Origin: Minisyncoccia bacterium
GTDB taxonomy: Bacteria; Patescibacteriota; Minisyncoccia; Phycocordibacterales; UBA5272
Reading direction: 5' to 3'
Length of the DNA stretch: 64,000 nt
Assembly: GCA_038256975.1 (NCBI GenBank)
Contig: JBBSJU010000003.1
Location: forward strand, 4,807-68,806
Within the stretch, counting starts at the first letter, position 1, and the number at the start of each line of letters is the position of its first letter. Below are positions 1 through 64,000 of the stretch, one piece after another. A program made the translations under genes and the position numbers. The notes under the pieces were generated by a model. It searched no databases. It worked only from the letters and a program-made list of their open reading frames with translations, and was not told the DNA's origin.

Positions 1-729
1 TTTTTCATCAACCAAACGTATAGATGTTTCGGAGCCTCCTACAATAGCACTTTTTGTTCGAGCATAAACAGTTTTATATCGAGGGCTACCGAGAAGTCCT
101 GGAAGTGCAAAATCTGCTTGCCCAATATTATATTGCGCACCGGGCTTATCCGCCGTTATAAGAGCCTGTATTGATCCGGGAGTACTGCTATTCAACATCC
201 TAGGTACGGTGACTCGTCCGTCTAAACGGTATATTTTACCATTTGGAGTTTCAAGTCGTGTACCCGCAACAAGAACTTGCTCAGTAGAGTTTGAGTTGTA
301 GATGGTCACGGTACCTTTCGCTTTCACAAGTGCCGGTGTTCCGGTGCTTGTTTTTATTTCTATGGACGTTGACGTACTCACAGATAGTGTCTGTAGGCTA
401 CTACCAGGTATTACAATATTGGCATCTTTGAATGTCAGGATTTCTTGTTTACTGGTTATATATATCGTAGCGCTTTTCTGAAAGTGCAGAAATCCACCAA
501 CCGCAACAAGTACTGTAATAATAAACAAAGAGAGTCTCCAACCACGTTTCTTTTCCTTTGGATAAAATTCAGCTTTTGTATGTGGGTATTCATCAAACTG
601 AGAATTCACTTCTTGTGGTTGCTTGATCACATTTGGAACTTTTTGGTACAAAGGTTCTGGCACCACACTCCCCGGCACATGAGGTTTAGTAATTTCTCGA
701 ATACTTTTTTTAGGAACAATATCTTGCAT
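1..729 (-). CDS. hypothetical membrane-anchored protein, partial (start ATG at 729; C-terminal part lies beyond the window edge)
   Basis: Uninterrupted ~243-codon frame on the minus strand (MQDIVPKKSIREITKPHVPG...LSLFIITVLVAVGGFL...), with one hydrophobic helix then a Thr/Ser-rich extracytoplasmic part. Absent from the ORF track because it runs off the window. A stop-free frame this long in AT-rich DNA argues for coding. Confidence 0.5.
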   Translation of the reverse strand, partial: MQDIVPKKSIREITKPHVPGSVVPEPLYQKVPNVIKQPQEVNSQFDEYPHTKAEFYPKEKKRGWRLSLFIITVLVAVGGFLHFQKSATIYITSKQEILTFKDANIVIPGSSLQTLSVSTSTSIEIKTSTGTPALVKAKGTVTIYNSNSTEQVLVAGTRLETPNGKIYRLDGRVTVPRMLNSSTPGSIQALITADKPGAQYNIGQADFALPGLLGSPRYKTVYARTKSAIVGGSETSIRLVDEK

Positions 730-742
730 AGAATGTTTGTAA

Positions 743-1732
743 TTATTGTACCTTATTTTTAATAATATATGCGAGACGCGCATCTACGCCTTTGTATATT
801 TCTACAAAATCTATATTTTTCTCTTGAGCTAGAGCATCCTCAACAATTGGAAGCATAAAAGAGTCTCCTACATATACTGTCGGATACAAAATATCAGTTG
901 ACAAGAGGCTCTTTTTAAAACTATCAGAGAACGTCTGTGCAAAATCTTTTACAATCTCTTTGTACACAGTATTCTTTGTACCATGAGCACGTTCAATGCT
1001 CTTGAGTGTACTTTCTATTTGCAAAAAAGGCTGCCCGTGTATTTGAGCACATTTTAAGATCGCAATTCCTGTACCTGTATTTAAAACCAGGCTTTTATTT
1101 TTGTGATAGTACACACTCACAATCTCTCCAAGCATCAACATATCGGTATTGGTTTTTCCCGTCACAAGATTTGGCAAAAAAACCTGCTTACCTAAAGAAT
1201 ACATCTGTTTGGCATTCTGAATGGAAGTGTAAACATTTCTTTGTATCCATTGTTGAACAACATTAGCCTTTCTTTCTCCTGACAAAGAAAGGTTTGAAGT
1301 GACATAACCATTTATTGTATGATTTTGCGGCGGATGTTCAAGAACAATTCCATCGAAAACATGTCGTCCAAGAAGTTCCGTATACGTATTAGGCAAATCA
1401 AGTGTGTCACCTATTTCTTTTATATTCTCTTCAAAAAAGGTCGCATCTTCTTTTTGGAACAAAACTTCATGCGCTTCAGCGAAAGACAGAGGTGCATCTA
1501 TAAAAATGTATGTTTGCGCAACTTTCTTTTTGGAAACAAGTTTCTCAAGTGTTTTTTGGAGAAGTGCTTCTGTTTGTGCGAGAAGTTTTTGTGGATCCTT
1601 TTCAGAAATAATAGACGCCTTGTTGTGAGATACGTGTTCTATGACACCATTTTTTACTATTGCACCACTAACACCGCCAAGATACATATCAAGCACAAGA
1701 GAGCAGCTTTCTTTTTGCAAAACATCACTCAT
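743..1732 (-). CDS. actin-like ATPase (ASKHA) superfamily protein, possible sugar kinase or PilM-like; product uncertain
   Basis: 329-aa ORF. N-terminal LVLDMYLGGVSGAIVKNG resembles a phosphate-1 motif and an internal LVLNTGTGIAI is Gly-rich. No confident family assignment from sequence alone. Confidence 0.45.
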   Translation of the reverse strand: MSDVLQKESCSLVLDMYLGGVSGAIVKNGVIEHVSHNKASIISEKDPQKLLAQTEALLQKTLEKLVSKKKVAQTYIFIDAPLSFAEAHEVLFQKEDATFFEENIKEIGDTLDLPNTYTELLGRHVFDGIVLEHPPQNHTINGYVTSNLSLSGERKANVVQQWIQRNVYTSIQNAKQMYSLGKQVFLPNLVTGKTNTDMLMLGEIVSVYYHKNKSLVLNTGTGIAILKCAQIHGQPFLQIESTLKSIERAHGTKNTVYKEIVKDFAQTFSDSFKKSLLSTDILYPTVYVGDSFMLPIVEDALAQEKNIDFVEIYKGVDARLAYIIKNKVQ

Positions 1733-1756
1733 TTGTATCAGTATATATTATTTTAC

Positions 1757-1792
1757 CAAAAATAATAAAACCAGGTATGCCATTACCTGGTT
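1757..1792 (-). terminator. rho-independent terminator for the minus-strand transcript
   Basis: Perfect 9-bp stem aaccaggta/tacctggtt with loop tgccat. On the minus strand it is followed by ttttattatttttgg. Lies ~130 nt downstream of CDS 1923..2303. Confidence 0.4.
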
Positions 1793-1922
1793 ATGGAAGG
1801 AACGCTTCTGCTGATCAGATCGGCGGAGAACTTCCTTGATGAAACATATTTTCTACTGAAACCCTAACTTAAATACCACAACAACTTCCAACCACACTTA
1901 AATCCATATCAAGACAACTTCA

Positions 1923-2303
1923 TTACACTTTAGTTATTCTTGGTGAAAACAAGTACCAATGAAGAATCCCCGTTATCCAACCAAGGAAAAGTGCGAATGA
2001 GAACGCTCTAAACCTCAGATTAACTACTTCTTGCAATTGATCAGATGGAGTGCCAATGAAAACTATCAAAAACAGTAGGATGAAATGAATCACCACCATC
2101 AGTACTGGCATACCAAGAAACAAGATTGTTCTGGGATCAGTAAAAAAGGAGTTCGCGAATCCAATCTTTACTGCCACAAAACACGTGGCAAGGAAACATA
2201 GAATTCCTACCCCTCTTCCTCCTACTAAAAATCCTACCAACGCAGAGAAACTTGCGAAAAACACCAGTACTGCAAAAAACCAAAATGTCTTACTCATGAA
2301 CAT
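1923..2303 (-). CDS. small integral membrane protein (4 predicted TM helices), function unknown
   Basis: 126-aa ORF made almost entirely of hydrophobic segments. Confidence 0.5.
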   Translation of the reverse strand: MFMSKTFWFFAVLVFFASFSALVGFLVGGRGVGILCFLATCFVAVKIGFANSFFTDPRTILFLGMPVLMVVIHFILLFLIVFIGTPSDQLQEVVNLRFRAFSFALFLGWITGILHWYLFSPRITKV

Positions 2304-2342
2304 GTCTCCATTGACATAACGAAGCAGAATTGCTTCGTTTAC

Positions 2343-2370
2343 AATTTATCATACAAAATATATTTGTCAA
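2343..2370 (-). promoter_or_regulatory. putative sigma70-type promoter (TTGACA-16-TAAATT) for membrane-protein gene 1923..2303
   Basis: Minus-strand reading ttgacaaatatattttgtatgataaatt. An 8-bp-stem hairpin acgaagca-gaat-tgcttcgt (2319..2338) falls in the predicted 5' UTR. Confidence 0.25.
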
Positions 2371-2391
2371 TGCTCTCTAAACTACTGATTT

Positions 2392-4347
2392 TTAAATTAG
2401 AACAGCTTTTATGCGACGTATACCTGCACTCACTGCTTCTTCTTTTTGAATTTTAAATATTCCAAGGACTCCTAAGTGTTCAACATGCGGACCGCCGCAG
2501 AATTCAATAGAGTAGAGATTACTATCCCCTCTTTTTTTACCTTCTCCGATACGATAAATACTCACCACATCACTATATTTATCTTCAAAAAGTCCAATTG
2601 CTCCACGAGCCTTTGCTTCTTCAAATGAAACTTCTTCACGAGTCACAGGTAAATCTGCCTGTATTTTTGAATTAATAATGTCTTCTACTTTCTTCTTTTC
2701 CTCGTCGGTCATTTTTGTATCGTGTGAGAAGTCAAAACGGAGACGTTCAGGTGTAATGTTTGAACCTTTTTGAAACACATGCTCGCCTAGCACTTCACGA
2801 AGCGCTTGATGAAGAAGGTGTGTTGCTGTGTGGTATTTTACTTCCATTTCCCCATCACCTCCAAGTCCACCTTTGAATTTTCCAGCTGATGCGGTGCGAG
2901 AGCTTGCAGCATGAGCTTCTTTAAGTGTGTCGAATTCAACTCGATCCACTCTACCTTTTTTCTCTTTTACAATCTCCTCCGTAAGTTCAATAGGAAAGCC
3001 GTCATTCTGCCATAAGTCAAACGCTATTTTTCCAGACAAAACCCACTCAAGCACTAAGTTTGGATCAAAATTTTCTCCAACAGAATCAAGTTTTGCCCAA
3101 GCTTCATCGCCTTTGTCTCTAGCTATTAATTTTTCAGTTTTCTTGAGACCATTTTCAAGTGTCTTTCTAAACTTCTCTTCTTCTTTGGTTATTTCGTTCA
3201 ATATTTCAGCTTTCTTTGTTTCAAGATTTTTGTACTCATCTTTATAGACTTGAATAAATGAGTCGGCAACTTTTGCACAAAAGTTTGTATGAATATCAAG
3301 ATTACGAGCGAAGCGCACCGCGCGGCGAATGAGTCGGCGCACAAAATAACTTTGGTCTTTGTTTCCTGGAAGCACGCCGTCACTAATTAAAAATGTTGCG
3401 GCACGAATGTGATCGAGAATAACTCGAAAAGCATACTGAGCCGTGCCTTGATACGTTTTACCTGAAAGTCGTTCGATCGTTGCTTTTGCAACATCAAACA
3501 CATCCATATTAAACACATCAGCATCATTTTGTGTTGCTGCAGTCATGCGCTCAAGTCCACCGCCAAAGTCTACATTTTGCTGTGCGAGTTTTTCAAAACC
3601 ATTTTCTGTTTTAACGTACTCCATGAAGACATTGTTACCAATTTCCACAAAACGTCCGCAATCGCAGTTTACGTGGCAAAATTCGCCACTCCAAGCTGTG
3701 TTTGGAATACAACTTCGTCCAAGGTCTGGATAGAAGTCGTAAAACATCTCAGTATCTGGGCCACCTGGCTCACCCACTGGCATATTTCCTGGTACTCCTG
3801 ATCTACTCCACCAATTTTTCTTTTCAGGATAATAAAAAATTCGTTCACCAACTTGTATACCGTCAACTTCAGGATTCTCACCTATTTTTGCATCAACCCC
3901 TTTTGTTTTAAAAAGTTTTTGCCAAAGTTCTGCTGACTCTGTATCTTTTGGAATTCCAAGAGACTCATTTCCCTTGAAACAAGAAAAATAAAGACGTTCG
4001 TGGTCGAGTTTAATTTCCTCTGTCAAAAATTCCCACATCCACGGAATTTGTTCTTGCTTAAAAAAATCACCAAGTGACCAGTTTCCAAGCATTTCAAAAA
4101 ATGTTGTGTGGCGATTGTCACCCACTTCCTCTATATCCTGACTACGAAAACATTTTTGAGAATCCGTAATCTTTGTTCCAAGTGGATGCTTTTGCCCTAA
4201 AAGGTATGGCACCATCGGCTGCATTCCAGAGCCTGTAAACAAAGTCGTTGGGTCATTTTCTGGCACGAGCGGAGATGAAGGAACAATTACGTGCCCTTTC
4301 TTCTCCATAAACTTCAAAAATAACGATCGTAGCTCGTTTGTTTTCAT
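2392..4347 (-). CDS. alaS: alanine--tRNA ligase, short form lacking the C-terminal C-Ala domain
   Basis: N-terminal class II catalytic core (LFTGSGMQPMVPYL). Editing-domain HxxxH motif (HTATHLLHQALREVLGEH). Only 651 aa versus ~870 for canonical AlaRS. Confidence 0.9.
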   Translation of the reverse strand: MKTNELRSLFLKFMEKKGHVIVPSSPLVPENDPTTLFTGSGMQPMVPYLLGQKHPLGTKITDSQKCFRSQDIEEVGDNRHTTFFEMLGNWSLGDFFKQEQIPWMWEFLTEEIKLDHERLYFSCFKGNESLGIPKDTESAELWQKLFKTKGVDAKIGENPEVDGIQVGERIFYYPEKKNWWSRSGVPGNMPVGEPGGPDTEMFYDFYPDLGRSCIPNTAWSGEFCHVNCDCGRFVEIGNNVFMEYVKTENGFEKLAQQNVDFGGGLERMTAATQNDADVFNMDVFDVAKATIERLSGKTYQGTAQYAFRVILDHIRAATFLISDGVLPGNKDQSYFVRRLIRRAVRFARNLDIHTNFCAKVADSFIQVYKDEYKNLETKKAEILNEITKEEEKFRKTLENGLKKTEKLIARDKGDEAWAKLDSVGENFDPNLVLEWVLSGKIAFDLWQNDGFPIELTEEIVKEKKGRVDRVEFDTLKEAHAASSRTASAGKFKGGLGGDGEMEVKYHTATHLLHQALREVLGEHVFQKGSNITPERLRFDFSHDTKMTDEEKKKVEDIINSKIQADLPVTREEVSFEEAKARGAIGLFEDKYSDVVSIYRIGEGKKRGDSNLYSIEFCGGPHVEHLGVLGIFKIQKEEAVSAGIRRIKAVLI

Positions 4348-4380
4348 ACCTAAGTCTGTATTCTTCGAGTATAGCAGCGA

Positions 4381-4875
4381 TTACTTTATGAATCCAATAG
4401 ACCTAAAAAATGACTCAAACGACGCCCATGGAAGCGCGACAAGTAATGTTCCAAGAAGTACAAAAAGTCCGCCGATCGCAGTTTTTACGGTAAAAGATTC
4501 TCCCAAAAAAAGTGCGGCTAAAATAAGAGTAAAGATAAGACTCAGCTTGTCGAGCACTGTTACACCTTGCGCAGGACCAATAGAAAGCGCTTGAAAGAAC
4601 AGAAGCCAAGAAAGCGCGCCGCACACAGCGGAAAGAACGATAAACACCCAAGCAGAAAATGGTAATTCAAAAAACGAAGAGGCCTGTACCTTTTTTGAAA
4701 CGAAAAGGGTAAATAAAGTGACAACAATTGCCATAACAATTCCACGGATTGTCGTGACAATATGTGAAGGAATGTCTGCAAGACCAACTTTAGCAAAAAC
4801 AGTACCGAGAGATGCTGCAACAGCCCCGAGGAGCGCAAGAGTGACCCAACTATTTAATATCATCATGTGGGGCAA
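4381..4875 (-). CDS. small EamA/DMT-like membrane protein
   Basis: 164 aa, 4-5 TM helices, Gly/Ala-rich helices typical of DMT half-transporters. Start codon uncertain because of overlap with the upstream gene. Confidence 0.45.
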   Translation of the reverse strand: MPHMMILNSWVTLALLGAVAASLGTVFAKVGLADIPSHIVTTIRGIVMAIVVTLFTLFVSKKVQASSFFELPFSAWVFIVLSAVCGALSWLLFFQALSIGPAQGVTVLDKLSLIFTLILAALFLGESFTVKTAIGGLFVLLGTLLVALPWASFESFFRSIGFIK

Positions 4876-5302
4876 TAAACTTATCTTCTATTTTCCAAAG
4901 AATGGTCAGGGTTACAACCGTTGCAACAGTTGCAATTGTTGCGAGTGTATAGAAGCCGAAACCACATGCAATACCAATACCAGCAGCAACCCAAAGTCCT
5001 GTCGCGGTAGTAAGCCCTGTCACGTGATTATCACGAAACATAATAGCTCCAGCACCAAGAAATCCAATACCTGCAACAACTTGCGCAGCAATACGAAGCG
5101 AATCAGTTACACCAACACCAACTTCTCCCATAATCTGTCCTGAAACCACAAAAAGTGCGGCACCCATCGCAACAAGTCCATAGGTTCGAGGCCCTGCTGT
5201 TTTGTGTGCACGAACTCGTTCAATACCAATAAGAAGTCCTAAGACAAGAGCAACAATAATTCGAATGGAAAAATCAATTTCTATATCTGATATAAAATTC
5301 AT
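4850..5302 (-). CDS. MgtC/SapB family membrane protein
   Basis: N-terminal IRIIVALVLGLLIGIERVRAHKTAGPRTYGLVAMGAALF matches the MgtC signature (IGxER...AGxRT). Confidence 0.75.
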   Translation of the reverse strand: MNFISDIEIDFSIRIIVALVLGLLIGIERVRAHKTAGPRTYGLVAMGAALFVVSGQIMGEVGVGVTDSLRIAAQVVAGIGFLGAGAIMFRDNHVTGLTTATGLWVAAGIGIACGFGFYTLATIATVATVVTLTILWKIEDKFIAPHDDIK

Positions 5303-6369
5303 TACACTATTATACCTCCACCAAGAACTTTTGTACCATTTTTGTTGTAGATAACTGCCGATTGTCCCGGAACAGCAAGTGAAGCTTCTTTCAAAATAAT
5401 TATTGTATTATTTTTATCCTGCACACATCGTGCCTCAATCAAGGCTTGGCGGTATCGTAAACGCACAGATACTTCAGCGTCATTCAGAATTCCTTCAGTC
5501 ATTTGAAATGCGCGTAACTTAATTTCTGTTTCTGGTTTTGTTTGAGGTTTTTTCGTTGAAACAGTGATCGTATTTTTTTCTACATCCCTATCTACAATGA
5601 AAAATGCCTCGTCGTGAGGTGTTTTGTGTGTAATGGTAAAACCATGTCGTTCGCCTAATGTGTAGAGCATTGCTCCGTCATGCGTACCGATTATTTCACT
5701 TTTTTCATTTAAAACACTGCCTGGCTTTGGCGAAAGCTCTTGTTTCAAAAGATCTTTAAACGAGATAGTTCCTACGAAACAAAGCCCTTGGCTATCTCTT
5801 TTGGGCGCGGTGTACAGTTTTGCTTTTTCCGCAATTATACGCACGTCTTTTTTTTCAAGATGCCCAATAGGAAAAAGTACATGTGCTAATTGTGACTGTC
5901 CGAGTGTCCATAAAAAATATGTTTGATCTTTCTCAGTATCTTTACTAACATGCATCTCATACACTTCCCCATTCTTTTTTACCTGAGCGTAGTGTCCTGT
6001 GGCGATATAGTCAGCTCCATGTTTTAAAGCGAAATCCAAGAATGCGCCAAATTTAACTTCTCGATTACACATGACATCAGGATTTGGTGTGTTTCCTGCT
6101 TGGTACTCTTCTAGCATATAGTCTATGACCCCCTTTTTATATTCTTCCTCTAAATCAAGTGTGAGAAATGGAATATCAAGTTGTGCCGCTATGCGCATGG
6201 CGTCAAGACGATCTTCTTTGGCAGTACAAGGAAAACCTTCTGGCTGCCACACTTTTATAAAAACCCCGACTACATTGTAGCCAGATTCTTTGAGCAAATA
6301 TGCCGAAACAGACGAGTCCACTCCGCCTGACATTCCAACAAAAACGGTTTTTGGAAAGTTTTTAAGCAT
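5302..6369 (-). CDS. mnmA: tRNA-specific 2-thiouridylase MnmA
   Basis: PP-loop VGMSGGVDSSVSAYLL near the N-terminus. Conserved FPCTAKED, NPDVMCN and IATGHYA blocks. Confidence 0.9.
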   Translation of the reverse strand: MLKNFPKTVFVGMSGGVDSSVSAYLLKESGYNVVGVFIKVWQPEGFPCTAKEDRLDAMRIAAQLDIPFLTLDLEEEYKKGVIDYMLEEYQAGNTPNPDVMCNREVKFGAFLDFALKHGADYIATGHYAQVKKNGEVYEMHVSKDTEKDQTYFLWTLGQSQLAHVLFPIGHLEKKDVRIIAEKAKLYTAPKRDSQGLCFVGTISFKDLLKQELSPKPGSVLNEKSEIIGTHDGAMLYTLGERHGFTITHKTPHDEAFFIVDRDVEKNTITVSTKKPQTKPETEIKLRAFQMTEGILNDAEVSVRLRYRQALIEARCVQDKNNTIIILKEASLAVPGQSAVIYNKNGTKVLGGGIIV

Positions 6370-6913
6370 TCATCATTTTTTTGTACACCTCAAAGAGTGC
6401 TTTTGTATCAGCGAGCGCAGTGTGGGCGCGTTCGTTCTTGATACCATACATTTCACAAAGATAACGTAATGAATATTTATCGACTTCAGATTTATTATAG
6501 TGTTGCGCAAAAGCAATTGAGAGCGTATCGAGTCTTTGAAAATGTAGTGTGTTTTCTACACCGGTTGATTTAAATGCTTTATCAATAAAAGCGGCATCAA
6601 ACGTAAGGTTATGAGCAACCATAATCGCCCCTTTTGCTTTTTTTGCAAGATGTTCCATGGCATTCTTTAGGTCAATTGCAAATACCCATTCCATTTCATT
6701 AAAACCAGTAATCCGAAGGGCTTCCTCTTCTGCGTCCTGTAATCGAGTTGGCGTAACCTTGAGCTCAAATTCTTCAACAATACTTACTTCCGGACCTTTT
6801 CCAATACGTGATGTTTGCTTTGCAATAACACATCCAAGCTGGATAATTTCATGTTTCTCGGCATCGAGCCCCGTCGTTTCCACATCGATAAATGCAAGTA
6901 GTTCTGATTTCAT
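6362..6913 (-). CDS. DEDDh 3'-5' exonuclease (DnaQ/epsilon-like)
   Basis: Exo I motif FIDVETTGLD. H-x4-D motif near the C-terminus (HTALADTKAL). Confidence 0.75.
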   Translation of the reverse strand: MKSELLAFIDVETTGLDAEKHEIIQLGCVIAKQTSRIGKGPEVSIVEEFELKVTPTRLQDAEEEALRITGFNEMEWVFAIDLKNAMEHLAKKAKGAIMVAHNLTFDAAFIDKAFKSTGVENTLHFQRLDTLSIAFAQHYNKSEVDKYSLRYLCEMYGIKNERAHTALADTKALFEVYKKMMNA

Positions 6914-6936
6914 GTGTTTTGATTGTACTTACTTAT

Positions 6937-7848
6937 TTACTTGAGGTAAAGTGCTTTATTTTTCACATGCTCTTCATGTGTACGAGCATAGTACATTTCT
7001 CCGTCATCACCGGTTAAATAGAACAAGTATGGAGAGGCTTCTGGACTCAGTGCTGCAAGGAGGGAGATTTTTCCTGGATTTGAAATAGCTGTCGGTGGTA
7101 ATCCAGTATTTGTATATGTATTATACGGAGATTCTTTCGCCAAATCCGAAGTACTTAATTGAGCAGACGTCTTTCCTCGTTCATAAAAAAGTGTTGCATC
7201 TACCTGAAGCGCCATTCCAATTTTAAGTCGTTTATAGAGAATACCTGAGATAATACGCATGTCTTTTTCAGTATTTGCCTCTTTTTCTAAAATAGAAGCG
7301 ATGATAAGATTTTTTTTCTTTTCTGCTTCAGACAGCTGGGTTAAGATATTTTGTGTTTGTGTAATAAATTCTTTCTCAGCGACCGCAATAAGAGCATCTT
7401 CTGTCTCATTTCCGATAAATTCATACGTGTTCGGAAAAAGATACCCTTCCTTGCCTTGTACCTTTTCTAGAAAACGTTTGGCATCACATTGAGAAAGTTT
7501 TTGAGCACACAAGACGGCGATTTCTTTGTTTGTTGAGCCCTCAGGAATTGTTATTCGAACCGCCTTTCTATAGGTACTCTTTTCAAAAAGAAACAGGTAT
7601 TGAAAAAAACTCTTTTTTAAAGGAATATCATAAAATCCCTCTTGAACACGAACACCAAGAAGCACTCCATATTTTTCAAACAAATTTTTTGAATAGACGC
7701 ACCCAACTTCTTTTAGTTTTGTTGCCACATCATGAACAGAGTCATTTTTTTCAATCGTCAAAGTAAAAGCCTTACATGAAGGAGGTGTGGTATGTATGCA
7801 CAGTAAAATAAAAAAAATAAATCCAAAGAGAATGGGAACATTTTTCAT
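6937..7848 (-). CDS. mltG: endolytic murein transglycosylase MltG (YceG-like)
   Basis: N-terminal signal/TM. C-terminal SPYNTYTNTGLPPTAISNPG matches the YceG signature. Confidence 0.85.
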   Translation of the reverse strand: MKNVPILFGFIFFILLCIHTTPPSCKAFTLTIEKNDSVHDVATKLKEVGCVYSKNLFEKYGVLLGVRVQEGFYDIPLKKSFFQYLFLFEKSTYRKAVRITIPEGSTNKEIAVLCAQKLSQCDAKRFLEKVQGKEGYLFPNTYEFIGNETEDALIAVAEKEFITQTQNILTQLSEAEKKKNLIIASILEKEANTEKDMRIISGILYKRLKIGMALQVDATLFYERGKTSAQLSTSDLAKESPYNTYTNTGLPPTAISNPGKISLLAALSPEASPYLFYLTGDDGEMYYARTHEEHVKNKALYLK

Positions 7849-7851
7849 AAC

Positions 7852-9216
7852 CTAGAGTGGTAGATTAATAGGTGGTTCTGCTTTTGTAGATCCAATACGT
7901 TTTAGTGATGGTGCTGCTGAGACTTGTCCAGGGAAATGGTACACAGTTGCGAGTTCTTCAGTATTTAATATAAAACGAGTTGGGTCATCTTTTACTGATG
8001 GTTTCTTAAAGGCTTTTACAGGATCAACTGAAAAGAAGCGAATTTTAAAAGCTTCCCAAATATCATGAACTACACCACTCGGGATTCCATTATACCAATC
8101 TTCATTACTGTGAGCTTTGTAAAAACCTTTTCGTTTCTGAATTTTAGCGACAGCCTCATCTTTTTTTATAATAAGTTTAAGTCCTGTCGTATCTTCCCAT
8201 GGAAAATCAAAACTTGTTGTATTTTCTGGTCTAAAACCGTTATAGTTGCCATGACCAAATTGACGTAAACACCCTGTTGCTGCATCAATATTTCTTGGAT
8301 CAAAGTGTTTTTTATCAGCAATATACGCAACACGAATCATTACTTCAAAACCCGGTTTAGAAATATTATTATAAATCGCTTCAACTTTTTGTTTATCTGT
8401 ATATGAGAGATCCGAATCCTTTTTTGCTTCTGGGACATTGCCCCGAGCCTTCTCATCTGTTTTTCGTGCTTCTGCAAGTTCAGCCTTGGCTTCTTTAATT
8501 TTTTCTTTTAGCTCATCATTTGTAAGCTCAAGTCCGTAATAAATCTTGTTCAATGCTTTTTGCGCGTCTAATTTCCATGTATCAAATTTCCCATCTACCG
8601 CGCGACAAATAATCTGAAACCAAATTTGTTCGCCTTTTTTAACCGAACCCATCCATTCAATAAGTGGCGCTATCGGATCGACTTTAAACTCTTCTTTCGG
8701 ATCCTTATCGAGTTTATAATCAACATAGGTGCGAATAGGGATAGCGTCCTCCCCTACTAAGGCAAAATCATTTCCCCAAACATCGTGTTCTTTTGGATCA
8801 TAACGAAGATAATTTGTGTAGTCTTCAGCTTCTGTTATTTCTATTCCAGGATACTGTGCGTACAGCGCTGACTCTATGGCATTTTTAAACTTACTGTTTG
8901 TGCGAATAAAAAAGCGTACGTCACCTTCTATAGAGGCAATTTCCAGTGAAAACCAATTCCGAACCTTCCCATCCCAAAATTTTGCATACCACGTACTCGT
9001 TCCACCTCCTTGATGCAAAGAAGTAAGAAACATCTCCATAGCAAGGGGTGATTTAAACAAATCTCGAGGTAAGCGCACTTCAAGTAAAATCCATTTTATA
9101 GAATTGAGAAATTGCGCCTGAACGTGCCGTACCCAATGTCTCCACCAGAGTATGCCGAGTCCTGCAGAAAGTGCGATAAAGAATAATAGCGTAATGATTG
9201 CCCCAAGGTAATTCAT
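7852..9216 (-). CDS. hypothetical N-terminally membrane-anchored protein with a central Lys/Glu-rich coiled-coil
   Basis: 454-aa ORF with one N-terminal TM helix. No recognisable catalytic motif. Confidence 0.5.
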   Translation of the reverse strand: MNYLGAIITLLFFIALSAGLGILWWRHWVRHVQAQFLNSIKWILLEVRLPRDLFKSPLAMEMFLTSLHQGGGTSTWYAKFWDGKVRNWFSLEIASIEGDVRFFIRTNSKFKNAIESALYAQYPGIEITEAEDYTNYLRYDPKEHDVWGNDFALVGEDAIPIRTYVDYKLDKDPKEEFKVDPIAPLIEWMGSVKKGEQIWFQIICRAVDGKFDTWKLDAQKALNKIYYGLELTNDELKEKIKEAKAELAEARKTDEKARGNVPEAKKDSDLSYTDKQKVEAIYNNISKPGFEVMIRVAYIADKKHFDPRNIDAATGCLRQFGHGNYNGFRPENTTSFDFPWEDTTGLKLIIKKDEAVAKIQKRKGFYKAHSNEDWYNGIPSGVVHDIWEAFKIRFFSVDPVKAFKKPSVKDDPTRFILNTEELATVYHFPGQVSAAPSLKRIGSTKAEPPINLPL

Positions 9217-9245
9217 TACGCTATTATACCAAACTTATGAGATTC

Positions 9246-10277
9246 TTATGCTAAATCGTAGAGTCCATCTTTCGTCTTCTTAAAGAAGTCAGTGTTCTGA
9301 AGATTGACCGCAATAGTATTTGCTTTCACTACTCGCTTCTTAAGAACATGGTCAATGACAGCTTCTTTGGTCATTGGTTTCTTTGACTCTTTGAGCACCT
9401 CCACAATGACATCTCGTACCACACCGCCTACATGTCCCCATTCGCGAAGCCCATATACACCTCGTCCGACAAGTACAAAACGTTCATCTTTAATGAGCTC
9501 ATTGTGTGTTGTTGCAACATGTGCTTTTTTACCAAAGTATTTTGAAATATCCTTCGCAACATCCTTGAAGTGCATTGGTGAGCCGAACTTTCGCATCACG
9601 AGGTATGCATAATCTTTGATTCCACGCGTGTGAATATGTGGCGACGATGTCTTACCCCACTCTCCAAGAGCATTTTTACCAATTGATTTTGATATCGCAA
9701 GATACCGTTTGATTATTTCCTCACCTCGATACTCTGGGGCAAGCTCACTTAACTTTGCAGTAAAAGTATCAATAATGTGATCCTCACTTACCAACTCTTC
9801 ATTATCCAAACCAGCATAAAGCTCAGTGAGTGCATTATGAACAAGGTCTGTTACTTTTTGATTGATGGTCCATCGGTGGTGGAAATTGTCATCTTCTTTG
9901 TGTTTTTTAAAATCATCTCCAAGAGTAAGATAGAAATGTACATGATTCTGTGTTTCAGCATCCTTAGAAACCTTACCTAGGAAGTCATGCTCCGCAACAA
10001 TACCACCCAGTTTATGGATAGCTTGTTTAAGCTCCTCAAACACATGTGCGAACTCTCCGTATGTCTCCGACTTTTTAATTGTAGAGAGGGCGAATTGTTC
10101 GATTTGTCGAACTCGTTCACGAGTAATGCCGTACTGCTTTCCAATCGCTTCAAGTGTCTTTCGTTCAGCGCCATCAGTAATACCGAAACGACTAGTAACA
10201 ACATCTTTAGCCCTTCCTGAGAGCGGTGAAAGAAGCTTTTTAGTAACCTGTTTTGGCTTGAATGTTAGTGTAGACAT
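9246..10277 (-). CDS. DNA-binding protein with N-terminal sigma-70 region-4 HTH and C-terminal HARE-HTH domain
   Basis: N-terminus ITDGAERKTLEAIGKQYGITRERVRQIEQFAL is a classic sigma70 r4.2 motif. C-terminus VVRDVIVEVLKESKKPMTKEAVIDHVLKKRVVKANTIAVNLQNTDFFKKTKDGLYDL fits the HARE-HTH pattern. No sigma region 2 is present. Confidence 0.6.
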   Translation of the reverse strand: MSTLTFKPKQVTKKLLSPLSGRAKDVVTSRFGITDGAERKTLEAIGKQYGITRERVRQIEQFALSTIKKSETYGEFAHVFEELKQAIHKLGGIVAEHDFLGKVSKDAETQNHVHFYLTLGDDFKKHKEDDNFHHRWTINQKVTDLVHNALTELYAGLDNEELVSEDHIIDTFTAKLSELAPEYRGEEIIKRYLAISKSIGKNALGEWGKTSSPHIHTRGIKDYAYLVMRKFGSPMHFKDVAKDISKYFGKKAHVATTHNELIKDERFVLVGRGVYGLREWGHVGGVVRDVIVEVLKESKKPMTKEAVIDHVLKKRVVKANTIAVNLQNTDFFKKTKDGLYDLA

Positions 10278-10333
10278 AAACTTTAATAGGACAATTACTT
10301 ATTATATTAAGATACTTCTATAAATTTGTCAAA

Positions 10334-13300
10334 TCATGGCTTAATAACGATGTTTATAATGCGATTTGGCACATAGACCACCTTTATTACCTCTTTTCCG
10401 TCTAGATATTTTAACACATTATTTTCATTTAGGGCAGCCCTTTTGACCACATCTTCCCCGGAATTAGTAGCTACCGTGATGGTGCCACGAAGTTTCCCGT
10501 TTATTTGGACACCGATTGTAATTTCATCATCAACGAGAAGCTTTTTGCTGGCTTTTGGCCAAAGACTTGTGTGTATTCCTTCCCTGTTGCCACATTCTTT
10601 GAACAAGTACTCCGTCACATGAGGAATGAAAGGATTTAGTATTTGAAGTATGAGGGAGAAATCTTTTACTGAAACCTTACAACCATCCATCACATTCATC
10701 GTTTCCATAGCCTTAGCAACGGCAGTATTGAAACTATAACTTTCAATATCCTTGGTTACTTTATTGATAAGCTTATGAATTGCTTTTTCAGCCATAGCAT
10801 CACTTTTTAAAACATTTTCTGTAAGAACGGTTTGAGCCTTCTTATACAATCGCTCAATAAATCGCCGACACCCAATAATACTTTCTTCTGACCATGGAAT
10901 AGATTCTCCATACGGACCCATAAAGGCAATGTAAAGGCGAGTAGTATCTGCACCGTATGTTTCCACAACCTCATCAGGATTAACCACATTTCCCCAACGT
11001 TTACTCATTTTTCTTCCGTCAGAAGCCATAATGAAACCATGTGTCACGAGCTGCTTAAAAGGTTCTTCTGTTGGCACCAATCCATAATCTCTAAGAACTT
11101 TGTGCCAAAAACGAGCATACAAAAGATGCCCTGTGGCATGTTCTGACCCACCTAAATACACGTTCACTTGATTCCAATATTTTATTTCCTTTGGATCTGC
11201 AAAAACTTTTTTGTTTTGCGCGTCCATGTAGCGTAGATGATACCAACTTGATCCTGCCCATCCGGGCATAGTATTCGTCTCATAGCCTGCTTTTTTCCAA
11301 GAGGCAATATTTGCAAGAGGACCTTCTCCGGTACCTGTTGGTTCGTATGAAGCCACATCAGGAAGGGTTAACGGCAACTTTTTAACCTCATGAATTAATC
11401 CCTCTTTATCTTTATAGAGCGGAATTGGCTCACCCCAATAGCGCTGTCGTGCAAAAATAGCGTCTCGCATCTTATATCGAGTCACCAGCTTTCCACCAAC
11501 TGATTTTGTAATTTCCTTTTTTGCTTGTGCTGAAGTAAGTCCAGAAAATGTGCCTGAACGCGCCACAACACCTTCTCCAGAAAACGGTAGATTATAGCCG
11601 AATTTCTCTAAAGCATACACATGTAATACTTCCACGATTTCTTTTTTTGCTTGTTCTTTCGATATCCATTCAACTTTGAATTTACCTTTCTCATTGTTTT
11701 CGAGTGCATCGCCCTTGTTTTCAAGATCTTTAAGTTTTATATGTACAAAACGAGTAAACGCCTGATGAGCTACATTTTTAGAAGTGGCAAAATATTTGTA
11801 ATCAAATATTTCTTCACTAAAGGAAACAACCTTTCCATTACAATAACCTGTCTCTTCTTGGAGCTCGCGCAATGCGGTTTGACTTGGCTGTTCACCATTC
11901 TCTACTGTTCCACCGATAAGGAGTCGCCCACCAAGTTCTGGGCCCCAGTTTATTGTTAATACCTTACCGTCAGGGGCTTCAACAAAAGCAACAATTTTAT
12001 TTTTTTGAGTAAAATTTGTAACACCTTTTACGTCCGCACGAACAAAAATTGGATTGATAACATTTTTAATAGGAAGATTATACTTTCGGGCAAATTCAAA
12101 ATCTCGCTCATCGTGTGCAGGCACTCCCATTATTGCGCCAGTTCCATATCCAGGAAGCACGTAATTTGCAATCCAAACAGGAATCTTTTCTTTTGTGCCA
12201 GGATGTGTAGCAAATATCTGTGTAAAAACTCCTGTTTTCTCTTTCGATGCATCAAAATCATTTTTCTCATGATCTTTAATAACATTTTCAATATACTCTT
12301 TAACATCTTTTGTCGTCTGCCATCCAACATTAAGCCACGTTCGCGCAAGCTCGGCTGAAACCGCAAGGAATGTTGCACCGAAGAGCGTGTCCGGACGAGT
12401 CGTGAACACAGTGACTTCATGTTTTCCTTCTGACTGCCCTGGAACATGCAACGTAAAAACAATTTCTGCACCCTCACTTTTTCCAATCCAGTTTTTTTCT
12501 ATTTCCTTTACGTTGTTTGGCCAAGCAATCGTATCTAAGCCAGACAAAAGTCGGTCAGCATACGCAGTGATTCGTAAAAACCATTGCCGAATATTCTTTT
12601 TTGTAACAGGATATCCGCCACGCTCTGATACTGGTCCGTCTTTACTATCGACAATTTCATCGTTAGCAAGCACAGTCCCGAGTGCTTCACACCAATTCAC
12701 CTGGGCAACGCCCTCATATGCAAGACGGTACTTCATCAATGTCTCTTGTTTCTGTAACGGAGACATCTTTTTCCACTCATTTTTATCAAAACCTAAAACT
12801 GTATCCGATACAAAAGCACTTACATTTTGATTTCCTCTTTTTTCAAAAATCTTTACAAGACCCTCAATAGGTAGTGCTTTCTTTTTAGTCGTGTCGTAGT
12901 AGGAACTATAAAGTTTCAAAAATATCCACTGTGTCCATTTGTAATATTCATGGTCAGTTGTATTTATCTTTTTGTCCCAATCAAAAGAAAAACCAAGTTT
13001 TTTGAGTTGCCCTTCGAAGGTTTTTACATTTATCGCAACAGCTTTCTTGGGGTGTACTTTATTTTGTATTGCAAACTGCTCAGCAGGAAGACCGAAGGCG
13101 TCATATCCCATTGGGTTTAAAACATTGAATCCTTCCATACGCTTCTTGCGAGCCACAATGTCTGTTGCGGTATAACTTCGTGGGTGACCTATATGAAGCC
13201 CTACTCCTGACGGGTACGGAATCATCGAAAGAATATAAAACGGTTTTTTTCTTGTCTTCCCACTTGCGAGCGCTTTAAATGGTTTTTCTTTATCCCATTT

Positions 13301-13402
13301 CTTTTGGAGTACTGGTTCTATTTTTTTAGGATCATACGTAACGGGAATACTTGATGCCTTTTTCGTTACCGCCTTTGTTACGTTTTTTTGAACACGTGCC
13401 AT
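10334..13402 (-). CDS. leuS: leucine--tRNA ligase with an inserted Nudix-hydrolase domain
   Basis: HIGH (HIGH at LHIGHPRS) and KMSKS (KMSKR) motifs. The CP1 editing domain ends at MGVPAHDERDFEFARKYNLPIKNVI. After CP1, an extra ~140 aa carries a perfect Nudix box GTVENGEQPSQTALRELQEETGY (G-x5-E-x7-REUxEExGU). Total 1022 aa. Confidence 0.9.
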   Translation of the reverse strand: MARVQKNVTKAVTKKASSIPVTYDPKKIEPVLQKKWDKEKPFKALASGKTRKKPFYILSMIPYPSGVGLHIGHPRSYTATDIVARKKRMEGFNVLNPMGYDAFGLPAEQFAIQNKVHPKKAVAINVKTFEGQLKKLGFSFDWDKKINTTDHEYYKWTQWIFLKLYSSYYDTTKKKALPIEGLVKIFEKRGNQNVSAFVSDTVLGFDKNEWKKMSPLQKQETLMKYRLAYEGVAQVNWCEALGTVLANDEIVDSKDGPVSERGGYPVTKKNIRQWFLRITAYADRLLSGLDTIAWPNNVKEIEKNWIGKSEGAEIVFTLHVPGQSEGKHEVTVFTTRPDTLFGATFLAVSAELARTWLNVGWQTTKDVKEYIENVIKDHEKNDFDASKEKTGVFTQIFATHPGTKEKIPVWIANYVLPGYGTGAIMGVPAHDERDFEFARKYNLPIKNVINPIFVRADVKGVTNFTQKNKIVAFVEAPDGKVLTINWGPELGGRLLIGGTVENGEQPSQTALRELQEETGYCNGKVVSFSEEIFDYKYFATSKNVAHQAFTRFVHIKLKDLENKGDALENNEKGKFKVEWISKEQAKKEIVEVLHVYALEKFGYNLPFSGEGVVARSGTFSGLTSAQAKKEITKSVGGKLVTRYKMRDAIFARQRYWGEPIPLYKDKEGLIHEVKKLPLTLPDVASYEPTGTGEGPLANIASWKKAGYETNTMPGWAGSSWYHLRYMDAQNKKVFADPKEIKYWNQVNVYLGGSEHATGHLLYARFWHKVLRDYGLVPTEEPFKQLVTHGFIMASDGRKMSKRWGNVVNPDEVVETYGADTTRLYIAFMGPYGESIPWSEESIIGCRRFIERLYKKAQTVLTENVLKSDAMAEKAIHKLINKVTKDIESYSFNTAVAKAMETMNVMDGCKVSVKDFSLILQILNPFIPHVTEYLFKECGNREGIHTSLWPKASKKLLVDDEITIGVQINGKLRGTITVATNSGEDVVKRAALNENNVLKYLDGKEVIKVVYVPNRIINIVIKP

Positions 13403-13450
13403 ATATCTACAGAGTGTATCAAAAATAAAACGAAATGGTATATTAAGTAT

Positions 13451-14014
13451 ATGAAAGACAAAAGAGTGCCAAAAAATGTTGATTATTTTGCTGAAAATAT
13501 GACCTTGTGGCTAGGCTCTTTTTCGTCTCTTATTTTACATACGATTTTATTTTGTATTGTTTTATCACTTCCTTTATTTGGTTTCGCTTTAGAAAAAGCC
13601 CTCCTTGTGCTTACAACTGCCGTATCACTTGAAGCAATATATCTTGCTCTTTTCATACAAATGTCAGTAAATCGTAATACCGCCCAACTTGAAGCAGTAG
13701 AAGAAGACCTCGAAGACATCCAAGAGGAAGTGGACGAGATTGGCGAAGACATGGAGGAAATACAAAAAGATGTTGAGGAAATTTCAGAAGACATTGAAGA
13801 GATCAGTGAGGACGTTGAAGGTATCGAAAAAAATGTTCAAGAAATTAGCGCAGACGTCGAAGAAATCCAGGAAGATGTGGCTGAACTTGAAGAAAGTACC
13901 GACTCAGAGATGATTCGAGAACAGAAAGTTGATGGTGAACAACAAGAGAGGATTGCTAAAATTGAAATCTTGCTTTCGGAGTTGAAAAAGGAATTGGGGG
14001 CGATTAAGAAGTAA
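13451..14014 (+). CDS. DUF1003-family membrane protein with acidic heptad-repeat tail
   Basis: Two TM helices, then SLEAIYLALFIQMSVNRNTAQ, which matches the DUF1003 motif (MSQNRQ). Start taken at ATG 13451 (MKDKRV); the ORF track extends to 13388. Confidence 0.6.
   Translation: MKDKRVPKNVDYFAENMTLWLGSFSSLILHTILFCIVLSLPLFGFALEKALLVLTTAVSLEAIYLALFIQMSVNRNTAQLEAVEEDLEDIQEEVDEIGEDMEEIQKDVEEISEDIEEISEDVEGIEKNVQEISADVEEIQEDVAELEESTDSEMIREQKVDGEQQERIAKIEILLSELKKELGAIKK
13709..13897 (+). repeat. 21-bp in-frame tandem repeat x9 encoding acidic heptads (hEEIxED)
   Basis: LEDIQEE VDEIGED MEEIQKD VEEISED IEEISED VEGIEKN VQEISAD VEEIQED VAELEES. Nucleotide periodicity is 21. Confidence 0.8.
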
Positions 14015-14693
14015 AATTGTTACTTTTCTTTTGGGAGATACTCTGACTAAGACCAGCTATTAGTGTAGCCACACCGACAAGGATTGTAGGAAATCCTATG
14101 ATAACGAAAAAAAAGTTACCAATAAACTCATTTCCCGAAGAAAGAAAGTAAAACAAAATAACACTCGTAGCAATTAAAAATTGCGAAATACCTATCTTCG
14201 TATTTGTATGCAATAGATTAAATGCAAGTAGGAGGTTAATAAGAGCAAGAAAAGAAGTAAAAATAACCTTTGCGAGAGTGATAGCATTAACTCCTTCTAT
14301 CACGGAAAAGATTGAATATGTTGTAAGGAAAATACTCCAAATGAAGTAAGGTGATCTAAAATTTTTAATGACTAGTTCTAAAAGAAATACAATTGGTGTT
14401 AAAAATAGTAGAATGAGTGATAAACGTACCTCTGATAAACTTTTGAAACTTGCGAAATTTCCTGCAATCTTTGTTTCAAAAAATAATGAGAAAATCAAAA
14501 CCGTAGCCATTATTTCAAAAAGATTTACGAAACGATTTGTTGGGACTATATCAAAAGCTAGTATAAGTTGAGTTATACCTAATATACCAAGCACGACGGG
14601 AAACAGTACAGGGACACCGTCCGTATATATAAACATCGCATACATTAAAATAAAAAAGCTTGATGCGAGATAAAGTGGTTTAATGTTTTGCAT
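14004..14693 (-). CDS. polytopic membrane protein (6-7 TM helices), function unknown
   Basis: 229-aa ORF, highly hydrophobic. Confidence 0.5.
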   Translation of the reverse strand: MQNIKPLYLASSFFILMYAMFIYTDGVPVLFPVVLGILGITQLILAFDIVPTNRFVNLFEIMATVLIFSLFFETKIAGNFASFKSLSEVRLSLILLFLTPIVFLLELVIKNFRSPYFIWSIFLTTYSIFSVIEGVNAITLAKVIFTSFLALINLLLAFNLLHTNTKIGISQFLIATSVILFYFLSSGNEFIGNFFFVIIGFPTILVGVATLIAGLSQSISQKKSNNFTS

Positions 14694-14770
14694 ATATAAC
14701 GTAAGTATATCGTAGATTTTTAATTCACTTCACCCGACTCGTTGCAGTAAAGGCAGCAACGTTGCTGGAT

Positions 14771-14809
14771 GATTGAGTTTAGAATTTATTTTAAATTCTA
14801 AACTCAATC
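14771..14809 (-). terminator. 17-bp perfect-stem hairpin spanning the ychF stop codon (putative terminator)
   Basis: gattgagtttagaattt / aaattctaaactcaatc arms. The right arm encodes the last residues of YchF (IEFRI) and the stop. A second small hairpin cagcaacgttgctg follows on the minus strand. No clean T-run, so the terminator role is tentative. Confidence 0.4.
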
Positions 14810-15888
14810 ACATCCCCGTCTTTTACAATGTAGTCTTTTCCTTCAGTACGCACCTTGCCTTGCGTTCGTGCAGCAGCATACGAACCACAGGCAACTAAAT
14901 CTTCATAGGCCACAACTTCTGCCCGAATAAACTTCTCTTTAAAATCAGTATGAATTGCCATACCTGCAACAGGTGCCGTAGATCCTTTTTTGATAGTCCA
15001 GGCTCGCGTTTCCACTTCACCAGTAGTTAAGTATGTTTCAAGTCCTAGCAGTTTATATGCTCCAGAAATAAGTTCTGGAATTCCATCTTTGTGTGCAGAA
15101 AGTTCAGCGCGGAAAGTAACTTGCTCTTCAGGAGAAAAGTCTTTGAGCTCGTCTTCAATTTTTGCATCCACAATAGTTGCAAGTGATCCAGTGCTTGCGA
15201 TGTAGTTTACAAGTTCTTCAAATCGCGGGTCTGACTTTTCATCAAGATTATATGCCCCTGCTTTTTTGTTTAAAATATAAAGCATGGGCTTCATAGTCAA
15301 CAGCTGAAGCGACCTAAGAACACGCAATTCTTCTTCGGTATATGAAAGAGTGATTGCTCGTTTACCTTGATCGAGATGTGGTCGAATCTTCTCAAGAACA
15401 GATTGTTCAAGGAGTGCATCTTTATCCCCTCTTTTTGCATCACGTCCAATGTTTTGTAATCGTTTATCAACTGTTTGCAGGTCGGCAAGGGCAAGTTCAA
15501 GTTCAATGGTTTCCACGTCTCGAAGTGGCTGCACACTACCGTCTACATGTATCACTGCACCATCTTCAAAAATACGCACCACATGCCCTATTGCATCCGT
15601 TTCTCGAATATGAGAAAGAAACTGGTTTCCAAGACCTTCACCGCTTGCTGCCCCGCGCACAAGTCCGGCAATATCAACAAACTCAATTGCGGCAGGAATA
15701 ATTTTCTTTGAACCACTTAGTTTTGAAAGTACTTCTAAACGAATATCTGGCACACCAACAATACCTACCGAAGGGTCAATAGTGCAGAAAGGATAGTTTT
15801 CTGCAGGTACTGTTTTTTTAGTGAGCGCATTAAAGAGTGTACTTTTACCGACGTTTGGAAGACCGACAATTCCGATTGATAATCCCAT
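14791..15888 (-). CDS. ychF: ribosome-binding ATPase YchF
   Basis: G1 motif [21 protein letters not shown]-like C-terminus. 365 aa, typical for YchF. Confidence 0.9.
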
Positions 15889-15892
15889 ATAA

Positions 15893-16384
15893 TTAGAGTT
15901 TTTTACTGAAAGTACCTACACCGTAACGCACAATTGCAAACAAGGCAAGAATAATAAGTATGTATGGGTAGGTAGGAAAATCAAGTGTATTTTCTTGTGT
16001 TCCAACCACAAGCAGCACTGAAGCAAAAACACTATGCGTCACTATTCCCCCCGTAGAAAGAGCCTGTTTTTTGAATGAAATGGTTAGAAAAAAAAGACTT
16101 ATCGTGTAAAGAACAAGTAGTACGCTACGAACAATTTCTTGTGTGTCTTGTAAACGTAAAGACTCATATGCAAGAGGAGTGTACACGCCAAGTCCGACAA
16201 GAGTCGCAAATAAACTAAACACAAGGACAATATACAACTTTTGAGACCAAAATGAAGCAACGTCCCGAATAGCGGCAGGAATTTTTTTAAGAGGAATGTA
16301 AACAGCACACGTGACAAGAGAAATACTTGCAGGAATAGCCACAGTGAGCAAACTTACAAAAAACCAGAGCTCCCGTGTTTCCAT
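15893..16384 (-). CDS. membrane protein (4 TM helices), function unknown
   Basis: 163-aa hydrophobic ORF in a tightly packed operon with ychF. Confidence 0.45.
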   Translation of the reverse strand: METRELWFFVSLLTVAIPASISLVTCAVYIPLKKIPAAIRDVASFWSQKLYIVLVFSLFATLVGLGVYTPLAYESLRLQDTQEIVRSVLLVLYTISLFFLTISFKKQALSTGGIVTHSVFASVLLVVGTQENTLDFPTYPYILIILALFAIVRYGVGTFSKKL

Positions 16385-16387
16385 GGA

Positions 16388-16657
16388 TTATATTTTGATA
16401 TCAGTACCCGCAAGTACGTCCCGTAACTGACTCTGATATTTTTTCATTACATCAATAGATGCTTTCATTTGCCCTTCACCTTGTTTTGTTTTGTGCTCGA
16501 TTTCCTTTGATATCTTTTGAAAAAGCTCTGGATTCTTTTCCATGATTGTCATAATAAACTTCTTTTGTTCCTCAGGAACATTTTTGAGCTTATAATCAAG
16601 AACCTTCTTAAGAAAAAATTCCTTAATCATAGAGAAGTTATTTAAGTGCGGCCTCAA
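16388..16657 (-). CDS. small hypothetical Lys/Glu-rich protein
   Basis: 89-aa ORF with helical, charged composition. No motif recognised. Confidence 0.35.
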   Translation of the reverse strand: MRPHLNNFSMIKEFFLKKVLDYKLKNVPEEQKKFIMTIMEKNPELFQKISKEIEHKTKQGEGQMKASIDVMKKYQSQLRDVLAGTDIKI

Positions 16658-17243
16658 CCGTTGTCACAAAGAGGCCATTTTCAACCTTCAAACCATTAAC
16701 GAAAAATGTTGGGGTTCCTTGGACATCATTTTTTGTCCCCTCTGCTTGATCTGATTTAATTTTTGCTGCAATTTCTGTATCTTTTAAATCTGTTTTGAAT
16801 TGTTCAAGATTGAGACCAAGCTGTGTTGCATATTGCGTGAAAATATCTTCCGCTTTTGAATTTTTTGCCCACTCTGTTTGTCCTTCAAAAAGGAGATCGT
16901 ACATCTCAAAAAACTTACCCTGTTTACCAGCAGCTTCGGCAACTTTTGCAGACGCAATTGCCCGTGGATGTATTTGTGGAATAGGAAAATGTTTGAATGT
17001 AAGTTCAATATCATTTGGATATTTTGCGAGAAGATCGTCCACAATTGGTGCCATTGCCGCACATGCAGGACACTGAAAATCAGCATACTCTGTAATTTTT
17101 ACTTTTGCTGTAGCAGGCCCTTTTGTGTATGGGGTAAAGTTACCAACCACCCCTGTTGTTGTATCTGTGGGCGCACCTTTAAACCACACAAGTGCGAAAA
17201 AACCTAATGCAATAACGAGAATTCCAATAAGAAGCGTTTTCAT
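16638..17243 (-). CDS. DsbA-family thiol:disulfide oxidoreductase (thioredoxin fold), membrane-anchored
   Basis: N-terminal TM helix. CPAC active site in YADFQCPACAAMAP. FKHFPIPQIHP cis-Pro region. Confidence 0.75.
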   Translation of the reverse strand: MKTLLIGILVIALGFFALVWFKGAPTDTTTGVVGNFTPYTKGPATAKVKITEYADFQCPACAAMAPIVDDLLAKYPNDIELTFKHFPIPQIHPRAIASAKVAEAAGKQGKFFEMYDLLFEGQTEWAKNSKAEDIFTQYATQLGLNLEQFKTDLKDTEIAAKIKSDQAEGTKNDVQGTPTFFVNGLKVENGLFVTTVEAALK

Positions 17244-17249
17244 ATTTCC

Positions 17250-18026
17250 TTATTGTACACGGACAGCCTCAATATACAAAAACATTGGAATTTCTTTACG
17301 AGCCTTATCTTCAGCTGATTTTCTTTTACCGGAAAGGCTTTCTTTGTGTGAGCACCACTCTTCTAATCGACGAATGACAAAACCTGTGTTTTGGAGCGTT
17401 TTACTATACACCTGAAGTGGACGATGGAACGTTATTGATTGAGGGGAGTCTTTTTTGCTTGGATTTTGAGCAATACTTATTTTTGATTCGGTCATATAGG
17501 TAAAAACAACGCGACCTTGTTCGTTTCTTTTTTCATCAAACACCCAATCACTCAATTGCGGAATACGAAAACTTGGATGCAGCGTTACTATGTGGAGAGA
17601 GCCATTTTTCGTAAGAGACTTCGCAACAGCTTCAAATACAGTATGTAGAGAATCCATATTTTGGATTGAAAGAATACTGACACAAGCATCGAGGTTTTTA
17701 CATTCTTTCGGAAGTCCCGCACGCACATCTTGAGTAAAATATTGTTCATTTAACTTTGAACCTATTTTTGCTGCATCAATAAGTGTCTTACTGCCATCAA
17801 CGCCAAAAATAACTGCCCCTTGTTCAGCAAAAATATGTCCTACCGCTCCATTTCCGCATCCAAGATCTAAAATCCGTTTATCTTTCACATTACCTAAAAG
17901 ACGGAGAAGGTTTGGGATAATAACTTTGGCATGATACGAGTCTGTGTCTTCTTGCAGATATTTCATGTACCAAAGTGAGACTGGCTCCCAATCTGTTTTT
18001 TTTGCATTAGTTTTCCTTTTTTGCAT
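17250..18026 (-). CDS. class I SAM-dependent methyltransferase
   Basis: Motif I ILDLGCGNGAVG. Start set at the internal ATG (MQKRK) to limit overlap with the upstream gene; the track ORF extends to 18077. Confidence 0.6.
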   Translation of the reverse strand: MQKRKTNAKKTDWEPVSLWYMKYLQEDTDSYHAKVIIPNLLRLLGNVKDKRILDLGCGNGAVGHIFAEQGAVIFGVDGSKTLIDAAKIGSKLNEQYFTQDVRAGLPKECKNLDACVSILSIQNMDSLHTVFEAVAKSLTKNGSLHIVTLHPSFRIPQLSDWVFDEKRNEQGRVVFTYMTESKISIAQNPSKKDSPQSITFHRPLQVYSKTLQNTGFVIRRLEEWCSHKESLSGKRKSAEDKARKEIPMFLYIEAVRVQ

Positions 18027-18049
18027 ATCCTTGCAGAAGTTATTTCTTT

Positions 18050-19090
18050 TTATACTTCTTTTACACTCAATACACAAGGATCTCCGTTCTCTTTTTGGAG
18101 AGAGCCCCCTTCTGTGTACGTATTACACCAATGTATCCTTTCTTCTCCTTCTAACCAGTGTGGTTGATATCGTTCTCGTATAAATGGCTTAAGCTCAATA
18201 GAAACAAGTGTGTCGTCGCTCAATGTTACAAGAAGTGCCAGACCTTCCTGAACATCTGACGTGAACCATTGATCAAAAATAAAATTTCCCAGCGAATAAA
18301 AAATAGGTTTGCCATTATACATTTCCATGTCTTGTACTACATGAGGATGAGCGCCAATGACCATGTCAGCGCCAGCAATAATTGCAGATTGGGCGATTTC
18401 ACGTTCTTTACCCCCTGCTTTTTTCTCATACTCAATGCCCCAATGCGGATAGAGTATGACAAAATTACCTTTCTGTTTTTCTTCTCTTATTTTGTCTTGT
18501 ATCGAAGTAAATTTAGGATTCTCAAATTGATTGTACCCAATAAATGAAATGGAAAGTTTTTCTTTTTTTAGATTTAACGCAAGCCGTGATTCCAAGTTAC
18601 TGGGGTCTCCGAAATAACTAATCTGAGAATTATCTAAATTTACTCGTGTTTGTTGCAAGCCAGATAGTCCAAAGTTATTCGTGTGATTGTTTGCCAAACT
18701 TACAATATCAATGCCGACAGTACTTAAATCAAGAGCAGTATGAGTAGCAAATGTGAACTGTAAATTTTCTTTTGAAACAACAGATTCGTACGTTGTGATA
18801 GGCCCTTCGAGATTAATGAGTGTGATGTGAGCAGCATCAATATCTTTTTGTACGTATTCAAACAAAGCAGCAGTTCCGTGCTCATTTATGTATTTTCGTA
18901 CAGATCGATCAAGCATAACATCTCCAAATACAAGTATTGTGGTTCTCTCCGGTGCCTGTAAAAACGGTATGGCAACACGTTCTTCTGTAAATACGCTATT
19001 GTCAATATTTTTTTGTGATTGATATAAAAAAATAAAACAAAGAAGCATTAAGCCCGCTATACCGAAGTATAAAAATGGCCTGTACGACAT
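18050..19090 (-). CDS. CapA/PgsA-family metallophosphatase-like protein
   Basis: N-terminal TM. ILVFGDVMLDR and SLANNHTNNFG motifs typical of the CapA family. Confidence 0.7.
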   Translation of the reverse strand: MSYRPFLYFGIAGLMLLCFIFLYQSQKNIDNSVFTEERVAIPFLQAPERTTILVFGDVMLDRSVRKYINEHGTAALFEYVQKDIDAAHITLINLEGPITTYESVVSKENLQFTFATHTALDLSTVGIDIVSLANNHTNNFGLSGLQQTRVNLDNSQISYFGDPSNLESRLALNLKKEKLSISFIGYNQFENPKFTSIQDKIREEKQKGNFVILYPHWGIEYEKKAGGKEREIAQSAIIAGADMVIGAHPHVVQDMEMYNGKPIFYSLGNFIFDQWFTSDVQEGLALLVTLSDDTLVSIELKPFIRERYQPHWLEGEERIHWCNTYTEGGSLQKENGDPCVLSVKEV

Positions 19091-19105
19091 AATTTTTAAA
19101 ATAAA

Positions 19106-19933
19106 CTAAACACCACTGTTAGGATTGTTTCGTGCAGAAGAAAGACAAGACTGTAATTCTGTAGTCTGTGTAAACCCACACTCTCCGTTTATTTGGCGTT
19201 CACAACGCGCTGTTTGAAAACAGGCATATTCAGCCCTGTATTCACACGTTGTCATAACGTCTACATCAGAACAAATCTGTCCACTACATCCCGTGCGTCG
19301 GCACTCCTTCTGTCCAGGAGGCGTAAGTAATCCGCTACCAGTATTAGTTTCTTCAAAACGCACCGGTACCCATAAGACACTATTTTTCTTTACATCTCCT
19401 GTAGGGTTTGCTTTGTTAAAAACAAGATAGCCGGTTTTTGTCGCAGGGTCACCATAGGTAATAGTCCCTAAAAAAGACACAAACGCAGTTGAGTTTGTTG
19501 CCCCACTAGCACGAATCGTAAACGCCCCTATTTTTTCTTCTCGTTCATTCCGAACCTCTCCAGAAGCGATACCTTGAGAAAACCATGTTCCTCGTGCAAG
19601 CCCTTCGATTTGTAAACCACTTCGTACGCTACTACCAGAGGTTGGCTCAACGAGTCGAATGTCTTTGTTTGAAAAGCGTGCATTTGTTGCAATACTAGAA
19701 GTTGCTTGTCCATCTGAAAAACGATCACTACAACCTCCGCCTAAAAGTCCACACTTAGGAATACCTAAGAAATCACGCACGATAATTTCCCCGAGTGTTC
19801 TTTTTTTAGTAGCATTATTTTCAGCAATACTGTCAGCAGCTTTTTGAGATGAAGGGAAAACAAGCCATGCAAACAGCGCGATGACAAGAAACCCTATTGC
19901 AAGGAGAGCTATTTTTTTAAGTACGTCAAGCAT
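19106..19933 (-). CDS. secreted protein with a C-terminal 10-cysteine domain, function unknown
   Basis: Signal/TM at the N-terminus. C-terminal ~110 aa contains 10 Cys (CGLLGGGCSD...CRRTGCSGQICSD...CEYRAEYACFQTARCERQINGECGF...SC). Confidence 0.5.
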   Translation of the reverse strand: MLDVLKKIALLAIGFLVIALFAWLVFPSSQKAADSIAENNATKKRTLGEIIVRDFLGIPKCGLLGGGCSDRFSDGQATSSIATNARFSNKDIRLVEPTSGSSVRSGLQIEGLARGTWFSQGIASGEVRNEREEKIGAFTIRASGATNSTAFVSFLGTITYGDPATKTGYLVFNKANPTGDVKKNSVLWVPVRFEETNTGSGLLTPPGQKECRRTGCSGQICSDVDVMTTCEYRAEYACFQTARCERQINGECGFTQTTELQSCLSSARNNPNSGV

Positions 19934-19937
19934 ATAT

Positions 19938-20912
19938 CTATCTTACAATACTTTTTTGATTTTGAGCATACAAATCATTTTGGTACTTTGTAACCGTATC
20001 AAGTATTTTTTCCATATCAGCAAAATTATCTTTTGACTGCAAAACAACAGCAACGAACGTATTGCCTCTTATATCTTGAAAAAGCACAGCCAGGTGTTTG
20101 CGCTCCGCATCTGAAGTTCCTGTTTTTGCGCCCAAAAGAGTATACCCGTGTGCAAAACGGTCTATAAGTTTATTTGTCGAATAAGCAGTAAATGTGTGCA
20201 TGCCCGTAATATCCGAAACAAGCACGGCGGGCATAGTAGTAACTTTCAAAAGTTCTGGTGAAGTTTTATACAAATTCACGATAAGGTGCGCTATGTCATT
20301 CGGTGTAGAAGTGTTTTCAACCCATGTATCAGAAAGAATTCGTTCAGTTCCATCTGCTGAGTATAGTTTTGTATCAGAAAGAGAAAAAGCGACAGCTGCC
20401 ATATTCATGTTTTGAACGAATGCTCGCTCCCCTACTGATGACGCAAGGACTCTAGCAGCATCGTTATTAGACTCAACAAGTACTGCCTCAAGGAGCTCTT
20501 TCAAAGAATACACATCTCCAACCGTAAACTTATTGGATGGCCACGGGCCAGAAATTGCCCAATTTGTGATAGTAAACGTATCTGTTAATCGTCGATTTCG
20601 TGTCGCAACATACGCCGTCATTAATTTTGAAATACTCGCAATTGGAAGTTTTTGATATTCATTTTTAGTATAAAGAGGTGTTATCGTACCTGAAGTAAGG
20701 TCAACCGTACCAACATACAAACCAACTGCTTGCACGGGAATTTCCGGGAAAGATACTGGTGGAAAAGTTTTCGTAGCATCTACAATATTTTCAACAAAAC
20801 TAAATTCTCTTTCAATATCTGCGTAATTTTCACTGTACAAAGACGCAGCACCAACAATCCCAATACTTGTTACAGAGATAGTGACCAAAGCTAAGAGAAT
20901 TTTTTGCACCAT
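19938..20912 (-). CDS. dacA: D-alanyl-D-alanine carboxypeptidase (S11, PBP5-like)
   Basis: SxxK (ASISKLMT), SxN (ESNNDAA) and KTG (GAKTGTS) motifs all present. N-terminal signal. Confidence 0.8.
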   Translation of the reverse strand: MVQKILLALVTISVTSIGIVGAASLYSENYADIEREFSFVENIVDATKTFPPVSFPEIPVQAVGLYVGTVDLTSGTITPLYTKNEYQKLPIASISKLMTAYVATRNRRLTDTFTITNWAISGPWPSNKFTVGDVYSLKELLEAVLVESNNDAARVLASSVGERAFVQNMNMAAVAFSLSDTKLYSADGTERILSDTWVENTSTPNDIAHLIVNLYKTSPELLKVTTMPAVLVSDITGMHTFTAYSTNKLIDRFAHGYTLLGAKTGTSDAERKHLAVLFQDIRGNTFVAVVLQSKDNFADMEKILDTVTKYQNDLYAQNQKSIVR

Positions 20913-20947
20913 GAGTTCTCCTTAGTATACGAAATTTTAATAGAGAA

Positions 20948-21748
20948 TCAAAGTATATTTTTCTCGCACGCTAAGAGGGTGTTTTCAAAAAGTGCTCGCA
21001 CAGTAAGTATTCCTACACCGCCCTTCGTTGGAGTAATTGAAATATCATCACGATCATACAACTCATCTGCAACATCACCATGAATCGCGCCATTTTCCTC
21101 GGCAGTACCTGCGTCAAATACGTACGCACCAGACTGAATATGTGTATTCTTGAGAAGGCTCGTGGCCCCTGTGGCAGAAATTATAACGTTATAATTATGG
21201 AGATCATCTAAACTATCTTCTTTTGTAAAAACTTTTGGCGTAAGGTTTTTCTTTAACAATTCTTTTTCAAGTGGCGCACCTACTAAACGTCCTTTTCCCA
21301 CAAGTGCAATTTTTTTATGCGAAAGGTTTGCAACATGCTTCTCAAGAAGCCAAAGGATTGCTTGTACTGTTGGCGGCACGAAATGTGCGTCTTTGGTAAG
21401 CCCATCAACATCTTTTTCTTTAGTCACTAGATTTAAGACCGTGTCTTGATTAAGTGACGGATGCAGTGGTAACTGCACAATAATTCCATGAATTTCTGGG
21501 TCATTGTTTAAAAAAGTAATTGTTGTTTCTACTTCTTCTGGATTAATATTGTAATGCACCACTTCGACACCAATTTGTTCAGAGTATTTCTTTTTCAATC
21601 GCACATATGTATCAATAACAGACGAGGAAGTAGTTTGAATGATTGCTAATCGAGGAACTATTCCTTTTTTCTCAAATAATTCAACCTGTGCCCTTTGCAC
21701 AATTTCTTGTTCGTCAGCAATTTCTTTTCCTGAAATATATTGCAACAT
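20948..21748 (-). CDS. folD: bifunctional methylenetetrahydrofolate dehydrogenase/cyclohydrolase
   Basis: LAIIQTTSSSVIDTYVRLKKK, GIIVQLPLP-like block and GKGRLVGAPL NAD(P) motif. Confidence 0.9.
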   Translation of the reverse strand: MLQYISGKEIADEQEIVQRAQVELFEKKGIVPRLAIIQTTSSSVIDTYVRLKKKYSEQIGVEVVHYNINPEEVETTITFLNNDPEIHGIIVQLPLHPSLNQDTVLNLVTKEKDVDGLTKDAHFVPPTVQAILWLLEKHVANLSHKKIALVGKGRLVGAPLEKELLKKNLTPKVFTKEDSLDDLHNYNVIISATGATSLLKNTHIQSGAYVFDAGTAEENGAIHGDVADELYDRDDISITPTKGGVGILTVRALFENTLLACEKNIL

Positions 21749-21755
21749 AGGTTAA

Positions 21756-23087
21756 TTATTTTCTAAAACTTGTCATAACAAAAGACCGTATTGCTCGCAC
21801 ATCAGCTTCTACGTTTTTTGAACCGTCAAGAATAATTCCTACTGGTCGAGCTGTTTCACCAAAAGGAATGTCAAAAACAAAAACGGCTGTTTGTCCATTT
21901 ACAGAGCTCCTTACCGAACCGCCAACAAACTGAGCGTCCCCTTTAAAAAGGTTATGGTTTTCTATTCCTGAAAATGCTGGTGCACCATAAATTCGTGTTT
22001 CAGCGGTATCAGCACTTATAGTAAGTAAGAACTTTCTATTAAAATACATGTACCGAAGTAGTTGGTAGAGGTCTGAGACAGTTGTGTTGCTTTGCCCCTC
22101 AGCTATGGTTGTTTTAGTGAATCGCGTTTTTTCCATTCCTATTGCCTTTGCTTTTGCAGTGATTAAATCAATCGTTCGAGAAGTCCCAAGTGCACGAGCA
22201 AGCACATGAACTGCTTCCTGAGATGACTCCTGCAAAAGAATGTACAGATAGTCATAAACAGTATATTTCTTGCCCGCCTCTAATCTCGGTTTTAAGGTAG
22301 AAATATTATCAGAGGGATCAACAGTAATCTTACGCTCTATATCCATATATTCAGCTGAAACAATGGCGATAAGTAAATCTTGTGCAATTGAAGCTGAAGT
22401 TTCATCTCCTGAACCTTCTGATGCAAACGTAAACCCGTCAGCAAGATCAGCAACAAGGAAATGCTCGGCTGTTATGGTGCTCGGTCCAAAAGTATATACT
22501 TTCTCAAAATTAATTACATTAGTAACATTTTCATATACAACAAGAGGTGTTCCTTGTGTAATTAAATCAAATACCTTTTTTGCATCTGCTGTTTCCAAAC
22601 GAATACACCCTCCGGAATAGTTAGTACTCACTTCTGTACCGTCCGGATAATATGGAAGGCCGTGAATAAAAAAGTTTCCTTGAAACTGCATACTCCACGG
22701 CATATAAACGTTTCCGATTGAAGAAAGATGATTTTTCTCTTTCGTTTTTATGCTATAGAGCCCTGCAGGAGTTTCCCACCACGAACCTTCTCGTCCTTTT
22801 GCTTTAATAGGTATCGAAAGTAGCGAGACGTTATCTTTGTATACGTCGAGTTGCATTGTGGTTAAATTTGCCAAAACAAACATTTGCCCACTACTTTGCA
22901 GGCGACTAATCTCTTCTTCTAGAAAATTTTTTGATGTTTCGTTTGGAACTATCTTTTGGCGCAAAGTATTTGGAAGATATCCCTCAACGTTTTGCGCAAT
23001 GGTACGAATGTTAAAAAACTGTTGGAACAAAAAGATTCCAACAACGCCAAAGGCTATTCCTAGAGAAATAAGGAGGGGCGCACGCAT
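21756..23087 (-). CDS. L,D-transpeptidase (YkuD) fused to a catalytically degenerate PBP5/S11-like domain
   Basis: YkuD catalytic motif HGLPYYPDGTEVSTNYSGGCIRL. The C-terminal half aligns to the neighbouring DacA, but SxxK becomes SIAQ, SxN becomes SSQ and KTG becomes VGG. Confidence 0.7.
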   Translation of the reverse strand: MRAPLLISLGIAFGVVGIFLFQQFFNIRTIAQNVEGYLPNTLRQKIVPNETSKNFLEEEISRLQSSGQMFVLANLTTMQLDVYKDNVSLLSIPIKAKGREGSWWETPAGLYSIKTKEKNHLSSIGNVYMPWSMQFQGNFFIHGLPYYPDGTEVSTNYSGGCIRLETADAKKVFDLITQGTPLVVYENVTNVINFEKVYTFGPSTITAEHFLVADLADGFTFASEGSGDETSASIAQDLLIAIVSAEYMDIERKITVDPSDNISTLKPRLEAGKKYTVYDYLYILLQESSQEAVHVLARALGTSRTIDLITAKAKAIGMEKTRFTKTTIAEGQSNTTVSDLYQLLRYMYFNRKFLLTISADTAETRIYGAPAFSGIENHNLFKGDAQFVGGSVRSSVNGQTAVFVFDIPFGETARPVGIILDGSKNVEADVRAIRSFVMTSFRK

Positions 23088-23185
23088 AATTTGTATCTAC
23101 TATAGCGTACTTTTTCACCTCTTCCAAAAAATCCATGTTCGTGTATACTATTTTGCATTGGGTCACCCTGTCCCCAAATAAACAC

Positions 23186-23261
23186 GGGCCCTTAGCTCAT
23201 TTGGTAGAGCACTGGTTTTGCACTCCAGAGGTGAGCGGTTCGAATCCGCTAGGGTCCACCA
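23186..23261 (+). tRNA. tRNA-Ala (anticodon TGC), CCA encoded
   Basis: Cloverleaf folds by hand. Acceptor gggccct/agggtcc carries the G3:U70 identity pair of tRNA-Ala. Anticodon loop ttTGCac. T-arm agcgg-ttcgaat-ccgct. 3' CCA present. Confidence 0.9.
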
Positions 23262-23270
23262 AACGTTAGA

Positions 23271-23297
23271 AAAAGCCAACTGCTTGGCTTTTTTAGT
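23271..23297. terminator. bidirectional rho-independent terminator
   Basis: agccaa-ctgc-ttggct stem flanked by aaaa and tttttt. Sits between the tRNA-Ala 3' end and the 3' end of the minus-strand coiled-coil gene. Confidence 0.6.
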
Positions 23298-23327
23298 TTG
23301 TGACTAAAAAACCATTCCTCTTGTTTT

Positions 23328-24491
23328 CTAAAATCGAATCCCCTGCAATTCCCCCTGCTTTTGCTGTAACTCTAGTTCAAACTTTTTGATTTCGCTTTCT
23401 ACATTTCGCTTACGCTGTTCTTTTTGTTGAAGCACAGTGGACTCGGCAGAAATATGTGAAAGCGCTTCCATCTTTTTTGATTCAAGGACCTTTTTTGCAT
23501 CTAAATCTTTTTCATATTGCGTACGCACCGCTTCTGCTGCATCACGTTGTGCCTTTTCATCAGCAAGAAGTTTTAATTCCTCTTGGTGTGCTGTATTCAA
23601 ACCAGCTTCATCACGTTTCTCAAGACTTTCATCTTGCGTAAATGCGGTCTGTGTCCGTTGAATAACATCTTTTTCCTGATCCAGTTCTCTGCGAATTTTT
23701 TCGTGTTCCTGATTGAGACGATATAGCTCCGCATCTTTGCCTTGTGTTGCCTGAAGCAACATTTGCACCTCTTTGTCCTCTTGCACGTGACTGTTATCAA
23801 TTTGTGTTTTTTCCTGCTCTTCTTTAGAAAGTGTTGTTCTTAAGAGCTGGAGTTCACGCTCTAAATCATGAATTCTTTGTTTTGTATTTTGTATCGATTT
23901 TTCAACACCGTCCCGTTCGTGCTCTCTTTTTGCAAGACTTGTTTGTTTTTGGACAAGTTCTTTCTTTTCTTTATCAACATCAGTCCTTAGTTTTTTTACA
24001 GCAGCATCAACGCGCTCAAACTCGATAGTTAAAGCTTCTTTTTTCTGTGTAGCATTCGCAAGTAGTATTTTTTTGTTTTGAGTAGAACCCTCTTCTTGTT
24101 TTTCTTTAGCTGTAAGTCCACTTAGCTTTGTCCGTAATCCTTGCAGTTTTGTTCTGATTGAATCCAATATCTGAGAAATAACAGTTACCTTTTGACCCTC
24201 TTCCGAAACTTTGCGGTCAATAATTTGTAGATCACGTGTAGCCTCTGCAACTTCCCTTTTTCTTTGTTCAAGAAGTCGTGTACCGTGTTCAGTTTCTTGT
24301 TCAAGAGTAGTTGCTTCCTGTTTTCGTCGGGCTATCTCTTGCTGTATTTTTGCAATATCTGCCTGAAGAAGTTGTTTCTTGCGACGCGCTTCCGCCTCCA
24401 CCTGCATTTTGTGTGTACGCTCAGCAACTTCTCTATCGTGTGCAGCCTGTACACTCGCAGCTTTTTTGTCAAAAGGATCAAAAGTAGACAT
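23328..24491 (-). CDS. coiled-coil protein, Glu/Lys/Gln/Arg-rich, function unknown
   Basis: 387-aa ORF predicted to be almost entirely helical coiled-coil (repetitive EKxxLxQ patterns). Confidence 0.5.
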   Translation of the reverse strand: MSTFDPFDKKAASVQAAHDREVAERTHKMQVEAEARRKKQLLQADIAKIQQEIARRKQEATTLEQETEHGTRLLEQRKREVAEATRDLQIIDRKVSEEGQKVTVISQILDSIRTKLQGLRTKLSGLTAKEKQEEGSTQNKKILLANATQKKEALTIEFERVDAAVKKLRTDVDKEKKELVQKQTSLAKREHERDGVEKSIQNTKQRIHDLERELQLLRTTLSKEEQEKTQIDNSHVQEDKEVQMLLQATQGKDAELYRLNQEHEKIRRELDQEKDVIQRTQTAFTQDESLEKRDEAGLNTAHQEELKLLADEKAQRDAAEAVRTQYEKDLDAKKVLESKKMEALSHISAESTVLQQKEQRKRNVESEIKKFELELQQKQGELQGIRF

Positions 24492-24513
24492 GAAGACATT
24501 ATCTCATGTTCTT

Positions 24514-27114
24514 TTATTTTTTAAGCATCTTTTTCAAATACTTTCCTGTTTCTGATTTTGCATTCGCAGCCACATTTTCTGGTGTACCTTTGGCAACAAG
24601 CTGTCCTCCACCCGTTCCTCCCTCAGGACCAATATCAAGCACCCAGTCTGATGACTTAATAATATCAAGATTATGCTCAATAAGAATCACTGAGTTACCT
24701 TTGTCGGCAAGACGATTTAAAATTTCAATTAGTTTTGCCACGTCATCATAATGAAGACCAATTGTGGGCTCATCAAGCAAATACATCGTCTTTTCTACAT
24801 GTGGACGATAGAGCTCTGAAGAAATCTTCACGCGCTGCGCTTCTCCACCTGAGAGGGTGTTTGCACTCTGTCCAAGCTCAAGATATCCAAGACCAACATC
24901 ATTGAGCGTCTTCAAGCGATCATGTACCGCGGGGATATCTTCAAAAAACGTGAGTCCTTCTTCTACGGTCATTGTAAGTACATCATAAATACTTTTCTTC
25001 TTGAATTTCACCTCTAGCGTTTCTTTCATGAAGCGCTTACCGCCACACACATCACACTTTACATATACAGTTGGCAAGAAGTGCATTTCTACCGCAATCT
25101 CACCATTTCCTTCGCAGGCTTCACAACGTCCGCCTTTTACATTAAAACTAAATCTTCCTGGTCCCCAGCCACGAATACGCGCTTCTTCACTTGAAGCAAA
25201 TAAATCACGCACATGTGTCCATGCACCTGTGTATGTAGCGGGGTTACTTCGCGGAGTACGTCCAATTGGAGACTGGTCTATAAGCACAGTCCGAGAAAGA
25301 TATTCTGCGCCACTAAAAGAGGTACAGTTTATGTTTTCGATAATCTTTTTACGTTTCTCAAGCCGTTCAGCAAGATTTTTGTACAAAATCTCATACATAA
25401 ACGTAGATTTTCCTGATCCAGAAACACCCGTGATGCATACAATACGTCCAAGAGGAACTTCCACCTTCATGTCTTTAATATTAAATGCATTTCCACCTTC
25501 GATGCGAATCATCCCGCGGTCAAATTCTCGACGCTTTGCAGGAACTTCTATTTTCTTTTCACCTCGCAAATAACCAAGCGTACTTGAACCTGATTCATTT
25601 TTCTTTGCAGTGAGAAGATCCTCGAGATACCCAGAAGCAACAACATTTCCACCATGCACTCCAGCGCCAGGACCAATGTCTACAAGATAGTCTGAGGCGA
25701 AAATAGTATCCTCATCGTGTTCTACGACAATAATGGTATTACCGATATCGCGAAGTTCGGTGAGAGTCTTGATCAATTTGTCATTATCACGTTGATGAAG
25801 ACCGATGGTTGGCTCGTCGAGCACATAGAGAGCTCCCACAAGTTTTGAGCCAAGCTGAGAAGCCAAACGAATACGCTGCGCCTCACCACCTGAGAGTGTG
25901 TTTGCAGTACGACTTAAATGCAAGTACTCAAGACCAACATTAAGCATGAATTGTAGCCGAGAAACAATTTCATTTACAACAACTCGAGAAATTTCTTCTT
26001 CCTGATCTGTAAGTTTAAGGTCAGTGAAAAATTCATGCGCCTCTTTAATAGTAAGGTTTGTTGCTTCTACAATGTTTATTTTTCGATGACTTTCATCTAA
26101 AAAAACATTCATTGCTTCCTTGCGTAAACGCTTACCTCCGCAATCTTCACACGGATCAAGCGACCCGAAATACTTTAGTCCAAGACCATTACACGTAGGA
26201 CACGCGCCGTACGGAGAATTGAAAGAGAAAAGACGTGGCTCTATTTCAGGAAATGAAGCGCCGCACGTACCACACATAAACTTAGAACTCATGATGTGAT
26301 TTTCGCCATTCACATGAATTTCCACTAAACCTTCAGATTCCAAAATTGCGCGTTCTACAGATTCAGAAAGGCGCACCATTGCATCTTTATTGTCTTTCCG
26401 ACGAAGCTCATCAATACCGATTTCATCTACCACAATACTAATATCGTGCTTTTTTTGTTTATCAAGGACTACTTGCTCACGAAGACTCTTCATCTCACCA
26501 TCAACAAAGGCTTTAGTGAATCCCTTTGAAAGCATGTCGTAGAGTAATTGGTAGTACTCACCTTTTCGTCCTCGAACGATTGGTGAAAGAATGGTGAGAG
26601 ATGTTTCTGAATACGCAACACCTAAAACTTCTTTAGAAACTTTTTTGAGATCAACTTTTTTAGCACGCTCAAGAATAAAGTTGATGATTTCTTCATTTGA
26701 AAGTTTCTTGATGTGCGAACCGCACTCAATACAAAATGGTTTTCCAATGCGAGCATACATCACACGCATGTAGTCGTAGATTTCAGTAATTGTCGCAACT
26801 GTTGAACGCGGATTGTTTGAGCGAGATTTTTGGTCAATAGAAATAGCAGGTGAAAGTCCAACGATTTCGTCTACATCAGGCTTTTGCATCTGATTAAGGA
26901 ATTGTCGAGCATATGAAGAAAGGGATTCAATGTAGCGTCGCTGCCCTTCGGCAAAAATAGTATCAAACGCCAAAGAAGACTTTCCTGATCCAGAAAGTCC
27001 GGTAAAAACTACCATCTTATTGCGTGGCAATTCAACGCTGATGTTCTTCAGATTGTGAGTGCGCGCACCACGAACGATAATCTTGTCACTTGGCTCAATT
27101 TTCTTTTTACTCAC
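24514..27114 (-). CDS. uvrA: excinuclease ABC subunit A
   Basis: Two ABC ATPase modules ([12 protein letters not shown] and [10 protein letters not shown] Walker A). Zn-finger cysteines. LSGGEAQR signature present twice. Confidence 0.9.
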
Positions 27115-27218
27115 AAGTATAAATGTAACACAAAGGACGAAAACGGACGATTATTACAATAAAAAACACCCCAACGCCATCGCGTCGAGGACTTGTTTGG
27201 TAGTATTTGATCTTATGA

Positions 27219-27431
27219 TCACCGAGCTACCCTCTCAGGGTCTCTCAGGGTCACAATTCCCATTACGGTTTCGAGGTCATCGAGACCAACTTGGTCAGGA
27301 TCATCCGCCGGAAGAGTCCGACTGTCCTCATCTTGGCGAACAGTCACGTGACTCCTCTCGTCCCATCGACCTGGAAGAACCTTTTGTTTATAATCGCCGA
27401 ATCGGTTAATAGGACGCTCTTTTTTTGCCAT
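27219..27431 (-). CDS. small hypothetical protein (70 aa) in a GC-rich cassette
   Basis: Strong SD aaggagg 8 nt upstream of the ATG. ~52% GC against a ~37% background. Followed on the minus strand by a GC-rich hairpin plus tgttttttatt terminator (27150..27185). Confidence 0.4.
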   Translation of the reverse strand: MAKKERPINRFGDYKQKVLPGRWDERSHVTVRQDEDSRTLPADDPDQVGLDDLETVMGIVTLRDPERVAR

Positions 27432-27496
27432 TTCGAATCCTCCTTGGTTACAATTTATTTATAACATCAAAAATATTATACTGTCCTCAAGTAGAT

Positions 27497-29509
27497 TTAT
27501 TGCGTCATCCGCTCTTTCAAAATCTTTATTTCGTCACGCAAGATTGCTGCGGTTTCAAAATCAAGCACCTTCACCGCTTCTTTCATTTGTTTTTCTTTTA
27601 TCTTGAGGAGCTTATTTGGATTTTTATCAAAAAGTTTTCTATCGATAGCAAGCTCTCCCTGTACCGCTTTGTCGTGGACTTTACTCAACTGATTAGTAAT
27701 ATCTTTAATATTCTTTTGAATCGTCTGTGGAGTAATGCCGTGTTCCTTGTTGTAGGCAATTTGCGTATCACGACGGCGTGTTGTTTCGTTGATAGCGCGC
27801 ACCATTGACCCCGTCATATTGTCGGCATACAAAATAACCCGACCTTTGTCATTGCGCGCAGCACGTCCAATAGTTTGAATAAGTGATGTTTCGCTACGCA
27901 AAAATCCTTCTTTGTCAGCATCCAAAATACCAATAAAAGAAACTTCAGGTAAATCCAAGCCTTCACGAAGAAGGTTTACACCCACCAAACAATCAAATTC
28001 CCCTCTTCGGAACTGGGTAAGAATCTGAATACGTTCGATGGTCTTAATATCACTGTGTAAATATTCTGCTTTTATTTTCTGTTCTTTTAAGAAAACACTC
28101 AGATCTTCGGCCATTTTTTTAGTGAGGGTTGTTGCGAGGACTCGTCCACCTGTTTTTATTTCTTTTACGGCCTCGGCAATAAAATCCTGCACTTGCCCCC
28201 CGTAGGTTCCCTTCTCAAGTACTGGACGCACAGAAAGTTGCGGATCCAAAAGCCCTGTTGGACGAATGATCTGCTGAACTATTTGTTCTGAATTTTCACG
28301 CTCAAAGTTTCCCGGTGTTGCAGATACATAAATAGTTTGTCCTACTCGATTAGCAAACTCTTCATAGCGAAGCGGACGATTATCTTTTGCACTTGGAAGA
28401 CGGAAGCCGAATTCAACAAGAGTATTCTTACGAGACTGATCACCGGCATACATACCGTGTAGTTGTGGCAAAGTAACGTGACTTTCATCTATTACTGTCA
28501 AAAAGTCCGGGGTACCATCTTTTTTGTGAGGGAAATACGCAATAAGAGTATCTGGCGGTTCGCCGACTGTTTTTCCTGAGAGATGACGAGAATAGTTTTC
28601 AATTCCAGAACAAAAACCAATTTCTCGAATCATTGCTAAGTCATATGTGGTGCGACGCTTGATGCGCTCGTATTCTAGAAGCTTCCCTTCGTCTTCAAAT
28701 TTCTTCAACTGCATTTTAAGTTCTGCTTCAATTGTCTTTACTGCCCTATTTCTTGTTGGCTCATCTGAAATGAAGTGCTTTGCCGGGAAAATAAAATAAT
28801 CTTGTACATTTTCAAGGAGCTTCATGGACACTGGGTCAATCACCGCAAGTGCTGAAATAACTCCAGCTGAAAAATCAATTGAGAGCATTACCGTCTCAGA
28901 CACTGGCATGACATCAACTCGGTTTCCCACTGCACGAAACTGTCCTGGAGAAAGATCTGCATTCGTGCGTTCATAGTGGATAGCCACGAGTCGCTTCATG
29001 ATGTCTACCTTGGTGTACTTCTCACCAATCTTTAAATGAATATTTTCTCGTTCATATTCTTTTGGACTTCCCAAACCATAAATACAAGAAACGGAGGCAA
29101 CAATAATGACGTCTTTGCGTGTAAGTAACGCCTGGGTTGAGGCATGACGAAGCCGATCTATCTCTTCATTTATCATTGCATCTTTTTCAATGAAAGTGTC
29201 AGTCGCAGGCATATATGCCTCTGGCTGATAGTAGTCGTAGTAGGACACAAAATAATGCACCGCAGCATCAGGAAAAAATTCTCGGAATTCTTGGGCGAGT
29301 TGAGCGGCGAGAGTTTTATTGTGCGCAATCACAAGAGTTGGCTTCTGGATTTCTTGAATAACACTTGCAATAGTAAATGTTTTACCTGTTCCGGTAGCAC
29401 CAAGAAGGGTTTGCGTTTGCATACCCTTCTTAATTCCTTTCACAAGACCCTTTATAGCTTTTGGCTGATCGCCTGCCGGGGTAAAACCTTTGAGATTAAA
29501 ATGATTCAC
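27497..29509 (-). CDS. uvrB: excinuclease ABC subunit B
   Basis: FTPAGDQPKAI near the N-terminus. Walker A GATGTGKTF. DESH box. UvrB-UvrC interaction domain at the C-terminus. The track ORF extends to 29590 via TTG. A GTG at 29509 (MNHFNLKGF...) gives a canonical-length N-terminus. Confidence 0.85.
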   Translation of the reverse strand: MNHFNLKGFTPAGDQPKAIKGLVKGIKKGMQTQTLLGATGTGKTFTIASVIQEIQKPTLVIAHNKTLAAQLAQEFREFFPDAAVHYFVSYYDYYQPEAYMPATDTFIEKDAMINEEIDRLRHASTQALLTRKDVIIVASVSCIYGLGSPKEYERENIHLKIGEKYTKVDIMKRLVAIHYERTNADLSPGQFRAVGNRVDVMPVSETVMLSIDFSAGVISALAVIDPVSMKLLENVQDYFIFPAKHFISDEPTRNRAVKTIEAELKMQLKKFEDEGKLLEYERIKRRTTYDLAMIREIGFCSGIENYSRHLSGKTVGEPPDTLIAYFPHKKDGTPDFLTVIDESHVTLPQLHGMYAGDQSRKNTLVEFGFRLPSAKDNRPLRYEEFANRVGQTIYVSATPGNFERENSEQIVQQIIRPTGLLDPQLSVRPVLEKGTYGGQVQDFIAEAVKEIKTGGRVLATTLTKKMAEDLSVFLKEQKIKAEYLHSDIKTIERIQILTQFRRGEFDCLVGVNLLREGLDLPEVSFIGILDADKEGFLRSETSLIQTIGRAARNDKGRVILYADNMTGSMVRAINETTRRRDTQIAYNKEHGITPQTIQKNIKDITNQLSKVHDKAVQGELAIDRKLFDKNPNKLLKIKEKQMKEAVKVLDFETAAILRDEIKILKERMTQ

Positions 29510-29526
29510 ACGTAGAAGTGTACCTG

Positions 29527-29580
29527 AAAATATTAAAAATAAGAATGCGCTCCCCGACGAGCGGGGGCGCATGTTTTCTT
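29527..29580. terminator. GC-rich hairpin with flanking A/T runs immediately upstream of uvrB (putative intrinsic terminator/attenuator)
   Basis: gcgctcccc-gacgagc-gggggcgc. Preceded by aaaatattaaaaataagaat and followed by atgttttctt. Confidence 0.4.
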
Positions 29581-29613
29581 GAATGTTCAACGGAACCTCG
29601 GCAACACCGTTGC

Positions 29614-29706
29614 CTAGCGGCCCGTCACCTCGCCGCGATCAACGCCGCAGACACCGGCGATGACGGCGATGTTGTCCGAGTGCGTTTTCTTGATGTCCTC
29701 GATCAT
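29614..29706 (-). CDS. putative 30-aa small ORF/leader peptide (MIEDIKKTHSDNIAVIAGVCGVDRGEVTGR) in GC-rich segment upstream of uvrB
   Basis: SD-like gaggaaag 5 nt upstream of the ATG. 27 of 30 codons end in G/C, a strong GC3 bias that is foreign to the host. Followed by hairpins and the terminator above. Confidence 0.25.
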   Translation of the reverse strand: MIEDIKKTHSDNIAVIAGVCGVDRGEVTGR

Positions 29707-29769
29707 GACACTTTCCTCAAACGTCCGTGGCGAGATTACCACACCCTAAATCTACTCCGCTGACAAAAA

Positions 29770-31125
29770 ATGTCAATTTCTTATTCACGTGGCATAATGA
29801 AAGAAATGGAAAAAGTCTTCACTATTCACGCCCCGAAGGTTGCTGAGAACAAAGCAATCTATACCTATTCCTATACCGACGGAGCTACTTCTTTTTCATT
29901 TCAAGAAGAACACCTTTTCCCTTTTGTAATTTCCGATTCCAAAGCACTCCGAGCCCTTGCCATTGCGACATCCATTAGCTATTTCAAACTTCACCTTGCC
30001 ACACAGATTCATATTGAGTGGTCACTCAATGATGCTGAAAAAGAATTTTGGCAGTGGCTTTTTAGGAATGGTTTTTCTGAACTTGTGTACCAAAACAGGC
30101 TCGAGTGGAATGTTGTCGACCAGATACAAATAACTTGTGAAGAAACAGGTACCACACAACCACTTGAGACAACGTCCTCCTACGAACCAAAAGCTATTGT
30201 CGGAATCGGTGGTGGTAAAGATTCTTCGCTTGCAGTAGAACTTCTCAAAAGAATAAATGTCCCTGTGACAGGTTTTGCTACAAAAGTTCGATCCATTCCG
30301 TTGCTCATTGAAAATACTCAAGCACTTAGTATTCCTCTTCTTGAAGTAGTCCGCAAAACAGACCCGCAACTACTAACACTCAAAGAAAATGTTTTTCTCG
30401 GACATGTTCCTATCTCTCTTATTTATGCCTTCACAGGAGTAGTGCTTGCAGAGCACGAGCAAAGTAAGTATGTCGTTGTAGCAAACGAAACAAGTGCCGA
30501 TGAATCAAACACGGAGTGGCTTGGCCGGCCAGTAAACCACCAATGGTCAAAGACAAGTGACTTTGAAAAAAAAGTTCAAGATTTTGTACACCAAACTATT
30601 TCTCCTGAAATTACCTACTTTTCTATTTTGCGACCACTGGGCGGACTTCGAGTGACAAACTTATTCGCAAAATTATGTCCTCACGTGTTTCCTGCTTTTA
30701 GTAGCTGCAATAAAAACTTCACCATAGAAGAAACCGGTGCGAACAGATGGTGTGGTGTGTGTGCGAAATGTCTTGGCACAAATATACTTTTATCGCCCAC
30801 GCTCTCCCTTGAAAAAAGGGCCGCGATATTTGGAAGTGATGTATATCAAAATGAAAGCCTTGCTCCGCTCCTCAAAGAGCTCCTCGGGCTTTCGCCTGTA
30901 AAACCTTTTGACTGTGTGGCAACACGAGCTGAGATGTGCCGCGCAGCAATTCAAAGTGATGATTTCAAAAATTCACCACTTGGCAAAAAACTTTCTCCCG
31001 AAGAATGGATCAGTGTTGAAAGCGAAGCAAAACATGCAGATAGCTTCCTTACCCATTACCACCCCCACTTTATTCCCAAGGAGCTAAATACTCGGTTACG
31101 CGCTATTATAGAAACATGCGAATAG
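29770..31125 (+). CDS. PP-loop ATP pyrophosphatase-family protein (AsnB C-terminal-domain-like); candidate muropeptide-modifying enzyme (MurL-like epimerase or amidotransferase)
   Basis: AIVGIGGGKDSSLAVELL resembles the SGGxDS PP-loop of the AsnB synthetase domain. No N-terminal glutaminase Cys. CxxC pair (WCGVCAKC) near the C-terminus. The stop overlaps the murD start by 10 nt. Confidence 0.55.
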   Translation: MSISYSRGIMKEMEKVFTIHAPKVAENKAIYTYSYTDGATSFSFQEEHLFPFVISDSKALRALAIATSISYFKLHLATQIHIEWSLNDAEKEFWQWLFRNGFSELVYQNRLEWNVVDQIQITCEETGTTQPLETTSSYEPKAIVGIGGGKDSSLAVELLKRINVPVTGFATKVRSIPLLIENTQALSIPLLEVVRKTDPQLLTLKENVFLGHVPISLIYAFTGVVLAEHEQSKYVVVANETSADESNTEWLGRPVNHQWSKTSDFEKKVQDFVHQTISPEITYFSILRPLGGLRVTNLFAKLCPHVFPAFSSCNKNFTIEETGANRWCGVCAKCLGTNILLSPTLSLEKRAAIFGSDVYQNESLAPLLKELLGLSPVKPFDCVATRAEMCRAAIQSDDFKNSPLGKKLSPEEWISVESEAKHADSFLTHYHPHFIPKELNTRLRAIIETCE

Positions 31126-32426
31126 GAATCGTTGGATTTGGCCGGGAAGGCAAAATGGCACTTGAATATTGGGGCAACCAAGCCCAAGAAATTTCTGTGT
31201 ACGACCAAAATGAGTCACTTGAGATTCCTGCACAGTGCACAAAAAGACTTGGATCAAATTGGAAAGAGCTTCTTCTTGCAGATTCTCCTACACTTGATCT
31301 TATTGTCCGGTCTCCTGGAGTGCCCCTTTGGGATATTGAAGATACAGTCCAAGGGAAAGTTACCACTCTCGCTAAAGAGTTTTTTGACCTTTGTCCTTGC
31401 CCTATTATTGGCGTGACGGGCACAAAAGGAAAAGGTACGACGGCAACACTCATCTATGAAATTTTAAAGACTGATGATAAAGACGTGTATCTTGTGGGAA
31501 ACATCGGCACGCCCTCACTTTCTATTCTCCCAAAACTTACGCCGCAGTCTATTGTTGTCTACGAACTTTCAAGCTTTCAACTTTTTGATCTTCATAAAAG
31601 CCCGCAGATAGCTGTGTGTCTTTTGGTAACCGAAGACCATCTCGACTGGCATAAAGACATACAGCAATATCAGGCATCAAAGGGAAACATTTTTAAATAT
31701 CAAAAAGAAGAAGATGTGACGATATGGTTTCAAGATAATGTAGTGAGCACACAGCTCGCATCTTTGAGCATTGCAAAGAATAGAATTCCTTACGGAGAAA
31801 ATGCAGTGGTGAAAGTAAGTGAAAAAGGTTTCTTTGTCTACAACAATGAAGAAATATGTGCCGTGCATGATGCCCTACTTCCTGGCAAACACAACGAACA
31901 AAATATCTGTGCAGCAATTGCAGCAACCTGGAATCTTGTAGATAAAAAATCTATCGTACAAGCAATTAAAACATTCAAAGGACTTCCTTTTCATATTGAA
32001 ACCGTCGCAACACACAATGGTATTACGTTTGTAAATGATTCTTTTGCCACAAACCCTACAGCAACGGCTGTTGCTATTGAAAGCATGACTGCTCCGGCCA
32101 CACTCCTTATTGGTGGTGTAGACAGAGGTCTTCATTTGGAACCACTTGTTACAAGTATTCAAAAATCATCTCTTATTAAAGAAGTTGTCGTATACGGCGC
32201 AGAACGAGAACGTATAGCAAAATTACTCTCTCTCCATAATATTTCACATGTTGTTATTGATGGAAACTTCGAAGAGGTCTTCCGGACGGCAATAGAAAAA
32301 ACAAAGGCCGGAGAAACTATTCTTTTTTCTCCGGGCGCACCAAGTTTCGATATGTTCAAAGATTACCAAGATCGAGGGCTCACATTTAATGCGCTCGTAG
32401 CCAAATACGCACAAGGTTTGCTATAG
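31116..32426 (+). CDS. murD: UDP-N-acetylmuramoyl-L-alanine--glutamate ligase (MurD or MurD2-type)
   Basis: IIGVTGTKGKGTTATL P-loop. Mur ligase middle and C-terminal domains (GNIGTP, HNEQN). Confidence 0.85.
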   Translation: MRIGIVGFGREGKMALEYWGNQAQEISVYDQNESLEIPAQCTKRLGSNWKELLLADSPTLDLIVRSPGVPLWDIEDTVQGKVTTLAKEFFDLCPCPIIGVTGTKGKGTTATLIYEILKTDDKDVYLVGNIGTPSLSILPKLTPQSIVVYELSSFQLFDLHKSPQIAVCLLVTEDHLDWHKDIQQYQASKGNIFKYQKEEDVTIWFQDNVVSTQLASLSIAKNRIPYGENAVVKVSEKGFFVYNNEEICAVHDALLPGKHNEQNICAAIAATWNLVDKKSIVQAIKTFKGLPFHIETVATHNGITFVNDSFATNPTATAVAIESMTAPATLLIGGVDRGLHLEPLVTSIQKSSLIKEVVVYGAERERIAKLLSLHNISHVVIDGNFEEVFRTAIEKTKAGETILFSPGAPSFDMFKDYQDRGLTFNALVAKYAQGLL

Positions 32427-32436
32427 TACGGAAAAT

Positions 32437-32931
32437 ATGGAAATAGTCCAGGTTGGCGAAAAGGTACTCCGAAATAAAGCAGAGAAAGTCCCTGAAAACT
32501 TCTTCAAAACGGCGAGGCTTTTTAATATGCTTAATGAAATGAAAGCCGCTCTTGATAGCCAAAAGGATGGCGTGGCAATCGCAGCCCCTCAAATCGGTCT
32601 TCCGTATCGTATTTTTCTTGTTTCTGAAAAAGCCTACCATGGTAACGCAAAAGACATACCGCTTGTATTTATCAATCCAACTATCACAAAAAAATCAAAG
32701 AAGACAGAGGTAATGCCTGAAGGCTGCCTTTCGGTACGCTGGAAATACGGCGAGGTAAAACGAAGTGTCAATACCACTGTCGAGGCATATGACCAGAATG
32801 GAGTAAAATTTACGCGTGTTGGTGGTGGACTACTCTCTCAAATATTTCAACACGAAACAGACCACCTCGATGGCATTCTCTTTATCGACAAAGCCAAAAA
32901 AGTGGTCGAACAGCCGCCACAGGAAAAATAA
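32437..32931 (+). CDS. def: peptide deformylase
   Basis: GVAIAAPQIG, EGCLS and HETDHLDG motifs. Confidence 0.9.
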   Translation: MEIVQVGEKVLRNKAEKVPENFFKTARLFNMLNEMKAALDSQKDGVAIAAPQIGLPYRIFLVSEKAYHGNAKDIPLVFINPTITKKSKKTEVMPEGCLSVRWKYGEVKRSVNTTVEAYDQNGVKFTRVGGGLLSQIFQHETDHLDGILFIDKAKKVVEQPPQEK

Positions 32932-32936
32932 AACCC

Positions 32937-33788
32937 ATGAACATACCTTTCATTTTTTTTGGTACCCCAGAATTATCGACACACACCTTAAATGCCTTAG
33001 AGAAAGAAGGCTTGCTTCCGACCGCGATTGTAACTGCTCCTGATGCTCCTGCTGGCCGAGGGCTTGTTCTTGCTCCATCACCAGTAAAAATCTGGGCACT
33101 TGCAAAAGGCATTCCTGTATACGCGCCAGAAAAAATTCGAAACAACGGAGAAATACACGCACTCTGTCGGCAATTCCAATTTGCAATCTTAGCCGCATAC
33201 GGCAAAATAATTCCTCAATCCATTCTTGATTGTTTTCCAAAAGGAATCTTGAATGTCCACCCCTCACTTCTGCCATTGTACCGTGGACCAAGCCCTCTTG
33301 AATTTCAAATTCTCAATGATGAAAAAGAGTTTGGGGTTACTATAATTAAACTTGATTCAGAATGCGACCATGGAAATGTAATCGCTCAACGAGAAATTAC
33401 TTTTACAGAGACACCTTCAAAACAAAAGCTTGGTGAAATTGGCTTTTCTGAAGGAGGAAAGCTTATCGCCCAGTATCTTGGCCCATACATATCTGGAGTA
33501 TTACCCACCCTTGAACAGAATCACGAACTCGCAACGTTTACACAGAAGATAGAGAAAAAAGATGGTGAAATACTTCCGACCGACACGGAAAGACAAAAGT
33601 ATTTAAAATACTTAGCGTATCAACCTTGGCCCGGCACATTCTTTTTTGTTGAACATACTGGTAAAATGATTCGGCTCAAGATAACACAAGCACGGTTTGA
33701 AGATAATACATTTATAATCGAAAAAGTTATTCCCGAAGGCAAGAAAGAAATACTTTATACTGATTTTCTCCGCGGCTTACATAAATAA
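32937..33788 (+). CDS. fmt: methionyl-tRNA formyltransferase
   Basis: N-terminal FFGTPE. HPSLLPLYRG formyltransferase motif. C-terminal tRNA-binding domain. 283 aa. Confidence 0.9.
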   Translation: MNIPFIFFGTPELSTHTLNALEKEGLLPTAIVTAPDAPAGRGLVLAPSPVKIWALAKGIPVYAPEKIRNNGEIHALCRQFQFAILAAYGKIIPQSILDCFPKGILNVHPSLLPLYRGPSPLEFQILNDEKEFGVTIIKLDSECDHGNVIAQREITFTETPSKQKLGEIGFSEGGKLIAQYLGPYISGVLPTLEQNHELATFTQKIEKKDGEILPTDTERQKYLKYLAYQPWPGTFFFVEHTGKMIRLKITQARFEDNTFIIEKVIPEGKKEILYTDFLRGLHK

Positions 33789-33820
33789 AAAACCTCTCAA
33801 CTTGAGAGGTTTTTTATTTA
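33786..33820. terminator. bidirectional rho-independent terminator between fmt (+) and PPIase (-)
   Basis: aaaaacctctcaa-cttg-agaggttttttattt: 9-bp stem with an A-run before and a T-run after. Confidence 0.65.
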
Positions 33821-33827
33821 CAATTAA

Positions 33828-34541
33828 CTACTGCAAAATGATTTTCTCAATAATCACATCTTTCACCGGTCTGTCACCTGGTACTGTGGCTACATTGTCT
33901 ATTGCAAGAGCAATATCCAAACCACGGGTTACTTTTCCAAAAATAGTATGTTTGCCCACGAGCCAGTCTGTACCTTGTGGGGCCGTAACGATGAAGAACT
34001 GACTTCCGTTTGTGCCAGGTCCTGCATTTGCCATAGCAAGCACACCTTGATTCATTTCATCGTTTTGGAAAACTTCATCTTTAAATACATATCCTGGTCC
34101 TCCTGTTCCCCATTCATTTTTAAGATTAAGATCTTTTGACTTTGGGTCACCACTTTGGATCATAAAGTTTTTGATAACTCGATGAAAACGTACTCCATCG
34201 TAAAATCCTTCTTTGGCGAGCTTAATAAAGTTTGCAACAGTTACAGGAGTTTCTTTTCGAAAAGCAACTGTGATATCTCCGTAATTTGTTTTAAATGTTG
34301 CTTGAGTGATTTGTGCTTCGTTCATAATTTTAGGTGTTTGTGATGTGGACTTAGTATTCTTAAGGTTTGTTGAAAGTGTGAGATTTGCATTTGCAATTTC
34401 ATTCATTTTAACAATATCTTGACTGATTTTTTCTATTTCTTTATTTGTTGTTGCAACCGCTTGGTATATGACTCCAAAAGCGGAGAAGATTACAAAGATA
34501 AAAAGAACCCAGTTGGTAACATTTTTTGTTTCAAGACTCAT
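33828..34541 (-). CDS. ppiB: cyclophilin-type peptidyl-prolyl cis-trans isomerase, membrane-anchored
   Basis: N-terminal [24 protein letters not shown] and [15 protein letters not shown] motifs. Confidence 0.85.
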
Positions 34542-34562
34542 ACTAAATAATAATGTATTTAA

Positions 34563-34952
34563 TTAATTCCCACTTCTCTTTCTAAATATGTCTCCTACGC
34601 CCTTCATCATTGCTTTTACTGTGGCGGCACCACGACGCATCATGGTTCTATCTTTATCTTTGTACGAGTTAAGCTCACGGGCTAATTCATCTTTCATTTC
34701 ATCAATGGCAGCATATAAGTCGTCCTTCACCGCAACAGCACGAATCAGTGTGTGTGCAAGGTGAAAGTTTACCTCTGCCCGGAAAACATCCCCTTGTTTG
34801 TGGTGTTGCGTTGTCTTCCCTATTTCCACTGCCGCGTGGAGAGATTCGTCAGAAATAGTGGTGAGCTTTCGTACTGATTCGATTCGCTCGGTTACGTATG
34901 AGCGAAGCGGTTCAGTAAGATCAATGTTTGTGGCTTTAATTGATATTCTCAT
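34563..34952 (-). CDS. hpf: ribosome hibernation promoting factor (HPF/RaiA family)
   Basis: MRISIKATNIDLTEPLRSYVTERIE N-terminus, typical of the sigma-54 modulation protein/S30EA family. 129 aa. Confidence 0.75.
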   Translation of the reverse strand: MRISIKATNIDLTEPLRSYVTERIESVRKLTTISDESLHAAVEIGKTTQHHKQGDVFRAEVNFHLAHTLIRAVAVKDDLYAAIDEMKDELARELNSYKDKDRTMMRRGAATVKAMMKGVGDIFRKRSGN

Positions 34953-34970
34953 GCTCTCATTATACCGTCT

Positions 34971-35192
34971 TTAGACCAATGTAAATATATCGACAATTTT
35001 GTGAGGTGTTGTGTGGCCTTTTATTATCTTAATGTGCTTTGTTTTAAAGTAATCTTTAAGAATCTCAAGCATTTCCTTATTCGCCAAACCACGTTCTTTT
35101 GATGCCTGAACGTGAACTGTATACGAATCATGAGCAATCTCCATAATGAGTTGCTTTTTTGCTTCAGCTTTAACGCGAACTTTTACTAACAT
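34971..35192 (-). CDS. DUF167 (YggU-like) family protein
   Basis: 73 aa. VKVRVKAEAKK...GLANKEMLEILKDYF...IKIIKGHTTPHKIV resembles YggU. Confidence 0.5.
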   Translation of the reverse strand: MLVKVRVKAEAKKQLIMEIAHDSYTVHVQASKERGLANKEMLEILKDYFKTKHIKIIKGHTTPHKIVDIFTLV

Positions 35193-35203
35193 ATAGATAA
35201 AGA

Positions 35204-36322
35204 CTACTCTTCAAGAAGCTTCGGTTTTTCAATGGGAGCGATCTCATACTCATTACTTTCCCCAGTGATTCGATATACATCTTTATCAATCTTTTTGAGT
35301 TCTTTATCAGCAGCATTGTAGTGGTTCACCACTGTTGAAAGTGTCATGCCCATTTTTTTGAAGTATTCTTCGTAAGCACCGATATGCTTCATAAGCTGAC
35401 TTACGTTTGCCTCTATCTTTTTTGCATTTTCTTCAACCTTAAACGCTTTCAAGCCATAGAGCACAGATTGGAGATATGCAGCAAACGTTGTTGGAGAAAC
35501 AATAATTACTTTTTTGTCATTGTAAGCGTAATCAATCAAACTTCGAGTATTTACTTTTACACCTCCAACTTCATTAACCAAAAGATCATAATAGATACCC
35601 TCAGCAGGAATAAACATGAATGCAAATGGAAGTGTACCTTCTTCAATACGCACATATTTCGCGGTCTCATCAATTCGCTTTTTAAGATCCTGCACAAACA
35701 TCTTCTCAAGCTCTGCTCGCCGCACATCATCACGCTCATTCATCACTCGTGAATAGTTATCGAGTGAAAACTTCGCATCAACAGGAATGAGTCCGTCACG
35801 TGTCATAATAACCGCATCTACAACTTCCCCATTTGCAAATCCGTACTGCATTTGAAAACCATTTGCCGGCAAGATATTCGAAAGGATGAGTTCGAGCGAC
35901 GCTTCGCCCAAATTCCCACGTTGCTTTTGATGCTTGAGCACCTTTTCAAGGTTTTGAAGTTGTTCAGCAATGGTGAACACTTGCTTGTTTGCTTCGCGGA
36001 CTTCGGCAACTTTTTCGCGCACCTCACTTACTTTATCGGTAATATCTTTAATGAGAATCTGCGATTCAGAAAACTGCGTACGTACATGACTTTGCATGTC
36101 GCGATTGCTCTCAACAAATTTTGAATCAAGTGAACGAACATTCGTTTCAAAACGACTAGCTAAATTCTCCATTTGCTGCTGAAGCGAGCTCTGCACAAGA
36201 CGAAGTCCATCATTATCTCCCTGTTTCATCTGACGCATCATTTTTGAGATAAAGAAAATAAGGCCTACAGCAAAAAGTGCGAAAAGGATGACGAGTACTA
36301 CAATAATCACCAAAGTATTCAT
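35204..36322 (-). CDS. rmuC: DNA recombination protein RmuC
   Basis: N-terminal TM, long coiled-coil, then the conserved RmuC C-terminal block (LPFAFMFIPAEGIYYDLL...VIIVSPTTFAAYLQSV). Confidence 0.85.
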   Translation of the reverse strand: MNTLVIIVVLVILFALFAVGLIFFISKMMRQMKQGDNDGLRLVQSSLQQQMENLASRFETNVRSLDSKFVESNRDMQSHVRTQFSESQILIKDITDKVSEVREKVAEVREANKQVFTIAEQLQNLEKVLKHQKQRGNLGEASLELILSNILPANGFQMQYGFANGEVVDAVIMTRDGLIPVDAKFSLDNYSRVMNERDDVRRAELEKMFVQDLKKRIDETAKYVRIEEGTLPFAFMFIPAEGIYYDLLVNEVGGVKVNTRSLIDYAYNDKKVIIVSPTTFAAYLQSVLYGLKAFKVEENAKKIEANVSQLMKHIGAYEEYFKKMGMTLSTVVNHYNAADKELKKIDKDVYRITGESNEYEIAPIEKPKLLEE

Positions 36323-36373
36323 AGATACCCTGCATTATATACTGAAAATATAATTTCACTTCAAAATCATCCT

Positions 36374-36492
36374 AAAAACACTTGTCGAGCCGACTTTCGC
36401 AGGCTGACTGAGCCGAGAATGACCCAGTAGGTCATTCTGCTGAATGAGCGAAAAATCCCCAGATTTTTACGCGACGGCGAGAAAAGTGTTTT
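36374..36492. repeat. ~120-bp GC-richer intergenic element bounded by 10-bp inverted repeats (aaaaacactt / aagtgttttt) with internal hairpins; possible MITE-like insertion or small RNA
   Basis: TIRs at 36374..36383 and 36483..36492. Internal perfect hairpin gaatgacc-cagtag-ggtcattc (36417..36437). Second hairpin aaaaatc-ccca-gattttt. Lies in the rmuC/yqeY divergent intergenic region. Confidence 0.35.
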
Positions 36493-36502
36493 TGGAGGGA
36501 TT

Positions 36503-36532
36503 TTTAAAAGAGCATTCATTTTATGGTAGAAT
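36503..36532 (+). promoter_or_regulatory. extended -10 promoter (TGgTAGAAT) ending ~7 nt before the yqeY ATG (near-leaderless transcript)
   Basis: ttttatggtagaatagccatATG. TG dinucleotide one base upstream of TAGAAT. Confidence 0.4.
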
Positions 36533-36538
36533 AGCCAT

Positions 36539-36994
36539 ATGACAATTCAAGAAACAGTAAAAGCAAAGTTAAAGGAGGCTATGATTGCAAAGGACAGTGT
36601 GGCTCTTATGGCGCTTCGTGGCATTAGTTCTGGATTTACTAATGAACTTGTAAACAAAGGTATTCCTCCCCAAGAACCTATTTCTGATGAAGATGCGTTG
36701 AACGTACTCAAACGTGAGCAGAAAAAGCGTAAAGACTCTATCGAACAATTTGTAAGTGGTGGACGTGAAGACTTAGCTGATAGTGAAAAAGCAGAGCTTG
36801 CTATTATCGAGCAATTCTTACCGACAATGATGACTGAAGCTGAAATTGAAACTATTGTAAAAGCAAAAATTGCCGAAGCAGGAACAGTAGACAAAACAGC
36901 ACTTGGAAAATTCACTGGAATGATTATCAAAGAACTATCTGGAAAAGCAGATGGCGGAGATGTGAAAAAGGTTGTTGATCGATTGGTACAGTAA
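36539..36994 (+). CDS. yqeY: GatB/YqeY domain protein
   Basis: 151 aa. Conserved YqeY blocks (ALMALRGI..., KREQKKRKDSIEQF, GKADGGDVKKVV). Confidence 0.8.
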   Translation: MTIQETVKAKLKEAMIAKDSVALMALRGISSGFTNELVNKGIPPQEPISDEDALNVLKREQKKRKDSIEQFVSGGREDLADSEKAELAIIEQFLPTMMTEAEIETIVKAKIAEAGTVDKTALGKFTGMIIKELSGKADGGDVKKVVDRLVQ

Positions 36995-37010
36995 AAAATA
37001 CAAAACAAAT

Positions 37011-37044
37011 AAAAAGCCACTTGATTAGTGGCTTTTTATTTTTG
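37011..37044. terminator. bidirectional rho-independent terminator between convergent yqeY (+) and methyltransferase (-)
   Basis: aaaaagccact-tgatt-agtggctttttattttt: 10-bp perfect stem. Confidence 0.7.
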
Positions 37045-37776
37045 TAGCTTAATTATTAAAAACTGAGGAATTTTGGAATGAATTTGGTAAAATTCAAGGT
37101 CTTCTTTTTCAGCCCGAGCAATTGGCTTTGGCTCAGATACAGAGACAAGAGTAAATTGAGAATCCAAAACTTCTTTAAGAATATCTGATACGGATTGATG
37201 ATAAAACTCAACCTCAAGACCTCCGAGCCACACGTCTTTTATTTTTCTTTTATTCAAGTAATCGCCGTAGACTTTTACACCACTTTTTCCTTTCTCATAC
37301 CCGAGCATCGCAGAATATTCTGCCCCACGGATAATGTCTGCACCAAACTTCACTGGGTGATTAAGCGACATTACAAAGATCCCGCCCGGACGTAATGACT
37401 GCCACACCCGAGAAAATGTTTCTTTCCAGTCTGGAATATAGTGCATAACTAAACTTGCAATACAAATATCAAATGTTTCTTTCTGCACATTAAAGGCTCG
37501 AATATCTTCACAAGAAAAAGTACGCCCCGGATATTCCCGCTGTGCTATTTCAATAAGTCCCGATGCGCTATCTATGCCATGAACTTTGCGTGCGCCTTTT
37601 TGTACAAGCTCGTCACACTCAACCCCTGAGCCACACCCAAGTACTAAAATGTCTTGATCGCGCACATCTCCGATAGCTTCATAGATTCCTGGTTTTTCTA
37701 TGTACTCTTTGGAATGACTGCGTTTGTTCTTTCTGTTCTCATGCCACTCTGCGGCATATTCACTGTAATCTGCCAT
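37036..37776 (-). CDS. class I SAM-dependent methyltransferase
   Basis: Motif I ILVLGCGSGVE. Post-I acidic (IDSA). Motif IV ICIASLVMHYI. Start set at MADYSEY (37776) so it does not overlap the upstream stop; the track ORF extends to 37812. Confidence 0.6.
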   Translation of the reverse strand: MADYSEYAAEWHENRKNKRSHSKEYIEKPGIYEAIGDVRDQDILVLGCGSGVECDELVQKGARKVHGIDSASGLIEIAQREYPGRTFSCEDIRAFNVQKETFDICIASLVMHYIPDWKETFSRVWQSLRPGGIFVMSLNHPVKFGADIIRGAEYSAMLGYEKGKSGVKVYGDYLNKRKIKDVWLGGLEVEFYHQSVSDILKEVLDSQFTLVSVSEPKPIARAEKEDLEFYQIHSKIPQFLIIKLQK

Positions 37777-37778
37777 AT

Positions 37779-39692
37779 TTACTTTTCGTCCCATTTCCAC
37801 ACACCTTTCCAACTTGCAAGATCGATAGTTTTCATGCGTTCAACAAGCATTTTCGACGGCTCATCACCATGTGCTGCTAAGGTTTCTAAATATTTCTTCG
37901 CGGTTTCAAAATTCCCTTTTACATACGCATCAAAACCAGTCTCATAGTTTTTTACAAACTCTCGCATAGAGTCACTTGCTCGAAGTGGCTCATAAATAGT
38001 TGTGGGTTCACTTTTTCCTTTCACTGTCATTACGTCAAGTTTACGGAAAAGAATTTTATCATCAGTAATAGCATTTCGTGTTGACTCACCTACCATAGTT
38101 ACGACACCATATTTTTTCGTTAGACCTTCAAAACGAGAGCCTGTGTTTACTGCATCACCCATAATCGTGTAATTAAAGCGCGCATCACTTCCCATGTTTC
38201 CTACCACCATTTCCCCACTATTTATTCCAATACCAATCCCAAGCTTCATGCCATTTGCATCTGCTTTTTCTTTGTTAAAAGCAACTAGCGCTTCTTGCAT
38301 AGCAAGTGCCGTCTCGACAGCTAAAAGCTCGTGGTTTTCCGTGACCACAGGCGCATTCCAAAATGCCATAATTGCGTCACCAATATACTTGTCGATTGTG
38401 CCTCGACGTTCCAAAACAAGCGGTGACATTGTGTTTAAATAATCATTCAAAAGGTCTACAAGCCCCTCTGGTGAAAGTTTTTCCGAAAAAGTGGTGAAAC
38501 CACGAATATCAGAAAAAAGCACGGTCATATAGCGTTTTTCACCACCAAGTTTTAGCTTTGTCGGATCACTAATAAGTTCTTCCAGAAGCGACGGATGTAC
38601 GTATGTACCGAAAACCTTTTTGAGATACTCATTTTTCCGAATATTAGATACGTACGAATACAAGAGACTTAAACCGTATGAAAAGAGTGGCAGCCCTACT
38701 GCCCACGGCACGTAGGTTTTATAGCCATATTCATAACCAATAATCGCTCCGAAAAACGTTGCGCTCGCAACAAGTACAAGAATGATTATTTGTGTAGAAA
38801 AACGTTTGACGAAGAAAGGAAGGAAAGCGATCAAGAATGCAAAGATAATATTTACCAAGAGTGTTACGTGACTTGGAACAGATATTAAGCGAACATTATT
38901 GAGGCTATGGGCAATCGCACTTGCGTGAATTTCGACTCCATTAATTTTACTTCCTAAAAGTCCGAAGAAAGAATCTTGCTCAAGATCTGTTGTGGCAAAT
39001 CCGATAAGAATTACTTTATCTTTAAGGGTTTCAAGGGGAACATCTGTATCAACAACATCAACAAATGATACTTTTGGAATGTTTTCTTGGTAACGGAAAA
39101 GTTTTTGCTCAGTATCACAACTCCCTGGCATGTATTCACTCATTTTTGTAGCAACGGAAAGAATTTTTTTTGAAAATGAAGGCAAGCATTCTTTGTTATA
39201 CAAAAAGTAATTTTGCACTGAACGCACCTTGGCATCGTTGTCAGGAAAAACGTTCACCACTCCTTCATGAACACGTGGCGAAATATCACCATACAAAGAC
39301 GAAATATACGTATCTTCTTCTACTTTTGTTGCAAAAACAACATCAGTCTTCATGGTACGAAGCGTATTTTTAAACACCTCATCTCCCGCCCGTGACTCAG
39401 CAAACAAAATATCAAAACCAATCACCCGAGGATTATAACTATCGAGTGAGGTGAGTAGATTTGCGTAAATATCCCTATCCCATGGAAAAGCTCCGTACCG
39501 CGCCAAGCTCTTTTCATCAATACCAATAATAACAACATCCTTTCGCTCTGTTCCTGTGGTAAGTGGATCAAAAAAAATATTATTTATGTTCTGAAAGAGA
39601 TTCCATTGCAAAACCCACGTAAAAAAAACGATACTTACAACCCAAACAATGAAAAAGGTTTTGTGTGTCGTGATGTTTAGATTTTTTTTCAC
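37779..39692 (-). CDS. CHASE2 sensor-domain class III adenylate/guanylate cyclase
   Basis: N-terminal TM plus CHASE2-like extracytoplasmic domain (VVIIGIDEKSLARYGAFPWDRD). Three TM helices. The CYCc domain carries FSDIRGFTTFSE...KYIGDAIMAFWNAP...GINSGEMVVGNMG. Confidence 0.75.
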   Translation of the reverse strand: MKKNLNITTHKTFFIVWVVSIVFFTWVLQWNLFQNINNIFFDPLTTGTERKDVVIIGIDEKSLARYGAFPWDRDIYANLLTSLDSYNPRVIGFDILFAESRAGDEVFKNTLRTMKTDVVFATKVEEDTYISSLYGDISPRVHEGVVNVFPDNDAKVRSVQNYFLYNKECLPSFSKKILSVATKMSEYMPGSCDTEQKLFRYQENIPKVSFVDVVDTDVPLETLKDKVILIGFATTDLEQDSFFGLLGSKINGVEIHASAIAHSLNNVRLISVPSHVTLLVNIIFAFLIAFLPFFVKRFSTQIIILVLVASATFFGAIIGYEYGYKTYVPWAVGLPLFSYGLSLLYSYVSNIRKNEYLKKVFGTYVHPSLLEELISDPTKLKLGGEKRYMTVLFSDIRGFTTFSEKLSPEGLVDLLNDYLNTMSPLVLERRGTIDKYIGDAIMAFWNAPVVTENHELLAVETALAMQEALVAFNKEKADANGMKLGIGIGINSGEMVVGNMGSDARFNYTIMGDAVNTGSRFEGLTKKYGVVTMVGESTRNAITDDKILFRKLDVMTVKGKSEPTTIYEPLRASDSMREFVKNYETGFDAYVKGNFETAKKYLETLAAHGDEPSKMLVERMKTIDLASWKGVWKWDEK

Positions 39693-39702
39693 AAGCTACG
39701 CC

Positions 39703-41007
39703 TTAGAAAGGATAATTTTCAGTGTACCCTTCATCAAGAATTCGATTGTCTGTATCAGTTGAAGAACAGAATAGTTTTAATGCTCGAAGGAAATTAAGAA
39801 TTCCATCTTTGTTTGGTACCGTGCCTTTGTATGTCGTTTCGAAAGCAAGCAAACGTGCTTTAAGTATTTCAGGAGTAAGTGGATTCACCCGCGAGCACAG
39901 TGTTGCTTTGTCTGAATAGATTGGGAACCAATATTCATAGCGTCTATCAAACTCAAGAACAAAAGGATCATTACTATCACTCATGCTCGGGTCAAGCGGA
40001 GGGAGATTTTCATCGTCACTTAAAAGGTTTGCCGTATCATCTATTCGTGTCTCATTTGCAAGAAGTGTTGGTTTGATTAATGTTGTGTCTTCTGTGCTGA
40101 CATCTGTTTTTGCGACAAGAACTTTTGAATTATCTTCCGAAATGGATTCATCTTGTATTCCTTTTTCCTGTTTAAACTTCTTAACTCGATCACGAAGTGC
40201 GTCCATTTTTTCTTTGTCAGTCATTCCCTCTTTTTGTTTCTTCACTTCCTCGATCATCTTTTCGATAAACTCACGACGGTTTTCTGGCTTCTCTGTTGCT
40301 TCGTCAACAATTTCATTTTTCTCCATCCAACCACCATCTCGTTTATCTTTTTCTCCCATGCGAAAAGGCGCAAGTGGTCGTGTAATTTGAATAGATGTGT
40401 CTGGAATATCAACTTGAGAACCTTCCTCAACAACAACTTCTTCAAGTACCACTGGTGCTTCTTTGAGCGGCTTAGTGCTGTCGAGCTTCTTAACACTTAC
40501 TTTACTTTCAGTTACTTTTACATTCGACTTTTTAGTACTCTTATCAAAGAAAACCGCAAACTTTGTACCCCGAACCGCAGCCAATGTTCCCGGAGTACGT
40601 ACTTCGTATTGTTGCCCTGATTCGAGCGTCTTTACGCGGTGGTAGGTATTTCCAAGTGTTTGAAGAATAGAAATTTTTTCTTTTGAATATTCAATGGTTA
40701 CAGCGGTATTTTTATCAATCGACATCATTGAGTTATCTGGGAAAAGTACGTACGCCGATCCTTCAGCTGTTCGCACGTAAGTACCTGTCTGAATCACAGT
40801 ACTTGAATAATCTTTATCAAGTTTTACTTCCTGTGCTCTCTTGTTGGTGTAAAAGACTTCTCCTGACTCCCAATAAAGGGTAATCATATCCTTGTCAGTA
40901 AAACCATTTTCAACCGGCTGACCATTTGGGCCTGTTTTTGAGGTAAACACAAAAAAGAGTGCCCCCGCTACAAGAACGCCAAGTAACGCAATACCTATTT
41001 TCTTCAT
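39703..41007 (-). CDS. membrane-anchored FecR-domain protein with acidic Lys/Glu-rich linker and C-terminal domain
   Basis: Signal/TM. FecR-like beta-rich block (YVRTAEGSAYVLFPDNSMMSIDKNTAVTI...VRTPGTLAAVRGTKFAVF). Confidence 0.55.
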   Translation of the reverse strand: MKKIGIALLGVLVAGALFFVFTSKTGPNGQPVENGFTDKDMITLYWESGEVFYTNKRAQEVKLDKDYSSTVIQTGTYVRTAEGSAYVLFPDNSMMSIDKNTAVTIEYSKEKISILQTLGNTYHRVKTLESGQQYEVRTPGTLAAVRGTKFAVFFDKSTKKSNVKVTESKVSVKKLDSTKPLKEAPVVLEEVVVEEGSQVDIPDTSIQITRPLAPFRMGEKDKRDGGWMEKNEIVDEATEKPENRREFIEKMIEEVKKQKEGMTDKEKMDALRDRVKKFKQEKGIQDESISEDNSKVLVAKTDVSTEDTTLIKPTLLANETRIDDTANLLSDDENLPPLDPSMSDSNDPFVLEFDRRYEYWFPIYSDKATLCSRVNPLTPEILKARLLAFETTYKGTVPNKDGILNFLRALKLFCSSTDTDNRILDEGYTENYPF

Positions 41008-41086
41008 CCATATATCCTAACACAGAATGAAGAGAGGTATTGAAAAATATACACAAAACAGGTACAGTTTGAAACGTATCCACATC

Positions 41087-41158
41087 GGCCCTATCGTCTA
41101 GTGGTTAGGACAGCGGGTTCTCAATCCGTCAACCGGAGTTCGACTCTCCGTAGGGTCA
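41087..41158 (+). tRNA. tRNA-Glu (anticodon CTC), CCA not encoded
   Basis: Acceptor ggcccta/tagggtc. D-arm tcgtctagtggttaggaca, typical of Glu/Gln tRNAs. Anticodon loop ttCTCaa. T-arm cggag-ttcgact-ctccg. Discriminator A. Confidence 0.85.
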
Positions 41159-41171
41159 CACGTACAAAAAA

Positions 41172-41195
41172 CGCTGCGCAGGCAGCTATTTTTGT
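41172..41195 (+). terminator. short hairpin + T-run downstream of tRNA-Glu
   Basis: gctgc-gcag-gcagc followed by tatttttgtt. Confidence 0.35.
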
Positions 41196-41196
41196 T

Positions 41197-41244
41197 GTGT
41201 GACCCTAAGCAAGCAAACTGCTTTGCTTGCGTCGGAGAGTCGAA
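41197..41244 (-). repeat. inverted partial copy of the tRNA-Glu 3' end (T-loop through acceptor 3' strand, 22 nt) split by a 25-nt hairpin insert
   Basis: The reverse complement of 41197..41244 is ttcgactctccg + acgcaagcaaagcagtttgcttgct + tagggtcaca. The tRNA 3' end at 41139..41160 is ttcgactctccgtagggtcaca. Confidence 0.6.
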
Positions 41245-41355
41245 AAGCTTTTCCATGTTTTGAGAATCTTTGATACGATAAAACAGGAAAAGGTGTACTG
41301 CGACTGTAGGTCGAGACTCTCGTTTAATCACCATCAACAGCTAGCACCAGTAGCG

Positions 41356-41388
41356 TACAAAAACCTCCTATTTGGAGGTTTTTGTACT
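41356..41388. repeat. perfect 14-bp-stem palindrome gtacaaaaacctcc-tattt-ggaggtttttgtac upstream of gene A
   Basis: Direct inspection. Could act as a bidirectional terminator or operator. Confidence 0.55.
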
Positions 41389-41392
41389 TGTG

Positions 41393-41424
41393 AAAAAAAA
41401 TTGAAAAAGTTATATAATCTTTTT
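41393..41424 (+). promoter_or_regulatory. AT-rich promoter-like region with TATAAT hexamer ending 8 nt before the ATG of gene A (near-leaderless)
   Basis: ttgaaaaagttatataatctttttATG. A -35-like ttgtga/ttgaaa lies upstream. Confidence 0.3.
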
Positions 41425-42318
41425 ATGAAAACCATGTTTACAGACAAATTTCCCGACGACATGAAATCTAACACGGAGCTCGAAGCAGTAAAAATTAAAT
41501 ACCCTAATTATGACGACTATTACGTTGCGAGCGGATCGATAAAAGAACGTAGAGAGAGGTTCGATGAAATGTATCAAATATATGCTCCATATGCGGATAG
41601 ACATTTTCTATCAGATCTCAAAAAGCAATTTCATCAACGAACGTGGGAGATGTATATTGGATATGTTCTTGTAAAAAACAGTGTTATTTTCACCTCGACC
41701 GACAAAGGCCCAGATTTTCTTATAGAAACTCCTGGCGGAAAGATTTGGATTGAAGCAGTTGCGTGTGGTCCAGGAGAAGGACCAGATCGAGTTCCTGCAA
41801 TGGTGTATGGTGGAGTAAGTAACGTCCCTCAGGAAGAAATGATCATACGTATAGTTAGTAGTCTTGATTCAAAGTATAAAAAATTTAAAAAATACCTAGC
41901 TGACGGTATTGTGTCTCCGGAAGATAAATTGATAATTGCCGTAAACGCAGGCGGATTTTCACACATTGTTGACGGAGATATGCCACTTATTTTAAAGGCA
42001 ATTTTTGCCATTGGCCACAAAACACTGTCATGGCCTATAAATTCTGATCATAGTGTTCCTGGAAAATCAGGTGTTTCGACCAGAAATTTTATCGAGAAAA
42101 GAAATGGGAGTAAGGTGCCGACAACTTTTTTTCTTGAAGAAGACCATAAAATAATCAGTGCCATAATGTATTGCAGTAAAAACATACTGAATCATGAAAA
42201 TCCCCCTGGGATAGATATTTCAGTTGTGAGAAACTACATCGCTACCAATTCACTCCCAGAAACTGAGTTTCCGTTTATGGATTATATTAGTACAAAAAAC
42301 GGAGAAATTCTAATATAG
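41425..42318 (+). CDS. hypothetical protein (islet gene A), possible PD-(D/E)xK-like nuclease fold
   Basis: 297 aa from ATG 41425 (MKTMFTDKF...). The track ORF starts at 41227 but would span the palindrome and tRNA fragment. GPDFLIETPGGKIWIEAVA is weakly reminiscent of a D...ExK motif. No confident family. Confidence 0.5.
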   Translation: MKTMFTDKFPDDMKSNTELEAVKIKYPNYDDYYVASGSIKERRERFDEMYQIYAPYADRHFLSDLKKQFHQRTWEMYIGYVLVKNSVIFTSTDKGPDFLIETPGGKIWIEAVACGPGEGPDRVPAMVYGGVSNVPQEEMIIRIVSSLDSKYKKFKKYLADGIVSPEDKLIIAVNAGGFSHIVDGDMPLILKAIFAIGHKTLSWPINSDHSVPGKSGVSTRNFIEKRNGSKVPTTFFLEEDHKIISAIMYCSKNILNHENPPGIDISVVRNYIATNSLPETEFPFMDYISTKNGEILI

Positions 42319-42322
42319 TACA

Positions 42323-43450
42323 TTATTGAGGTTGCTTATCTTTCAAAAAGTTTAATAGGCAGTGACGAACAAGCGATTCAAAGAAATGGGCGAATGGTAA
42401 TTTTTGCGAACCAGAAAATGATCTATTGTCGATAGTCATACCCATACTTGGATCGGTATCCCAAGTCCTAGCCTCTTTCATTCTTAGTGGCATACTCAAG
42501 TACATTGATTCGCCACTATGGAGATACGCAGATCTGGCACTATATATGGTTTTTAGTGTCGGAACTAAGGCATCTTTTCTTATTTTACAATGTTCGGCTC
42601 TAGATTTTCCGCCTTTAAAAAATCTTGTGCAATATTTTTTAATAAAGGAAACAAAACGTAACTTAGAATTCCTGACAGAAAAAATCTCCTTCAATTTATC
42701 CTGTTGTTCTTTTGACAAACTAGTGACATCCACGATTTCGTGTATTTCCCTTGCACTAAAAATATCCACTGAAGAATCCATATCTATATACTTACTTAAA
42801 ATTTCTACGGCCGAAACAAGTCGAATGAATACCATTTCGGTGTCTAGACTAACTTGTCTCAAGGATTGTAAATATTGAAATGATGCCCATAAGAAATCTT
42901 GATGGAACTCCGTGGGTAGAGATCTGATCTTGTCTAAAAATTCAACAAGCCCAACACTAAAACTACGGGTCTTGTCTGAAAAAATAGTCGGATGAATCCC
43001 ACCTTCTGTACGCCTGTATTTTAAATATCTTTCGGATCGATGTTTTTGTCCATTTGAAAAAATGGTACTAGTCGCAACGATATAAAATCTGCATTGAAAA
43101 TATAAAGAGAATAAAGATATAAATTCTTCTGCCACCCCCTCCTTAAAATAGTAACCGCTTTTGTGGACATCTAGGTAACGCGAGTCGTTCTGTTCTCCAT
43201 GTGTGGCAGACTTTATTCGGAGAAGATATTTATATAAACCATTTTCATCTTTTTCAAAAGTTAAAAATGAACATGAAATTAACCCTTTCTCGTAATCAAG
43301 CCCGCCGGTTATACGGCATTCAGTGGCAATTTCATATTCTTCAAAATACTGATCTTTCTTTTTTCTAAATTTAACACAGTCAATATGCCTGACCCAGGAC
43401 ATTCTATTGTCTAGTTTTCTTCTGACTATGGACATATCTAAATAGTACAC
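42323..43450 (-). CDS. hypothetical protein (islet gene B) with C-terminal Rx4H HEPN-like motif; candidate abortive-infection/defence RNase
   Basis: 375 aa. C-terminal TIYSARSAYLHSGE matches the R-x4-H HEPN motif. Convergent with gene A, stops 4 nt apart. Confidence 0.45.
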   Translation of the reverse strand: MYYLDMSIVRRKLDNRMSWVRHIDCVKFRKKKDQYFEEYEIATECRITGGLDYEKGLISCSFLTFEKDENGLYKYLLRIKSATHGEQNDSRYLDVHKSGYYFKEGVAEEFISLFSLYFQCRFYIVATSTIFSNGQKHRSERYLKYRRTEGGIHPTIFSDKTRSFSVGLVEFLDKIRSLPTEFHQDFLWASFQYLQSLRQVSLDTEMVFIRLVSAVEILSKYIDMDSSVDIFSAREIHEIVDVTSLSKEQQDKLKEIFSVRNSKLRFVSFIKKYCTRFFKGGKSRAEHCKIRKDALVPTLKTIYSARSAYLHSGESMYLSMPLRMKEARTWDTDPSMGMTIDNRSFSGSQKLPFAHFFESLVRHCLLNFLKDKQPQ

Positions 43451-43508
43451 TCCCCCTCCCTAAACCCCAAAAGCCCCCAACACGGCCTTCCCCCCAAAGA
43501 TACATACC

Positions 43509-43582
43509 CAAATAAAAAACCCACCAAATTTGGTGAGCATTCTTGGTCTAAGGTGACATGGAGTCACCTTAGACCACTTTTT
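43509..43582 (-). terminator. tandem-hairpin terminator downstream of islet gene C
   Basis: 13-bp perfect stem ggtctaaggtgac-atgga-gtcaccttagacc. Second hairpin caccaaatttggtg. On the minus strand a gggttttttatttggg T-run follows. Confidence 0.55.
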
Positions 43583-43590
43583 CGGCAAGC

Positions 43591-44181
43591 CTAGCGCTTA
43601 CCCTTCTTGCCGCTGCCTGCACTCGCACCTTTACGAGCCTGGCATTCGCCATTCCTAGCAGCATGGTTCGCCCAGCGACGACTCTCGACACCGGCTGCTT
43701 TTGCACGGGCGGTTTTGCCCGTCGAGGCGCGTTGTTTCAGCTTGAGCCAGGCGGGAACGTCCATACTTCGCGGCAGAGACTTCGGCTGGAGGTCGTTGAA
43801 ATAAACCGACCAGCCATTTTTGTTCTCGAACGTACAGTTGACCAGCTCCTGTTCCGGACTACCGAAGAATCGGTAGGAGAACGCTCCGGGTTGCAAAAGC
43901 ATATTTTCGATGCCGGCAGCGGCAACCATCTTACTTGCTTTCGCGAGCAGCCAGGTTGCCCCGATTGCCCGGATGTCGGAGACCTTGAGGAGAAAAGCGT
44001 TCCCCTTGCCGGTAAACTCACGACCCGTGTCGTGAGCAAAAGTTGCGTTCACGAGGAATGACCCTGATGACTGAATGATTCCCCGATCATTCAGTCGCAC
44101 CAGAGTCATTCGAGGATCGTTGACCAGATCATCGAATGAGATCCATGTGCTATGCTTTGTCACAACGTTCATGTTGTTCAT
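43591..44181 (-). CDS. hypothetical protein (islet gene C), 54% GC, with Lys/Arg/Ala-rich basic C-terminal tail
   Basis: Start at ATG 44181, preceded by strong SD AGGAGA with a 5-nt spacer (MNNMNVVTKH...). The track ORF extends to 44220. GC is ~17 points above the genome background. The C-terminal 45 aa are highly basic (KQRASTGKTARAKAAG...KGASAGSGKKGKR). Confidence 0.5.
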   Translation of the reverse strand: MNNMNVVTKHSTWISFDDLVNDPRMTLVRLNDRGIIQSSGSFLVNATFAHDTGREFTGKGNAFLLKVSDIRAIGATWLLAKASKMVAAAGIENMLLQPGAFSYRFFGSPEQELVNCTFENKNGWSVYFNDLQPKSLPRSMDVPAWLKLKQRASTGKTARAKAAGVESRRWANHAARNGECQARKGASAGSGKKGKR

Positions 44182-44376
44182 GGTTGTCTCCTGATAGCTC
44201 CATCGAACCCTTATCCCCATGAAGGAAAGGTGGAGGGGTCCTTGACCCAGATTGGAAGTTTAGTCCGACCGTTCGAAAGTCTTTATGGACAAACTTGGGA
44301 AATATTTCCCGAAAAATATCTAAATAATTAGTTTTTAGGTTCTTTTCAGGAAACATTTCCTTTCAAAGATCAGGCT

Positions 44377-44418
44377 GTATACTAATACCAGTATACTATA
44401 TATACATAATTTTGTCAA
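44377..44418 (-). promoter_or_regulatory. consensus sigma70 promoter TTGACA-17-TATACT with palindromic operator overlapping the -10/TSS, driving islet gene C
   Basis: Minus strand reads ttgacaaaattatgtatatatagtatactggtattagtatac. The palindrome gtatact-aatacc-agtatac (44377..44396) overlaps the -10 box. A ~200-nt 5' UTR follows. Confidence 0.5.
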
Positions 44419-44446
44419 GTATAGCCTCCCTTGTATTAATAGGACG

Positions 44447-45757
44447 TTACCTCCCCCTCCACTCCTCGTTCTGCCGTACCAAAAGTTCATCTTTCATTTC
44501 TGGATATCGCAAGAGTTCTTCTGTAGCACGTTCCATACGAATACCTTGAGAGGCTTTGAGAAGCACTACGTCCCCTTCTTCTAGTAAACTCTCAGCAAAT
44601 TTTCCTGCACTACGCGAATCTTCAAACTGAAAAATATTATCCTCGTGCATACCATCATTAAGCGCACCTTCGACAATAAAGCGTGCTCGCATACCAACAG
44701 TAATAAGCTTGTGTGCTGCCTGGCTTGCGTCTTTGCCGATTTCTTTATGTACTCGTTCAGTATGTTTACCAAGCTCAAGCATGTCACCTAAAATTGCTAT
44801 TTTCTTTCCTCGGACTTCGATTTCCCGCAGAGTCTCGAGAGCGTGCTTCATAGCTTTGGGAGCAGCGTTGTAAGTGTCATCAAGAAGAATTGCGCCCTTC
44901 ACACCATCTAAGATCCGCATTCGCCCAGATTCTGGCGTGTATTCTGAAAGTGCGTTATCAAGAAGCGTGAGATCAACATCAAGCACTTGGGCAACAGCAC
45001 CCGCAGCGGCGCCTGCAGCAGCGTACACACGACCTAGATAGCCTTTGCGCTCAATATGCACCACTTTTCCATCCTGAGTGTGGAGCTCATACTGCATACC
45101 TGAAATATCTTTCTTTGTTTCGTCTTTTTTGTCGTACAAATATGAGTCGTTATGAATCGAAACGGTATTGTCTGCATTAAAGCCGAAAGTAACTTTTGTG
45201 TGCGTAATGTCTTCGGCAATTTTTGTTGCATCAGCATCATCGCCACAATATACAAAGACGCCGTCTTTTTTCAATGCTTGTGGCAGAAAAGCTTTTTCTT
45301 TGATTATAAGGTCGCGATTGTTTTGGAAATTTTCTATGTGTACTGGAGTCTCACCAAACTGAGTAAGTACCGCAATGTTTGGCTTGAGCCATTTTGTGAG
45401 TGTTTCGATATCACCGGGTGCGTCGGCACCAACTTCAAGCACCAGCCACGTGGGGTATTCCTCACGAACAATGAGACGGAGCGTACTTCGCACAAGAAGT
45501 GCAAGCCAGCCAAACGGATTACTCCACTGATTGTCTTCACCTAAGATAGTCAGCGGTACTCCTATTTCACTGTTAAAACTTTTGTAGCTTTTGCGGGCAG
45601 AATATGTGGTGGCGATGGCGGCAAAGATTGCATCTTTACTTGAAGTCTTACCAATATTTCCGGTGACAGCGATAATTTTTGGCTTATAGGCCTTAAGTGT
45701 TGCCTGAGCAAGGACGCGCAACAAGAATACAACGACGGGCTTAAAAAATGATTGCAT
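44447..45757 (-). CDS. murF: UDP-N-acetylmuramoyl-tripeptide--D-alanyl-D-alanine ligase
   Basis: IIAVTGNIGKTSSKD P-loop. Mur ligase domains. C-terminal LLKASQGIRMERATEEL is MurF-like. Confidence 0.85.
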   Translation of the reverse strand: MQSFFKPVVVFLLRVLAQATLKAYKPKIIAVTGNIGKTSSKDAIFAAIATTYSARKSYKSFNSEIGVPLTILGEDNQWSNPFGWLALLVRSTLRLIVREEYPTWLVLEVGADAPGDIETLTKWLKPNIAVLTQFGETPVHIENFQNNRDLIIKEKAFLPQALKKDGVFVYCGDDADATKIAEDITHTKVTFGFNADNTVSIHNDSYLYDKKDETKKDISGMQYELHTQDGKVVHIERKGYLGRVYAAAGAAAGAVAQVLDVDLTLLDNALSEYTPESGRMRILDGVKGAILLDDTYNAAPKAMKHALETLREIEVRGKKIAILGDMLELGKHTERVHKEIGKDASQAAHKLITVGMRARFIVEGALNDGMHEDNIFQFEDSRSAGKFAESLLEEGDVVLLKASQGIRMERATEELLRYPEMKDELLVRQNEEWRGR

Positions 45758-45792
45758 AACGAATGATACACACCATTGTACCTCACTTTTTC

Positions 45793-47532
45793 TTACTCCC
45801 TATTACGGTCTGGTGGCACCGAGAAATAAGACAAAAGAGTGTGTGCTATGTCAAAAAATGGCGTGGTAAGAGTTTGAGAAGCATACTGGGCGCTTGCCCC
45901 ACCTTTTGGGTGAACTTGGTATAAAAGTACAATAAAACGAGGTTCATATGCAGGATAATATCCAAAGAATGAATGCAAGTATGCGTCATCACGATATCCG
46001 CCACCTGCCTTAGGGATTTCAGCCGTACCTGTTTTTGCGGCAAGTGCGTACTCTTTCATTGAGAGCTTTCCTTGAGCAAGCTCTGTGTCTACCACATGTA
46101 CAAGCATTCGAGTGATAGTTTCGCTTGATTCTTTTTTGAGTGTCTGCACCGGTTCTTTGTGCGGAATCTTCTCTCGTGTACCGTCTTTATATAAAATTTC
46201 ATCAGCGACATACGGACTTACGAGATACCCACCATTTGCCAAAACAGCAAGTGCACGAATGGTTGCGATGGGAGTGAGAGCGATACCTTGTCCAAAAGAC
46301 GCAGTGGCGTAGTTTACTTCTTCTTTTGACTGTAAGTTTTTAACTAGATTATTTACTTCATTCGGTAAATCTATTCCTGTTTTTTCTACAAAGGCATACA
46401 CCTCTCGGAAATAACGAGCAAATTCTTTCTGTCCCATTTGTTGCATTATAAATGTTACTCCAGTGTTTAAAGACTTGTTGAGGACTTCCTGCATCGAAAC
46501 AATGCCCCGTATCTTTTTGTCAAAATTACTTACTTTATAGCCATTCAAAACAAGCGAGCCTTTATCGTTATATGTTGTCTCAGGTGTTACAACACCAGCA
46601 TCTATCCCCGCTGCCATGGTGAGCGCTTTAATAATTGAACCCATTTCAAATACTGACTCAACGTTTGGATTTACAAAACGTGCCGTTTTATATTCGGCGT
46701 ATGTGTTTGGATCGAACGATGGCAATGAATCCATAGCTAAAATCTTACCTGTTCTTGGGTCCATGATTATTCCACCAACCATTTCCGGACTCCACTTTTC
46801 CTGTACCGACACGAGTGCTTTATGAAGAACGTCGAGAGTCAACGGATCCATGGTAAGCACAATGTCTGCATCTTCTTTTTTCACCTTGGCACGAAGTGTG
46901 TCGTCGATGTCTGAAAACACATCAGCAAAAACATTAATTGGCGCACTACTGATACGCTCTAAAGTATCCTCGTAACTACGCTCAAGTCCATACTGTCCAC
47001 GAAAAGTGGCTCCATCGCTTCCTACAAATCCAACTACCTGGCTACCTGTTGATTGCTGTGGATATATTCGGCGATAATTTTTATTAAAGAAAAGTCCAGA
47101 TATCTTTTTCTCTTTTAAAACATCAACTGATTTTTTTGAAACATCTTTTACAATTTCCTCATACGGATCATCCGTCTTGGCTGTTTTTTGACGAATAAGA
47201 CTGCCATCAAAAGTAACACCAGCTTGTGTTAATTCCCTCAGAAGTCCGTCTACACTTACAATCCGGTTTGGCTGTATTGCAAGAGTATAATATTCTTCGA
47301 GTGAAGCAATAGGAACCTCTTCACCACCCTTTGCTTTTAAAAAAATGTTTCCTCTGTTGAAGATTGGAGTAACCACAGGTACATACTGCCCTTCTGCTTG
47401 TTTTTTATACTCCTTACCTTGCACACCTTGTACGAATACAAGTCGAACAATAAAAAGAAGTACAACAACCGTGGCAACAATACTAAAGAGCGGGACTCGG
47501 TCTATAGAAGAAACAAATGTGCGTGGAGCCAT
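45793..47532 (-). CDS. ftsI: penicillin-binding protein, class B transpeptidase (FtsI/PBP3-like)
   Basis: N-terminal TM and PBP dimerisation domain. SxxK (GSIIKALT), SxN and KTGTAEI motifs. Sits in the dcw cluster. Confidence 0.85.
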   Translation of the reverse strand: MAPRTFVSSIDRVPLFSIVATVVVLLFIVRLVFVQGVQGKEYKKQAEGQYVPVVTPIFNRGNIFLKAKGGEEVPIASLEEYYTLAIQPNRIVSVDGLLRELTQAGVTFDGSLIRQKTAKTDDPYEEIVKDVSKKSVDVLKEKKISGLFFNKNYRRIYPQQSTGSQVVGFVGSDGATFRGQYGLERSYEDTLERISSAPINVFADVFSDIDDTLRAKVKKEDADIVLTMDPLTLDVLHKALVSVQEKWSPEMVGGIIMDPRTGKILAMDSLPSFDPNTYAEYKTARFVNPNVESVFEMGSIIKALTMAAGIDAGVVTPETTYNDKGSLVLNGYKVSNFDKKIRGIVSMQEVLNKSLNTGVTFIMQQMGQKEFARYFREVYAFVEKTGIDLPNEVNNLVKNLQSKEEVNYATASFGQGIALTPIATIRALAVLANGGYLVSPYVADEILYKDGTREKIPHKEPVQTLKKESSETITRMLVHVVDTELAQGKLSMKEYALAAKTGTAEIPKAGGGYRDDAYLHSFFGYYPAYEPRFIVLLYQVHPKGGASAQYASQTLTTPFFDIAHTLLSYFSVPPDRNRE

Positions 47533-47558
47533 GGATGCTCATTGTAAAGACTCTCTCC

Positions 47559-47858
47559 TTATTGCGCAAATCCGACTGCAGTTACATCTCGTGAGTCAAT
47601 ATAGGCCGCAACTCGAGATTGTGTACCCACAGGGAAACCAAGGGAAAGCAGTTTTGTTTTTTCTGAAAGCACTTCTTCTTGTTTTGCAACAAGCGCAGCA
47701 ACTTTTTGTGCTTCTTGATTCAATGACTTGCGTCCTACAACATCAAACGTAATCATCCCGACTGTACCGCAATACGCAATAGTAGAAAAAACAAACAACG
47801 CCCACACAAGCGTGTGTGTTGGTATTCTGAATATGTTTTGGATTGTCTGTTTTTTCAT
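47559..47858 (-). CDS. ftsL: cell division protein FtsL-like (small bitopic membrane protein)
   Basis: Start at MKKQTIQ (47858) abuts the rsmH stop (47861). Single TM plus a short coiled-coil. Lies between rsmH and ftsI as in canonical dcw clusters. Confidence 0.5.
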   Translation of the reverse strand: MKKQTIQNIFRIPTHTLVWALFVFSTIAYCGTVGMITFDVVGRKSLNQEAQKVAALVAKQEEVLSEKTKLLSLGFPVGTQSRVAAYIDSRDVTAVGFAQ

Positions 47859-47860
47859 AA

Positions 47861-48757
47861 TTATTTTTTTATATACACTCGTAATTTTGCGCTGCGTGAT
47901 CGTGGATTTTCTTTTTCTTCTTGAAGAGTTGGTGTCACCGGTTTTTTTGTAACTGGTTGCCAATCTTCTTTGTTATCTCTAAAATAGTTTTTCACTAATC
48001 GGTCCTCTACACTGTGAAATGAAATGAACCCGACCCGACTCCCCGAGATAACGGCCTCTGGAAGCGAATGAAGTAGCTCTTGAAGGGCACCAACTTCGTC
48101 ATTGACCGCCATCCGAATGGCTTGAAAGGTTTTTGTCGCTGGATGAATCTTTCCTTTCTTGTATGCCACCGGAACTGCGTGATACACAATGTCGGCAAGT
48201 TGTTTTGTTGTCGTAATAGGTTTAACTTCTCGTGCCTCAACGATATTACGAGCAATTCTTCCGGCAAATGACTCATCACTAAATCCTTTGAGGATGTCTA
48301 CCAGGGTCTCCTGTAACCATTCATTTACTACTGTGTATGCAGTAATAAGAGCGTCAGGGCGAGAAGAAAGTGTCATTTGAAGAGGTTCTTCTTTTTGAAA
48401 CGTAAAACCACGTCCTGAAGTGTCGAGCTCCTGCGAACTTAAACCTAGGTCTGCAAGAAGAACATCTACGTGTGTAATCTTTTTTTCTTTAAGCACACCT
48501 ACAACATGCCGAAAGTTTGTTTCACACACAATGACATGAGGGATATTTTTTCCAAGTTCTTTTTCAAGAACTTTTTTCCCTTCCTCGAGCGCTACGTGAT
48601 CAAGATCAAAACCAATGAGTGTCCCCTCTTTACCTATTTTTTTTGCTAGTTCCACACTGTGCCCTGCACGATTGAATGTACAATCAAGCACGATGTTTCC
48701 GTGTTTTGGCCCAAGGAGGTCTATTGTTTCCTGTAAAAGAACTGGAATGTGTCCCAT
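47861..48757 (-). CDS. rsmH: 16S rRNA (cytosine1402-N4)-methyltransferase RsmH (MraW)
   Basis: MGHIPVLLQETIDLL N-terminus. SAM-binding DCTFNRAGHS. Confidence 0.9.
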   Translation of the reverse strand: MGHIPVLLQETIDLLGPKHGNIVLDCTFNRAGHSVELAKKIGKEGTLIGFDLDHVALEEGKKVLEKELGKNIPHVIVCETNFRHVVGVLKEKKITHVDVLLADLGLSSQELDTSGRGFTFQKEEPLQMTLSSRPDALITAYTVVNEWLQETLVDILKGFSDESFAGRIARNIVEAREVKPITTTKQLADIVYHAVPVAYKKGKIHPATKTFQAIRMAVNDEVGALQELLHSLPEAVISGSRVGFISFHSVEDRLVKNYFRDNKEDWQPVTKKPVTPTLQEEKENPRSRSAKLRVYIKK

Positions 48758-48760
48758 ACC

Positions 48761-49195
48761 CTAGATGAGACCAACTTCTCCGAGTTTTTCTGCCAATGCA
48801 TCCGCTTCTTGAGCTACATTCTTCACATATGTACTCCATCGTGTTTCATCCCAAATTTCCACACGATTTTGTACGCCCGTAAGAATCACTTTTTCTTGAA
48901 GCCCTGCAAAGTCTTTTAAAAACTCTGGAACCAAGATACGTCCAGCTGAATCAATTTCTACTTCTTCTGCACCACCGAGTAAAAATCGATTGAAACTTCG
49001 TGTACTAGCGTTACCAAATCCGAGATTACCAAGCTTAGATGCTATCGTTTGCCACTCTTTAATACTGTAGACAAAAATACAGTGATCGAGACCGTTTGTC
49101 AGCACTACTTTTTTTCCAAGTTCTTTTCTAAACTTCGCAGGAAGCGAAATTCTTTTTTTAGGATCTAAAGTATGTACGTGTTGGCCAATTAACAT
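48761..49195 (-). CDS. mraZ: transcriptional regulator MraZ
   Basis: Start at MLIGQHVHTLDPKKRISLPAKFR. Two MraZ half-domains (DxxxR motifs). 145 aa. Confidence 0.85.
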   Translation of the reverse strand: MLIGQHVHTLDPKKRISLPAKFRKELGKKVVLTNGLDHCIFVYSIKEWQTIASKLGNLGFGNASTRSFNRFLLGGAEEVEIDSAGRILVPEFLKDFAGLQEKVILTGVQNRVEIWDETRWSTYVKNVAQEADALAEKLGEVGLI

Positions 49196-49293
49196 TGTAT
49201 TCTTAGGTGGAAATGAAACATGCCACTTCATCCCACTTGATGACATTATATACCACTTCATGAAACGTTGCTACCACCCTGTTCCACAGTTAT

Positions 49294-49331
49294 CCACATA
49301 AAAAGCCGCCTTTTGGCGGCTTTTTATGTGG
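49294..49331. terminator. bidirectional rho-independent terminator (lysS 3' end / upstream of mraZ)
   Basis: ccacataaaaagccgcc-tttt-ggcggctttttatgtgg: extended perfect palindrome. Confidence 0.65.
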
Positions 49332-49342
49332 ATAAAGACCTC

Positions 49343-50800
49343 TTATTCCTTTGGTCTCATTAAAGGAAACAGCTGAGTCTCACGAATCGGCTTATCAACT
49401 AAGAACGAAAACAATCTTTCTCCAAAACCAAATCCACACGTAGGCGGCATGCCGTGTTCGAGCATTTCAACGAATTCCCAATCAGGCATCATAGCTTCCT
49501 TGTCTCCTGCTTTCAATAATTCCTGTTGGTGTTCAAATCGAGCGCGTTGGTCTAAAGGGTCATTAAGCTCAGAATACCCCTTGCCTAGTTCTGCCCCACC
49601 AAGCAGCACTTGGAATTGCTCTACGTATTCTTTATTTTGCGCATCACGTTTTGCGAGCGGCTGCATGAAGTCTGGATATCCAATCACAAATGCCGGGCCA
49701 GAGATATTTTTACGACAATATTTCCACAATGCATCGACAAGGCGTTCTTTTGTTTTTCCATCATGTTTTACGTGAAGTTCTAATAATTTTGCTTCAATAT
49801 CATCCACTGTTGCAGCTAATACATCTAGTCCTGTTTGTTTTTTTATTTCTTCAACATACTGAATTTTTGTCCATTCATCTGCAAGGTCGAAGGTATGTCC
49901 ACGAGTTGTGAAAGATGTCTTATTAAACACCTCTGTTGCTATTCTCCGGTACATTTCTTTTACCAAATCCATTCCCATATTGTAGTCTGCGTACGCCCAA
50001 TAAAACTCCATATTCGTAAACTCTTGAAGATGGTTTGGACTTGAGCCTTCATTTCTATAAACGCGGCCTATTTCATACGTCTTTGGAAAACCAGCTGCCA
50101 TGAGACGTTTTTGCCACAATTCCCCAACGGAAATACGGAGATATACATCGAGGTCGTAATCATTATGATGTGTCGCAAATGGCGCAGCCTCAGCTCCACC
50201 TGTAGTAACTTCAAGTGTTGGGGTGTCCACCGCCATAAAACCTTTTTCTTCTAAGAAGTTTCTGGTTGCTCGCCAAAACTTTGTCTTAAGGAAGAACATG
50301 TCTCTCACTTCACTATTGGTAAGTATGTCGAGATAGCGCTTACGGAAACGTTCATCGTCATCCTGAATTCCATGCCATTTTTCAGGTAAAGATAATAGAG
50401 ATTTTGTCGCCAACACAAACCGTGTTGCCTGCATGCTTTGCTCGCCGCGCTGTGTCACAAAAAAAGTTCCTGCAAAAGAAACAAAATCTCCTATATCAAT
50501 CAAATCAACAAATTGTTGCAGTACTTCTTCACCAAGGACGTCTTTTTTAAGCACTATCTGAAACTGCGATGTGCCATCGTATAACACAATAAAAAGAATT
50601 GCCCCTTGGCCACGAATCGCCATAATCCGTCCCGCAACACTTTTTTCATCTCCGCTTTTTTCTAAAGTTTCAAAAGTATCTTTTACCTCACTTAGGGCAA
50701 TATCCCGAGGAACAGTGCTCGGATACGGAGCTATCCCTAAAGCCTCCAATTTCCTGAGTTTTTCTATACGGATATCCTTGATTTCTTCTTGTGATGCCAT
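49343..50800 (-). CDS. lysS: lysine--tRNA ligase (class II)
   Basis: N-terminal OB anticodon-binding domain. Class II motifs 1-3 (YRNEGSSPNHLQEFTNMEFY, GGAELGKGYSELNDP, GFGFGERL). Confidence 0.9.
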   Translation of the reverse strand: MASQEEIKDIRIEKLRKLEALGIAPYPSTVPRDIALSEVKDTFETLEKSGDEKSVAGRIMAIRGQGAILFIVLYDGTSQFQIVLKKDVLGEEVLQQFVDLIDIGDFVSFAGTFFVTQRGEQSMQATRFVLATKSLLSLPEKWHGIQDDDERFRKRYLDILTNSEVRDMFFLKTKFWRATRNFLEEKGFMAVDTPTLEVTTGGAEAAPFATHHNDYDLDVYLRISVGELWQKRLMAAGFPKTYEIGRVYRNEGSSPNHLQEFTNMEFYWAYADYNMGMDLVKEMYRRIATEVFNKTSFTTRGHTFDLADEWTKIQYVEEIKKQTGLDVLAATVDDIEAKLLELHVKHDGKTKERLVDALWKYCRKNISGPAFVIGYPDFMQPLAKRDAQNKEYVEQFQVLLGGAELGKGYSELNDPLDQRARFEHQQELLKAGDKEAMMPDWEFVEMLEHGMPPTCGFGFGERLFSFLVDKPIRETQLFPLMRPKE

Positions 50801-50869
50801 GATAGTTTTAACTGTAACAAAAAAAGCGGCTATAAACCACTTTTCTGTTTTGTGAGTTTTCTCTCCAGA

Positions 50870-51328
50870 TTATTCGATTGAGTCTATTGTGTACTCAACG
50901 ACACCTTTTGGAGTTACAATACTTACTGTGTCACCTACCTTCTTGTTCATGAGCGCCTCACCAATTGGAGAGTGAAATGAAATTTTTCCTGATGCAGTGT
51001 CGGCCTCTTCACCTCCTACAATAGTAAATGTCCGTTTTGTTTTGTCGCCCTTTTTGATTAACATAACAGTAGAGCCAACAGAGACCGTGTCTGTGGAGTG
51101 CTTTGTGGCTACTTTGGCCGTTTTGAGAATGTGTTCAATCTTAGAAATGCGATCTTCAAGCTTTGCCTGATCCTCTCGTGCTTGGGCGTATTCTGCATTT
51201 TCAGAAAGATCTCCCAAAGACTTCGCATACACAAGAGAGTCCGTAATTTGCTTACGGCCTTGGGTCTGGAGCCCGAGAAGCTCTTCCTTTAGCTCCTTAA
51301 ACTTTTCTTTAGTGAGTATTTCTACCAT
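50870..51328 (-). CDS. greA: transcription elongation factor GreA
   Basis: N-terminal coiled-coil with GDLSENAEYAQAREDQ. C-terminal FKBP-like domain. Confidence 0.9.
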   Translation of the reverse strand: MVEILTKEKFKELKEELLGLQTQGRKQITDSLVYAKSLGDLSENAEYAQAREDQAKLEDRISKIEHILKTAKVATKHSTDTVSVGSTVMLIKKGDKTKRTFTIVGGEEADTASGKISFHSPIGEALMNKKVGDTVSIVTPKGVVEYTIDSIE

Positions 51329-51395
51329 GGTGGAGAATTATACACCAAAAAGATAATTTTGAGAAGAGACCCTTATAAATAAAGGCTATTTTGGT

Positions 51396-53159
51396 TTATA
51401 GCGGGGTGACACCTTCCTCTAGTCCAGTTCCTATCTCGGTAGTAGTTGCTGTATTGGATTTTGGGCCTTCATTACGAAGGGCTGCGTACTGAGGTCGGTT
51501 TTGAGCAATCCACTGTAAAATTCCCAAACTTGTCTTACCTGCACCAAAGACGGTATCAACAGGCCCATTCTCCAAAACAACAACAAAGGCGTACCGCGGG
51601 TTTTGATATGGGAAAAAGCCCGTCATCCAGGAATTAACTCTCCCTTTACGAATCCCTATTTCAGCAGTTCCTGATTTTGCCGCAACTGAAAAGCCTGCTT
51701 GTTGTAAGACTGGTGATGAACCAGAAACAACTGTTTGCCGCATGCCTTCACGAATAACCTGCAAATCTTCTTTCGAAACAACATACCTTGTTTCTGTCTT
51801 GCTCACCCTTGGTGCAATAGTCTGCACCAAATACGGCACAATAAGCCGTCCTCCATTTGCAATACTTGCAACCGAGCGGGCAAGCTGTATTGGGGTCACT
51901 TGTGATCCATATTGTCCGATTGAGGTGTGGTACGTATTCCCTAAACGCCACTCTTCATTAAATGTTTTCAGCTTCCATTCTGGAGTTGGAATGAGCCCGG
52001 TAGACTCACCCGGCAAATCAATTCCTGTGGTTTCAGCAAAACCAAACTTTCTCAAATACTCGTCTATTTTCTGTATTCCTAAACCTTTTTGGTCACCATA
52101 TCCACCGCCAATAGTATAGAAGTATACGTCTGAAGATACCGCGATCGCTTCACGCATATCAGTATATCCATGTATCTTCCAATCTCGAAACACAGTATCA
52201 GGACCGCCATACGGATTTTTTACAGTAATCGAACCACGACTTTCTATTTGTTTCAACGGACTTATCACATCTTCCTCTAGCGCTGCAAGAGCCATGAAAG
52301 GCTTAACGGTTGATCCCGGAGAGTAGAGTCCCGAAATAGCACGATTAAGAAATGGTTTCGCGTCATCGGTTTGAGCTTCGGTAAGTTTTTGTGTCCCCCC
52401 TTCTGTGTTAAGTGTGTACAGTGGAAATGAGGGCGCACTCACAAGAGTAAGAAGTTCTCCTGTATCTATATCAATCACAATAGCTGCACCACCTTTAAAA
52501 CCACCCTCTTGCATGGCTTGTTGCAGAACAGCGTAGGAAGCGTCTTGAAGTTCTGCATCTATGGTAAGTGTCAAATTAGTTCCATCCTCTGGCTCTTCTG
52601 TGACATGGATATCTGTCGTCTCACCAAGTGCGTCTACTTGTACAATACGTTTACCATTAACACCCGAAAGAACATCATTGTATTTCTTTTCAAGACCATC
52701 TAACCCAAGATACTCCGTCTGCCAATATCTTCCTGATGTATCTTTTTTAGGATAACTTACAAAGCCAATGAGTGGTGCCATGCCGTCCAGTGGTGCATAT
52801 TCTCGTTTTGCAATTTCAATATGCGTTGTCGTACCGACATTACGGATAAGCGCCATGCCATTTCTGTCGTACATAATTCCTCGCGAACCAAAAAGCGGGG
52901 TTGAAATGATTCGATTATTTTCAGATTTCTTAACAAACTCTTCACCTTGCAATACTTGAAGGGAAAAAGACTTCACGAGTCCTGTAGCAACAAAAAGCGT
53001 GATAACAACACCGACCGTAATAACCACTTTCGAAGAAACAGGTTTTTCTAATCTCCCTTCGAATGTATCTTGATTAAATTGAGGAACATTTTTCGCATCA
53101 AGAAAAATTTCATCTGGAGATATCTCAATAGTGGTTTTTTTTCTGCGAAAGAAATTCAT
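51396..53159 (-). CDS. mrdA: penicillin-binding protein 2 (elongasome transpeptidase)
   Basis: Start at MNFFRRKK (53159). TM, pedestal domain, STVKPF (SxxK), SSD (SxN) and KSGTAEI motifs. Downstream of mreC. Confidence 0.85.
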   Translation of the reverse strand: MNFFRRKKTTIEISPDEIFLDAKNVPQFNQDTFEGRLEKPVSSKVVITVGVVITLFVATGLVKSFSLQVLQGEEFVKKSENNRIISTPLFGSRGIMYDRNGMALIRNVGTTTHIEIAKREYAPLDGMAPLIGFVSYPKKDTSGRYWQTEYLGLDGLEKKYNDVLSGVNGKRIVQVDALGETTDIHVTEEPEDGTNLTLTIDAELQDASYAVLQQAMQEGGFKGGAAIVIDIDTGELLTLVSAPSFPLYTLNTEGGTQKLTEAQTDDAKPFLNRAISGLYSPGSTVKPFMALAALEEDVISPLKQIESRGSITVKNPYGGPDTVFRDWKIHGYTDMREAIAVSSDVYFYTIGGGYGDQKGLGIQKIDEYLRKFGFAETTGIDLPGESTGLIPTPEWKLKTFNEEWRLGNTYHTSIGQYGSQVTPIQLARSVASIANGGRLIVPYLVQTIAPRVSKTETRYVVSKEDLQVIREGMRQTVVSGSSPVLQQAGFSVAAKSGTAEIGIRKGRVNSWMTGFFPYQNPRYAFVVVLENGPVDTVFGAGKTSLGILQWIAQNRPQYAALRNEGPKSNTATTTEIGTGLEEGVTPL

Positions 53160-53163
53160 AATT

Positions 53164-53307
53164 TTATATTCGCAAGAATGGAGAGAAAAGTCGATAGATA
53201 ATAGCAACTACCACCACTACAATAGTGGTCTTTGGGAGATTGTCACTAAACCACATATCAAAAATAAGTGCTAAAAAAAGAATAATCAAAAAGATGGTCT
53301 TTCTCAT
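53164..53307 (-). CDS. small hydrophobic ORF (47 aa) between mreC and mrdA; possible minimal MreD-like membrane peptide
   Basis: MRKTIFLIILFLALIFDMWFSDNLPKTTIVVVVAIIYRLFSPFLRI. It occupies the position of mreD but is far shorter than canonical MreD. Below the ORF-track length cutoff. Confidence 0.25.
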   Translation of the reverse strand: MRKTIFLIILFLALIFDMWFSDNLPKTTIVVVVVAIIYRLFSPFLRI

Positions 53308-54086
53308 GGCAGTTCTTCAATTCGAACAACGTCGATCATTTGCGGATGAAACGGTATGTGTATAAAGATTTCTTTCGAGCGGTCACCTTCGTTATCTTTT
53401 ATTTTTTTAACTGTACCAACGATTAAACGAGGGTGTGCGTCGTAGAAAAAAACATCTCCGATATCAAAATTCATTTCGTGTGGAACCTCAACAATATAGA
53501 CCCCATCATCAATACCTCGCAATGTTAAAACTATTCCTTCTTTACTTGTTCGTGCTAGTAAATTTTCTCCATTCCAAGACAAAGCAACCAGAGATGTTTT
53601 TGTGTCAACCTCTTTCACAACTCCAATAAACGTATCCTGAGGACCAACAACAAGTTGTCCGATATGCATATCATCAGGTGCGCCTTTATTGAGACGAAAT
53701 GTGTTATGGACAATCGTGTCTACGCTTCCAATACGTTTTGCAAACAATACAGACGAGCTTGCTGTTGGACTCTGACGTTCATATTTTTGTAAAGCATCTT
53801 TCAAGATAGTGACTTCGAGATACTTTGCTCTTTCTTCATCAAGAAGCTTATTGAGAAGTATATTTTCTTGATACAGGGCATTATTTGAAGCAACATACAA
53901 GTACATTCGATGAAAAACAGATGCGCCCGAAATATAAACTCGAGACGAAAAGAAACCTAAAGATTCTAAAACAGGAATACCCAACTGTTTAAACGGCGAC
54001 CACAAAAACACAAGCAAGACAAAAATAGTAATGTATATAAAAACTTTTTTAAGGTTCTTATTAGAATCGCGGCGAGATATCATCAT
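53304..54086 (-). CDS. mreC: rod shape-determining protein MreC
   Basis: N-terminal TM, coiled-coil, then beta-rich C-terminal domains with conserved Gly patterns (GLVVG-like QLVVGPQ). Overlaps the mreB stop. Confidence 0.7.
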   Translation of the reverse strand: MMISRRDSNKNLKKVFIYITIFVLLVFLWSPFKQLGIPVLESLGFFSSRVYISGASVFHRMYLYVASNNALYQENILLNKLLDEERAKYLEVTILKDALQKYERQSPTASSSVLFAKRIGSVDTIVHNTFRLNKGAPDDMHIGQLVVGPQDTFIGVVKEVDTKTSLVALSWNGENLLARTSKEGIVLTLRGIDDGVYIVEVPHEMNFDIGDVFFYDAHPRLIVGTVKKIKDNEGDRSKEIFIHIPFHPQMIDVVRIEELP

Positions 54087-55110
54087 GGTTAGTAATGAGA
54101 ACTTCTTTATATTTATCGAGATCTTCTAAAATTATACCCGTTCCACGCGCGACAGCCGAAAGAGGGTCGTCGGCAACAGTAACAGGAATCTTTAAATGTA
54201 GTTGCATAAGTTCGGGCAATCCTCGGATAAGCGCGGTACCACCTGCAAGAATAACCCCCTTATGCATAACATCCGAAAGAATTTCTGGCGGTGTTGTCTC
54301 AAGTACTTCTTTGATAGAGTCAATAATTTGCATAATCGAAGGAGAAAGCGCTTCGCGAATATCCGCATCGGTTACCACTACTTCTCGAGGAAGTCCGGTA
54401 ACTAAATCTCGGCCACGAGCAACCATTTCCATTGGCTCTCCTTCAATAACTCCACCAATAGTAATTTTTATACTCTCAGCAGTTTTTTCACCAATCAGTA
54501 ATTTGAACTCGTCTTTGAGGTACGAAATGATGTCACTACTCAATCTGTCACCAGCAATTTTAAGCGATTTAGAACGCACAATACCCGCAAGAGAAATAAC
54601 AGCAATGTCTGTTGTACCACCACCCATATCAACAATCATGGACCCAATAGCATCTTGAATTGGAAGACGTATTCCAATAGCGGCAGCCATGGGCTCTTCA
54701 ACAATGTACACTTCTCGTGCCCCAGCATTTTTTGTAGCGTCGTATACCGCACGAATTTCTACGTTTGTAATTCCTGTTGGCACACCAACGACAACACGAG
54801 GATTGATAGGTTTTCGCACAACATCATTTACCTTATTCATCAAGTACAACATCATTTCTTCAGTAACTTCAAAATCAGAAATAACACCGTCAACGAGTGG
54901 ACGAATTGCTTTAATATGCGCAGGAGTACGACCAAGCATAAGTTTTGCCTGTTCGCCCACGGCCACAACACGTCCTGTTTTTTGGTTGACCGCAACAACC
55001 GAAGGTTCATTGATTACGATTCCGTGTCCGCCCAAATACACCAAGGTATTTGCAGTACCAAGATCAATTCCAACATCATTAGAATATAGTTTTCGCAGAC
55101 GACTCAACAT
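54061..55110 (-). CDS. mreB: rod shape-determining protein MreB
   Basis: GIDLGTANTLVY phosphate-1 motif. Actin-fold motifs throughout. 349 aa. Confidence 0.9.
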   Translation of the reverse strand: MLSRLRKLYSNDVGIDLGTANTLVYLGGHGIVINEPSVVAVNQKTGRVVAVGEQAKLMLGRTPAHIKAIRPLVDGVISDFEVTEEMMLYLMNKVNDVVRKPINPRVVVGVPTGITNVEIRAVYDATKNAGAREVYIVEEPMAAAIGIRLPIQDAIGSMIVDMGGGTTDIAVISLAGIVRSKSLKIAGDRLSSDIISYLKDEFKLLIGEKTAESIKITIGGVIEGEPMEMVARGRDLVTGLPREVVVTDADIREALSPSIMQIIDSIKEVLETTPPEILSDVMHKGVILAGGTALIRGLPELMQLHLKIPVTVADDPLSAVARGTGIILEDLDKYKEVLITNHDDISPRF

Positions 55111-55168
55111 AATCTTCGTACCCTTAAGAGTACCCTAGTTTAGAACATTTCGCCAATAAATCCGGTCT

Positions 55169-56404
55169 CTAAGAAAACATTGCAATACAAGCCTCAATAG
55201 AGATAATCGCAACTTCCCCGTCAGTCCGTTTTTTATATTCTACACCGCCCGCTGCCAAGCTCTTTTCAGTAATCAAAACTCGATGTGGCATGCCAAGCAA
55301 GTCTGCATCATTGAGTTTTATACCAATAGATACATCTCGATCGTCAAAAAGTACCTCTACCCCCTTTGCAGTCAAAGCAACATAGATTTCCTTTGTTTTT
55401 TCGTCCTGTTTGAATGAAAGTAAATGAACTTTAAATGGCGCGATGCTCTCCGGCCAAACAATTCCCTTTTCATCAGAAAGCAGCTCTACAATAGTTCCCA
55501 TGACACGCCCGGGACCAATTCCGTATGAACCCATAATTACTTTTTGCTTCTCTCCTTTGTCATCAACATATGAAAGATCAAACGCGTCTGAGAATTTAGT
55601 TCCCAGAGAGAAAATATTTCCAACCTCAGCTGATTTTACTTGTTTAAGGTTTCCTCTTTCCACACCTAAATCTTTCAACACTTCGTCGTTTAACACCTCT
55701 TCATTGATTGCAATCTTTTTTTCTTCATCCACATAAATAAGATCTTCACCTGCGTCAGTCAGAGTTTGAAACTCGTGAGAATATTTTGAAAACGAACCGC
55801 CAGAAGCAAAAGTAATGTAAGTTTTTTCCCCAATACCCAACCGATTAAACGTCTGAACATACGCTTGCTTTAATTCTTCATATATCTTTGTATGCTCTTC
55901 CTCCGTGCGCGCAAAAGAATACAAATCTTTCATGACAAATTCTCGCCCACGCATAATTCCAGACTTTGCTCGAGTTTCGTTTCTAAACTTTGTTTGAAAT
56001 TGATATACGGAAATCGGTAAGTCACGATATGAACTGATGTAGTTTCGCATCATGTTTGTAATCGGTTCTTCGTGTGTAAAAGAAAGTCCCACCTCGGTAT
56101 CATTTTTCAATTTCGTTTTAAACCACACATCAACAACATCATCAGAGAAGCGTCCTGTTTTATTCCAAACTTCTTTGTCTTGAAGTGCTGTCATCGAAAG
56201 CTCTTGTCCGCCTACTTTATTCATTTCTTCACGAATTACCTGCACAATGTTATTAAAGACTTTAAGTCCAAGAGGTAAATAGACATACGCTCCGGCCATT
56301 TCTTTGTAGACATACCCTGCACGAATAAGTAATTGCGCATTTTTTGAAACCTCGTCAGCAGGAGCTTCTTTTCGTGTCTTAGTAAAAAGTTTTGATTGCA
56401 ACAT
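55169..56404 (-). CDS. proS: proline--tRNA ligase (short bacterial form without INS editing domain)
   Basis: MLQSKLFTKTRKEAPADEVSKNAQLLIRAGYV N-terminus. Class II motifs 2 and 3 (FRNETRAKSGIMRGREFVMKD, GSYGIGPGRV). Confidence 0.8.
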   Translation of the reverse strand: MLQSKLFTKTRKEAPADEVSKNAQLLIRAGYVYKEMAGAYVYLPLGLKVFNNIVQVIREEMNKVGGQELSMTALQDKEVWNKTGRFSDDVVDVWFKTKLKNDTEVGLSFTHEEPITNMMRNYISSYRDLPISVYQFQTKFRNETRAKSGIMRGREFVMKDLYSFARTEEEHTKIYEELKQAYVQTFNRLGIGEKTYITFASGGSFSKYSHEFQTLTDAGEDLIYVDEEKKIAINEEVLNDEVLKDLGVERGNLKQVKSAEVGNIFSLGTKFSDAFDLSYVDDKGEKQKVIMGSYGIGPGRVMGTIVELLSDEKGIVWPESIAPFKVHLLSFKQDEKTKEIYVALTAKGVEVLFDDRDVSIGIKLNDADLLGMPHRVLITEKSLAAGGVEYKKRTDGEVAIISIEACIAMFS

Positions 56405-56414
56405 AAAGAATACA

Positions 56415-57518
56415 TTAAATTAGACGGGTTATATCTTGCCAAGTAACAAACACCATGAGAAGCAAAAGTAGCCCGAAACCAATAGTATTTGTCCAGGCCT
56501 GAAGCGCAAGCGGGAGTGGACGACGAATAACGCTTTCAATGGCGACAAATAAAATACGACCACCGTCGAGCGCAGGAAATGGAATTAAGTTAAGAATCGC
56601 AAGATTGATTGAAATAATCGCAGCGAAGGTGAAAAGCGCCGCCACTCCGAACACTCGAACTTGATCAACAACACCAACAATGCCAATAGGCCCAGTGAGT
56701 TCTTGTACTCCACCATGACCAGTAAATAAACCTTTAACAAGTCCCACAAAAGCATCTGCGGTAAGAACGGTATATGAAGCGGTTGTTTTCGCCCCTTGCC
56801 ATAATGCCTTGTGTAGCGGAAGATCGAGTACTCCCACCCTATCAACAGTAAGACCAATGATTTTCTTGTCCGATCCAACATACGCACTTGGAGTAATCAA
56901 TTTGTATGTCACCACACCTTCACCCTTCTTTTGATATCCAATAGTCATTTCTGCATCTTGATGTGAAGCAACAAAATCACTTACTTCTTTACCACTTTTT
57001 GGTTCAATAAACTCTTTGAATGTCGCAAGAGAGACGAGTGAATCTCCTGGCTCAATTCCAAGAACGTCTGCGGGTGAAGATTTTGCAACATTTAAAATCG
57101 CCGTGCGCTCATTTTGGACCTGTATATTTTTGGGCACTGCGGTTACTGAAGTTTCTGCTCCAATAATATATGCCCCTGAAAAGAGGACCCACGCAAAAAT
57201 AAGATTCATGGTGATTCCAGCCAAAAGCACCGCCGCTTGAATGTACCGAGGCTTGTGAGCAAAACTTCTTTTTCTATCAACGCCATCTGTTGCTTCACTT
57301 GGATCTTCACCGTAAATCTTTACGTATCCTCCAATAGGAAGAAGATTCACCCGATACTCTGTTTCGCCAAATTTTTTACCGAAGAGTTTTGGTGGAAAAC
57401 CAAATGCAAATTCATCCACACGAATACCTGCCCACTTTGCCACAATGAAATGTCCAAACTCGTGAACAACAACCAAGAAGATGAGGATTGCGAAAAAGAT
57501 AAGAGTTGAAATAAACAT
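56415..57518 (-). CDS. rseP: RIP metalloprotease RseP (site-2 protease, M50)
   Basis: HEFGHF zinc motif in the first TM. PDZ domain. LDGG motif near the C-terminus. Confidence 0.85.
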   Translation of the reverse strand: MFISTLIFFAILIFLVVVHEFGHFIVAKWAGIRVDEFAFGFPPKLFGKKFGETEYRVNLLPIGGYVKIYGEDPSEATDGVDRKRSFAHKPRYIQAAVLLAGITMNLIFAWVLFSGAYIIGAETSVTAVPKNIQVQNERTAILNVAKSSPADVLGIEPGDSLVSLATFKEFIEPKSGKEVSDFVASHQDAEMTIGYQKKGEGVVTYKLITPSAYVGSDKKIIGLTVDRVGVLDLPLHKALWQGAKTTASYTVLTADAFVGLVKGLFTGHGGVQELTGPIGIVGVVDQVRVFGVAALFTFAAIISINLAILNLIPFPALDGGRILFVAIESVIRRPLPLALQAWTNTIGFGLLLLLMVFVTWQDITRLI

Positions 57519-57527
57519 ATAAAAAAA

Positions 57528-58067
57528 TTAATTCATTACTTCTGCTTCTTTTTTAGTAAACACATCTTCAAGAAGACCATTATACTCATCCACCTTTTTC
57601 TGAAGTTCGTCAGATGCTCGCTTTGCATCATCTTCGGGAAGATTTTGTGCCTCAATATCTTTTTGCGTCTCTTGCCGCAACATACGCACCTTCACTCGTC
57701 CATCTTCTAGGCGATCTTTGAGCACCTTCACCAGCTGTGCGCGGCGCTCAGTGGTTAATTGAGGAAAAAAGATGCGTAACCCACCATCATCAACAGAAAC
57801 AGAAAGTCCGAGATCAGCATCATACAGAGCCTTTTCGATTATTTTTACCTGAGACTTATCCCAAGGAGCCACACGAAGTGTGCGGGGGTCTTCAATAGTC
57901 ACAGAAGCCACATGTGGAATAGCGGTGCGAGAGCCATAACTTTCAACACTTACCAAGTCTAAAATTGCTGGAGTAGCTCGACCTGTAGAAATGCCTGTGT
58001 ACTCACGCTTAAGCCACTCAATAACTTCTTTCCCCTGTGTACTAAAATCTGAAAATGAATATGCCAT
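57528..58067 (-). CDS. frr: ribosome recycling factor
   Basis: Typical 179-aa Frr with conserved REYTGISTGRATPAILD-like block. Confidence 0.9.
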   Translation of the reverse strand: MAYSFSDFSTQGKEVIEWLKREYTGISTGRATPAILDLVSVESYGSRTAIPHVASVTIEDPRTLRVAPWDKSQVKIIEKALYDADLGLSVSVDDGGLRIFFPQLTTERRAQLVKVLKDRLEDGRVKVRMLRQETQKDIEAQNLPEDDAKRASDELQKKVDEYNGLLEDVFTKKEAEVMN

Positions 58068-58117
58068 ATTTGTATCTCCTTACTATACACGGGTTTATGA
58101 GCGCAGAAAAGACCGCC

Positions 58118-58156
58118 TACAAAAACAAAACTGCTCCTCTTTGTAGACGAGGAGCA
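58118..58156 (-). terminator. rho-independent terminator after the GC-rich cassette gene
   Basis: ctgctcctc-tttgtaga-gaggagcag: 9-bp stem. On the minus strand it is followed by ttttgtttttgtagg. Confidence 0.5.
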
Positions 58157-58177
58157 GTGTGCAAAAATGAGATAGGT

Positions 58178-58636
58178 TCAGGTCGGCACCCATTCGAACC
58201 CTGAAAAACGAGCTGCGGGATGGCAGTTTCGAAAAACATTGACGAGCGGGTACCAACCTATAGTTATTTCTCGTCCAGTATTACCAAGACCAGGGACATG
58301 AAAAGCGCCCCCTTCAAATTTAACAACAGATTTCCAAAGGAACAGAGTGTCGCCTCCCAGAAAATCACGAATAGGTTTACTGTTAATCTTCGTAATTTCT
58401 TCGCCATCACGAAGATTCAAGCACGTTTTCAGAAGATCACTCCTCTTCAAGTGGGTATACACCTCCGTGCCCGTTGTCTTGCCTTCCCCATATTGTGCCT
58501 CGAGTAGGTATTTTTCTACAGCACTGAATTCATACTCAGACGAACCAGCTGATTCGAGGTCAAGGTGAACCACGACTCGAACGTCTTTGGGGTAGATGGG
58601 CCTGACTAAACGATTAACAACAATGCCGATGTCCAT
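58178..58636 (-). CDS. hypothetical protein (152 aa) in a ~50%-GC cassette inserted between holB and frr
   Basis: Start ATG 58636 with SD GGAGAA and a 6-nt spacer. The track ORF extends to 58699. GC is well above background. No motif recognised. Confidence 0.45.
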   Translation of the reverse strand: MDIGIVVNRLVRPIYPKDVRVVVHLDLESAGSSEYEFSAVEKYLLEAQYGEGKTTGTEVYTHLKRSDLLKTCLNLRDGEEITKINSKPIRDFLGGDTLFLWKSVVKFEGGAFHVPGLGNTGREITIGWYPLVNVFRNCHPAARFSGFEWVPT

Positions 58637-58683
58637 GAATATTCTCCGAATTCTTCTGTGGAGCTTACTGTGAAATACAGTAA

Positions 58684-58743
58684 TTTGCCACAGCCTCAAA
58701 AATTCAAATTATGGCAGAATTTGAATACTGGAAGCTGTGGCAA
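58684..58743. repeat. nested imperfect palindrome (tttgccacagc ... gctgtggcaaa with inner aattcaaatt/aatttgaat arms) upstream of the cassette gene
   Basis: Direct inspection. ~60-bp cruciform-capable element in the 58637..58782 intergenic region. Confidence 0.4.
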
Positions 58744-58782
58744 ACCTTGAGTTAAAGAACTTTCTATCTTTAAGATACAAGC

Positions 58783-59481
58783 TTATTTATCTTTGTCAAG
58801 AACAGGAAGTTGTAGACACACATACTCTACAAGCATCTTAATGGACGCACCTTGGTCGTATGTATATGGTGTGACTGTGGTAAGAACTTGGACCGCTCCC
58901 TTTCTTTTTTCGGAAGAATACAAACTCTGAAGCACGGCTTGTGTCAGATTATTAAAAAATTCATTCACTTTCTCTTTACTTGGCTTTTGCAGACCTGTTT
59001 TAAGAAGTGTTGTAACTTCTTTTTCTAGAAGCCGAGCATGCGGTGGTAATTGGAGCAACGAATCATCATATATCTTTTCTTTGGCAGGTATGCGATAAAC
59101 AACTGCACGTGAAATAATGGTCGGCAGGAGAACACTCACGTCTTTTACGATTAAAATTATTTGCGTATTGCCGCTTGGTTCTTCAAATGTTTTTAAAAGT
59201 GCGTTTTGAGAAATAATTGGAAAGATTGTTGGTGTCAATACTAAAAGTTTACTCACACGATATTGCGGCATACCATCTGTCCATTCTTTTATTTCTCGTG
59301 CAGTCTCAATGGAGAGAGAATCGACTGCACGCACAGAGATGTCTCCGTGACTTTCTACGTCTATACTTTCTGTATCTTTAAAGAAGTTTGTAATAGATAC
59401 AAAAACGTCCTGTGTATTCCCCACAAGAATAAGTGTCTGGAATGGTTGTTTTAAAATGTGAGCAAGGAGAATGTTCTCCAT
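58783..59481 (-). CDS. holB: DNA polymerase III delta-prime-like clamp-loader subunit (no Walker A)
   Basis: QNALLKTFEEPSGNTQIILI sensor-1/SRC region, characteristic of clamp-loader subunits. Short at 232 aa and lacks a P-loop. Confidence 0.65.
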   Translation of the reverse strand: MENILLAHILKQPFQTLILVGNTQDVFVSITNFFKDTESIDVESHGDISVRAVDSLSIETAREIKEWTDGMPQYRVSKLLVLTPTIFPIISQNALLKTFEEPSGNTQIILIVKDVSVLLPTIISRAVVYRIPAKEKIYDDSLLQLPPHARLLEKEVTTLLKTGLQKPSKEKVNEFFNNLTQAVLQSLYSSEKRKGAVQVLTTVTPYTYDQGASIKMLVEYVCLQLPVLDKDK

Positions 59482-59484
59482 ATA

Positions 59485-60498
59485 TTAACGTTTTGCAATA
59501 ATACTCTTCTTATAGAGATCGAGATGGTCAAGTGCGATACCAGTGCCTTTTGCTACACAGTACAATGCGTCTTCAGCCAGCGTTGCCTTCACACCTGTTT
59601 TACGTTCAATAAGAAGTGGTAGATTACGCAAGAGTGAAGATCCTCCAGACATAATAATGCCGTTGTCGATAATGTCTGAGGCAAGCTCAGGAGGAGTTTC
59701 TTGAAAGACATCTTTTATGGCTTTTATAATAAGACGCAGTTCACGTTCAACCGCTTTTACCATTTCATTTGTGGTAATGGTTACGCTTCGAGGAAGGCCT
59801 GTAACATGGTCACGACCTTTGATAGACATACTGAGCTCTTCGTTGAGTGGGAGGGCGCTTCCAACATGAATTTTTATATCCTCGGCTGTTTTGTCGCCAA
59901 TAGCGAGATTATATGTCTTCTTTACGTGATCTACGATTGCTTGGTCTATTTTATTTCCAGCACATTTTACTGATGTTGATGCCACAATGCCACCGAGTGA
60001 GATTACCGCAACGTCTGTGGTTCCCCCACCAATATCTACAATCATTCTTCCTTTTGGTTCATGAATGGGGATGCCGGCACCAATTGCGGCCAAAATAGGC
60101 TCCTTTACTACGTAGGCATTTTTAGCACCTGCTTTTATCGCAGCTTCCACCACCGCACGGCGCTCTGTCGAGGTAATTCCTGCTGGCACTGATACCATCA
60201 CTTCAGGCTTTACAATCACCCATTTGCCGAGCGCCTTATTTATAAAATAACGAAGCATTGCTTCTGTAACTTTGTAGTCTGCAATAACACCGTCTTTCAT
60301 AGGACGATATGCAACGATTGAGTCCGGTGTCTTACCGATCATTTCTTTTGCTTCAAGCCCCACCGCAAGCACCTGCTTCCCTTCTTCAGAAATAGCAACA
60401 ACTGAGGGCTCATTTAATACGACCCCTTTACCCGGTACAAACACAAGTGTGTTGGCAGTTCCCAAATCTATCCCGAGCTTTTTCTTAAAAATTGACAT
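59485..60498 (-). CDS. mbl: MreB/Mbl-family actin homolog (second paralog)
   Basis: GIDLGTANTLVFVPGKGVVLNEPSVVAI. Full actin-fold motifs. 337 aa. Distinct from mreB at 54061..55110. Confidence 0.85.
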   Translation of the reverse strand: MSIFKKKLGIDLGTANTLVFVPGKGVVLNEPSVVAISEEGKQVLAVGLEAKEMIGKTPDSIVAYRPMKDGVIADYKVTEAMLRYFINKALGKWVIVKPEVMVSVPAGITSTERRAVVEAAIKAGAKNAYVVKEPILAAIGAGIPIHEPKGRMIVDIGGGTTDVAVISLGGIVASTSVKCAGNKIDQAIVDHVKKTYNLAIGDKTAEDIKIHVGSALPLNEELSMSIKGRDHVTGLPRSVTITTNEMVKAVERELRLIIKAIKDVFQETPPELASDIIDNGIIMSGGSSLLRNLPLLIERKTGVKATLAEDALYCVAKGTGIALDHLDLYKKSIIAKR

Positions 60499-60517
60499 AT
60501 TGTGTGAAGAAAGAGAT

Positions 60518-61867
60518 TTACTCGGTGTGCCGTGTTATCGAAAGCCCAATAGCCCGCAAACGTTCATCTAAATTCTCATACCCTCTATCTATATTATACA
60601 CATTCCCAATAGTGGATGTTCCTGTCGCAAGTGCCGCAGCAATAACAAAAGCAATGCCTGCACGAAGATCCGGTGATTGCAATTCTTTAGCACGGAGCAC
60701 TGTCTTGCCACGCACAAGAACTTGAAGCGGATTCATGGTTGTAATGTTTGCTCCCATGTTTTGCAATCCTTCTGTATATCTCAATCGATCTTCAAAGATA
60801 GTTTCCCATACCGTACTTTCACCCTTTGCCTGCGTGAGAGCAACCAGCATTGGAGACTGGAGGTCTGTTGGAAAGCCTGGATACTCGTGTGTTTTTATGT
60901 GCACTGGTTTCAAAATTGTTTTCTCATTTCCAAATACACGCACACTATTTTTAGTTGTTTCAAAACGAACACCCATTTCTTTAATATGCTCAAGAAGTGA
61001 CTCAAAGTGTTCTGGTATACAATTTGCAACAGTCACATCTTTTCCTAGGAGTGCCGCAAGAACGACAAAACTCCCAGCTTCTATGCGGTCAGGAATCGTT
61101 ACATACGCTTTTTTTGCAGTCAACGGTTTTCCGTTTGTACCATAGATTGTGAGCGTTGGCGTACCGATTCCGTCTATCTTCACACCAGAATCTTGTAAAA
61201 AGTTTGCCAGTGAAACCACTTCAGGCTCCATGGCTGCATTTCGTAAAACAGTTTTTCCTTTTGCAAGTGATGCGGCCATTAAAACCGTTTCTGTTCCTGT
61301 AACTGAAGGAATACGAAAATGAATATGTCCCCCAACAAGCCCCTTGGGTGCAGAGATGTGATACCGTTCATTTTTATGGGTAATAGTTGCGCCAAGCTTC
61401 TCATAGGCAGTTAAAAACACATCTATAGGCCTTCCACCAAGTACACAACCTCCTGGGTGCGGAAAAGAAACTTTACCATAGCGCGCAAGAAGAGGTCCGG
61501 TAAAAACAACCGACGCTCGAAATTGCTTTGCAATATCAGTTGGCAAATCAGTTATCATTTTCTTTGGCACTGTGATTGTCACATTCCTTTTATTGTCCGA
61601 ATAATGAGTTGCGCCAAGGGATTCTAAAAGTTCATACGAACGATGCACGTCTTCAATCTCTGGCACATTTGAAATAGAGAGTGGGGTCGCAAACAACGGA
61701 CTTGCTGCGAGCACTTTCAAAACCGCGTTTTTTGCTCCAAATACAGGAATAATCCCTTCTAGTTTTCGTTTTCCCGAAAGCCCTTTAATCTTAAATACCC
61801 CGTGTGTCGAGTCAGTCATACTAGAGAGCATATCAAAGTTTTGCGTGAGTCCCAAAAATAAGTACAA
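60518..61867 (-). CDS. murA: UDP-N-acetylglucosamine 1-carboxyvinyltransferase
   Basis: EPT-fold repeats. Catalytic Cys loop region (FPHPGGCVLGGRPID). KIKGLSG N-terminus. Likely start at the internal MLSSMTD. Confidence 0.9.
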   Translation of the reverse strand: MYLFLGLTQNFDMLSSMTDSTHGVFKIKGLSGKRKLEGIIPVFGAKNAVLKVLAASPLFATPLSISNVPEIEDVHRSYELLESLGATHYSDNKRNVTITVPKKMITDLPTDIAKQFRASVVFTGPLLARYGKVSFPHPGGCVLGGRPIDVFLTAYEKLGATITHKNERYHISAPKGLVGGHIHFRIPSVTGTETVLMAASLAKGKTVLRNAAMEPEVVSLANFLQDSGVKIDGIGTPTLTIYGTNGKPLTAKKAYVTIPDRIEAGSFVVLAALLGKDVTVANCIPEHFESLLEHIKEMGVRFETTKNSVRVFGNEKTILKPVHIKTHEYPGFPTDLQSPMLVALTQAKGESTVWETIFEDRLRYTEGLQNMGANITTMNPLQVLVRGKTVLRAKELQSPDLRAGIAFVIAAALATGTSTIGNVYNIDRGYENLDERLRAIGLSITRHTE

Positions 61868-61874
61868 TCGGTGT

Positions 61875-63737
61875 ATGGTACTCCTCCACGTCGCCCTTCT
61901 TACTCATCGAAAAATTCCATCACCGCTCTCATTTTATTCAAAGGATGATGTGTCTGTAGGGGCATTAGTATACGTTACGTTGCGTAAAGAAGAAATGCTT
62001 GGTATCGTTGTCCAAAAAAGTACACTGGCTGAACATAAAGGAGACATTCGCACGCAGACGTTTCAATTAAAAAAAATAAAGAAAAATGACGTTGTTGGAC
62101 ATGTTCCTGAAAAGATTCTTGCCAAGTATATACAGGCGGCAGAAGTGCAAGCTATTCCCTACTCACTTTTTTTTGATGCCGTTATTCCAGAGTCGCTCAA
62201 AAATAATCCTGAGTACGTGCAAAATGCACTCACATACCGACATGAGGAGGGAGAATTAGAGAAAACAATTTCTTACCTTGAAAGCTCTTCTGAGGAACGA
62301 GTCGTGCAATACAAAAGTATTGTGCGTGATATTCTTGCTAAGAAAAGATCCATCCATATCATTGCACCTACAGTTGAACGCGTACTCAAACTTGCATCAT
62401 ATATCGGAAAAGGAATCCAGCACAAAGTAGTTGTACTCCATGGAGAACTCACAAAAAAACAAACTCAGGAAGCTATCACAAAAATATATACTGAGAAAGA
62501 ATATCTGTGTGTCTGCTCAACGCCGCACTTTGCACACATTACCCCAAAAACAATTGATCTCACCATTGTCGACCAGGAATCACATCCGAATTATTATTCT
62601 TTTGATACACCAAGTGTCGACTACATATCACTTTTCAAAACAACGTGGGACACATCACAGGCCAAAACACTTTTTGCAGATACTATTTTACGAATAGAAT
62701 CATACCGAGATTTGGAAGAGAAAAAATACTCTCGGGAATTTTCTATTCACTCACGCTTTTCACACCATGTTCCTATTGAATTATGCACTTTTGAAAAAGA
62801 TGCGCCGTTTAGCACCCTCACAAATCCGGTACGGGAAACAATTACAAAAATGAAGTTATCTGCACACGCATTTTTATATGTTGCTCGCAAAGGAGTCCAC
62901 TCATCTATTCAATGTAGTGATTGTGGTACCGTTGTATTATGTGCCCAGTGCGAAAAGCCAACCACCATTCAAGCGCTTTCGCACAACATACGTGGTTTAC
63001 GTTGTCTCTATTGTGGACACAAAGAAACTTTGCAACAAGATCAAGAAATTATTTGTGGCACATGTGGAAGTTGGAAAATAAAAGGGTACGGAATAACGAC
63101 AAGAACTGTTGCTGAAGAAGTAGAAAAAGTGTTTCCCACTAAAGACGTTTTTGTTCTTGATGGGGACGTTTCGGAAAAAGTGTTCAAAAAAACAATACAT
63201 ACATGGAAAGAATCAGGTGGTATCTTGGTTGGTACCGACGGCGTCCTTCCATATCTTGAACAAAAGTTAGCTGTGGCAGCTATTATTTCGTGTGATTCAT
63301 GGCTTTCGATGCCAGACATAGACACCCATCGAAGGTTGGTGCAAGTGTTGGAACCTATTCTTGAGTACAGCCATAACGCCGTTTTTGTACAAACTCGTAT
63401 TCCAGAAGATCCTCTTTTTGAAATATGTAAAAAAGAAAATATTACCGACTACATTAAAACTGAACTAAAAGAACGTAGGGAGCTCGCTCATGCGCCATAT
63501 ACGACGTTTGTTTTGCTCCGAAAAGAAGGTTCTTTTACTAAAAAAGAAGCTGATTCTCTTGTAGATCTCTTCCCCGCCTGCAAGCCACACATATACAAAG
63601 TACACACTGATATTCGAGTACTTTTGCGAATAACTCACGAACGTTTTATTGAAGACACGGGGCTCCAAAGAAGGCTCCAGGGACTCTATCCGCACGTAAT
63701 CGTAGAGGTAAACCCACAAACCTTATTTAGTAGATAA
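61875..63737 (+). CDS. priA: primosomal protein N' (PriA) homolog with degenerate helicase Walker A/B motifs
   Basis: PriA-type Cys4 Zn-finger insert (CSDCGTVVLCAQC...CLYCGH...CGTCGS) and a C-terminal domain. The expected GxGKT is replaced (YKSIVRDIL...IHIIAPT). DExH is replaced by VDQESH. Start uncertain: track ORF begins at 61845, internal ATG at 61875. Confidence 0.6.
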   Translation: MVLLHVALLTHRKIPSPLSFYSKDDVSVGALVYVTLRKEEMLGIVVQKSTLAEHKGDIRTQTFQLKKIKKNDVVGHVPEKILAKYIQAAEVQAIPYSLFFDAVIPESLKNNPEYVQNALTYRHEEGELEKTISYLESSSEERVVQYKSIVRDILAKKRSIHIIAPTVERVLKLASYIGKGIQHKVVVLHGELTKKQTQEAITKIYTEKEYLCVCSTPHFAHITPKTIDLTIVDQESHPNYYSFDTPSVDYISLFKTTWDTSQAKTLFADTILRIESYRDLEEKKYSREFSIHSRFSHHVPIELCTFEKDAPFSTLTNPVRETITKMKLSAHAFLYVARKGVHSSIQCSDCGTVVLCAQCEKPTTIQALSHNIRGLRCLYCGHKETLQQDQEIICGTCGSWKIKGYGITTRTVAEEVEKVFPTKDVFVLDGDVSEKVFKKTIHTWKESGGILVGTDGVLPYLEQKLAVAAIISCDSWLSMPDIDTHRRLVQVLEPILEYSHNAVFVQTRIPEDPLFEICKKENITDYIKTELKERRELAHAPYTTFVLLRKEGSFTKKEADSLVDLFPACKPHIYKVHTDIRVLLRITHERFIEDTGLQRRLQGLYPHVIVEVNPQTLFSR

Positions 63738-64000
63738 AGATGCGAGACAGGCAGATAAAAGCTCTGTGGGCTGCATACCGATGGCGCGTAGCGTATCTGG
63801 GATTATTTCTTTCGTAAAATCTCGAACTGGCACAGCGTGCATAAGGTACAGTCCCTTTGGTGTGTGTGTAAGCTCAACATGCAGAGTTGGAAAGGTTGAA
63901 TAGTGACCAAAGAGGTTTTCTAATTTTGCAATTATATTTTCTTTAATTTGATGCGAAAGTGAAGATGAAGAAAGTCTAACACCTGAAGGGTGACTTATTT
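63724..64000 (-). CDS. hypothetical protein, C-terminal fragment (N-terminus beyond the window edge)
   Basis: 91-codon stop-free minus-strand frame ending ...DFTKEIIPDTLRAIGMQPTELLSACLASLSTK* at 63724. Overlaps the priA stop by 14 nt. Confidence 0.3.

Follow-up and report, generated by a model that had tools for sequence, protein, structure and literature searches.

A Nudix domain within the CP1 editing domain of a leucyl-tRNA synthetase from Patescibacteria

Why would a leucyl-tRNA synthetase (LeuRS) carry a Nudix hydrolase domain, and what might such a domain act on? In the cell, Ap4A-type alarmones have their classic source in aminoacyl-tRNA synthetases, and Nudix enzymes offer a classic route for their removal. 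The question is raised by leuS, the sole large open reading frame in its region and encoded on the minus strand of the 64-kb stretch of DNA analyzed here (the window). A first-pass annotation had described its product as a full-length LeuRS of 1022 aa with an embedded Nudix domain, and profile searches bore this out. The protein scores 853.9 bits against TIGR00396 (leuS_bact), above the equivalog cut-off of 548.4, and matches the Pfam NUDIX model PF00293 with 46.5 bits (E 4.9e-12, gathering score 21.1), or 50.6 bits when the segment is excised and searched alone. The features of the gene, in the order of the protein, are:

10334..13402, minus strand: leuS, 1022-aa bacterial-type leucyl-tRNA synthetase with insert (open reading frame, TIGR00396, Pfam and AF2 model)
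13184..13195, minus strand: class I HIGH signature in the catalytic site, residues 70-73 (translation and alignment)
12050..12496, minus strand: CP1 editing domain, N-terminal part, residues 303-451 (PF13603 positions 1-150 of 185, 187.4 bits)
12386..12403, minus strand: Thr-rich TTRPDT motif of CP1, residues 334-339 (translation)
12101..12145, minus strand: CP1 motif with the editing residue Asp431 (translation)
11573..12049, minus strand: inserted Nudix domain, residues 452-610, about 158 aa (alignment with ordinary bacterial LeuRS)
11642..11992, minus strand: Pfam NUDIX match PF00293, residues 471-587 (Pfam)
11843..11911, minus strand: Nudix box GTVENGEQPSQTALRELQEETGY, catalytic metal-binding helix, residues 498-520 (motif match and translation)
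11777..11794, minus strand: YFATSK, residues 537-542, candidate base-stacking and phosphate-binding residues (putative role, from conservation)
11666..11692, minus strand: E571...W579, conserved outside the box, with E571 a candidate additional metal ligand or catalytic base (putative role, from conservation)
11438..11572, minus strand: C-terminal rest of CP1, leading back into the catalytic core, residues 611-655, GVVARSGTFSGL...RQRY (alignment)
10997..11011, minus strand: KMSKR (KMSKS-type) loop of the catalytic site, residues 798-802 (translation and alignment)

Pfam recognizes tRNA-synt_1, tRNA-synt_1_2 and Anticodon_1 domains in the LeuRS, and an AF2 model of the whole protein (pLDDT 87.6) has a TM score of 0.82 against E. 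coli LeuRS 4aq7. In an alignment of 80 sequences, H70, G72 and H73 of the HIGH signature and S800, K801 and R802 of the KMSKR loop are invariant, as are the editing residues T334, T335, G420-G422 and D431. We conclude that the gene product is a complete bacterial LeuRS with intact editing residues.

The Nudix domain lies inside CP1 rather than after it, as had been supposed. The insertion point falls at about position 150 of the 185 in the editing-domain model PF13603, and the rest of CP1 (GVVARSGTFSGL...) resumes after the insert. There, residues 611-655 align with residues 378-472 of T. thermophilus LeuRS and 397-476 of E. coli LeuRS, and G611 is invariant in the 80-sequence alignment. The loop that has been replaced comprises T. 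thermophilus residues 364-377; in E. coli LeuRS, numbered as in the crystal construct, it corresponds to residues 381-396. The extent proposed at first (11603-12040, about 140 aa) falls within the insert but is too short, as the inserted segment runs from 11573 to 12049. The structural model predicts a complete Nudix fold, with a mixed sheet and the catalytic helix. The architecture is best explained as a clean domain-in-loop insertion, in which a complete Nudix domain with adjacent N and C termini takes the place of a surface loop of CP1. Alignment with insert-less relatives and with LeuRS of known structure ruled out that the segment is an ordinary LeuRS subdomain, a possibility raised in the first-pass annotation; none matches it. 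A chance motif or a chimeric assembly is ruled out as well, since well over a hundred independent clusters share the architecture. The GC content of the insert is 0.376, compared to 0.401 in the rest of leuS, and its GC3 is 0.263, compared to 0.326. With a small GC gap and a somewhat larger GC3 gap, we found nothing in favor of a recent foreign origin.

The box GTVENGEQPSQTALRELQEETGY fits the pattern GX5EX7REUXEEXGU at all fixed positions, and its final "U" is Tyr, as in 61 of 76 family members. It had been reported as a perfect match at 11843..11914; the match stands, while the interval was one codon too long. A strict regular expression for the box finds this single match in all six frames of the 64 kb, so it is not a chance match. 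Its residues are also conserved in orthologs, being kept in 74-76 of 76 insert-bearing LeuRS (G498 in 76, E504 in 74, R512 in 74, E513 in 76, E516 in 75, E517 in 76 and G519 in 75), and the conservation of the catalytic residues holds down to about 20% insert identity. Outside the box, position 537, 17 residues downstream, is Tyr in 38, Phe in 35 and Trp in one of the 76 sequences, with Tyr in the window's protein, and K542 is kept in 73. This YFATSK segment aligns with YWYTLK of the Aquifex Ap4A hydrolase 3i7u. Additionally, 73 of the 76 sequences have an acidic residue (Glu or Asp) at position 571, and W579 is present in 75. In a comparison with the 88%-identical relative L001, the insert has a dN/dS of 0.070 and the LeuRS core one of 0.072, demonstrating that the insert is under purifying selection at the level of the core. 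Because the box residues are so widely kept and the dN/dS of the insert is low, the Nudix domain is most likely catalytically active.

Is the fusion peculiar to this genome? An insert occurs at the same site in 75 of the 120 closest homologues, and its carriers are Patescibacteria, including Paceibacterota and Saccharimonadales. Searching 1.84 billion representative sequences with a profile of the insert returned at least 186 clusters (50% identity) at E <= 1e-30. Of the top 149 clusters, 117 have LeuRS flanks by BLAST, and five more have CP1 flanks by Pfam. The insert is absent from LeuRS of known structure (E. coli and T. thermophilus) and from the non-Patescibacteria LeuRS loci that we fetched. 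The first-pass annotation was not aware of this as a standard LeuRS feature; in Patescibacteria, the insert is common. A single-protein locus scan returned one close genome only, that of L001, a Candidatus Paceibacterota. Relatives whose LeuRS cores are 68-88% identical have either no insert or a Nudix domain of a different lineage, from which we infer that LeuRS does not need the insert; at the level of sequence comparison, it is dispensable. One relative (P0004) has an 88%-identical core and no insert; here, an initial MAFFT alignment suggested that traces of a lost Nudix domain might persist. Targeted protein and DNA alignments did not support this and detected no convincing Nudix remnant.

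Free-standing members of the subfamily are also found near synthetase genes. Two of them, P0146 and P0195, lie 2-3 nt upstream of leuS; P0146 adjoins a LeuRS that already bears its own Nudix domain, and P0195 adjoins an insert-less LeuRS on three contigs. A third (P0216) follows argS, which encodes arginyl-tRNA synthetase, by 12 nt and is near another class I synthetase, and a fourth (P0225) is upstream of a class-I-synthetase-like reading frame. In all, a class I synthetase gene is adjacent in four of seven informative free-standing contexts. Elsewhere, on three contigs, a free-standing member follows fpg (mutM) by 4 nt, with ruvA and polA nearby, and at locus L022 Nudix genes are mixed with those for dUTPase and thymidylate kinase. 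Some homologous LeuRS contain other domains, namely Ham1/ITPase, HAD phosphatase and an inserted ASCH domain. Both the recurrence of the module across the group and its linkage to synthetases in gene neighborhoods are plain from these data. As far as sequence and gene order can tell, the best explanation is that the Nudix module is a class I synthetase-linked accessory in Patescibacteria, either fused or encoded by a separate gene just upstream of leuS.

What the domain may hydrolyze has to be approached through known Nudix families. Those closest to it are small enzymes of the RppH, Ap4A-hydrolase and MutT types, and no curated subfamily model comes near its cut-off. The window's insert fails both the RppH model (NF001938 and its siblings; 21.7 bits, cut-off 116) and the MutT models (TIGR00586, 22.5 bits, cut-off 97.9; NF008044, 23.2 bits, cut-off 148). 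The best PDB sequence match of the window's insert is the Aquifex Ap4A hydrolase 3i7u, and the top PDB matches of the insert profile are 2azw, the lupin Ap4A hydrolase 1f3y and 3i7u. Seventy-six inserts have a median pI of 5.7, with none above 8. Subfamily markers have been described for ADP-ribose pyrophosphatases (a Pro that is conserved at box +16), NADH pyrophosphatases (the motif SQPWPFPXS after the box) and ApnA pyrophosphatases (an invariant tyrosine downstream of the box) (PMC6856373). The Pro is absent from the insert: the window's protein has Lys at position 536, and the family has Glu, His or Lys there. The SQPWPFPXS motif of NudC is likewise absent, with the NudC model NF001299 matching just 6 of 39 members, and so are the CoA-pyrophosphatase markers that we looked for. 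The ApnA tyrosine is reportedly found 17-18 residues after the box (Dunn et al. 1999), and Y537, at box +17, may be in keeping with it; across the family this position is aromatic (Tyr or Phe in all but three of the 76 sequences, one of these with Trp) but not invariantly Tyr.

Aminoacyl-tRNA synthetases make Ap3-5N, which Nudix enzymes degrade asymmetrically, and RppH (NudH/IalA/YgdP) is an ApnA hydrolase too (PMC7705103). The reading that we favor, at somewhat short of an even chance, is an editing-competent LeuRS with an active Nudix domain in its CP1 loop and with Ap4A or Ap4N as the best guess for its substrate. Using its box glutamates to coordinate Mg2+, the domain would hydrolyze nucleoside polyphosphates at a pyrophosphate bond. 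The substrates would be dinucleoside polyphosphates such as Ap4A and Ap4N, side-products of the reaction between the aminoacyl-adenylate and ATP or another NTP. Asymmetric cleavage would yield an NTP and AMP, giving the synthetase its own hydrolase for an alarmone or by-product, and the module would not be required for aminoacylation itself. The acidic pI may suit a small-molecule enzyme. As to which substrate is cleaved, and whether there is coupling in cis, we can only guess, with Ap4A/Ap4N favored by analogy with known enzymes. Several points speak against Ap4A. The marker position holds Phe rather than Tyr in half of the family, and curated subfamily scores fall far under their cut-offs. 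The fpg-Nudix operon and the homologues with Ham1 or HAD domains point toward general cleaning of the nucleotide pool. Several Ap4A hydrolases have a Lys just before the box Gly; our alignment places it in the Aquifex enzyme, and it is missing from the insert. Any coupling to LeuRS chemistry must be dispensable, since relatives with cores 68-88% identical have no insert or one from a different Nudix lineage. Additionally, LeuRS is said to fall outside the strongest Ap4A producers (Goerlich et al. 1982).

The chief competitor of Ap4A hydrolysis, which we consider possible though rather unlikely, is MutT-type house-cleaning of oxidized or non-canonical (d)NTPs, in which the Nudix domain would ride on LeuRS with no chemical coupling to leucylation. 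The CP1 loop would merely tolerate insertions, and fusion or operon placement would secure constitutive co-expression in a tiny genome. The free-standing member next to fpg resembles the 8-oxoguanine (GO) system, in which MutM and MutT act together, and Ham1/ITPase and HAD phosphatase domains in homologous LeuRS, the dUTPase and thymidylate kinase genes at L022, and the acidity of the domain all agree with pool cleaning. So does the gain, loss and swapping of the insert among close relatives. MutT models match 13-15 of 39 members and MutT structures are among the PDB matches. These models, however, are matched less often and more weakly than those for RppH, and far under their cut-offs, and tolerance of the loop alone hardly explains near-exclusive embedding in LeuRS and class I synthetase adjacency in four of seven contexts. 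Of the curated families, RppH is the one whose models match the largest number of members (36 of 39, with a best E of 2.6e-12, always far below cut-off). In Foldseek, the 2nd and 6th-9th places go to E. coli RppH structures, and decapping effectors such as AvrM14 score high. An RppH-like enzyme would remove pyrophosphate from RNA 5' ends or decap them (5'-tri/diphosphate, Np4 or NAD-type caps), with LeuRS bringing the acceptor end of tRNALeu or another RNA close. CP1 handles the tRNA acceptor end, and the ASCH domain inserted in some homologues belongs to a type that is often RNA-associated. Against this, all 76 inserts are acidic, none with a pI above 8, unlike the strongly basic RppH; the scores fall far under RppH cut-offs; and the 5' end of mature tRNA is normally a monophosphate, generated by RNase P. 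We regard RNA 5'-end processing as improbable.

The first-pass annotation had suggested that the module could clear (mis)activated aminoacyl-adenylates released from the synthetic site, a form of pre-transfer proofreading. Its sole support is location in the proofreading domain of an adenylate-making enzyme, and we give it the least credence of all. Aminoacyl-AMP has a single phosphate in an acyl-phosphate anhydride and is not a typical substrate of Nudix enzymes, which cleave pyrophosphate linkages; the enzymes known to hydrolyze adenylates are HIT proteins and synthetases. Moreover, the hydrolytic editing residues of CP1 are intact, and close relatives live without the insert. Only slightly less far-fetched is a domain without catalytic activity that binds nucleotides or has a structural role, either as a sensor regulating LeuRS or as a docking surface. 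Non-enzymatic Nudix domains do exist in NrtR, CFIm25 and AraR, which are among the distant matches of the insert, and the insert is dispensable in relatives. Despite deep divergence, however, 74-76 of 76 sequences retain E504, R512, E513, E516 and E517, which would be unexpected in a pseudo-enzyme. A broader view, unlikely in our estimation and yet well ahead of these two, takes the CP1 of Patescibacteria as a modular platform for nucleotide- or RNA-directed hydrolases acting in cis with LeuRS, the Nudix domain here destroying Ap4N or processing an RNA polyphosphate or cap. Besides Nudix domains, of which there are one to three, the guests that can be named for such a platform are Ham1, HAD, ASCH and an alpha/beta-hydrolase. 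If true, LeuRS would have a built-in second quality-control activity, found in no characterized synthetase.

Our literature searches on Nudix domains together with LeuRS, synthetases or the candidate phyla radiation found no description of a LeuRS-Nudix fusion. A review of the Nudix clan does not mention tRNA or synthetases, and neither a beta-grasp survey nor a paper on CPR synthetases has anything on LeuRS-Nudix. With a Nudix domain of its own that selection maintains, a synthetase would bring the making and removal of Ap4A-type alarmones into physical connection, as would the operon variant with leuS. The CP1 domain of LeuRS in candidate-phyla-radiation bacteria is also a hot spot for the gain of accessory hydrolase domains, which bears on how minimal-genome organisms package housekeeping functions. 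The architecture lends itself to study in vitro, being one polypeptide with a mutable Nudix box. NCBI names many LeuRS-Nudix proteins merely "class I tRNA ligase family protein", and NCBIfam has no model for LeuRS with Nudix; a dedicated family model would mend this downgraded automated annotation.

Placed beside the LeuRS of E. coli (4AQ7/4ARC) and T. thermophilus (1H3N/2BYT), the window's enzyme shares the HIGH signature, the KMSKS-type loop and the Thr-rich and Asp editing residues, and it also has the anticodon-binding and C-terminal domains. It differs in its Nudix domain of about 158 aa, where the others have a CP1 loop of 14-16 residues, and in a lineage-specific stretch of about 60 aa (about residues 165-225), placed between the catalytic core and CP1. 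With small monomeric Nudix hydrolases, namely Ap4A/Ap6A hydrolases (3I7U, 1F3Y, T. thermophilus Ndx1 1VC8 and human NUDT2) and RppH/NudH, the insert has in common the fold, the full Nudix box and an aromatic residue at box +17; the Lys five residues further aligns with the Aquifex enzyme. Identity to this group is only 14-22%, however, and the insert is acidic and embedded in a synthetase rather than free-standing. The Enterococcus faecalis MutT/Nudix protein 2AZW, an uncharacterized structural genomics target, is 16-17% identical and permits no functional transfer. Among the NCBIfam matches of the window's LeuRS is NF040702, an isoleucine-tRNA ligase with an N-acetyltransferase domain. Although its guest domain and host enzyme are both different, it is likewise a class I synthetase of the Ile/Leu/Val group that hosts an unrelated enzyme domain.

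The noted region, 11603..12040, falls within a single long minus-strand open reading frame (10334..13402) whose 1022-aa product is a bacterial leucyl-tRNA synthetase (LeuRS). It scores 853.9 bits against NCBIfam TIGR00396 (cut-off 548.4), and Pfam assigns to it a class I catalytic core, the editing domain CP1 (LeuRS family PF13603) and an anticodon-binding domain. Modeled in full by AlphaFold2 (pLDDT 87.6), the enzyme aligns to E. coli LeuRS-tRNA complexes with a TM score of 0.82 over the full target.

Features of the window LeuRS; the four synthetase and editing motifs are invariant in an 80-sequence alignment
Residues 70-73: HIGH
Residues 334-339: TTRPDT, Thr-rich editing motif
CP1: Asp431 editing motif (15-residue stretch)
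Residues 798-802: KMSKR
11573..12049, minus strand, residues 452-610: insert of ~158 residues in place of a 14-16-residue loop
11843..11911, minus strand, residues 498-520: Nudix box GTVENGEQPSQTALRELQEETGY, fitting all fixed positions

The Pfam NUDIX model matches residues 471-587 with 46.5 bits in the whole protein (gathering score 21.1, E 4.9e-12) and with 50.6 bits in the excised segment. Searching a six-frame translation of the 64-kb window with the strict Nudix-box pattern gave no second match anywhere. Because the pattern is unique in the window, the Pfam match is clear and the box fits at each fixed position, the Nudix domain reported in the first-pass annotation is real and a chance match is excluded. 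That annotation had placed the extra segment after CP1; instead, it lies inside the domain. The PF13603 model is split, with positions 1-150 of 185 matched ahead of the insert and the remaining CP1 (GVVARSGTFSGLTSAQAKK...RQRYWGEPIP) following it. The alignment of T. thermophilus LeuRS with the window protein runs to residue 363 and picks up again at 378, and that of the E. coli LeuRS crystal construct breaks off at 380 and resumes at 397, so a 14-16-residue loop has been swapped for ~158 residues. Across this region, an alignment of 121 sequences resolves into two clean classes, of ~186 residues or ~37.

Modeled with 39 homologous inserts, the excised segment is predicted by AlphaFold2 to adopt a full Nudix fold (pLDDT 92.7, pTM 0.87), and Foldseek returned 554 PDB matches to this model at E <= 1e-3. 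We assessed conservation in 76 insert-bearing sequences, the window and 75 homologues. The catalytic positions are nearly invariant (G498 in 76, E504 in 74, R512 in 74, E513 in 76, E516 in 75, E517 in 76 and G519 in 75), and they stay so in inserts with as little as ~20% identity to that of the window. Outside the box, R/K467 is kept in 74 of the 76, an aromatic residue at 537 in 74, K542 and E/D571 in 73 each, W579 in 75 and W486 in 54. Comparing the window with an 88%-identical relative from a Candidatus Paceibacterota genome gave Nei-Gojobori dN/dS values of 0.070 (insert), 0.072 (LeuRS core) and 0.076 (CP1 part); purifying selection on the insert is as strong as on the essential enzyme around it. 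Together, the conserved catalytic residues and a dN/dS equal to that of the core argue that the Nudix insert is likely to be catalytically active, and a non-catalytic insert appears very improbable.

The insert occupies the same site in 75 of the 120 best homologues from a 5.8-billion-protein collection. Source labels, where given, read Candidatus Paceibacterota/Pacebacteria, Patescibacteria group and Minisyncoccia, plus a single 'Nitrospira sp.' that could reflect misbinning. When 1.84 billion cluster representatives were searched with an insert profile, 186 clusters matched at E <= 1e-30, a number that rises to 1816 at E <= 1e-10. LeuRS sequence flanks the Nudix domain in 117 of the 149 top matches, and Pfam detects CP1 flanks in five more. 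One match is a named LeuRS of Candidatus Saccharimonadales, so the architecture spans several candidate phyla radiation classes. The non-Patescibacteria LeuRS loci retrieved for comparison had no Nudix box within 6 kb.

We ranked homologues by identity to the window LeuRS core, with the insert masked.

Core and insert identity to the window LeuRS
P0001, P0002: core 0.92, 0.89; insert 0.90, 0.88
P0003: core 0.75; insert 0.69
P0025: core 0.59; insert 0.58
P0004: core 0.88; without insert
17 further clusters: core 0.68-0.82; without insert
P0005, P0012, P0006: core 0.79-0.82; insert 0.22-0.26

The first four proteins are consistent with vertical descent of the window insert type, and P0005, P0012 and P0006 carry a different Nudix lineage. 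The insert-less and other-lineage relatives therefore indicate frequent gain, loss or replacement at the CP1 loop. Since close relatives lack the insert, LeuRS functions without it.

We looked up eight free-standing Nudix proteins of the same subfamily (160-180 aa); the contig of one, P0211, is too short to show its neighbours, leaving seven informative contexts, in four of which class I synthetase genes adjoin. P0146 stops 2 nt ahead of a LeuRS gene in a locus that shares the window synteny (ychF ... leuS, sigma70_r4/HARE-HTH gene, DUF8128 gene, yceG). On three contigs (L013:3451-5303, L014:492-3217, L015:639-2488), P0195 (161 aa) stops 3 nt ahead of an insert-less LeuRS gene, the unfused counterpart of the window architecture. 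P0225 is followed by a 208-aa reading frame resembling only LeuRS residues 766-895, the catalytic-core end and anticodon-binding region (L019:40-1218, L020:35-1012); this frame could represent either a gene fragment or a mini class-I-synthetase-like protein. P0216 comes after argS at a distance of 12 nt, and a gene for a 1184-aa class I synthetase follows ~600 nt further on. P0179 follows fpg/mutM with a 4-nt gap and overlaps the gene of a SpoU methylase, with ruvA and polA near (L010:4016-5513, also L011 and L012), which hints at a MutT-like role for this member at least. P0199 adjoins another Nudix gene, and P0226 has no neighbour of these kinds. Fusion in some genomes and operonic placement in others is a classic signature of functional association, and at minimum implies obligatory co-expression of Nudix and synthetase.

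Two loci have further features. The P0216 locus (L022:1-10498) interleaves nucleotide-metabolism and synthetase genes in the order Nudix, thymidylate kinase, zeta-toxin-like gene, Nudix, dUTPase, ArgRS, Nudix (P0216), 1184-aa class I synthetase, Nudix; the 1184-aa synthetase holds an inserted His_Phos_1 phosphatase domain. In the locus of P0004, the nearest relative without the insert (core identity 88%), ychF and leuS have a His_Phos_1 phosphatase gene between them (L025:4857-5399); in its place the window encodes a membrane protein of 229 aa (14004..14693) with no Pfam match. Synteny is otherwise conserved (ychF, leuS, HARE-HTH gene, DUF8128, yceG, RNase T, mnmA).

What the domain hydrolyzes must be judged from family resemblance and context. 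Neither the window insert nor its family comes near the cut-off of any curated Nudix subfamily model. Several results favour dinucleoside-polyphosphate or RppH-type enzymes. The best PDB sequence match of the insert is the Aquifex Ap4A hydrolase; its profile ranks 2azw (uncharacterised) and the lupin and Aquifex Ap4A hydrolases as the top three, and the top Foldseek matches include RppH, Ap4A and Ap6A hydrolases. RppH models match 36 of 39 members, MutT models 13-15. Classical subfamilies carry markers downstream of the box, Pro in ADP-ribose enzymes and SQPWPFPXS in NADH enzymes (PMC6856373); both are missing from the window and family alignment. Seventeen positions after the box, the window has Tyr, and the family has Tyr in 38 and Phe in 35 of 76. 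Synthetases form Ap3-5N out of their adenylate, and the Nudix enzymes RppH/NudH/IalA, NUDT2 and MutT1 cleave Ap4A asymmetrically (PMC7705103); a module on or next to the synthetase that would clear Ap4N-type by-products is therefore a coherent mechanism. An Ap4N-type hydrolase is our tentative choice, at slightly under an even chance.

General cleaning of the nucleotide pool by a MutT-type enzyme is a possibility we consider rather unlikely: the fpg-Nudix operon, the Ham1 and HAD domains that some LeuRS homologues carry and the dUTPase and thymidylate kinase beside Nudix genes in L022 speak for it, but MutT models match fewer members than RppH models, all far from cut-offs. Those RppH matches, with RppH among the top structural hits, would also suit an enzyme acting on RNA 5' ends, which we find doubtful because the inserts are acidic throughout (median pI 5.7, none > 8), a property that suits an enzyme of small molecules better than a protein binding RNA ends unaided. 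Aminoacyl-adenylates, proposed as a substrate in the first-pass annotation, are the least credible candidate, since Nudix chemistry makes their hydrolysis unlikely and CP1 keeps its own editing residues.

Several Patescibacteria LeuRS homologues carry further guest domains (P0028, P0051, P0057, P0191, P0126, P0024, P0064, P0122). A second guest site just ahead of CP1 holds Ham1/ITPase, ASCH, an alpha/beta- or Ser-hydrolase, or another Nudix; P0024 has a HAD phosphatase after the Nudix, and P0064, P0051 and P0122 have two or three tandem Nudix copies. These sequences make CP1 an apparent hot spot for the gain of hydrolase domains. Between its catalytic core and CP1, the window LeuRS also contains a segment of ~60 aa (YDTTKKKALPIEGLVKIFEKRGNQ...KYRLAYEG; residues ~165-225, approx. 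12740..12910), conserved in the close family and absent from many other insert-bearing LeuRS; without it, the Nudix begins near residue 373, versus 437-452.

Divergent from leuS, a plus-strand reading frame (13388..14014), with an equivalent upstream of leuS in L025, encodes a protein that is hydrophobic near its N terminus and has a repetitive, strongly acidic coiled-coil region (EEDLEDIQEEVDEIGEDMEEIQKDVEEISEDIEEISEDVEGIE...); it hits DUF948 weakly, below cut-off. As listed, the frame starts at a TTG and shares 15 nt with the region of the leuS start codon, so translation probably begins at a later codon. At the gathering threshold, Rfam found no family in the 64-kb window besides two tRNA genes.

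23186..23258, plus strand: tRNA gene
41087..41158, plus strand: tRNA gene

These LeuRS sequences are publicly available, with the NUDIX domain tagged by automated pipelines; many of these proteins are named merely 'class I tRNA ligase family protein'. Our full-text literature searches found no paper describing the LeuRS-Nudix architecture; a comprehensive review of the Nudix clan is silent on tRNA and synthetases, and a study of unusual candidate phyla radiation synthetases makes no mention of LeuRS-Nudix. We rate both the enzyme and its guest domain as known, and their arrangement as undescribed yet widespread and selectively maintained. NCBIfam has no model for LeuRS with Nudix but a special one for IleRS with an acetyltransferase domain, which is likewise a synthetase bearing an extra enzyme domain, although both guest and host differ.

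Follow-up and report, generated by a model that had tools for sequence, protein, structure and literature searches.

A candidate MurL/MurD2 gene pair for peptidoglycan D-glutamate in a Minisyncoccia bacterium

Two overlapping genes in a 64-kb stretch of a Minisyncoccia contig (hereafter the window) encode a PP-loop protein and a MurD-family ligase. It appears highly probable (roughly 0.85) that they represent the alternative route through the early steps of peptidoglycan synthesis that was originally reported from Xanthomonas oryzae and is known as MurL/MurD2. The pair is regarded as a probable copy of this known pathway in the candidate phyla radiation (CPR) and not as a new kind of system. 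A MurD2/MurL bypass was one of the two roles named in the initial annotation of this locus, and it is supported by membership of the MurL family, conservation of motifs and fold, a residue signature in the ligase and the conserved pairing of the two genes.

The MurL enzymes of X. oryzae, Micromonospora and Salinispora carry out an ATP/Mg2+-dependent, AMP-forming and unidirectional L-to-D epimerisation of a terminal glutamate (PMC8788868). By analogy, the ligase of the window would join L-glutamate, and not D-glutamate, to UDP-MurNAc-L-Ala at the expense of ATP. The QueC-like PP-loop domain of the window MurL would adenylate the alpha-carboxylate of the terminal L-Glu, converting ATP to AMP, and this adenylation would render the alpha-proton exchangeable, so that the ligated L-glutamate could be flipped to D-glutamate in an ATP-dependent manner. 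The murL-murD pair would in this way take the place of glutamate racemase, and the overlapping reading frames may hold the two proteins co-expressed.

Table 1. Features of the murL-murD locus, in window coordinates
Feature	Position	Strand	Remarks
MurL homolog ORF	29770..31125	+	451 aa, the longest possible ORF
PP-loop GIGGGKDS, residues 145-152	30202-30225	+	predicted ATP alpha-phosphate/pyrophosphate binding loop
NHQWSK, residues 256-261	30535..30552	+	MurL family-specific signature, in 106-107 of 107 sequences
Four-Cys cluster SSC313N ... WC328GVC331AKC334	30700..30771	+	Cys in 99-101 of 107 sequences
FDC382VAT motif	30907..30924	+	C382 in 106 of 107; followed by invariant E388 (107 of 107)
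murL/murD overlap	31116..31125	+	10 nt, different frame; read directly from the DNA
MurD-family ligase, MurL-coupled (MurD2-like) type	31116..32426	+	436 aa; TIGR01087, Mur_ligase_M, Mur_ligase_C
Asp174 (VTEDHLD)	31635..31637	+	E. coli Asp182, canonical state; MurD2 Glu197
Phe310	32043..32045	+	E. coli Lys319; NDSKATN to NDSFATN
Arg337	32124..32126	+	E. coli MurD Lys348, X. oryzae MurD2 Arg358; tracks MurL coupling
Pro409-Ser-Phe411	32340..32348	+	E. coli Ala414-Ser415-Leu416; MurD2 Pro433/Phe435
def	32437-32931	+	10 nt downstream of murD; from the ORF list
fmt	32937-33788	+	5 nt downstream of def; from the ORF list

The gene pair and its surroundings

The 451-aa PP-loop ORF and its 10-nt overlap with the murD start are both present as initially described. 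The murL gene ends in ...GAA ACA TGC GAA TAG, with the stop TAG at 31123-31125, and murD opens with ATG CGA ATA GGA, the ATG occupying 31116-31118. The murD start can be no further downstream, since the GxGxxG motif near the N-terminus (IGIVGFGREG) already starts at residue 3. In relatives the overlap is 4 nt. Concerning the start of murL, a database protein 100% identical to the window homolog (P0001) is annotated from Met13 of the 451-aa ORF (window position 29806), giving 439 aa, and residues 1-10 are poorly modelled by AF2. Given that a relative with 68% identity (P0011) has the same MSIxYSRGIM N-terminal extension, both Met1 and Met13 are possible.

Further downstream, def and fmt probably belong to the same transcription unit, although with an unrelated function. 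The order murL-murD-def-fmt was also found in a relative (L125), in which Pfam assigns Pep_deformylase and Formyl_trans_N, and synteny is identical for the closest relative of the window MurD with available context (P0136). A GC-rich patch in the spacer between uvrB and murL returned no Rfam family and no significant fold.

The window also encodes MurA, MurF, two PBPs, MreC, MltG, an S11 carboxypeptidase and a YkuD transpeptidase, indicating that the organism makes peptidoglycan. The other Mur ligase of the window (44447-45757) seems by eye, from its place beside ftsI/rsmH/mraZ, to be MurF; no second murD was found in the 64 kb. As for the source of D-Glu, neither Asp_Glu_race nor Aminotran_4 was detected among the 20 ORFs of the window that were scanned, and six-frame translation of the same 64 kb revealed no MurI-like motif. 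Extrapolating from this window, murI may be absent from the whole genome.

The MurL homolog and its QueC-like fold

Judged by sequence comparison, the PP-loop protein is homologous to MurL over its full length. Its sole significant family match was NF041275 (NCBIfam MurL; E=4e-69, 233 bits), with residues 57-445 aligned to positions 58-445 of the 447-position profile. In addition, the precomputed families PF26299 (MurL_N) and PF26298 (MurL_epimerase_C) are found on all relatives listed. The score of the window protein is far below the NF041275 equivalog cut-off (700 bits), a threshold set for the Xanthomonadales orthologs and not for the wider family; a Rhodanobacter homolog (L048) passes it with 777 bits, and CPR and Saccharibacteria homologs score 270-304 bits. 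Identity between the window MurL and Xanthomonadales MurL is only ~30%. All 41 positions conserved at a level of at least 93% in 107 MurLs are kept in the window protein and are common to the Rhodanobacter MurL. The window protein resembles X. oryzae-type MurL in its full-length homology, its similar length (~440-450 aa), its location upstream of an adjacent MurD-type ligase and the motifs GGGKDS, GHxPxS, NE, NHQWSK, SCN, WCxxCxKC and DCV..E. At 50% identity the family falls into 1,962 clusters. The host of the window MurL, a member of the CPR/Patescibacteria (Minisyncoccia-like), is absent from published lists of MurL distribution.

A local Pfam search of the 451-aa protein gave no match with E of 1 or lower beyond noise, including no Asn_synthase, GATase or glutaminase, in agreement with the glutaminase domain having been reported as missing. 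The empty result reflects the fact that the MurL families are newer than the Pfam copy used. A sequence search against the PDB returned no relative.

The PP-loop lies within residues 142-158 of the 451-aa ORF (AIVGIGGGKDSSLAVELL), and at G147-G149, D151 and S152 the residue is shared by 105-107 of the 107 MurLs. When a GC-rich back-translation of NHQWSK was used as a probe, 116 of the 120 loci retrieved encoded MurL homologs. The four-Cys cluster is probably a QueC-type structural Zn site; its cysteines are jointly replaced by D/S/S/S in a Saccharibacteria-like subgroup. C382 and E388 are candidates for the acid/base residues of alpha-proton exchange.

The AF2 model of the MurL homolog (pLDDT 92.9) places GGGKDS (147-152) after the strand 139-145, the first of a Rossmann-like core, and its best fold match is QueC (Foldseek E=5e-6, probability 1.0). 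The matches to QueC, QatC and Cap9 range from E=5e-6 to 2e-4, all three with probability 1.0, a value also obtained for argininosuccinate synthase and MnmA; TtuA was matched as well. The PP-loop of the protein had originally been called AsnB-synthetase-like, a label that we do not retain: the protein has no Asn_synthase match, among solved structures its fold comes closest to QueC, QatC and Cap9, and AsnB structures do not occur among the 50 best fold matches.

QueC and the QueC-like defence proteins QatC and Cap9 employ carboxylate-adenylating chemistry and release AMP. Because QueC is a carboxylate-adenylating PP-loop enzyme, a QueC-like fold fits the ATP-to-AMP stoichiometry reported for MurL (PMC8788868). 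The window protein shares with these enzymes a PP-loop nucleotide alpha-hydrolase core and a CxxCxxC-like four-Cys cluster, but identity to the MurL homolog is only 13-17%, and MurL has two domains beyond QueC, one of ~135 residues at the N-terminus and a helical one of ~100 residues at the C-terminus. The chemistry also differs in outcome, since MurL acts on a UDP-muropeptide and epimerises it, whereas QueC-type enzymes yield an amide or a nitrile. The initial annotation had counted a QueC-like grouping against its proposal; such a grouping is indeed observed at the level of fold, but the sequence family is MurL, and the MurD2/MurL reading is not refuted by it. MurL has been described in reviews as a protein without known domains, and it is among the suggested targets for narrow-spectrum antibiotics. 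Within the literature searched, the coverage of which was incomplete, we found no paper tying MurL to CPR, QueC or PP-loop enzymes and no assay of any CPR MurL or MurD2.

The MurD-type ligase and its linkage to MurL

The 436-aa ligase passes the TIGR01087 murD cut-off (317.7 vs 211.95 bits) and matches Mur_ligase_M and Mur_ligase_C, with a weak match to MurD-like_N. As the MurD adjoining a true Xanthomonadales MurL also passes TIGR01087, this model does not discriminate between the two specificities. This constitutes an annotation problem, given that the standard murD model names L-Glu ligases as D-glutamate ligases.

The residue signature was compared across 49 MurL-linked MurDs, namely that of the window, the MurD portions of two fused proteins and 46 copies from the loci retrieved with the NHQWSK probe. 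Arg was found at the K348 position in all 49, and I, L or F at the K319 position likewise in all 49, while 42 carry Pro at the A414 position; all four solved canonical MurDs (PDB) have Lys at 319 and Ala at 414. The window ligase resembles MurD2 in its MurD architecture, in carrying Arg, Pro and Phe at the positions of Arg358, Pro433 and Phe435, and in its translational coupling to MurL, and on these grounds we infer that it would be specific for L-Glu. It differs from MurD2 in that Asp takes the place of Glu197. Part of the L-Glu specificity of X. oryzae MurD2 is due to this Glu197; the specificity is shifted by E197D and reversed by E197D/R358K (PMC8788868). Nevertheless, Asp occupies the D182 position in 26 of the 48 other MurL-linked MurDs (from Acidimicrobiales and Mycolicibacterium); Glu at this position is a mark of those proteobacterial and Micromonosporaceae enzymes that have been characterised and does not extend to every MurL-coupled ligase. 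Streptococcal D-Glu ligases also have Arg at 348 (PMC8788868), and Arg348 alone is therefore no proof of MurD2. The replacement of Lys319 by a hydrophobic residue was considered as a further MurD2 marker and rejected, as it fails in CPR, where MurI-linked Lys348-type MurDs also have Phe. The window ligase is nearer to the Lys348-type, MurI-associated MurDs of CPR (41-45% identity) than to proteobacterial MurD2 (~30%), and the MurD2 type does not form one clade in a neighbour-joining tree, for which no support values were computed.

The two genes are closely linked across lineages. Of the 34 loci with both ORFs complete, 32 have MurD directly after MurL and in the same orientation, adjacency extends over at least six phyla, and MurL-MurD fusions exist in both orders. 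Among the close CPR relatives, a MurD of the Arg348 type stands beside MurL in five cases out of five and one of the Lys348 type in none of five (Fisher p=0.008). Three of the five Lys348-type murDs adjoin a glutamate racemase passing TIGR00067, once in the same genomic slot: the order response regulator-murD-murL-folD at locus L129 corresponds to response regulator-murD-murI-folD at L126, L130 and L131. In related CPR genomes, murI sits at the place beside murD where others have murL. An Aminotran_4 gene near a Lys-type MurD (P0174) resembled a D-amino-acid transaminase and was also considered as a D-Glu source, but was dismissed because it scores as the branched-chain transaminase IlvE. The two routes are biochemically distinct, MurI being a cofactor-independent two-Cys racemase that acts reversibly on free glutamate, and MurL an ATP-consuming, unidirectional enzyme that acts on a nucleotide-dipeptide (PMC8788868). 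MurL-MurD pairs were also found in Mycolicibacterium. Mycobacteria are known to have MurI, so that the presence of the pair does not imply dependence on it.

A broader proposal, which we advance tentatively and at somewhat less than even odds, is that MurL/MurD2 is one of two standard D-Glu routes in CPR and in many Acidimicrobiia, that it has repeatedly been exchanged with MurI at the same slot, each time with a Lys/Arg348 change, and that the QueC-type MurL uses Cys382 and Glu388 for alpha-proton exchange. If this is true, the specificity switch that was published from mutagenesis has also taken place in nature, many times over, and the Cys382/Glu388 pair provides a concrete mechanism for MurL. 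The MurI/MurL swap accompanied by the Lys/Arg348 change also offers a comparative test of what determines glutamate stereospecificity in MurD.

Alternative explanations and significance

The ligase could instead be a normal MurD that adds D-Glu supplied by a racemase from another part of the genome, with MurL in an accessory or other role, e.g., the repair of wrongly incorporated L-Glu or activity on a different peptide carboxylate. In favour of such an arrangement, Mycolicibacterium carries MurL-MurD pairs although it is known to have MurI. The Asp retained at the D182 position is the canonical state, although it is shared by 26 of the 48 other MurL-linked MurDs, and the 'D-glutamate ligase' assignment by TIGR01087 loses its weight next to the same result beside a true Xanthomonadales MurL. 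Our view of the genome spans 64 kb, and some CPR have an active MurI according to Penalver (2024), as cited in PMC11974145. Still, in CPR Arg348 goes with MurL and Lys348 with MurI, once in the same slot, and the window holds no second murD; we thus consider this explanation improbable.

It has also been suggested that the PP-loop protein serves in amidation of the stem peptide, in the manner of LtsA, and this iso-glutamine role was the one left without support. An adenylated Glu alpha-carboxylate would react with ammonia to give iso-glutamine, as in QueC and the NH3-dependent amidotransferases, LtsA/AsnB or MurT/GatD. QueC, to whose solved fold the protein comes closest, indeed adenylates a carboxylate before taking up ammonia, and a protein lacking a glutaminase domain would need free NH3. 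Nevertheless, AsnB/LtsA- and MurT/GatD-type amidation was rejected, as neither an Asn_synthase nor a GATase or glutaminase match was obtained and the ligase is MurD and not MurT. The protein belongs to the MurL family, and those members that have been characterised need no ammonia for epimerisation; the replacement of MurL by MurI at the same slot argues that MurL supplies the D-configuration and not an amide, which makes amidation very unlikely. Even harder to credit is a tRNA or nucleobase modifier of the QueC, TilS, ThiI or MnmA kind with murD as a chance neighbour. The fold matches to QueC, TtuA and MnmA, and a marginal sequence match to MnmA confined to the PP-loop (E=0.23), would accord with such a function, but the fold matches concern the generic PP-loop core only, at 10-21% identity, and the full-length specific match is MurL. 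Moreover, adjacency to MurD is maintained across at least six phyla and accompanied by fusions, and a true MnmA-like PP-loop gene seems, by eye, to be located elsewhere in the window (5302-6369).

The MurL/MurD2 reading, in which the window MurL would act as the epimerase and Cys382 and Glu388 would serve its proton exchange, extends a pathway published as limited to a few genera to CPR, Acidimicrobiia and other lineages. The QueC-like fold gives MurL a testable mechanism. Finally, the gene pair most probably explains how a small-genome bacterium can do without a racemase and still obtain D-glutamate for its cell wall.

The murL-murD gene pair and the MurL family

Re-reading of the sequence confirmed both ORFs as initially annotated, with respect to their coordinates, the 451-aa length of the first product, its PP-loop string and the 10-nt overlap. 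The MurL ORF contains AIVGIGGGKDSSLAVELL, in which GIGGGKDS represents residues 145-152. The DNA reads ...GAA ACA TGC GAA TAG at the 3' end of murL and ATG CGA ATA GGA at the start of murD, and the overlap is thus out of frame. A later murD start is not possible, since the N-terminal GxGxxG motif already starts at residue 3. The database protein P0001, identical to the window MurL, is annotated from Met13 (29806) and AlphaFold models residues 1-10 poorly, so the true MurL product may be 439 aa long; the N-terminal extension is also present in one relative. The uvrB-murL spacer (~29510-29769) carries an 80-bp patch (29601-29680) of 65-70% GC vs. ~40% in the genome, which matched no Rfam family and showed no significant RNA fold (z = -1.35 and -1.64). 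The spacer at the same point in the syntenic relative (locus L125) is only 45 bp, which suggests that the patch was inserted or is what remains of a gene.

The MurL ORF retrieved nothing from the Pfam copy searched or from a PDB sequence search. A database search returned at least 2,823 relatives, and PF26299 (MurL_N) and PF26298 (MurL_epimerase_C) were found on every relative among the matches listed; in an exhaustive search of 1.84 billion cluster representatives, 1,962 clusters were assigned to the family (907 with E<=1e-30). Curated MurL models exist and Pfam already names the domains. The window MurL scores below the 700-bit cut-off of the MurL equivalog model, which is tuned to Xanthomonadales; the Rhodanobacter lindaniclasticus homolog scores 777 bits, and those of Saccharibacteria, Peregrinibacteria and fused CPR proteins 270-304. 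The relatives with taxon names come from Minisyncoccia (72% identity), a class within the phylum Minisyncoccota, and from Levy-, Roizman-, Saccharibacteria and Peregrinibacteria, which indicates that the window (~40% GC) stems from a CPR/Patescibacteria bacterium.

An alignment of 107 MurLs (36 from CPR and 71 from high-GC genomes, including Rhodanobacter) revealed 41 positions conserved at >=93%, all of which are present in the window MurL. C382 is found in 106 of the 107 sequences. C313, C328, C331 and C334 are lost jointly in a Saccharibacteria-like subgroup, arguing for a structural metal site, which given this loss appears to be dispensable; C382 is kept there. In these proteins (P0052, P0072, P0099, P0108, P0113, P0118) SSCN is replaced by TSDN and WCGxCxKC by RWSxxSPKS.

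Coordinates of the gene pair and conserved motifs of MurL (all motifs are among the 41 conserved positions)
Feature	Position	Strand	Length
MurL ORF	29770..31125	+	451 aa
MurD-family ligase ORF	31116..32426	+	436 aa
PP-loop	G147-G149/D151/S152
GHxP motif	G211-H212-x-P214
NE motif	N239-E240
NHQWSK	N256-K261
Conserved residues	E266 and S285/R288
Cysteine motifs	S312-C313-N314 and W327-C328..C331.K333
CV motif and Glu	C382-V383 and E388

The AlphaFold model of the window MurL, built from 36 sequences, had a mean pLDDT of 92.9 and a pTM of 0.92. Its best matches among solved structures were QueC (2pg3, E=5e-6; 3bl5), QatC and Cap9, which are defence proteins resembling QueC, argininosuccinate synthase, TtuA and MnmA, and asparagine synthetase was absent from the 50 best fold matches. 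Based on this list, the initial annotation was right in calling the protein a PP-loop ATP pyrophosphatase, but wrong in calling it AsnB-like. QueC adenylates a carboxylate. The MurL reaction uses up one ATP with release of AMP, and adenylation of the Glu alpha-carboxylate has been proposed (PMC8788868). Two reviews describe MurL as having no known domains. In the window MurL, ATP would be bound at the PP-loop and the alpha-carboxylate of the terminal L-Glu adenylated, after which the alpha-proton would be exchanged, with Cys382 and Glu388 as candidate residues.

The adjoining ligase and its signature residues

The window ligase belongs to the MurD family (TIGR01087, 317.7 bits, as well as Mur_ligase_M and Mur_ligase_C). 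The ligase adjoining a true Rhodanobacter MurL (L048:1498-2871) also passes TIGR01087, with 337.8 bits, and therefore this model cannot separate MurD from MurD2. Since a "murD equivalog" is passed by ligases beside bona fide MurL, annotation pipelines will name L-Glu ligases D-Glu ligases. The database names of the CPR relatives all read "D-glutamate ligase".

According to a review, E. coli MurD and X. oryzae MurD2 differ at D182->E197, K348->R358, A414->P433 and L416->F435; specificity was reversed by E197D/R358K in MurD2, and E. coli MurD K319T accepts L-Glu. For comparison, a genome collection was scanned with NHQWSK(S/T) back-translated into GC-rich codons. MurL homologs were encoded at 116 of the 120 loci returned. 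These came from cultured Rhodanobacter as well as from Dyella, Luteimonas, Tahibacter, Mycolicibacterium, Microbacterium, many Acidimicrobiales, Peribacteria, and single MAGs of Thermoanaerobaculia, Planctomycetota and Spirochaetales. In all 49 MurL-linked MurDs (46 from these loci, the MurD parts of two fusions and the window copy), position 348 (E. coli numbering) is Arg and position 319 is I, L or F. Pro occupies position 414 in 42 of them, and position 416 is mostly F or Y. At position 182, Glu is found in Xanthomonadales, Peribacteria, the two fusions and one Micromonosporaceae MAG, whereas the window ligase and 26 of the other 48 have Asp. K319 and A414 are shared by four D-Glu ligases of solved structure; position 348 is K in three of them and R in that of Streptococcus agalactiae. 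Judging by its residues (D174, F310, R337, P409 and F411), the window ligase resembles MurD2 at four of these five positions; the remaining one, D174 (position 182), keeps the canonical Asp.

At 32 of the 34 loci with both ORFs complete, MurL is followed by a co-directional MurD, and the reverse order occurs in a few loci. Direct reading showed MurL-MurD fusions of 758-790 aa, and ~24 of the best 150 family representatives measure 780-900 aa, their MurL part being either N- or C-terminal. Among fusions of 758-900 aa, MurL is N-terminal and MurD C-terminal in P0042, P0062 and P0107, and the MurL part lies at the C-terminus in P0329 and P0370. MurL homologs were also observed in the cultured Mycolicibacterium frederiksbergense, M. 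llatzerense and M. hodleri (L063, L086, L105, L116); in L086 and L116 a MurD of the Arg348/Asp182 type lies next to it. As mycobacteria, these species have the canonical MurD and MurI. The pair can therefore coexist with the canonical route and may serve as a redundant second pathway or be put to another use.

Envelope genes and D-Glu supply

Besides MurA and another Mur ligase (taken to be MurF), the window encodes two PBPs, MreC and RsmH, as well as MltG/YceG, a carboxypeptidase of the S11 type and a YkuD L,D-transpeptidase, and thus a peptidoglycan pathway is present. Two ORFs with envelope functions near the locus (18050-19090 and 21756-23087, both on the minus strand) are a PGA_cap (CapA-like) protein and one that joins a YkuD L,D-transpeptidase domain to a weak S11/beta-lactamase-like domain. 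No racemase or aminotransferase domains were found in the 20 of ~58 window ORFs scanned, and a scan of the window with a MurI-like motif was negative. Elsewhere, the leucyl-tRNA synthetase (10334-13402, minus strand, 1,022 aa) has by eye an apparent inserted NUDIX box, GGTVENGEQPSQTALRELQEETGY, and a NUDIX Pfam match is recorded within the synthetase of a CPR relative (L124). Five ORFs of 275-454 aa (743-1732, 7852-9216, 19106-19933, 41227-42318, 42323-43450) had no Pfam match at E<=0.001.

The MurL/MurD2 pathway has already been described (Feng et al., 2017, according to reviews), and an active MurI is reported for at least one CPR bacterium (Penalver et al., 2024, as cited in PMC11974145). 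The present locus is a member from a lineage absent from the published MurL distribution lists. Neither the QueC-like fold nor a MurI/MurL exchange at one slot accompanied by the K/R348 change was found in the literature searched, the coverage of which was incomplete.

Exchange of MurI and MurL within CPR

Among the 120 sequences closest to the window ligase, none has Lys at position 319, and position 348 is Arg in 67 and Lys in 53. Neighbourhoods were looked up for five CPR ligases of each type. All five Arg-type ligase genes (P0136, P0222, P0187, P0206, P0217) are immediately adjacent to a MurL gene, the two overlapping by 1 to 4 nt, vs. none of the five Lys-type ones (Fisher two-sided p=0.008). 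P0136 is the closest relative with context; its ligase is 67% identical to that of the window and its neighbourhood is the same (uvrA, uvrB / murL, murD, def, fmt / PPIase, HPF ... rmuC). Downstream of the Lys-type P0204, P0212 and P0231 lies in each case a convergent Asp_Glu_race gene; two of these three genes were run against the glutamate racemase equivalog and both passed (155 and 165 bits vs. 146.65). An Aminotran_4 gene near one Lys-type ligase, considered as a D-amino-acid transaminase, was rejected as IlvE and was not counted.

In a neighbor-joining tree of 165 MurDs, rooted on E. coli only and without support values, the window ligase groups with CPR ligases of the Arg type in a clade of 30, the sister of which is a CPR clade mostly of the Lys type; the CPR MurDs all lie apart from the high-GC MurL-linked ligases. 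The MurD2 state thus looks polyphyletic, which is consistent with few residues setting specificity. The gene order is response regulator-murD-murL-folD at one CPR locus (L129) and response regulator-murD-murI-folD at three others (L126, L130, L131), and the ligases of the two arrangements are 49% identical and differ at K/R348. As judged from gene order and residues, MurI has been displaced non-orthologously by MurL at this slot and the ligase has changed to match. This exchange is the strongest computational evidence here that MurL would supply the stereochemistry of D-Glu in CPR bacteria.

Follow-up and report, generated by a model that had tools for sequence, protein, structure and literature searches.

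The window analyzed here, a 64-kb stretch of DNA, comes from a member of Candidatus Paceibacterota (Paceibacteria), a lineage of the CPR, whose members are uncultured. Within it, a segment running from approximately position 41348 to position 44446 separates the end of the dcw cluster (murF) on one side from tRNA-Glu and FecR on the other, and the flanking genes code for FecR, a CHASE2 cyclase, a Mur ligase, a PBP transpeptidase, and RsmH. The segment holds three genes, which we call A, B, and C (Table 1). An earlier, sequence-only reading of the window had reported the tRNA-Glu, the three ORFs, a GC-rich gene, strong terminators, and a TTGACA-17-TATACT promoter in this region, and all of them were found where it had placed them, the terminators corresponding to the four terminator hairpins of Table 1.

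Table 1. Features of the interval between tRNA-Glu and murF and of its flanks (positions in the 64-kb window).
Feature	Position	Strand	Basis
tRNA-Glu, anticodon CUC, intact, conserved flank of the slot	41087..41159	+	ARAGORN; Rfam tRNA, 58.3 bits
Terminator-like hairpin, bidirectional, in the tRNA trailer	41173..41186	.	
Inverted copy of the 3′-terminal 23 nt of tRNA-Glu (11 + 12 nt)	41198..41244	+	inverted repeats
Block common to the window and L006, its closest relative, where A, B, and C are absent	41256..41347	+	blastn, 82%
Cassette A	41340..42319	+	81% nucleotide identity to L001, hairpin and promoter included
Cassette A, upstream hairpin	41355..41387		terminator-type hairpin
Cassette A, promoter GTGAAA-17-TATAAT	41390..41418	+	
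Gene A, coding sequence, 297 aa, PD-T7-1/PD-T7-5-like	41425..42318	+	ORF 41227-42318
Gene B, 359-aa HEPN-domain protein	42323..43402	-	ORF to 43450
Cassette C, 3′ end: 14-bp hairpin (43544-43576), then T-run terminator (43538-43519)	43519..43576	-	
Gene C, 196 aa, GC-rich, basic C-terminal helix, orphan family	43591..44181	-	ORF 43591-44220
Gene C, structured 5′ leader, about 200 nt	44182..44383	-	
Cassette C promoter, -35 TTGACA (44418-44413), -10 TATACT (44395-44390), spacing 17	44377..44418	-	
murF, last dcw gene, conserved flank of the slot	44447..45757	-	Pfam Mur_ligase_M and Mur_ligase_C

The tRNA-Glu is conserved in three of the related Paceibacteria (L005, L006, and L007), an equivalent hairpin in the tRNA trailer is present in relatives, and MurF shares 95% and 83% amino-acid identity with that of the window in L006 and L007, respectively. 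The cargo between these anchors, in contrast, differs at every one of the five loci compared, i.e., the window and four relatives. The sole gene in the slot of L006 codes for a 494-aa AAA_15/PtuA/GajA-like ATPase that matches the PtuA, GajA, and AriA models with E-values down to 6e-21; L007 carries a cytochrome-b5/cytochrome-d1 protein, which is not of defence type; L005 holds a VTT protein, likewise not of defence type, followed by a 343-aa gene, gene C, and a 369-aa gene; and in L004 gene C is followed by unrelated DNA. The segment had been described as accessory, and these four differing loci bear this out. None of L004 to L007 has all three genes at this place, and L006 and L007 hold other cargo between murF and tRNA-Glu. 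By comparison with L006, the variable segment begins near 41348 and not at the tRNA: the shared block before it includes 44 nt identical in both genomes and, where it meets the cargo, closes with GCTAGCAC.

Within the slot, A, B, and C form cassettes with borders, promoters, and terminators of their own. We looked for a second member of the trio at the loci of their homologs (L001–L003 for A, L012–L015 for B, and L004, L005, and L008–L011 for C) and found none in 15 related loci. Four related loci with different cargo point to a hypervariable slot and not to a single three-gene system, and we therefore read the murF-tRNA-Glu interval, with a probability of about 70%, as a hypervariable cargo slot occupied by three cassettes that are independent of one another and each bring a single gene together with a promoter and terminator for it. 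Defence hotspots are known for variable cargo between conserved core genes, and genomic islets are found linked to tRNA genes. The slot resembles these in that its flanks stay the same while the cargo changes from relative to relative. It differs from them in having no integrase, direct repeats, or mobile-element backbone, and in its very small size (1.6–3.3 kb), its setting in a reduced CPR genome, and the redox enzyme in one relative. Of defence type are gene A, gene B, and the L006 ATPase with its likeness to PtuA and GajA; of other types are the L007 protein and the VTT protein of L005, a tally over five loci, too few to compute an enrichment. With its non-defence gene in L007, the slot is not reserved for defence.

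Gene A starts at the ATG at 41425, and its product is identical to database protein P0001. It matches the PADLOC models PD-T7-1 (1.3e-14) and PD-T7-5 (3.2e-13), in the core of each model only (residues 48–253 of A), and all 33 members of its family match both models, the best at 8e-25. PD-T7-1 and PD-T7-5 consist of one gene each; they came out of a selection for anti-phage defence across the E. coli pangenome and were validated in E. coli (Vassallo et al., 2022; PMC9519451); they have been entered as PD-(D/E)xK systems, with their mechanism in E. coli given as not available (PMC10952713). The earlier suggestion that gene A might be PD-(D/E)xK-like and defensive thus gains from these matches, and, judged by its sequence, gene A is a member of this already described defence family, whose annotation is PD-(D/E)xK nuclease. 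E75, P96-D97, E110, and K150 vary little or not at all among its relatives, and the acidic residues E75, D97, and E110 are consistent with a PD-(D/E)xK core. Like PD-T7-1 and PD-T7-5, the family consists of stand-alone genes that sit in defence islands or on plasmids or have recombinases for neighbors; the whole of cassette A, hairpin and promoter included, recurs at a different locus (L001) beside PDC-S46, and also beside serine recombinase, HNH, and DUF3800 genes. Unlike the PD-T7-1 model, gene A lacks an N-terminal part of about 140 residues, and unlike the E. coli systems it resides in a CPR bacterium and shows no lysine two residues after E110, where an E-x-K would place it, although K150 or R142 might substitute. 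By analogy, gene A would act as a stand-alone nuclease-based defence.

Gene B most likely starts at M17 of its ORF (43402), since neither M17 nor W19 varies and 359 aa is also the length of the database protein. It combines an N-terminal alpha/beta domain with a C-terminal helical domain that has the all-alpha HEPN fold and superposes on the HEPN domains of AbiV, Csm6, a HEPN toxin, and LsoA. Its R-x4-H motif (R306-H311) had been spotted as HEPN-like, rightly so: R306, S307, Y309, L310, H311, and G313 are invariant in 50 homologs. Gene B itself matched no Pfam or PADLOC model (HEPN_Apea and ApeA models included) at E ≤ 1, and only one of the 50 relatives gave a faint HEPN_Apea/AbiU/Cas13-ApeA match (E 0.0017); we thus rejected membership in the ApeA/Apea-like HEPN family. 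Gene B is comparable to single-protein HEPN abortive-infection effectors of the ApeA, AbiV, AbiU, and PD-T7-3 type in its invariant R-x4-H, its helical C-terminal domain, its solitary state, its N-terminal non-catalytic domain, and the restriction-modification/defence neighborhood of a homolog (HTH-MTase-RE_BsaWI-B-MTase, beside GmrSD and a serine recombinase). It departs from known HEPN effectors in matching none of the models, and in the gamma-glutamylcyclotransferase (AIG2/GGACT) domain that some relatives have at the C terminus; the literature was searched for a connection between HEPN, this enzyme, and defence, and nothing relevant came up. On the model of these effectors, the N-terminal domain would be a sensor controlling a C-terminal R-x4-H RNase, and gene B may have an anti-phage function in its host. 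The spacer between the terminator of cassette C and the start of B (43451–43495, minus strand) is rich in G-tracts (GGGGGG, GGGGG, GGGG, GGG, and GGGGG).

Gene C probably starts at the ATG at 44181, with an AGGAGA ribosome-binding site upstream, and it is a coding sequence, as its copies differ at 57 third positions versus 14 and 13 first and second positions (dN/dS 0.12). It has only five relatives (P0166–P0170) among about 15 billion proteins. The AF2 model of the protein reached a pLDDT of 77, and fold searches returned no match. The promoter of the cassette agrees with the consensus at 11 of 12 positions, and its -35 hexamer and spacing are conserved in L004, L005, L008, and L011. Both this promoter and the perfect palindrome that overlaps it (GTATACT/AGTATAC at 44377–44383 and 44390–44396, with 7-bp arms and a 6-nt spacer, covering the -10 hexamer and the likely transcription start) exist as first described, and the palindrome may be an operator, as had been suggested. 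The promoter does not, however, close the islet as had been proposed: it is gene C's own and travels with the cassette. At the other end of the cassette, the 14-bp hairpin shows compensatory changes in L004 and L005.

The leader between promoter and gene C is far more conserved than the gene, with 96% column identity across three loci whose coding sequences differ at 40–58% of synonymous sites. In its predicted fold, a closing helix P1 (44374–44369 with 44195–44190) overlaps the Shine-Dalgarno sequence (44192–44187), covering only three of its six bases in the window, and is followed by P2, a 19-bp hairpin (44360–44298), and three further hairpins. RNAalifold found three compensatory pairs, with weak covariation statistics as there are only four leader sequences. 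The covariance model R1 retrieved the leader of L011 (21.6 bits, E 2.8e-4), and the leader recurs with a gene C homolog of only 29% identity; in a third lineage, L008, the leader is short and unstructured (z = -0.04). The gene C leader of the window matched no described family among the 4227 of Rfam 15, its best hits being chance-level miRNA matches on the P2 palindrome (E 0.37–0.4, about 24 bits versus a gathering score of 90). A ToxIN-like type III toxin-antitoxin was also considered and rejected, as no array of tandem RNA repeats was found in the leader. With translational riboswitches, autoregulatory leaders, and fold-back-inhibited toxin mRNAs it has in common a predicted multi-helix junction with a closing helix that overlaps the ribosome-binding site, its position downstream of a strong promoter, and its conservation beyond that of the coding sequence. 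It differs from them in belonging to no Rfam family, and in that gene C codes for a 196-aa soluble basic protein instead of a small hydrophobic toxin, with no antisense RNA. The near-consensus sigma-70-type promoter would give strong transcription through the folded leader of about 200 nt, and translation may then be gated at the RNA level by the closing helix over the Shine-Dalgarno sequence; such occlusion is a mode of regulation suggested by the predicted folds.

The conserved region might instead act as DNA, e.g., as an operator array or recombination site, or encode a leader peptide, which we consider unlikely. Long inverted repeats can act as protein-binding sites, and here a palindrome overlaps the -10 hexamer; but three of the pairs in P2 are G-U and can form in RNA of the sense strand only, the changes in L004 and L005 convert G-U to G-C and A-U to G-C, and the covariance model gives the antisense strand a much lower score. 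As for a peptide, the window and L011 each have an ORF beginning MFP that starts within P2, yet the two share only these three residues, the small ORF ends differently (68, 33, and 31 codons), its changes are mostly non-synonymous, and its putative Shine-Dalgarno sequence abuts the AUG. A structured RNA is thus our preferred interpretation of the leader.

The fragment of tRNA-Glu next to the tRNA had been taken as a scar that marks the segment as acquired, which would make the segment a remnant of an integrase-mediated element inserted in the tRNA 3′ end and the fragment its att site. This history appears quite improbable to us, even though the segment adjoins the tRNA, a 23-nt copy of its 3′ end lies about 40 nt downstream, and, by our arithmetic, a 12-mer that matches exactly somewhere within about 300 positions has a chance expectation of only about 2e-5. 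The copy, which consists of 41198–41208 and 41233–41244 split by a 25-nt hairpin, is inverted, whereas integration yields direct repeats. It is specific to the window genome, being absent from L005, L006, and L007, and the cargo varies among relatives that lack it; as the block that follows it is common to L006, it lies outside the variable segment. We found no integrase or recombinase ORF or domain between 41.0 and 44.5 kb. On the murF side, at the far border, the 3′ end of the tRNA is not repeated, directly or otherwise, the sole copy being the inverted one beside the tRNA. An inverted, genome-specific fragment outside the variable segment, with neither integrase nor direct repeat, is no mark of integration. 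A read-through transcript would fold into a hairpin of -79.7 kcal/mol (z = -8.3). Most likely, the slot turns over when its conserved flanks recombine, and not by integrase action at the tRNA.

That gene C arrived recently from a donor rich in GC, or that it is a chimera of the assembly, with the leader conserved merely through recency, seems very unlikely. It is true that gene C (54.7% GC, GC3 0.62, neighboring genes 0.31–0.39) stands alone in exceeding 50% GC when the 64 kb are scanned in 600-nt windows (mean 0.402, SD 0.029; z about 5), and that one remote homolog lies in a 68% GC contig. Nevertheless, C occupies the same murF to tRNA-Glu slot in three independent assemblies; no donor lineage appeared among 1.84 billion representative proteins; and recency cannot account for leaders that differ by 5–9% while synonymous sites of the gene differ by 40–58%. 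Since copies of gene C that have diverged to a dS of 0.56–1.15 still have a GC3 of 0.61–0.67, the composition is maintained and not decaying, and remote homologs are likewise GC-rich behind AT-rich promoters. Thus, the GC content and basic C-terminal tail noted at first are real, but the high GC is a maintained trait of the family and no sign of recent transfer.

It is hardly credible that the three genes make up a single system for defence, abortive infection, or addiction. Although they are neighbors, the stop codons of the convergent A and B are only 4 nt apart, and two of the three have defence-type domains, they have separate cassette borders, lie on opposite strands (A plus, B and C minus) with a promoter and terminators each, B and C are separated by terminators, and no homolog locus retrieved holds a second member. 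Lacking both co-occurrence and co-orientation of the three, a multi-gene defence system or toxin-antitoxin operon was rejected. The undescribed defence or addiction module proposed earlier hence does not hold up, as the genes are independent, do not co-occur at any other locus retrieved, and A falls in a described family.

The hypervariable slot with independent cassettes is, overall, an ordinary defence-type hotspot plus one unexplained cassette. A speculative and rather doubtful possibility for this cassette is an undescribed, self-contained RNA-gated module, in which a new class of leader would shut the ribosome-binding site of a GC-rich basic effector of novel fold until a trigger arrives. 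If this were true, a ligand, RNA processing, or infection might serve as the trigger, the effector could serve defence, addiction, or anti-defence, and selection could keep the coding sequence GC-rich, for example because it would then be spared by RNases that prefer A/U, such as the neighboring HEPN enzyme.

The interval between murF and tRNA-Glu is a hypervariable slot, as the comparison of its flanks and contents shows. A search with MurF, limited to one genome per species, gave two relatives, a Candidatus Paceibacterota MAG (L006, MurF 95% identical) and a Paceibacteria MAG (L007, MurF 83% identical), and two short metagenomic contigs found via gene C (L004 and L005) both begin with the 3′ end of murF, L005 having tRNA-Glu at its end. 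The flanks are common to all five loci, the window included, while the cargo differs, and it is this pairing of same flanks and different cargo that argues for a hypervariable slot. Beyond tRNA-Glu, on the side away from the slot, lie genes for a CHASE2 adenylate/guanylate cyclase and a protein with a FecR domain. The sequence-only reading had taken the segment to be accessory and defence-flavoured, and in this it was right: tRNA-Glu, genes A, B and C, and murF all lie in the arrangement it described, with gene starts corrected, and the relatives compared carry other cargo than the same three genes. Overall, the islet is a variable defence-type hotspot of a known kind; its contents include a new HEPN family and a remote relative from a defence family already known.

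Features of the murF to tRNA-Glu slot in the window and of the comparison loci
Feature	Locus	Positions	Strand	Details
tRNA-Glu(CUC)	window	41087-41159	+	followed by gene A (+), gene B (-), gene C (-), then murF
12-nt direct repeat	window	41162-41173, 42290-42301		GTACAAAAAACG
Inverted copy of last 23 nt of tRNA-Glu	window	41198-41208, 41233-41244		split by a hairpin
Block shared by window and L006	window; L006	41256-41347; 12960-13051		directly before the cargo gene in both genomes
Hairpin upstream of gene A	window	41355-41387		with GTGAAA-17-TATAAT promoter
G-tract run	window	43451-43495	-	GGGGGG, GGGGG, GGGG, GGG, GGGGG
ORF antisense to gene C	window	43663-44061	+	
ORF antisense to gene C	L004	482-949	-	
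ORF antisense to gene C	L005	2305-2823	-	
Gene C promoter TTGACA-17-TATACT	window	44418-44390	-	11 of 12 consensus positions
murF	window	44447-45757	-	heads the cell-division (dcw) genes
Slot cargo	window			C, B, A
Slot cargo	L004			C, then unrelated AT-rich DNA
Slot cargo	L005			VTT-domain protein, 343-aa ORF, C, 369-aa ORF
369-aa ORF beside gene C	L005	2964-4073	-	DGFQR motif
Slot cargo	L006			one 494-aa AAA_15 ATPase, matching PtuA/GajA/AriA models
Slot cargo	L007	6947-9037		696-aa protein, cytochrome-b5 and cytochrome-d1
Type III hammerhead ribozyme	L011	1276-1330	+	about 200 nt downstream of P0170

Two of the cargo proteins deserve a comment. The L007 protein is membrane-anchored and carries a cytochrome-d1 (nitrite-reductase-like) beta-propeller (Pfam match 3.9e-71), a redox gene unexpected in a CPR genome. 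The motif of the 369-aa L005 protein resembles DGQHR/ParB-like (DndB-type) domains; the protein had zero Pfam or PADLOC matches at E <= 0.01. In the window the variable part starts near 41348, and the block just before it, which is common to L006, contains a 44-nt identical stretch, TGTTTTGAGAATCTTTGATACGATAAAACAGGAAAAGGTGTACT, in a pair of genomes whose murF genes are less conserved (87% nucleotide identity). This block could represent a small RNA or a promoter directed into the slot. A candidate cassette-junction motif, GCTAGCAC, was rejected as recurring, with a single copy in the window, as expected by chance.

The islet had also been proposed to start with a tRNA 3′-end scar left by integration. 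The copy is inverted, genome-specific and outside the variable segment, and no integrase accompanies it, all of which argues that the tRNA fragment is not an att scar. Relatives have only a short trailer hairpin, of which the last five tRNA bases, GTCAC, form part. We infer that the inverted copy may be a hairpin extended by template switching. RNA reading through past the trailer terminator is predicted to fold into a -79.7 kcal/mol hairpin that would compete with the cloverleaf. Separately, gene A is flanked by an exact direct repeat, of which the first copy lies in the tRNA trailer and the second within the last codons of the gene, and the hairpin upstream of gene A resembles the tRNA trailer hairpin; both likenesses may be chance among A/T-run terminators.

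The evidence points to genes A, B and C being three cassettes, and not the single undescribed three-gene module that had been suggested. A second member of the trio was sought by tblastn across every retrieved locus and none was found; gene A lies on the strand opposite to B and C, and two hairpins, one of them followed by a T-run, separate B from C. Homology to L004 and L005 sets the borders of cassette C at about 43504-44420. The A cassette (41340-42319), including its hairpin and promoter, is also present in another CPR genome, at a different locus and with 81% nucleotide identity; its neighbour there is a 733-aa AAA_13 protein, the PADLOC candidate PDC-S46 (4e-228). Another copy, 70% identical, has as its neighbours a DUF3800 protein, an HNH protein and a large serine recombinase.

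The start of gene A was corrected to ATG 41425, which gives 297 aa and an identical database protein. It had zero Pfam or NCBIfam matches and matched the PADLOC models PD-T7-1 (1.3e-14) and PD-T7-5 (3.2e-13) as well as phrog_8571 in PHROGs (3e-24); each of the 33 aligned relatives matches the two PADLOC models as well, the best E-values lying near 1e-24. PD-T7-1 was recovered by a functional selection in E. coli, in a paper whose text does not contain PD-T7-5 (PMC9519451), and a review table lists both as PD-(D/E)xK nuclease systems from that selection study, with the mechanism entered as 'N/A' (PMC10952713). Four residues are invariant in the gene A family (E75, D97, E110 and K150) and would fit a nuclease core; the lysine of a textbook E-x-K is missing. 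Plasmids of Acinetobacter, Providencia and rhizobia carry distant homologues. Nothing was found for gene A among phages by tblastn or in the PDB by single-sequence and profile searches, and neither the A nor the B protein of the window had an exact match in the contig index. Gene A is a new but remote addition to a defence family that has been described: the suggestion that it may be PD-(D/E)xK-like is supported by the profile matches, and the idea that it is undescribed is not.

Gene B encodes a HEPN protein whose family is uncharacterised. Its start is most likely M17 at 43402 (359 aa), because the family alignment begins there and M17 and W19 are invariant. The 130 homologues share a region without an annotated domain, and R306-x4-H311 is invariant in 50 of 50 sequences; the AlphaFold model is confident (pLDDT 90, pTM 0.90) and has an alpha/beta domain at the N terminus and a helical one at the C terminus, in agreement with the Rx4H HEPN-like assignment of the sequence-only reading. 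Profile searches gave faint Apea and AbiU traces, each in 1 of 50 relatives. Genes B and C found nothing in Pfam, NCBIfam, PHROGs or PADLOC, nor did gene B in the PDB (single-sequence and profile searches) or among plasmids (tblastn). A 51%-identical homologue lies inside a cluster of HTH, N6/N4 methyltransferase, RE_BsaWI, B and methyltransferase genes, and next to this cluster lie a serine recombinase and GmrSD. The architecture and neighbourhoods of gene B lead us to infer that it may be an RNase-type abortive-infection effector. In about a dozen family members (P0099, P0105, P0107, P0121 and others) a gamma-glutamylcyclotransferase (AIG2_2/GGACT) domain follows at the C terminus, from about residue 364 on, and a full-text literature search for a link between HEPN, this domain and defence found nothing relevant. 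Between the gene C terminator and the gene B start there is a run of G-tracts, unusual for a 40% GC genome, where a G-quadruplex might form, either in the DNA or in the gene B 5′ UTR.

Cassette C is the sole element of the slot without close precedent. The most likely start of gene C is ATG 44181, with an AGGAGA site five bases upstream. The GC-rich gene, the consensus promoter and the overlapping palindrome reported earlier are all present: the palindrome, at 44377-44396 and with 7-bp arms, overlaps the -10 hexamer, and gene C has 54.7% GC and a GC3 of 0.62 (0.31-0.39 in neighbouring genes), its stretch being the only one above 50% GC among 600-nt windows of the 64 kb. Close relatives number only two among 5.8 billion clusters, and an exhaustive HMMER search of 1.84 billion representatives added two remote homologues (35% and 29% identity). 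PDB searches with gene C (single-sequence and profile) found nothing, and neither did blastn when collections of phages and plasmids were searched with cassette C. Differences at codon positions 1/2/3 are 14/13/57 and 22/28/85, and dN/dS is 0.12; by this comparison gene C is a real, constrained gene. A GC-rich non-coding RNA of the GOLLD or ROOL type was rejected, as Rfam gave no match and the substitutions are clearly codon-based. Antisense to gene C there are ORFs of 132-172 codons in all three close copies, as would be expected from GC-rich DNA; the substitution pattern favours the sense frame. In the AlphaFold model (pLDDT 77, pTM 0.60) a core of beta-sheet and helix is followed by a long basic helix at the C terminus; no known fold was found in it. 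The motifs LPxxMxVPxW and GKTAR are invariant.

The GC anomaly had been read as a sign of recent transfer. The three close copies have diverged (dS 0.56-1.15) and all retain a GC3 of 0.61-0.67 in AT-rich surroundings, and the remote coding regions, behind AT-rich near-consensus promoters, have 65-76% GC in L011 and 53-61% GC in L008. The retention of GC3 over this divergence and the GC-rich remote homologues argue that high GC is a maintained property of the gene C family and not a trace of recent transfer.

The 193 nt before the gene C Shine-Dalgarno site (SD) differ by 4.7-9.8% among the three loci, against 40-59% at synonymous sites. RNAalifold predicts a five-helix leader closed by helix P1 (CCUGAU at 44374-44369 with AUCAGG at 44195-44190), which would overlap the first three SD bases, and including a 19-bp hairpin, P2, with three G-U pairs; compensatory double changes occur at three leader pairs. 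A covariance model (R1) built from these three close leaders only detects the leader of the remote homologue P0170 (L011) over its whole length (21.6 bits, E 2.8e-4 over 165 kb), with 42 of 62 pairs kept, 15 of them with both sides changed, in a fitted alignment that is biased towards the model. The L011 leader (~260 nt, folding z-score -7.6) has the same long hairpin, and in its predicted fold SD and AUG are both paired with 5′ leader sequence. The L008 leader is short and has no significant structure, which ruled out that pairing of the 5′ end with the SD is kept in that lineage. A leader peptide (MFP...), whose length varies and whose changes are mostly non-synonymous, and a reading as ToxIN-like repeats were also rejected. 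Rfam gave zero matches to the leader, and two degenerate patterns run over IMG/VR and JGI metagenome contigs gave 0 and then 7 matches, the 7 failing the covariance model and therefore being put down to chance. In the mechanism we propose, cassette C would pair a strong promoter with a new structured leader that gates translation. The hammerhead of L011 scores 44.6 bits, just below the gathering score of 48.5 (E 2.4e-7), and has a complete CUGAUGA...GAAAC core; 3′ of it come a further AT-rich stretch that looks like a promoter and the first part of a second GC-rich ORF.

CPR/Patescibacteria genomes are tiny, and all those compared here come from uncultured sources. Even so, such a genome holds a dedicated, rapidly exchanged defence-type gene slot beside essential cell-division genes, and CPR now falls within the range of both the PD-T7-1/5 family and a large HEPN family that lacks annotation (130 homologues found). 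The murF to tRNA-Glu slot is a defined anchor from which to survey accessory cargo in Paceibacteria metagenome-assembled genomes. The C cassette merits study in its own right, as a concrete candidate for a new cis-regulatory RNA and as a compositional puzzle, a gene that stays GC-rich in AT-rich genomes across long divergence, both directly testable by reporter and probing experiments.
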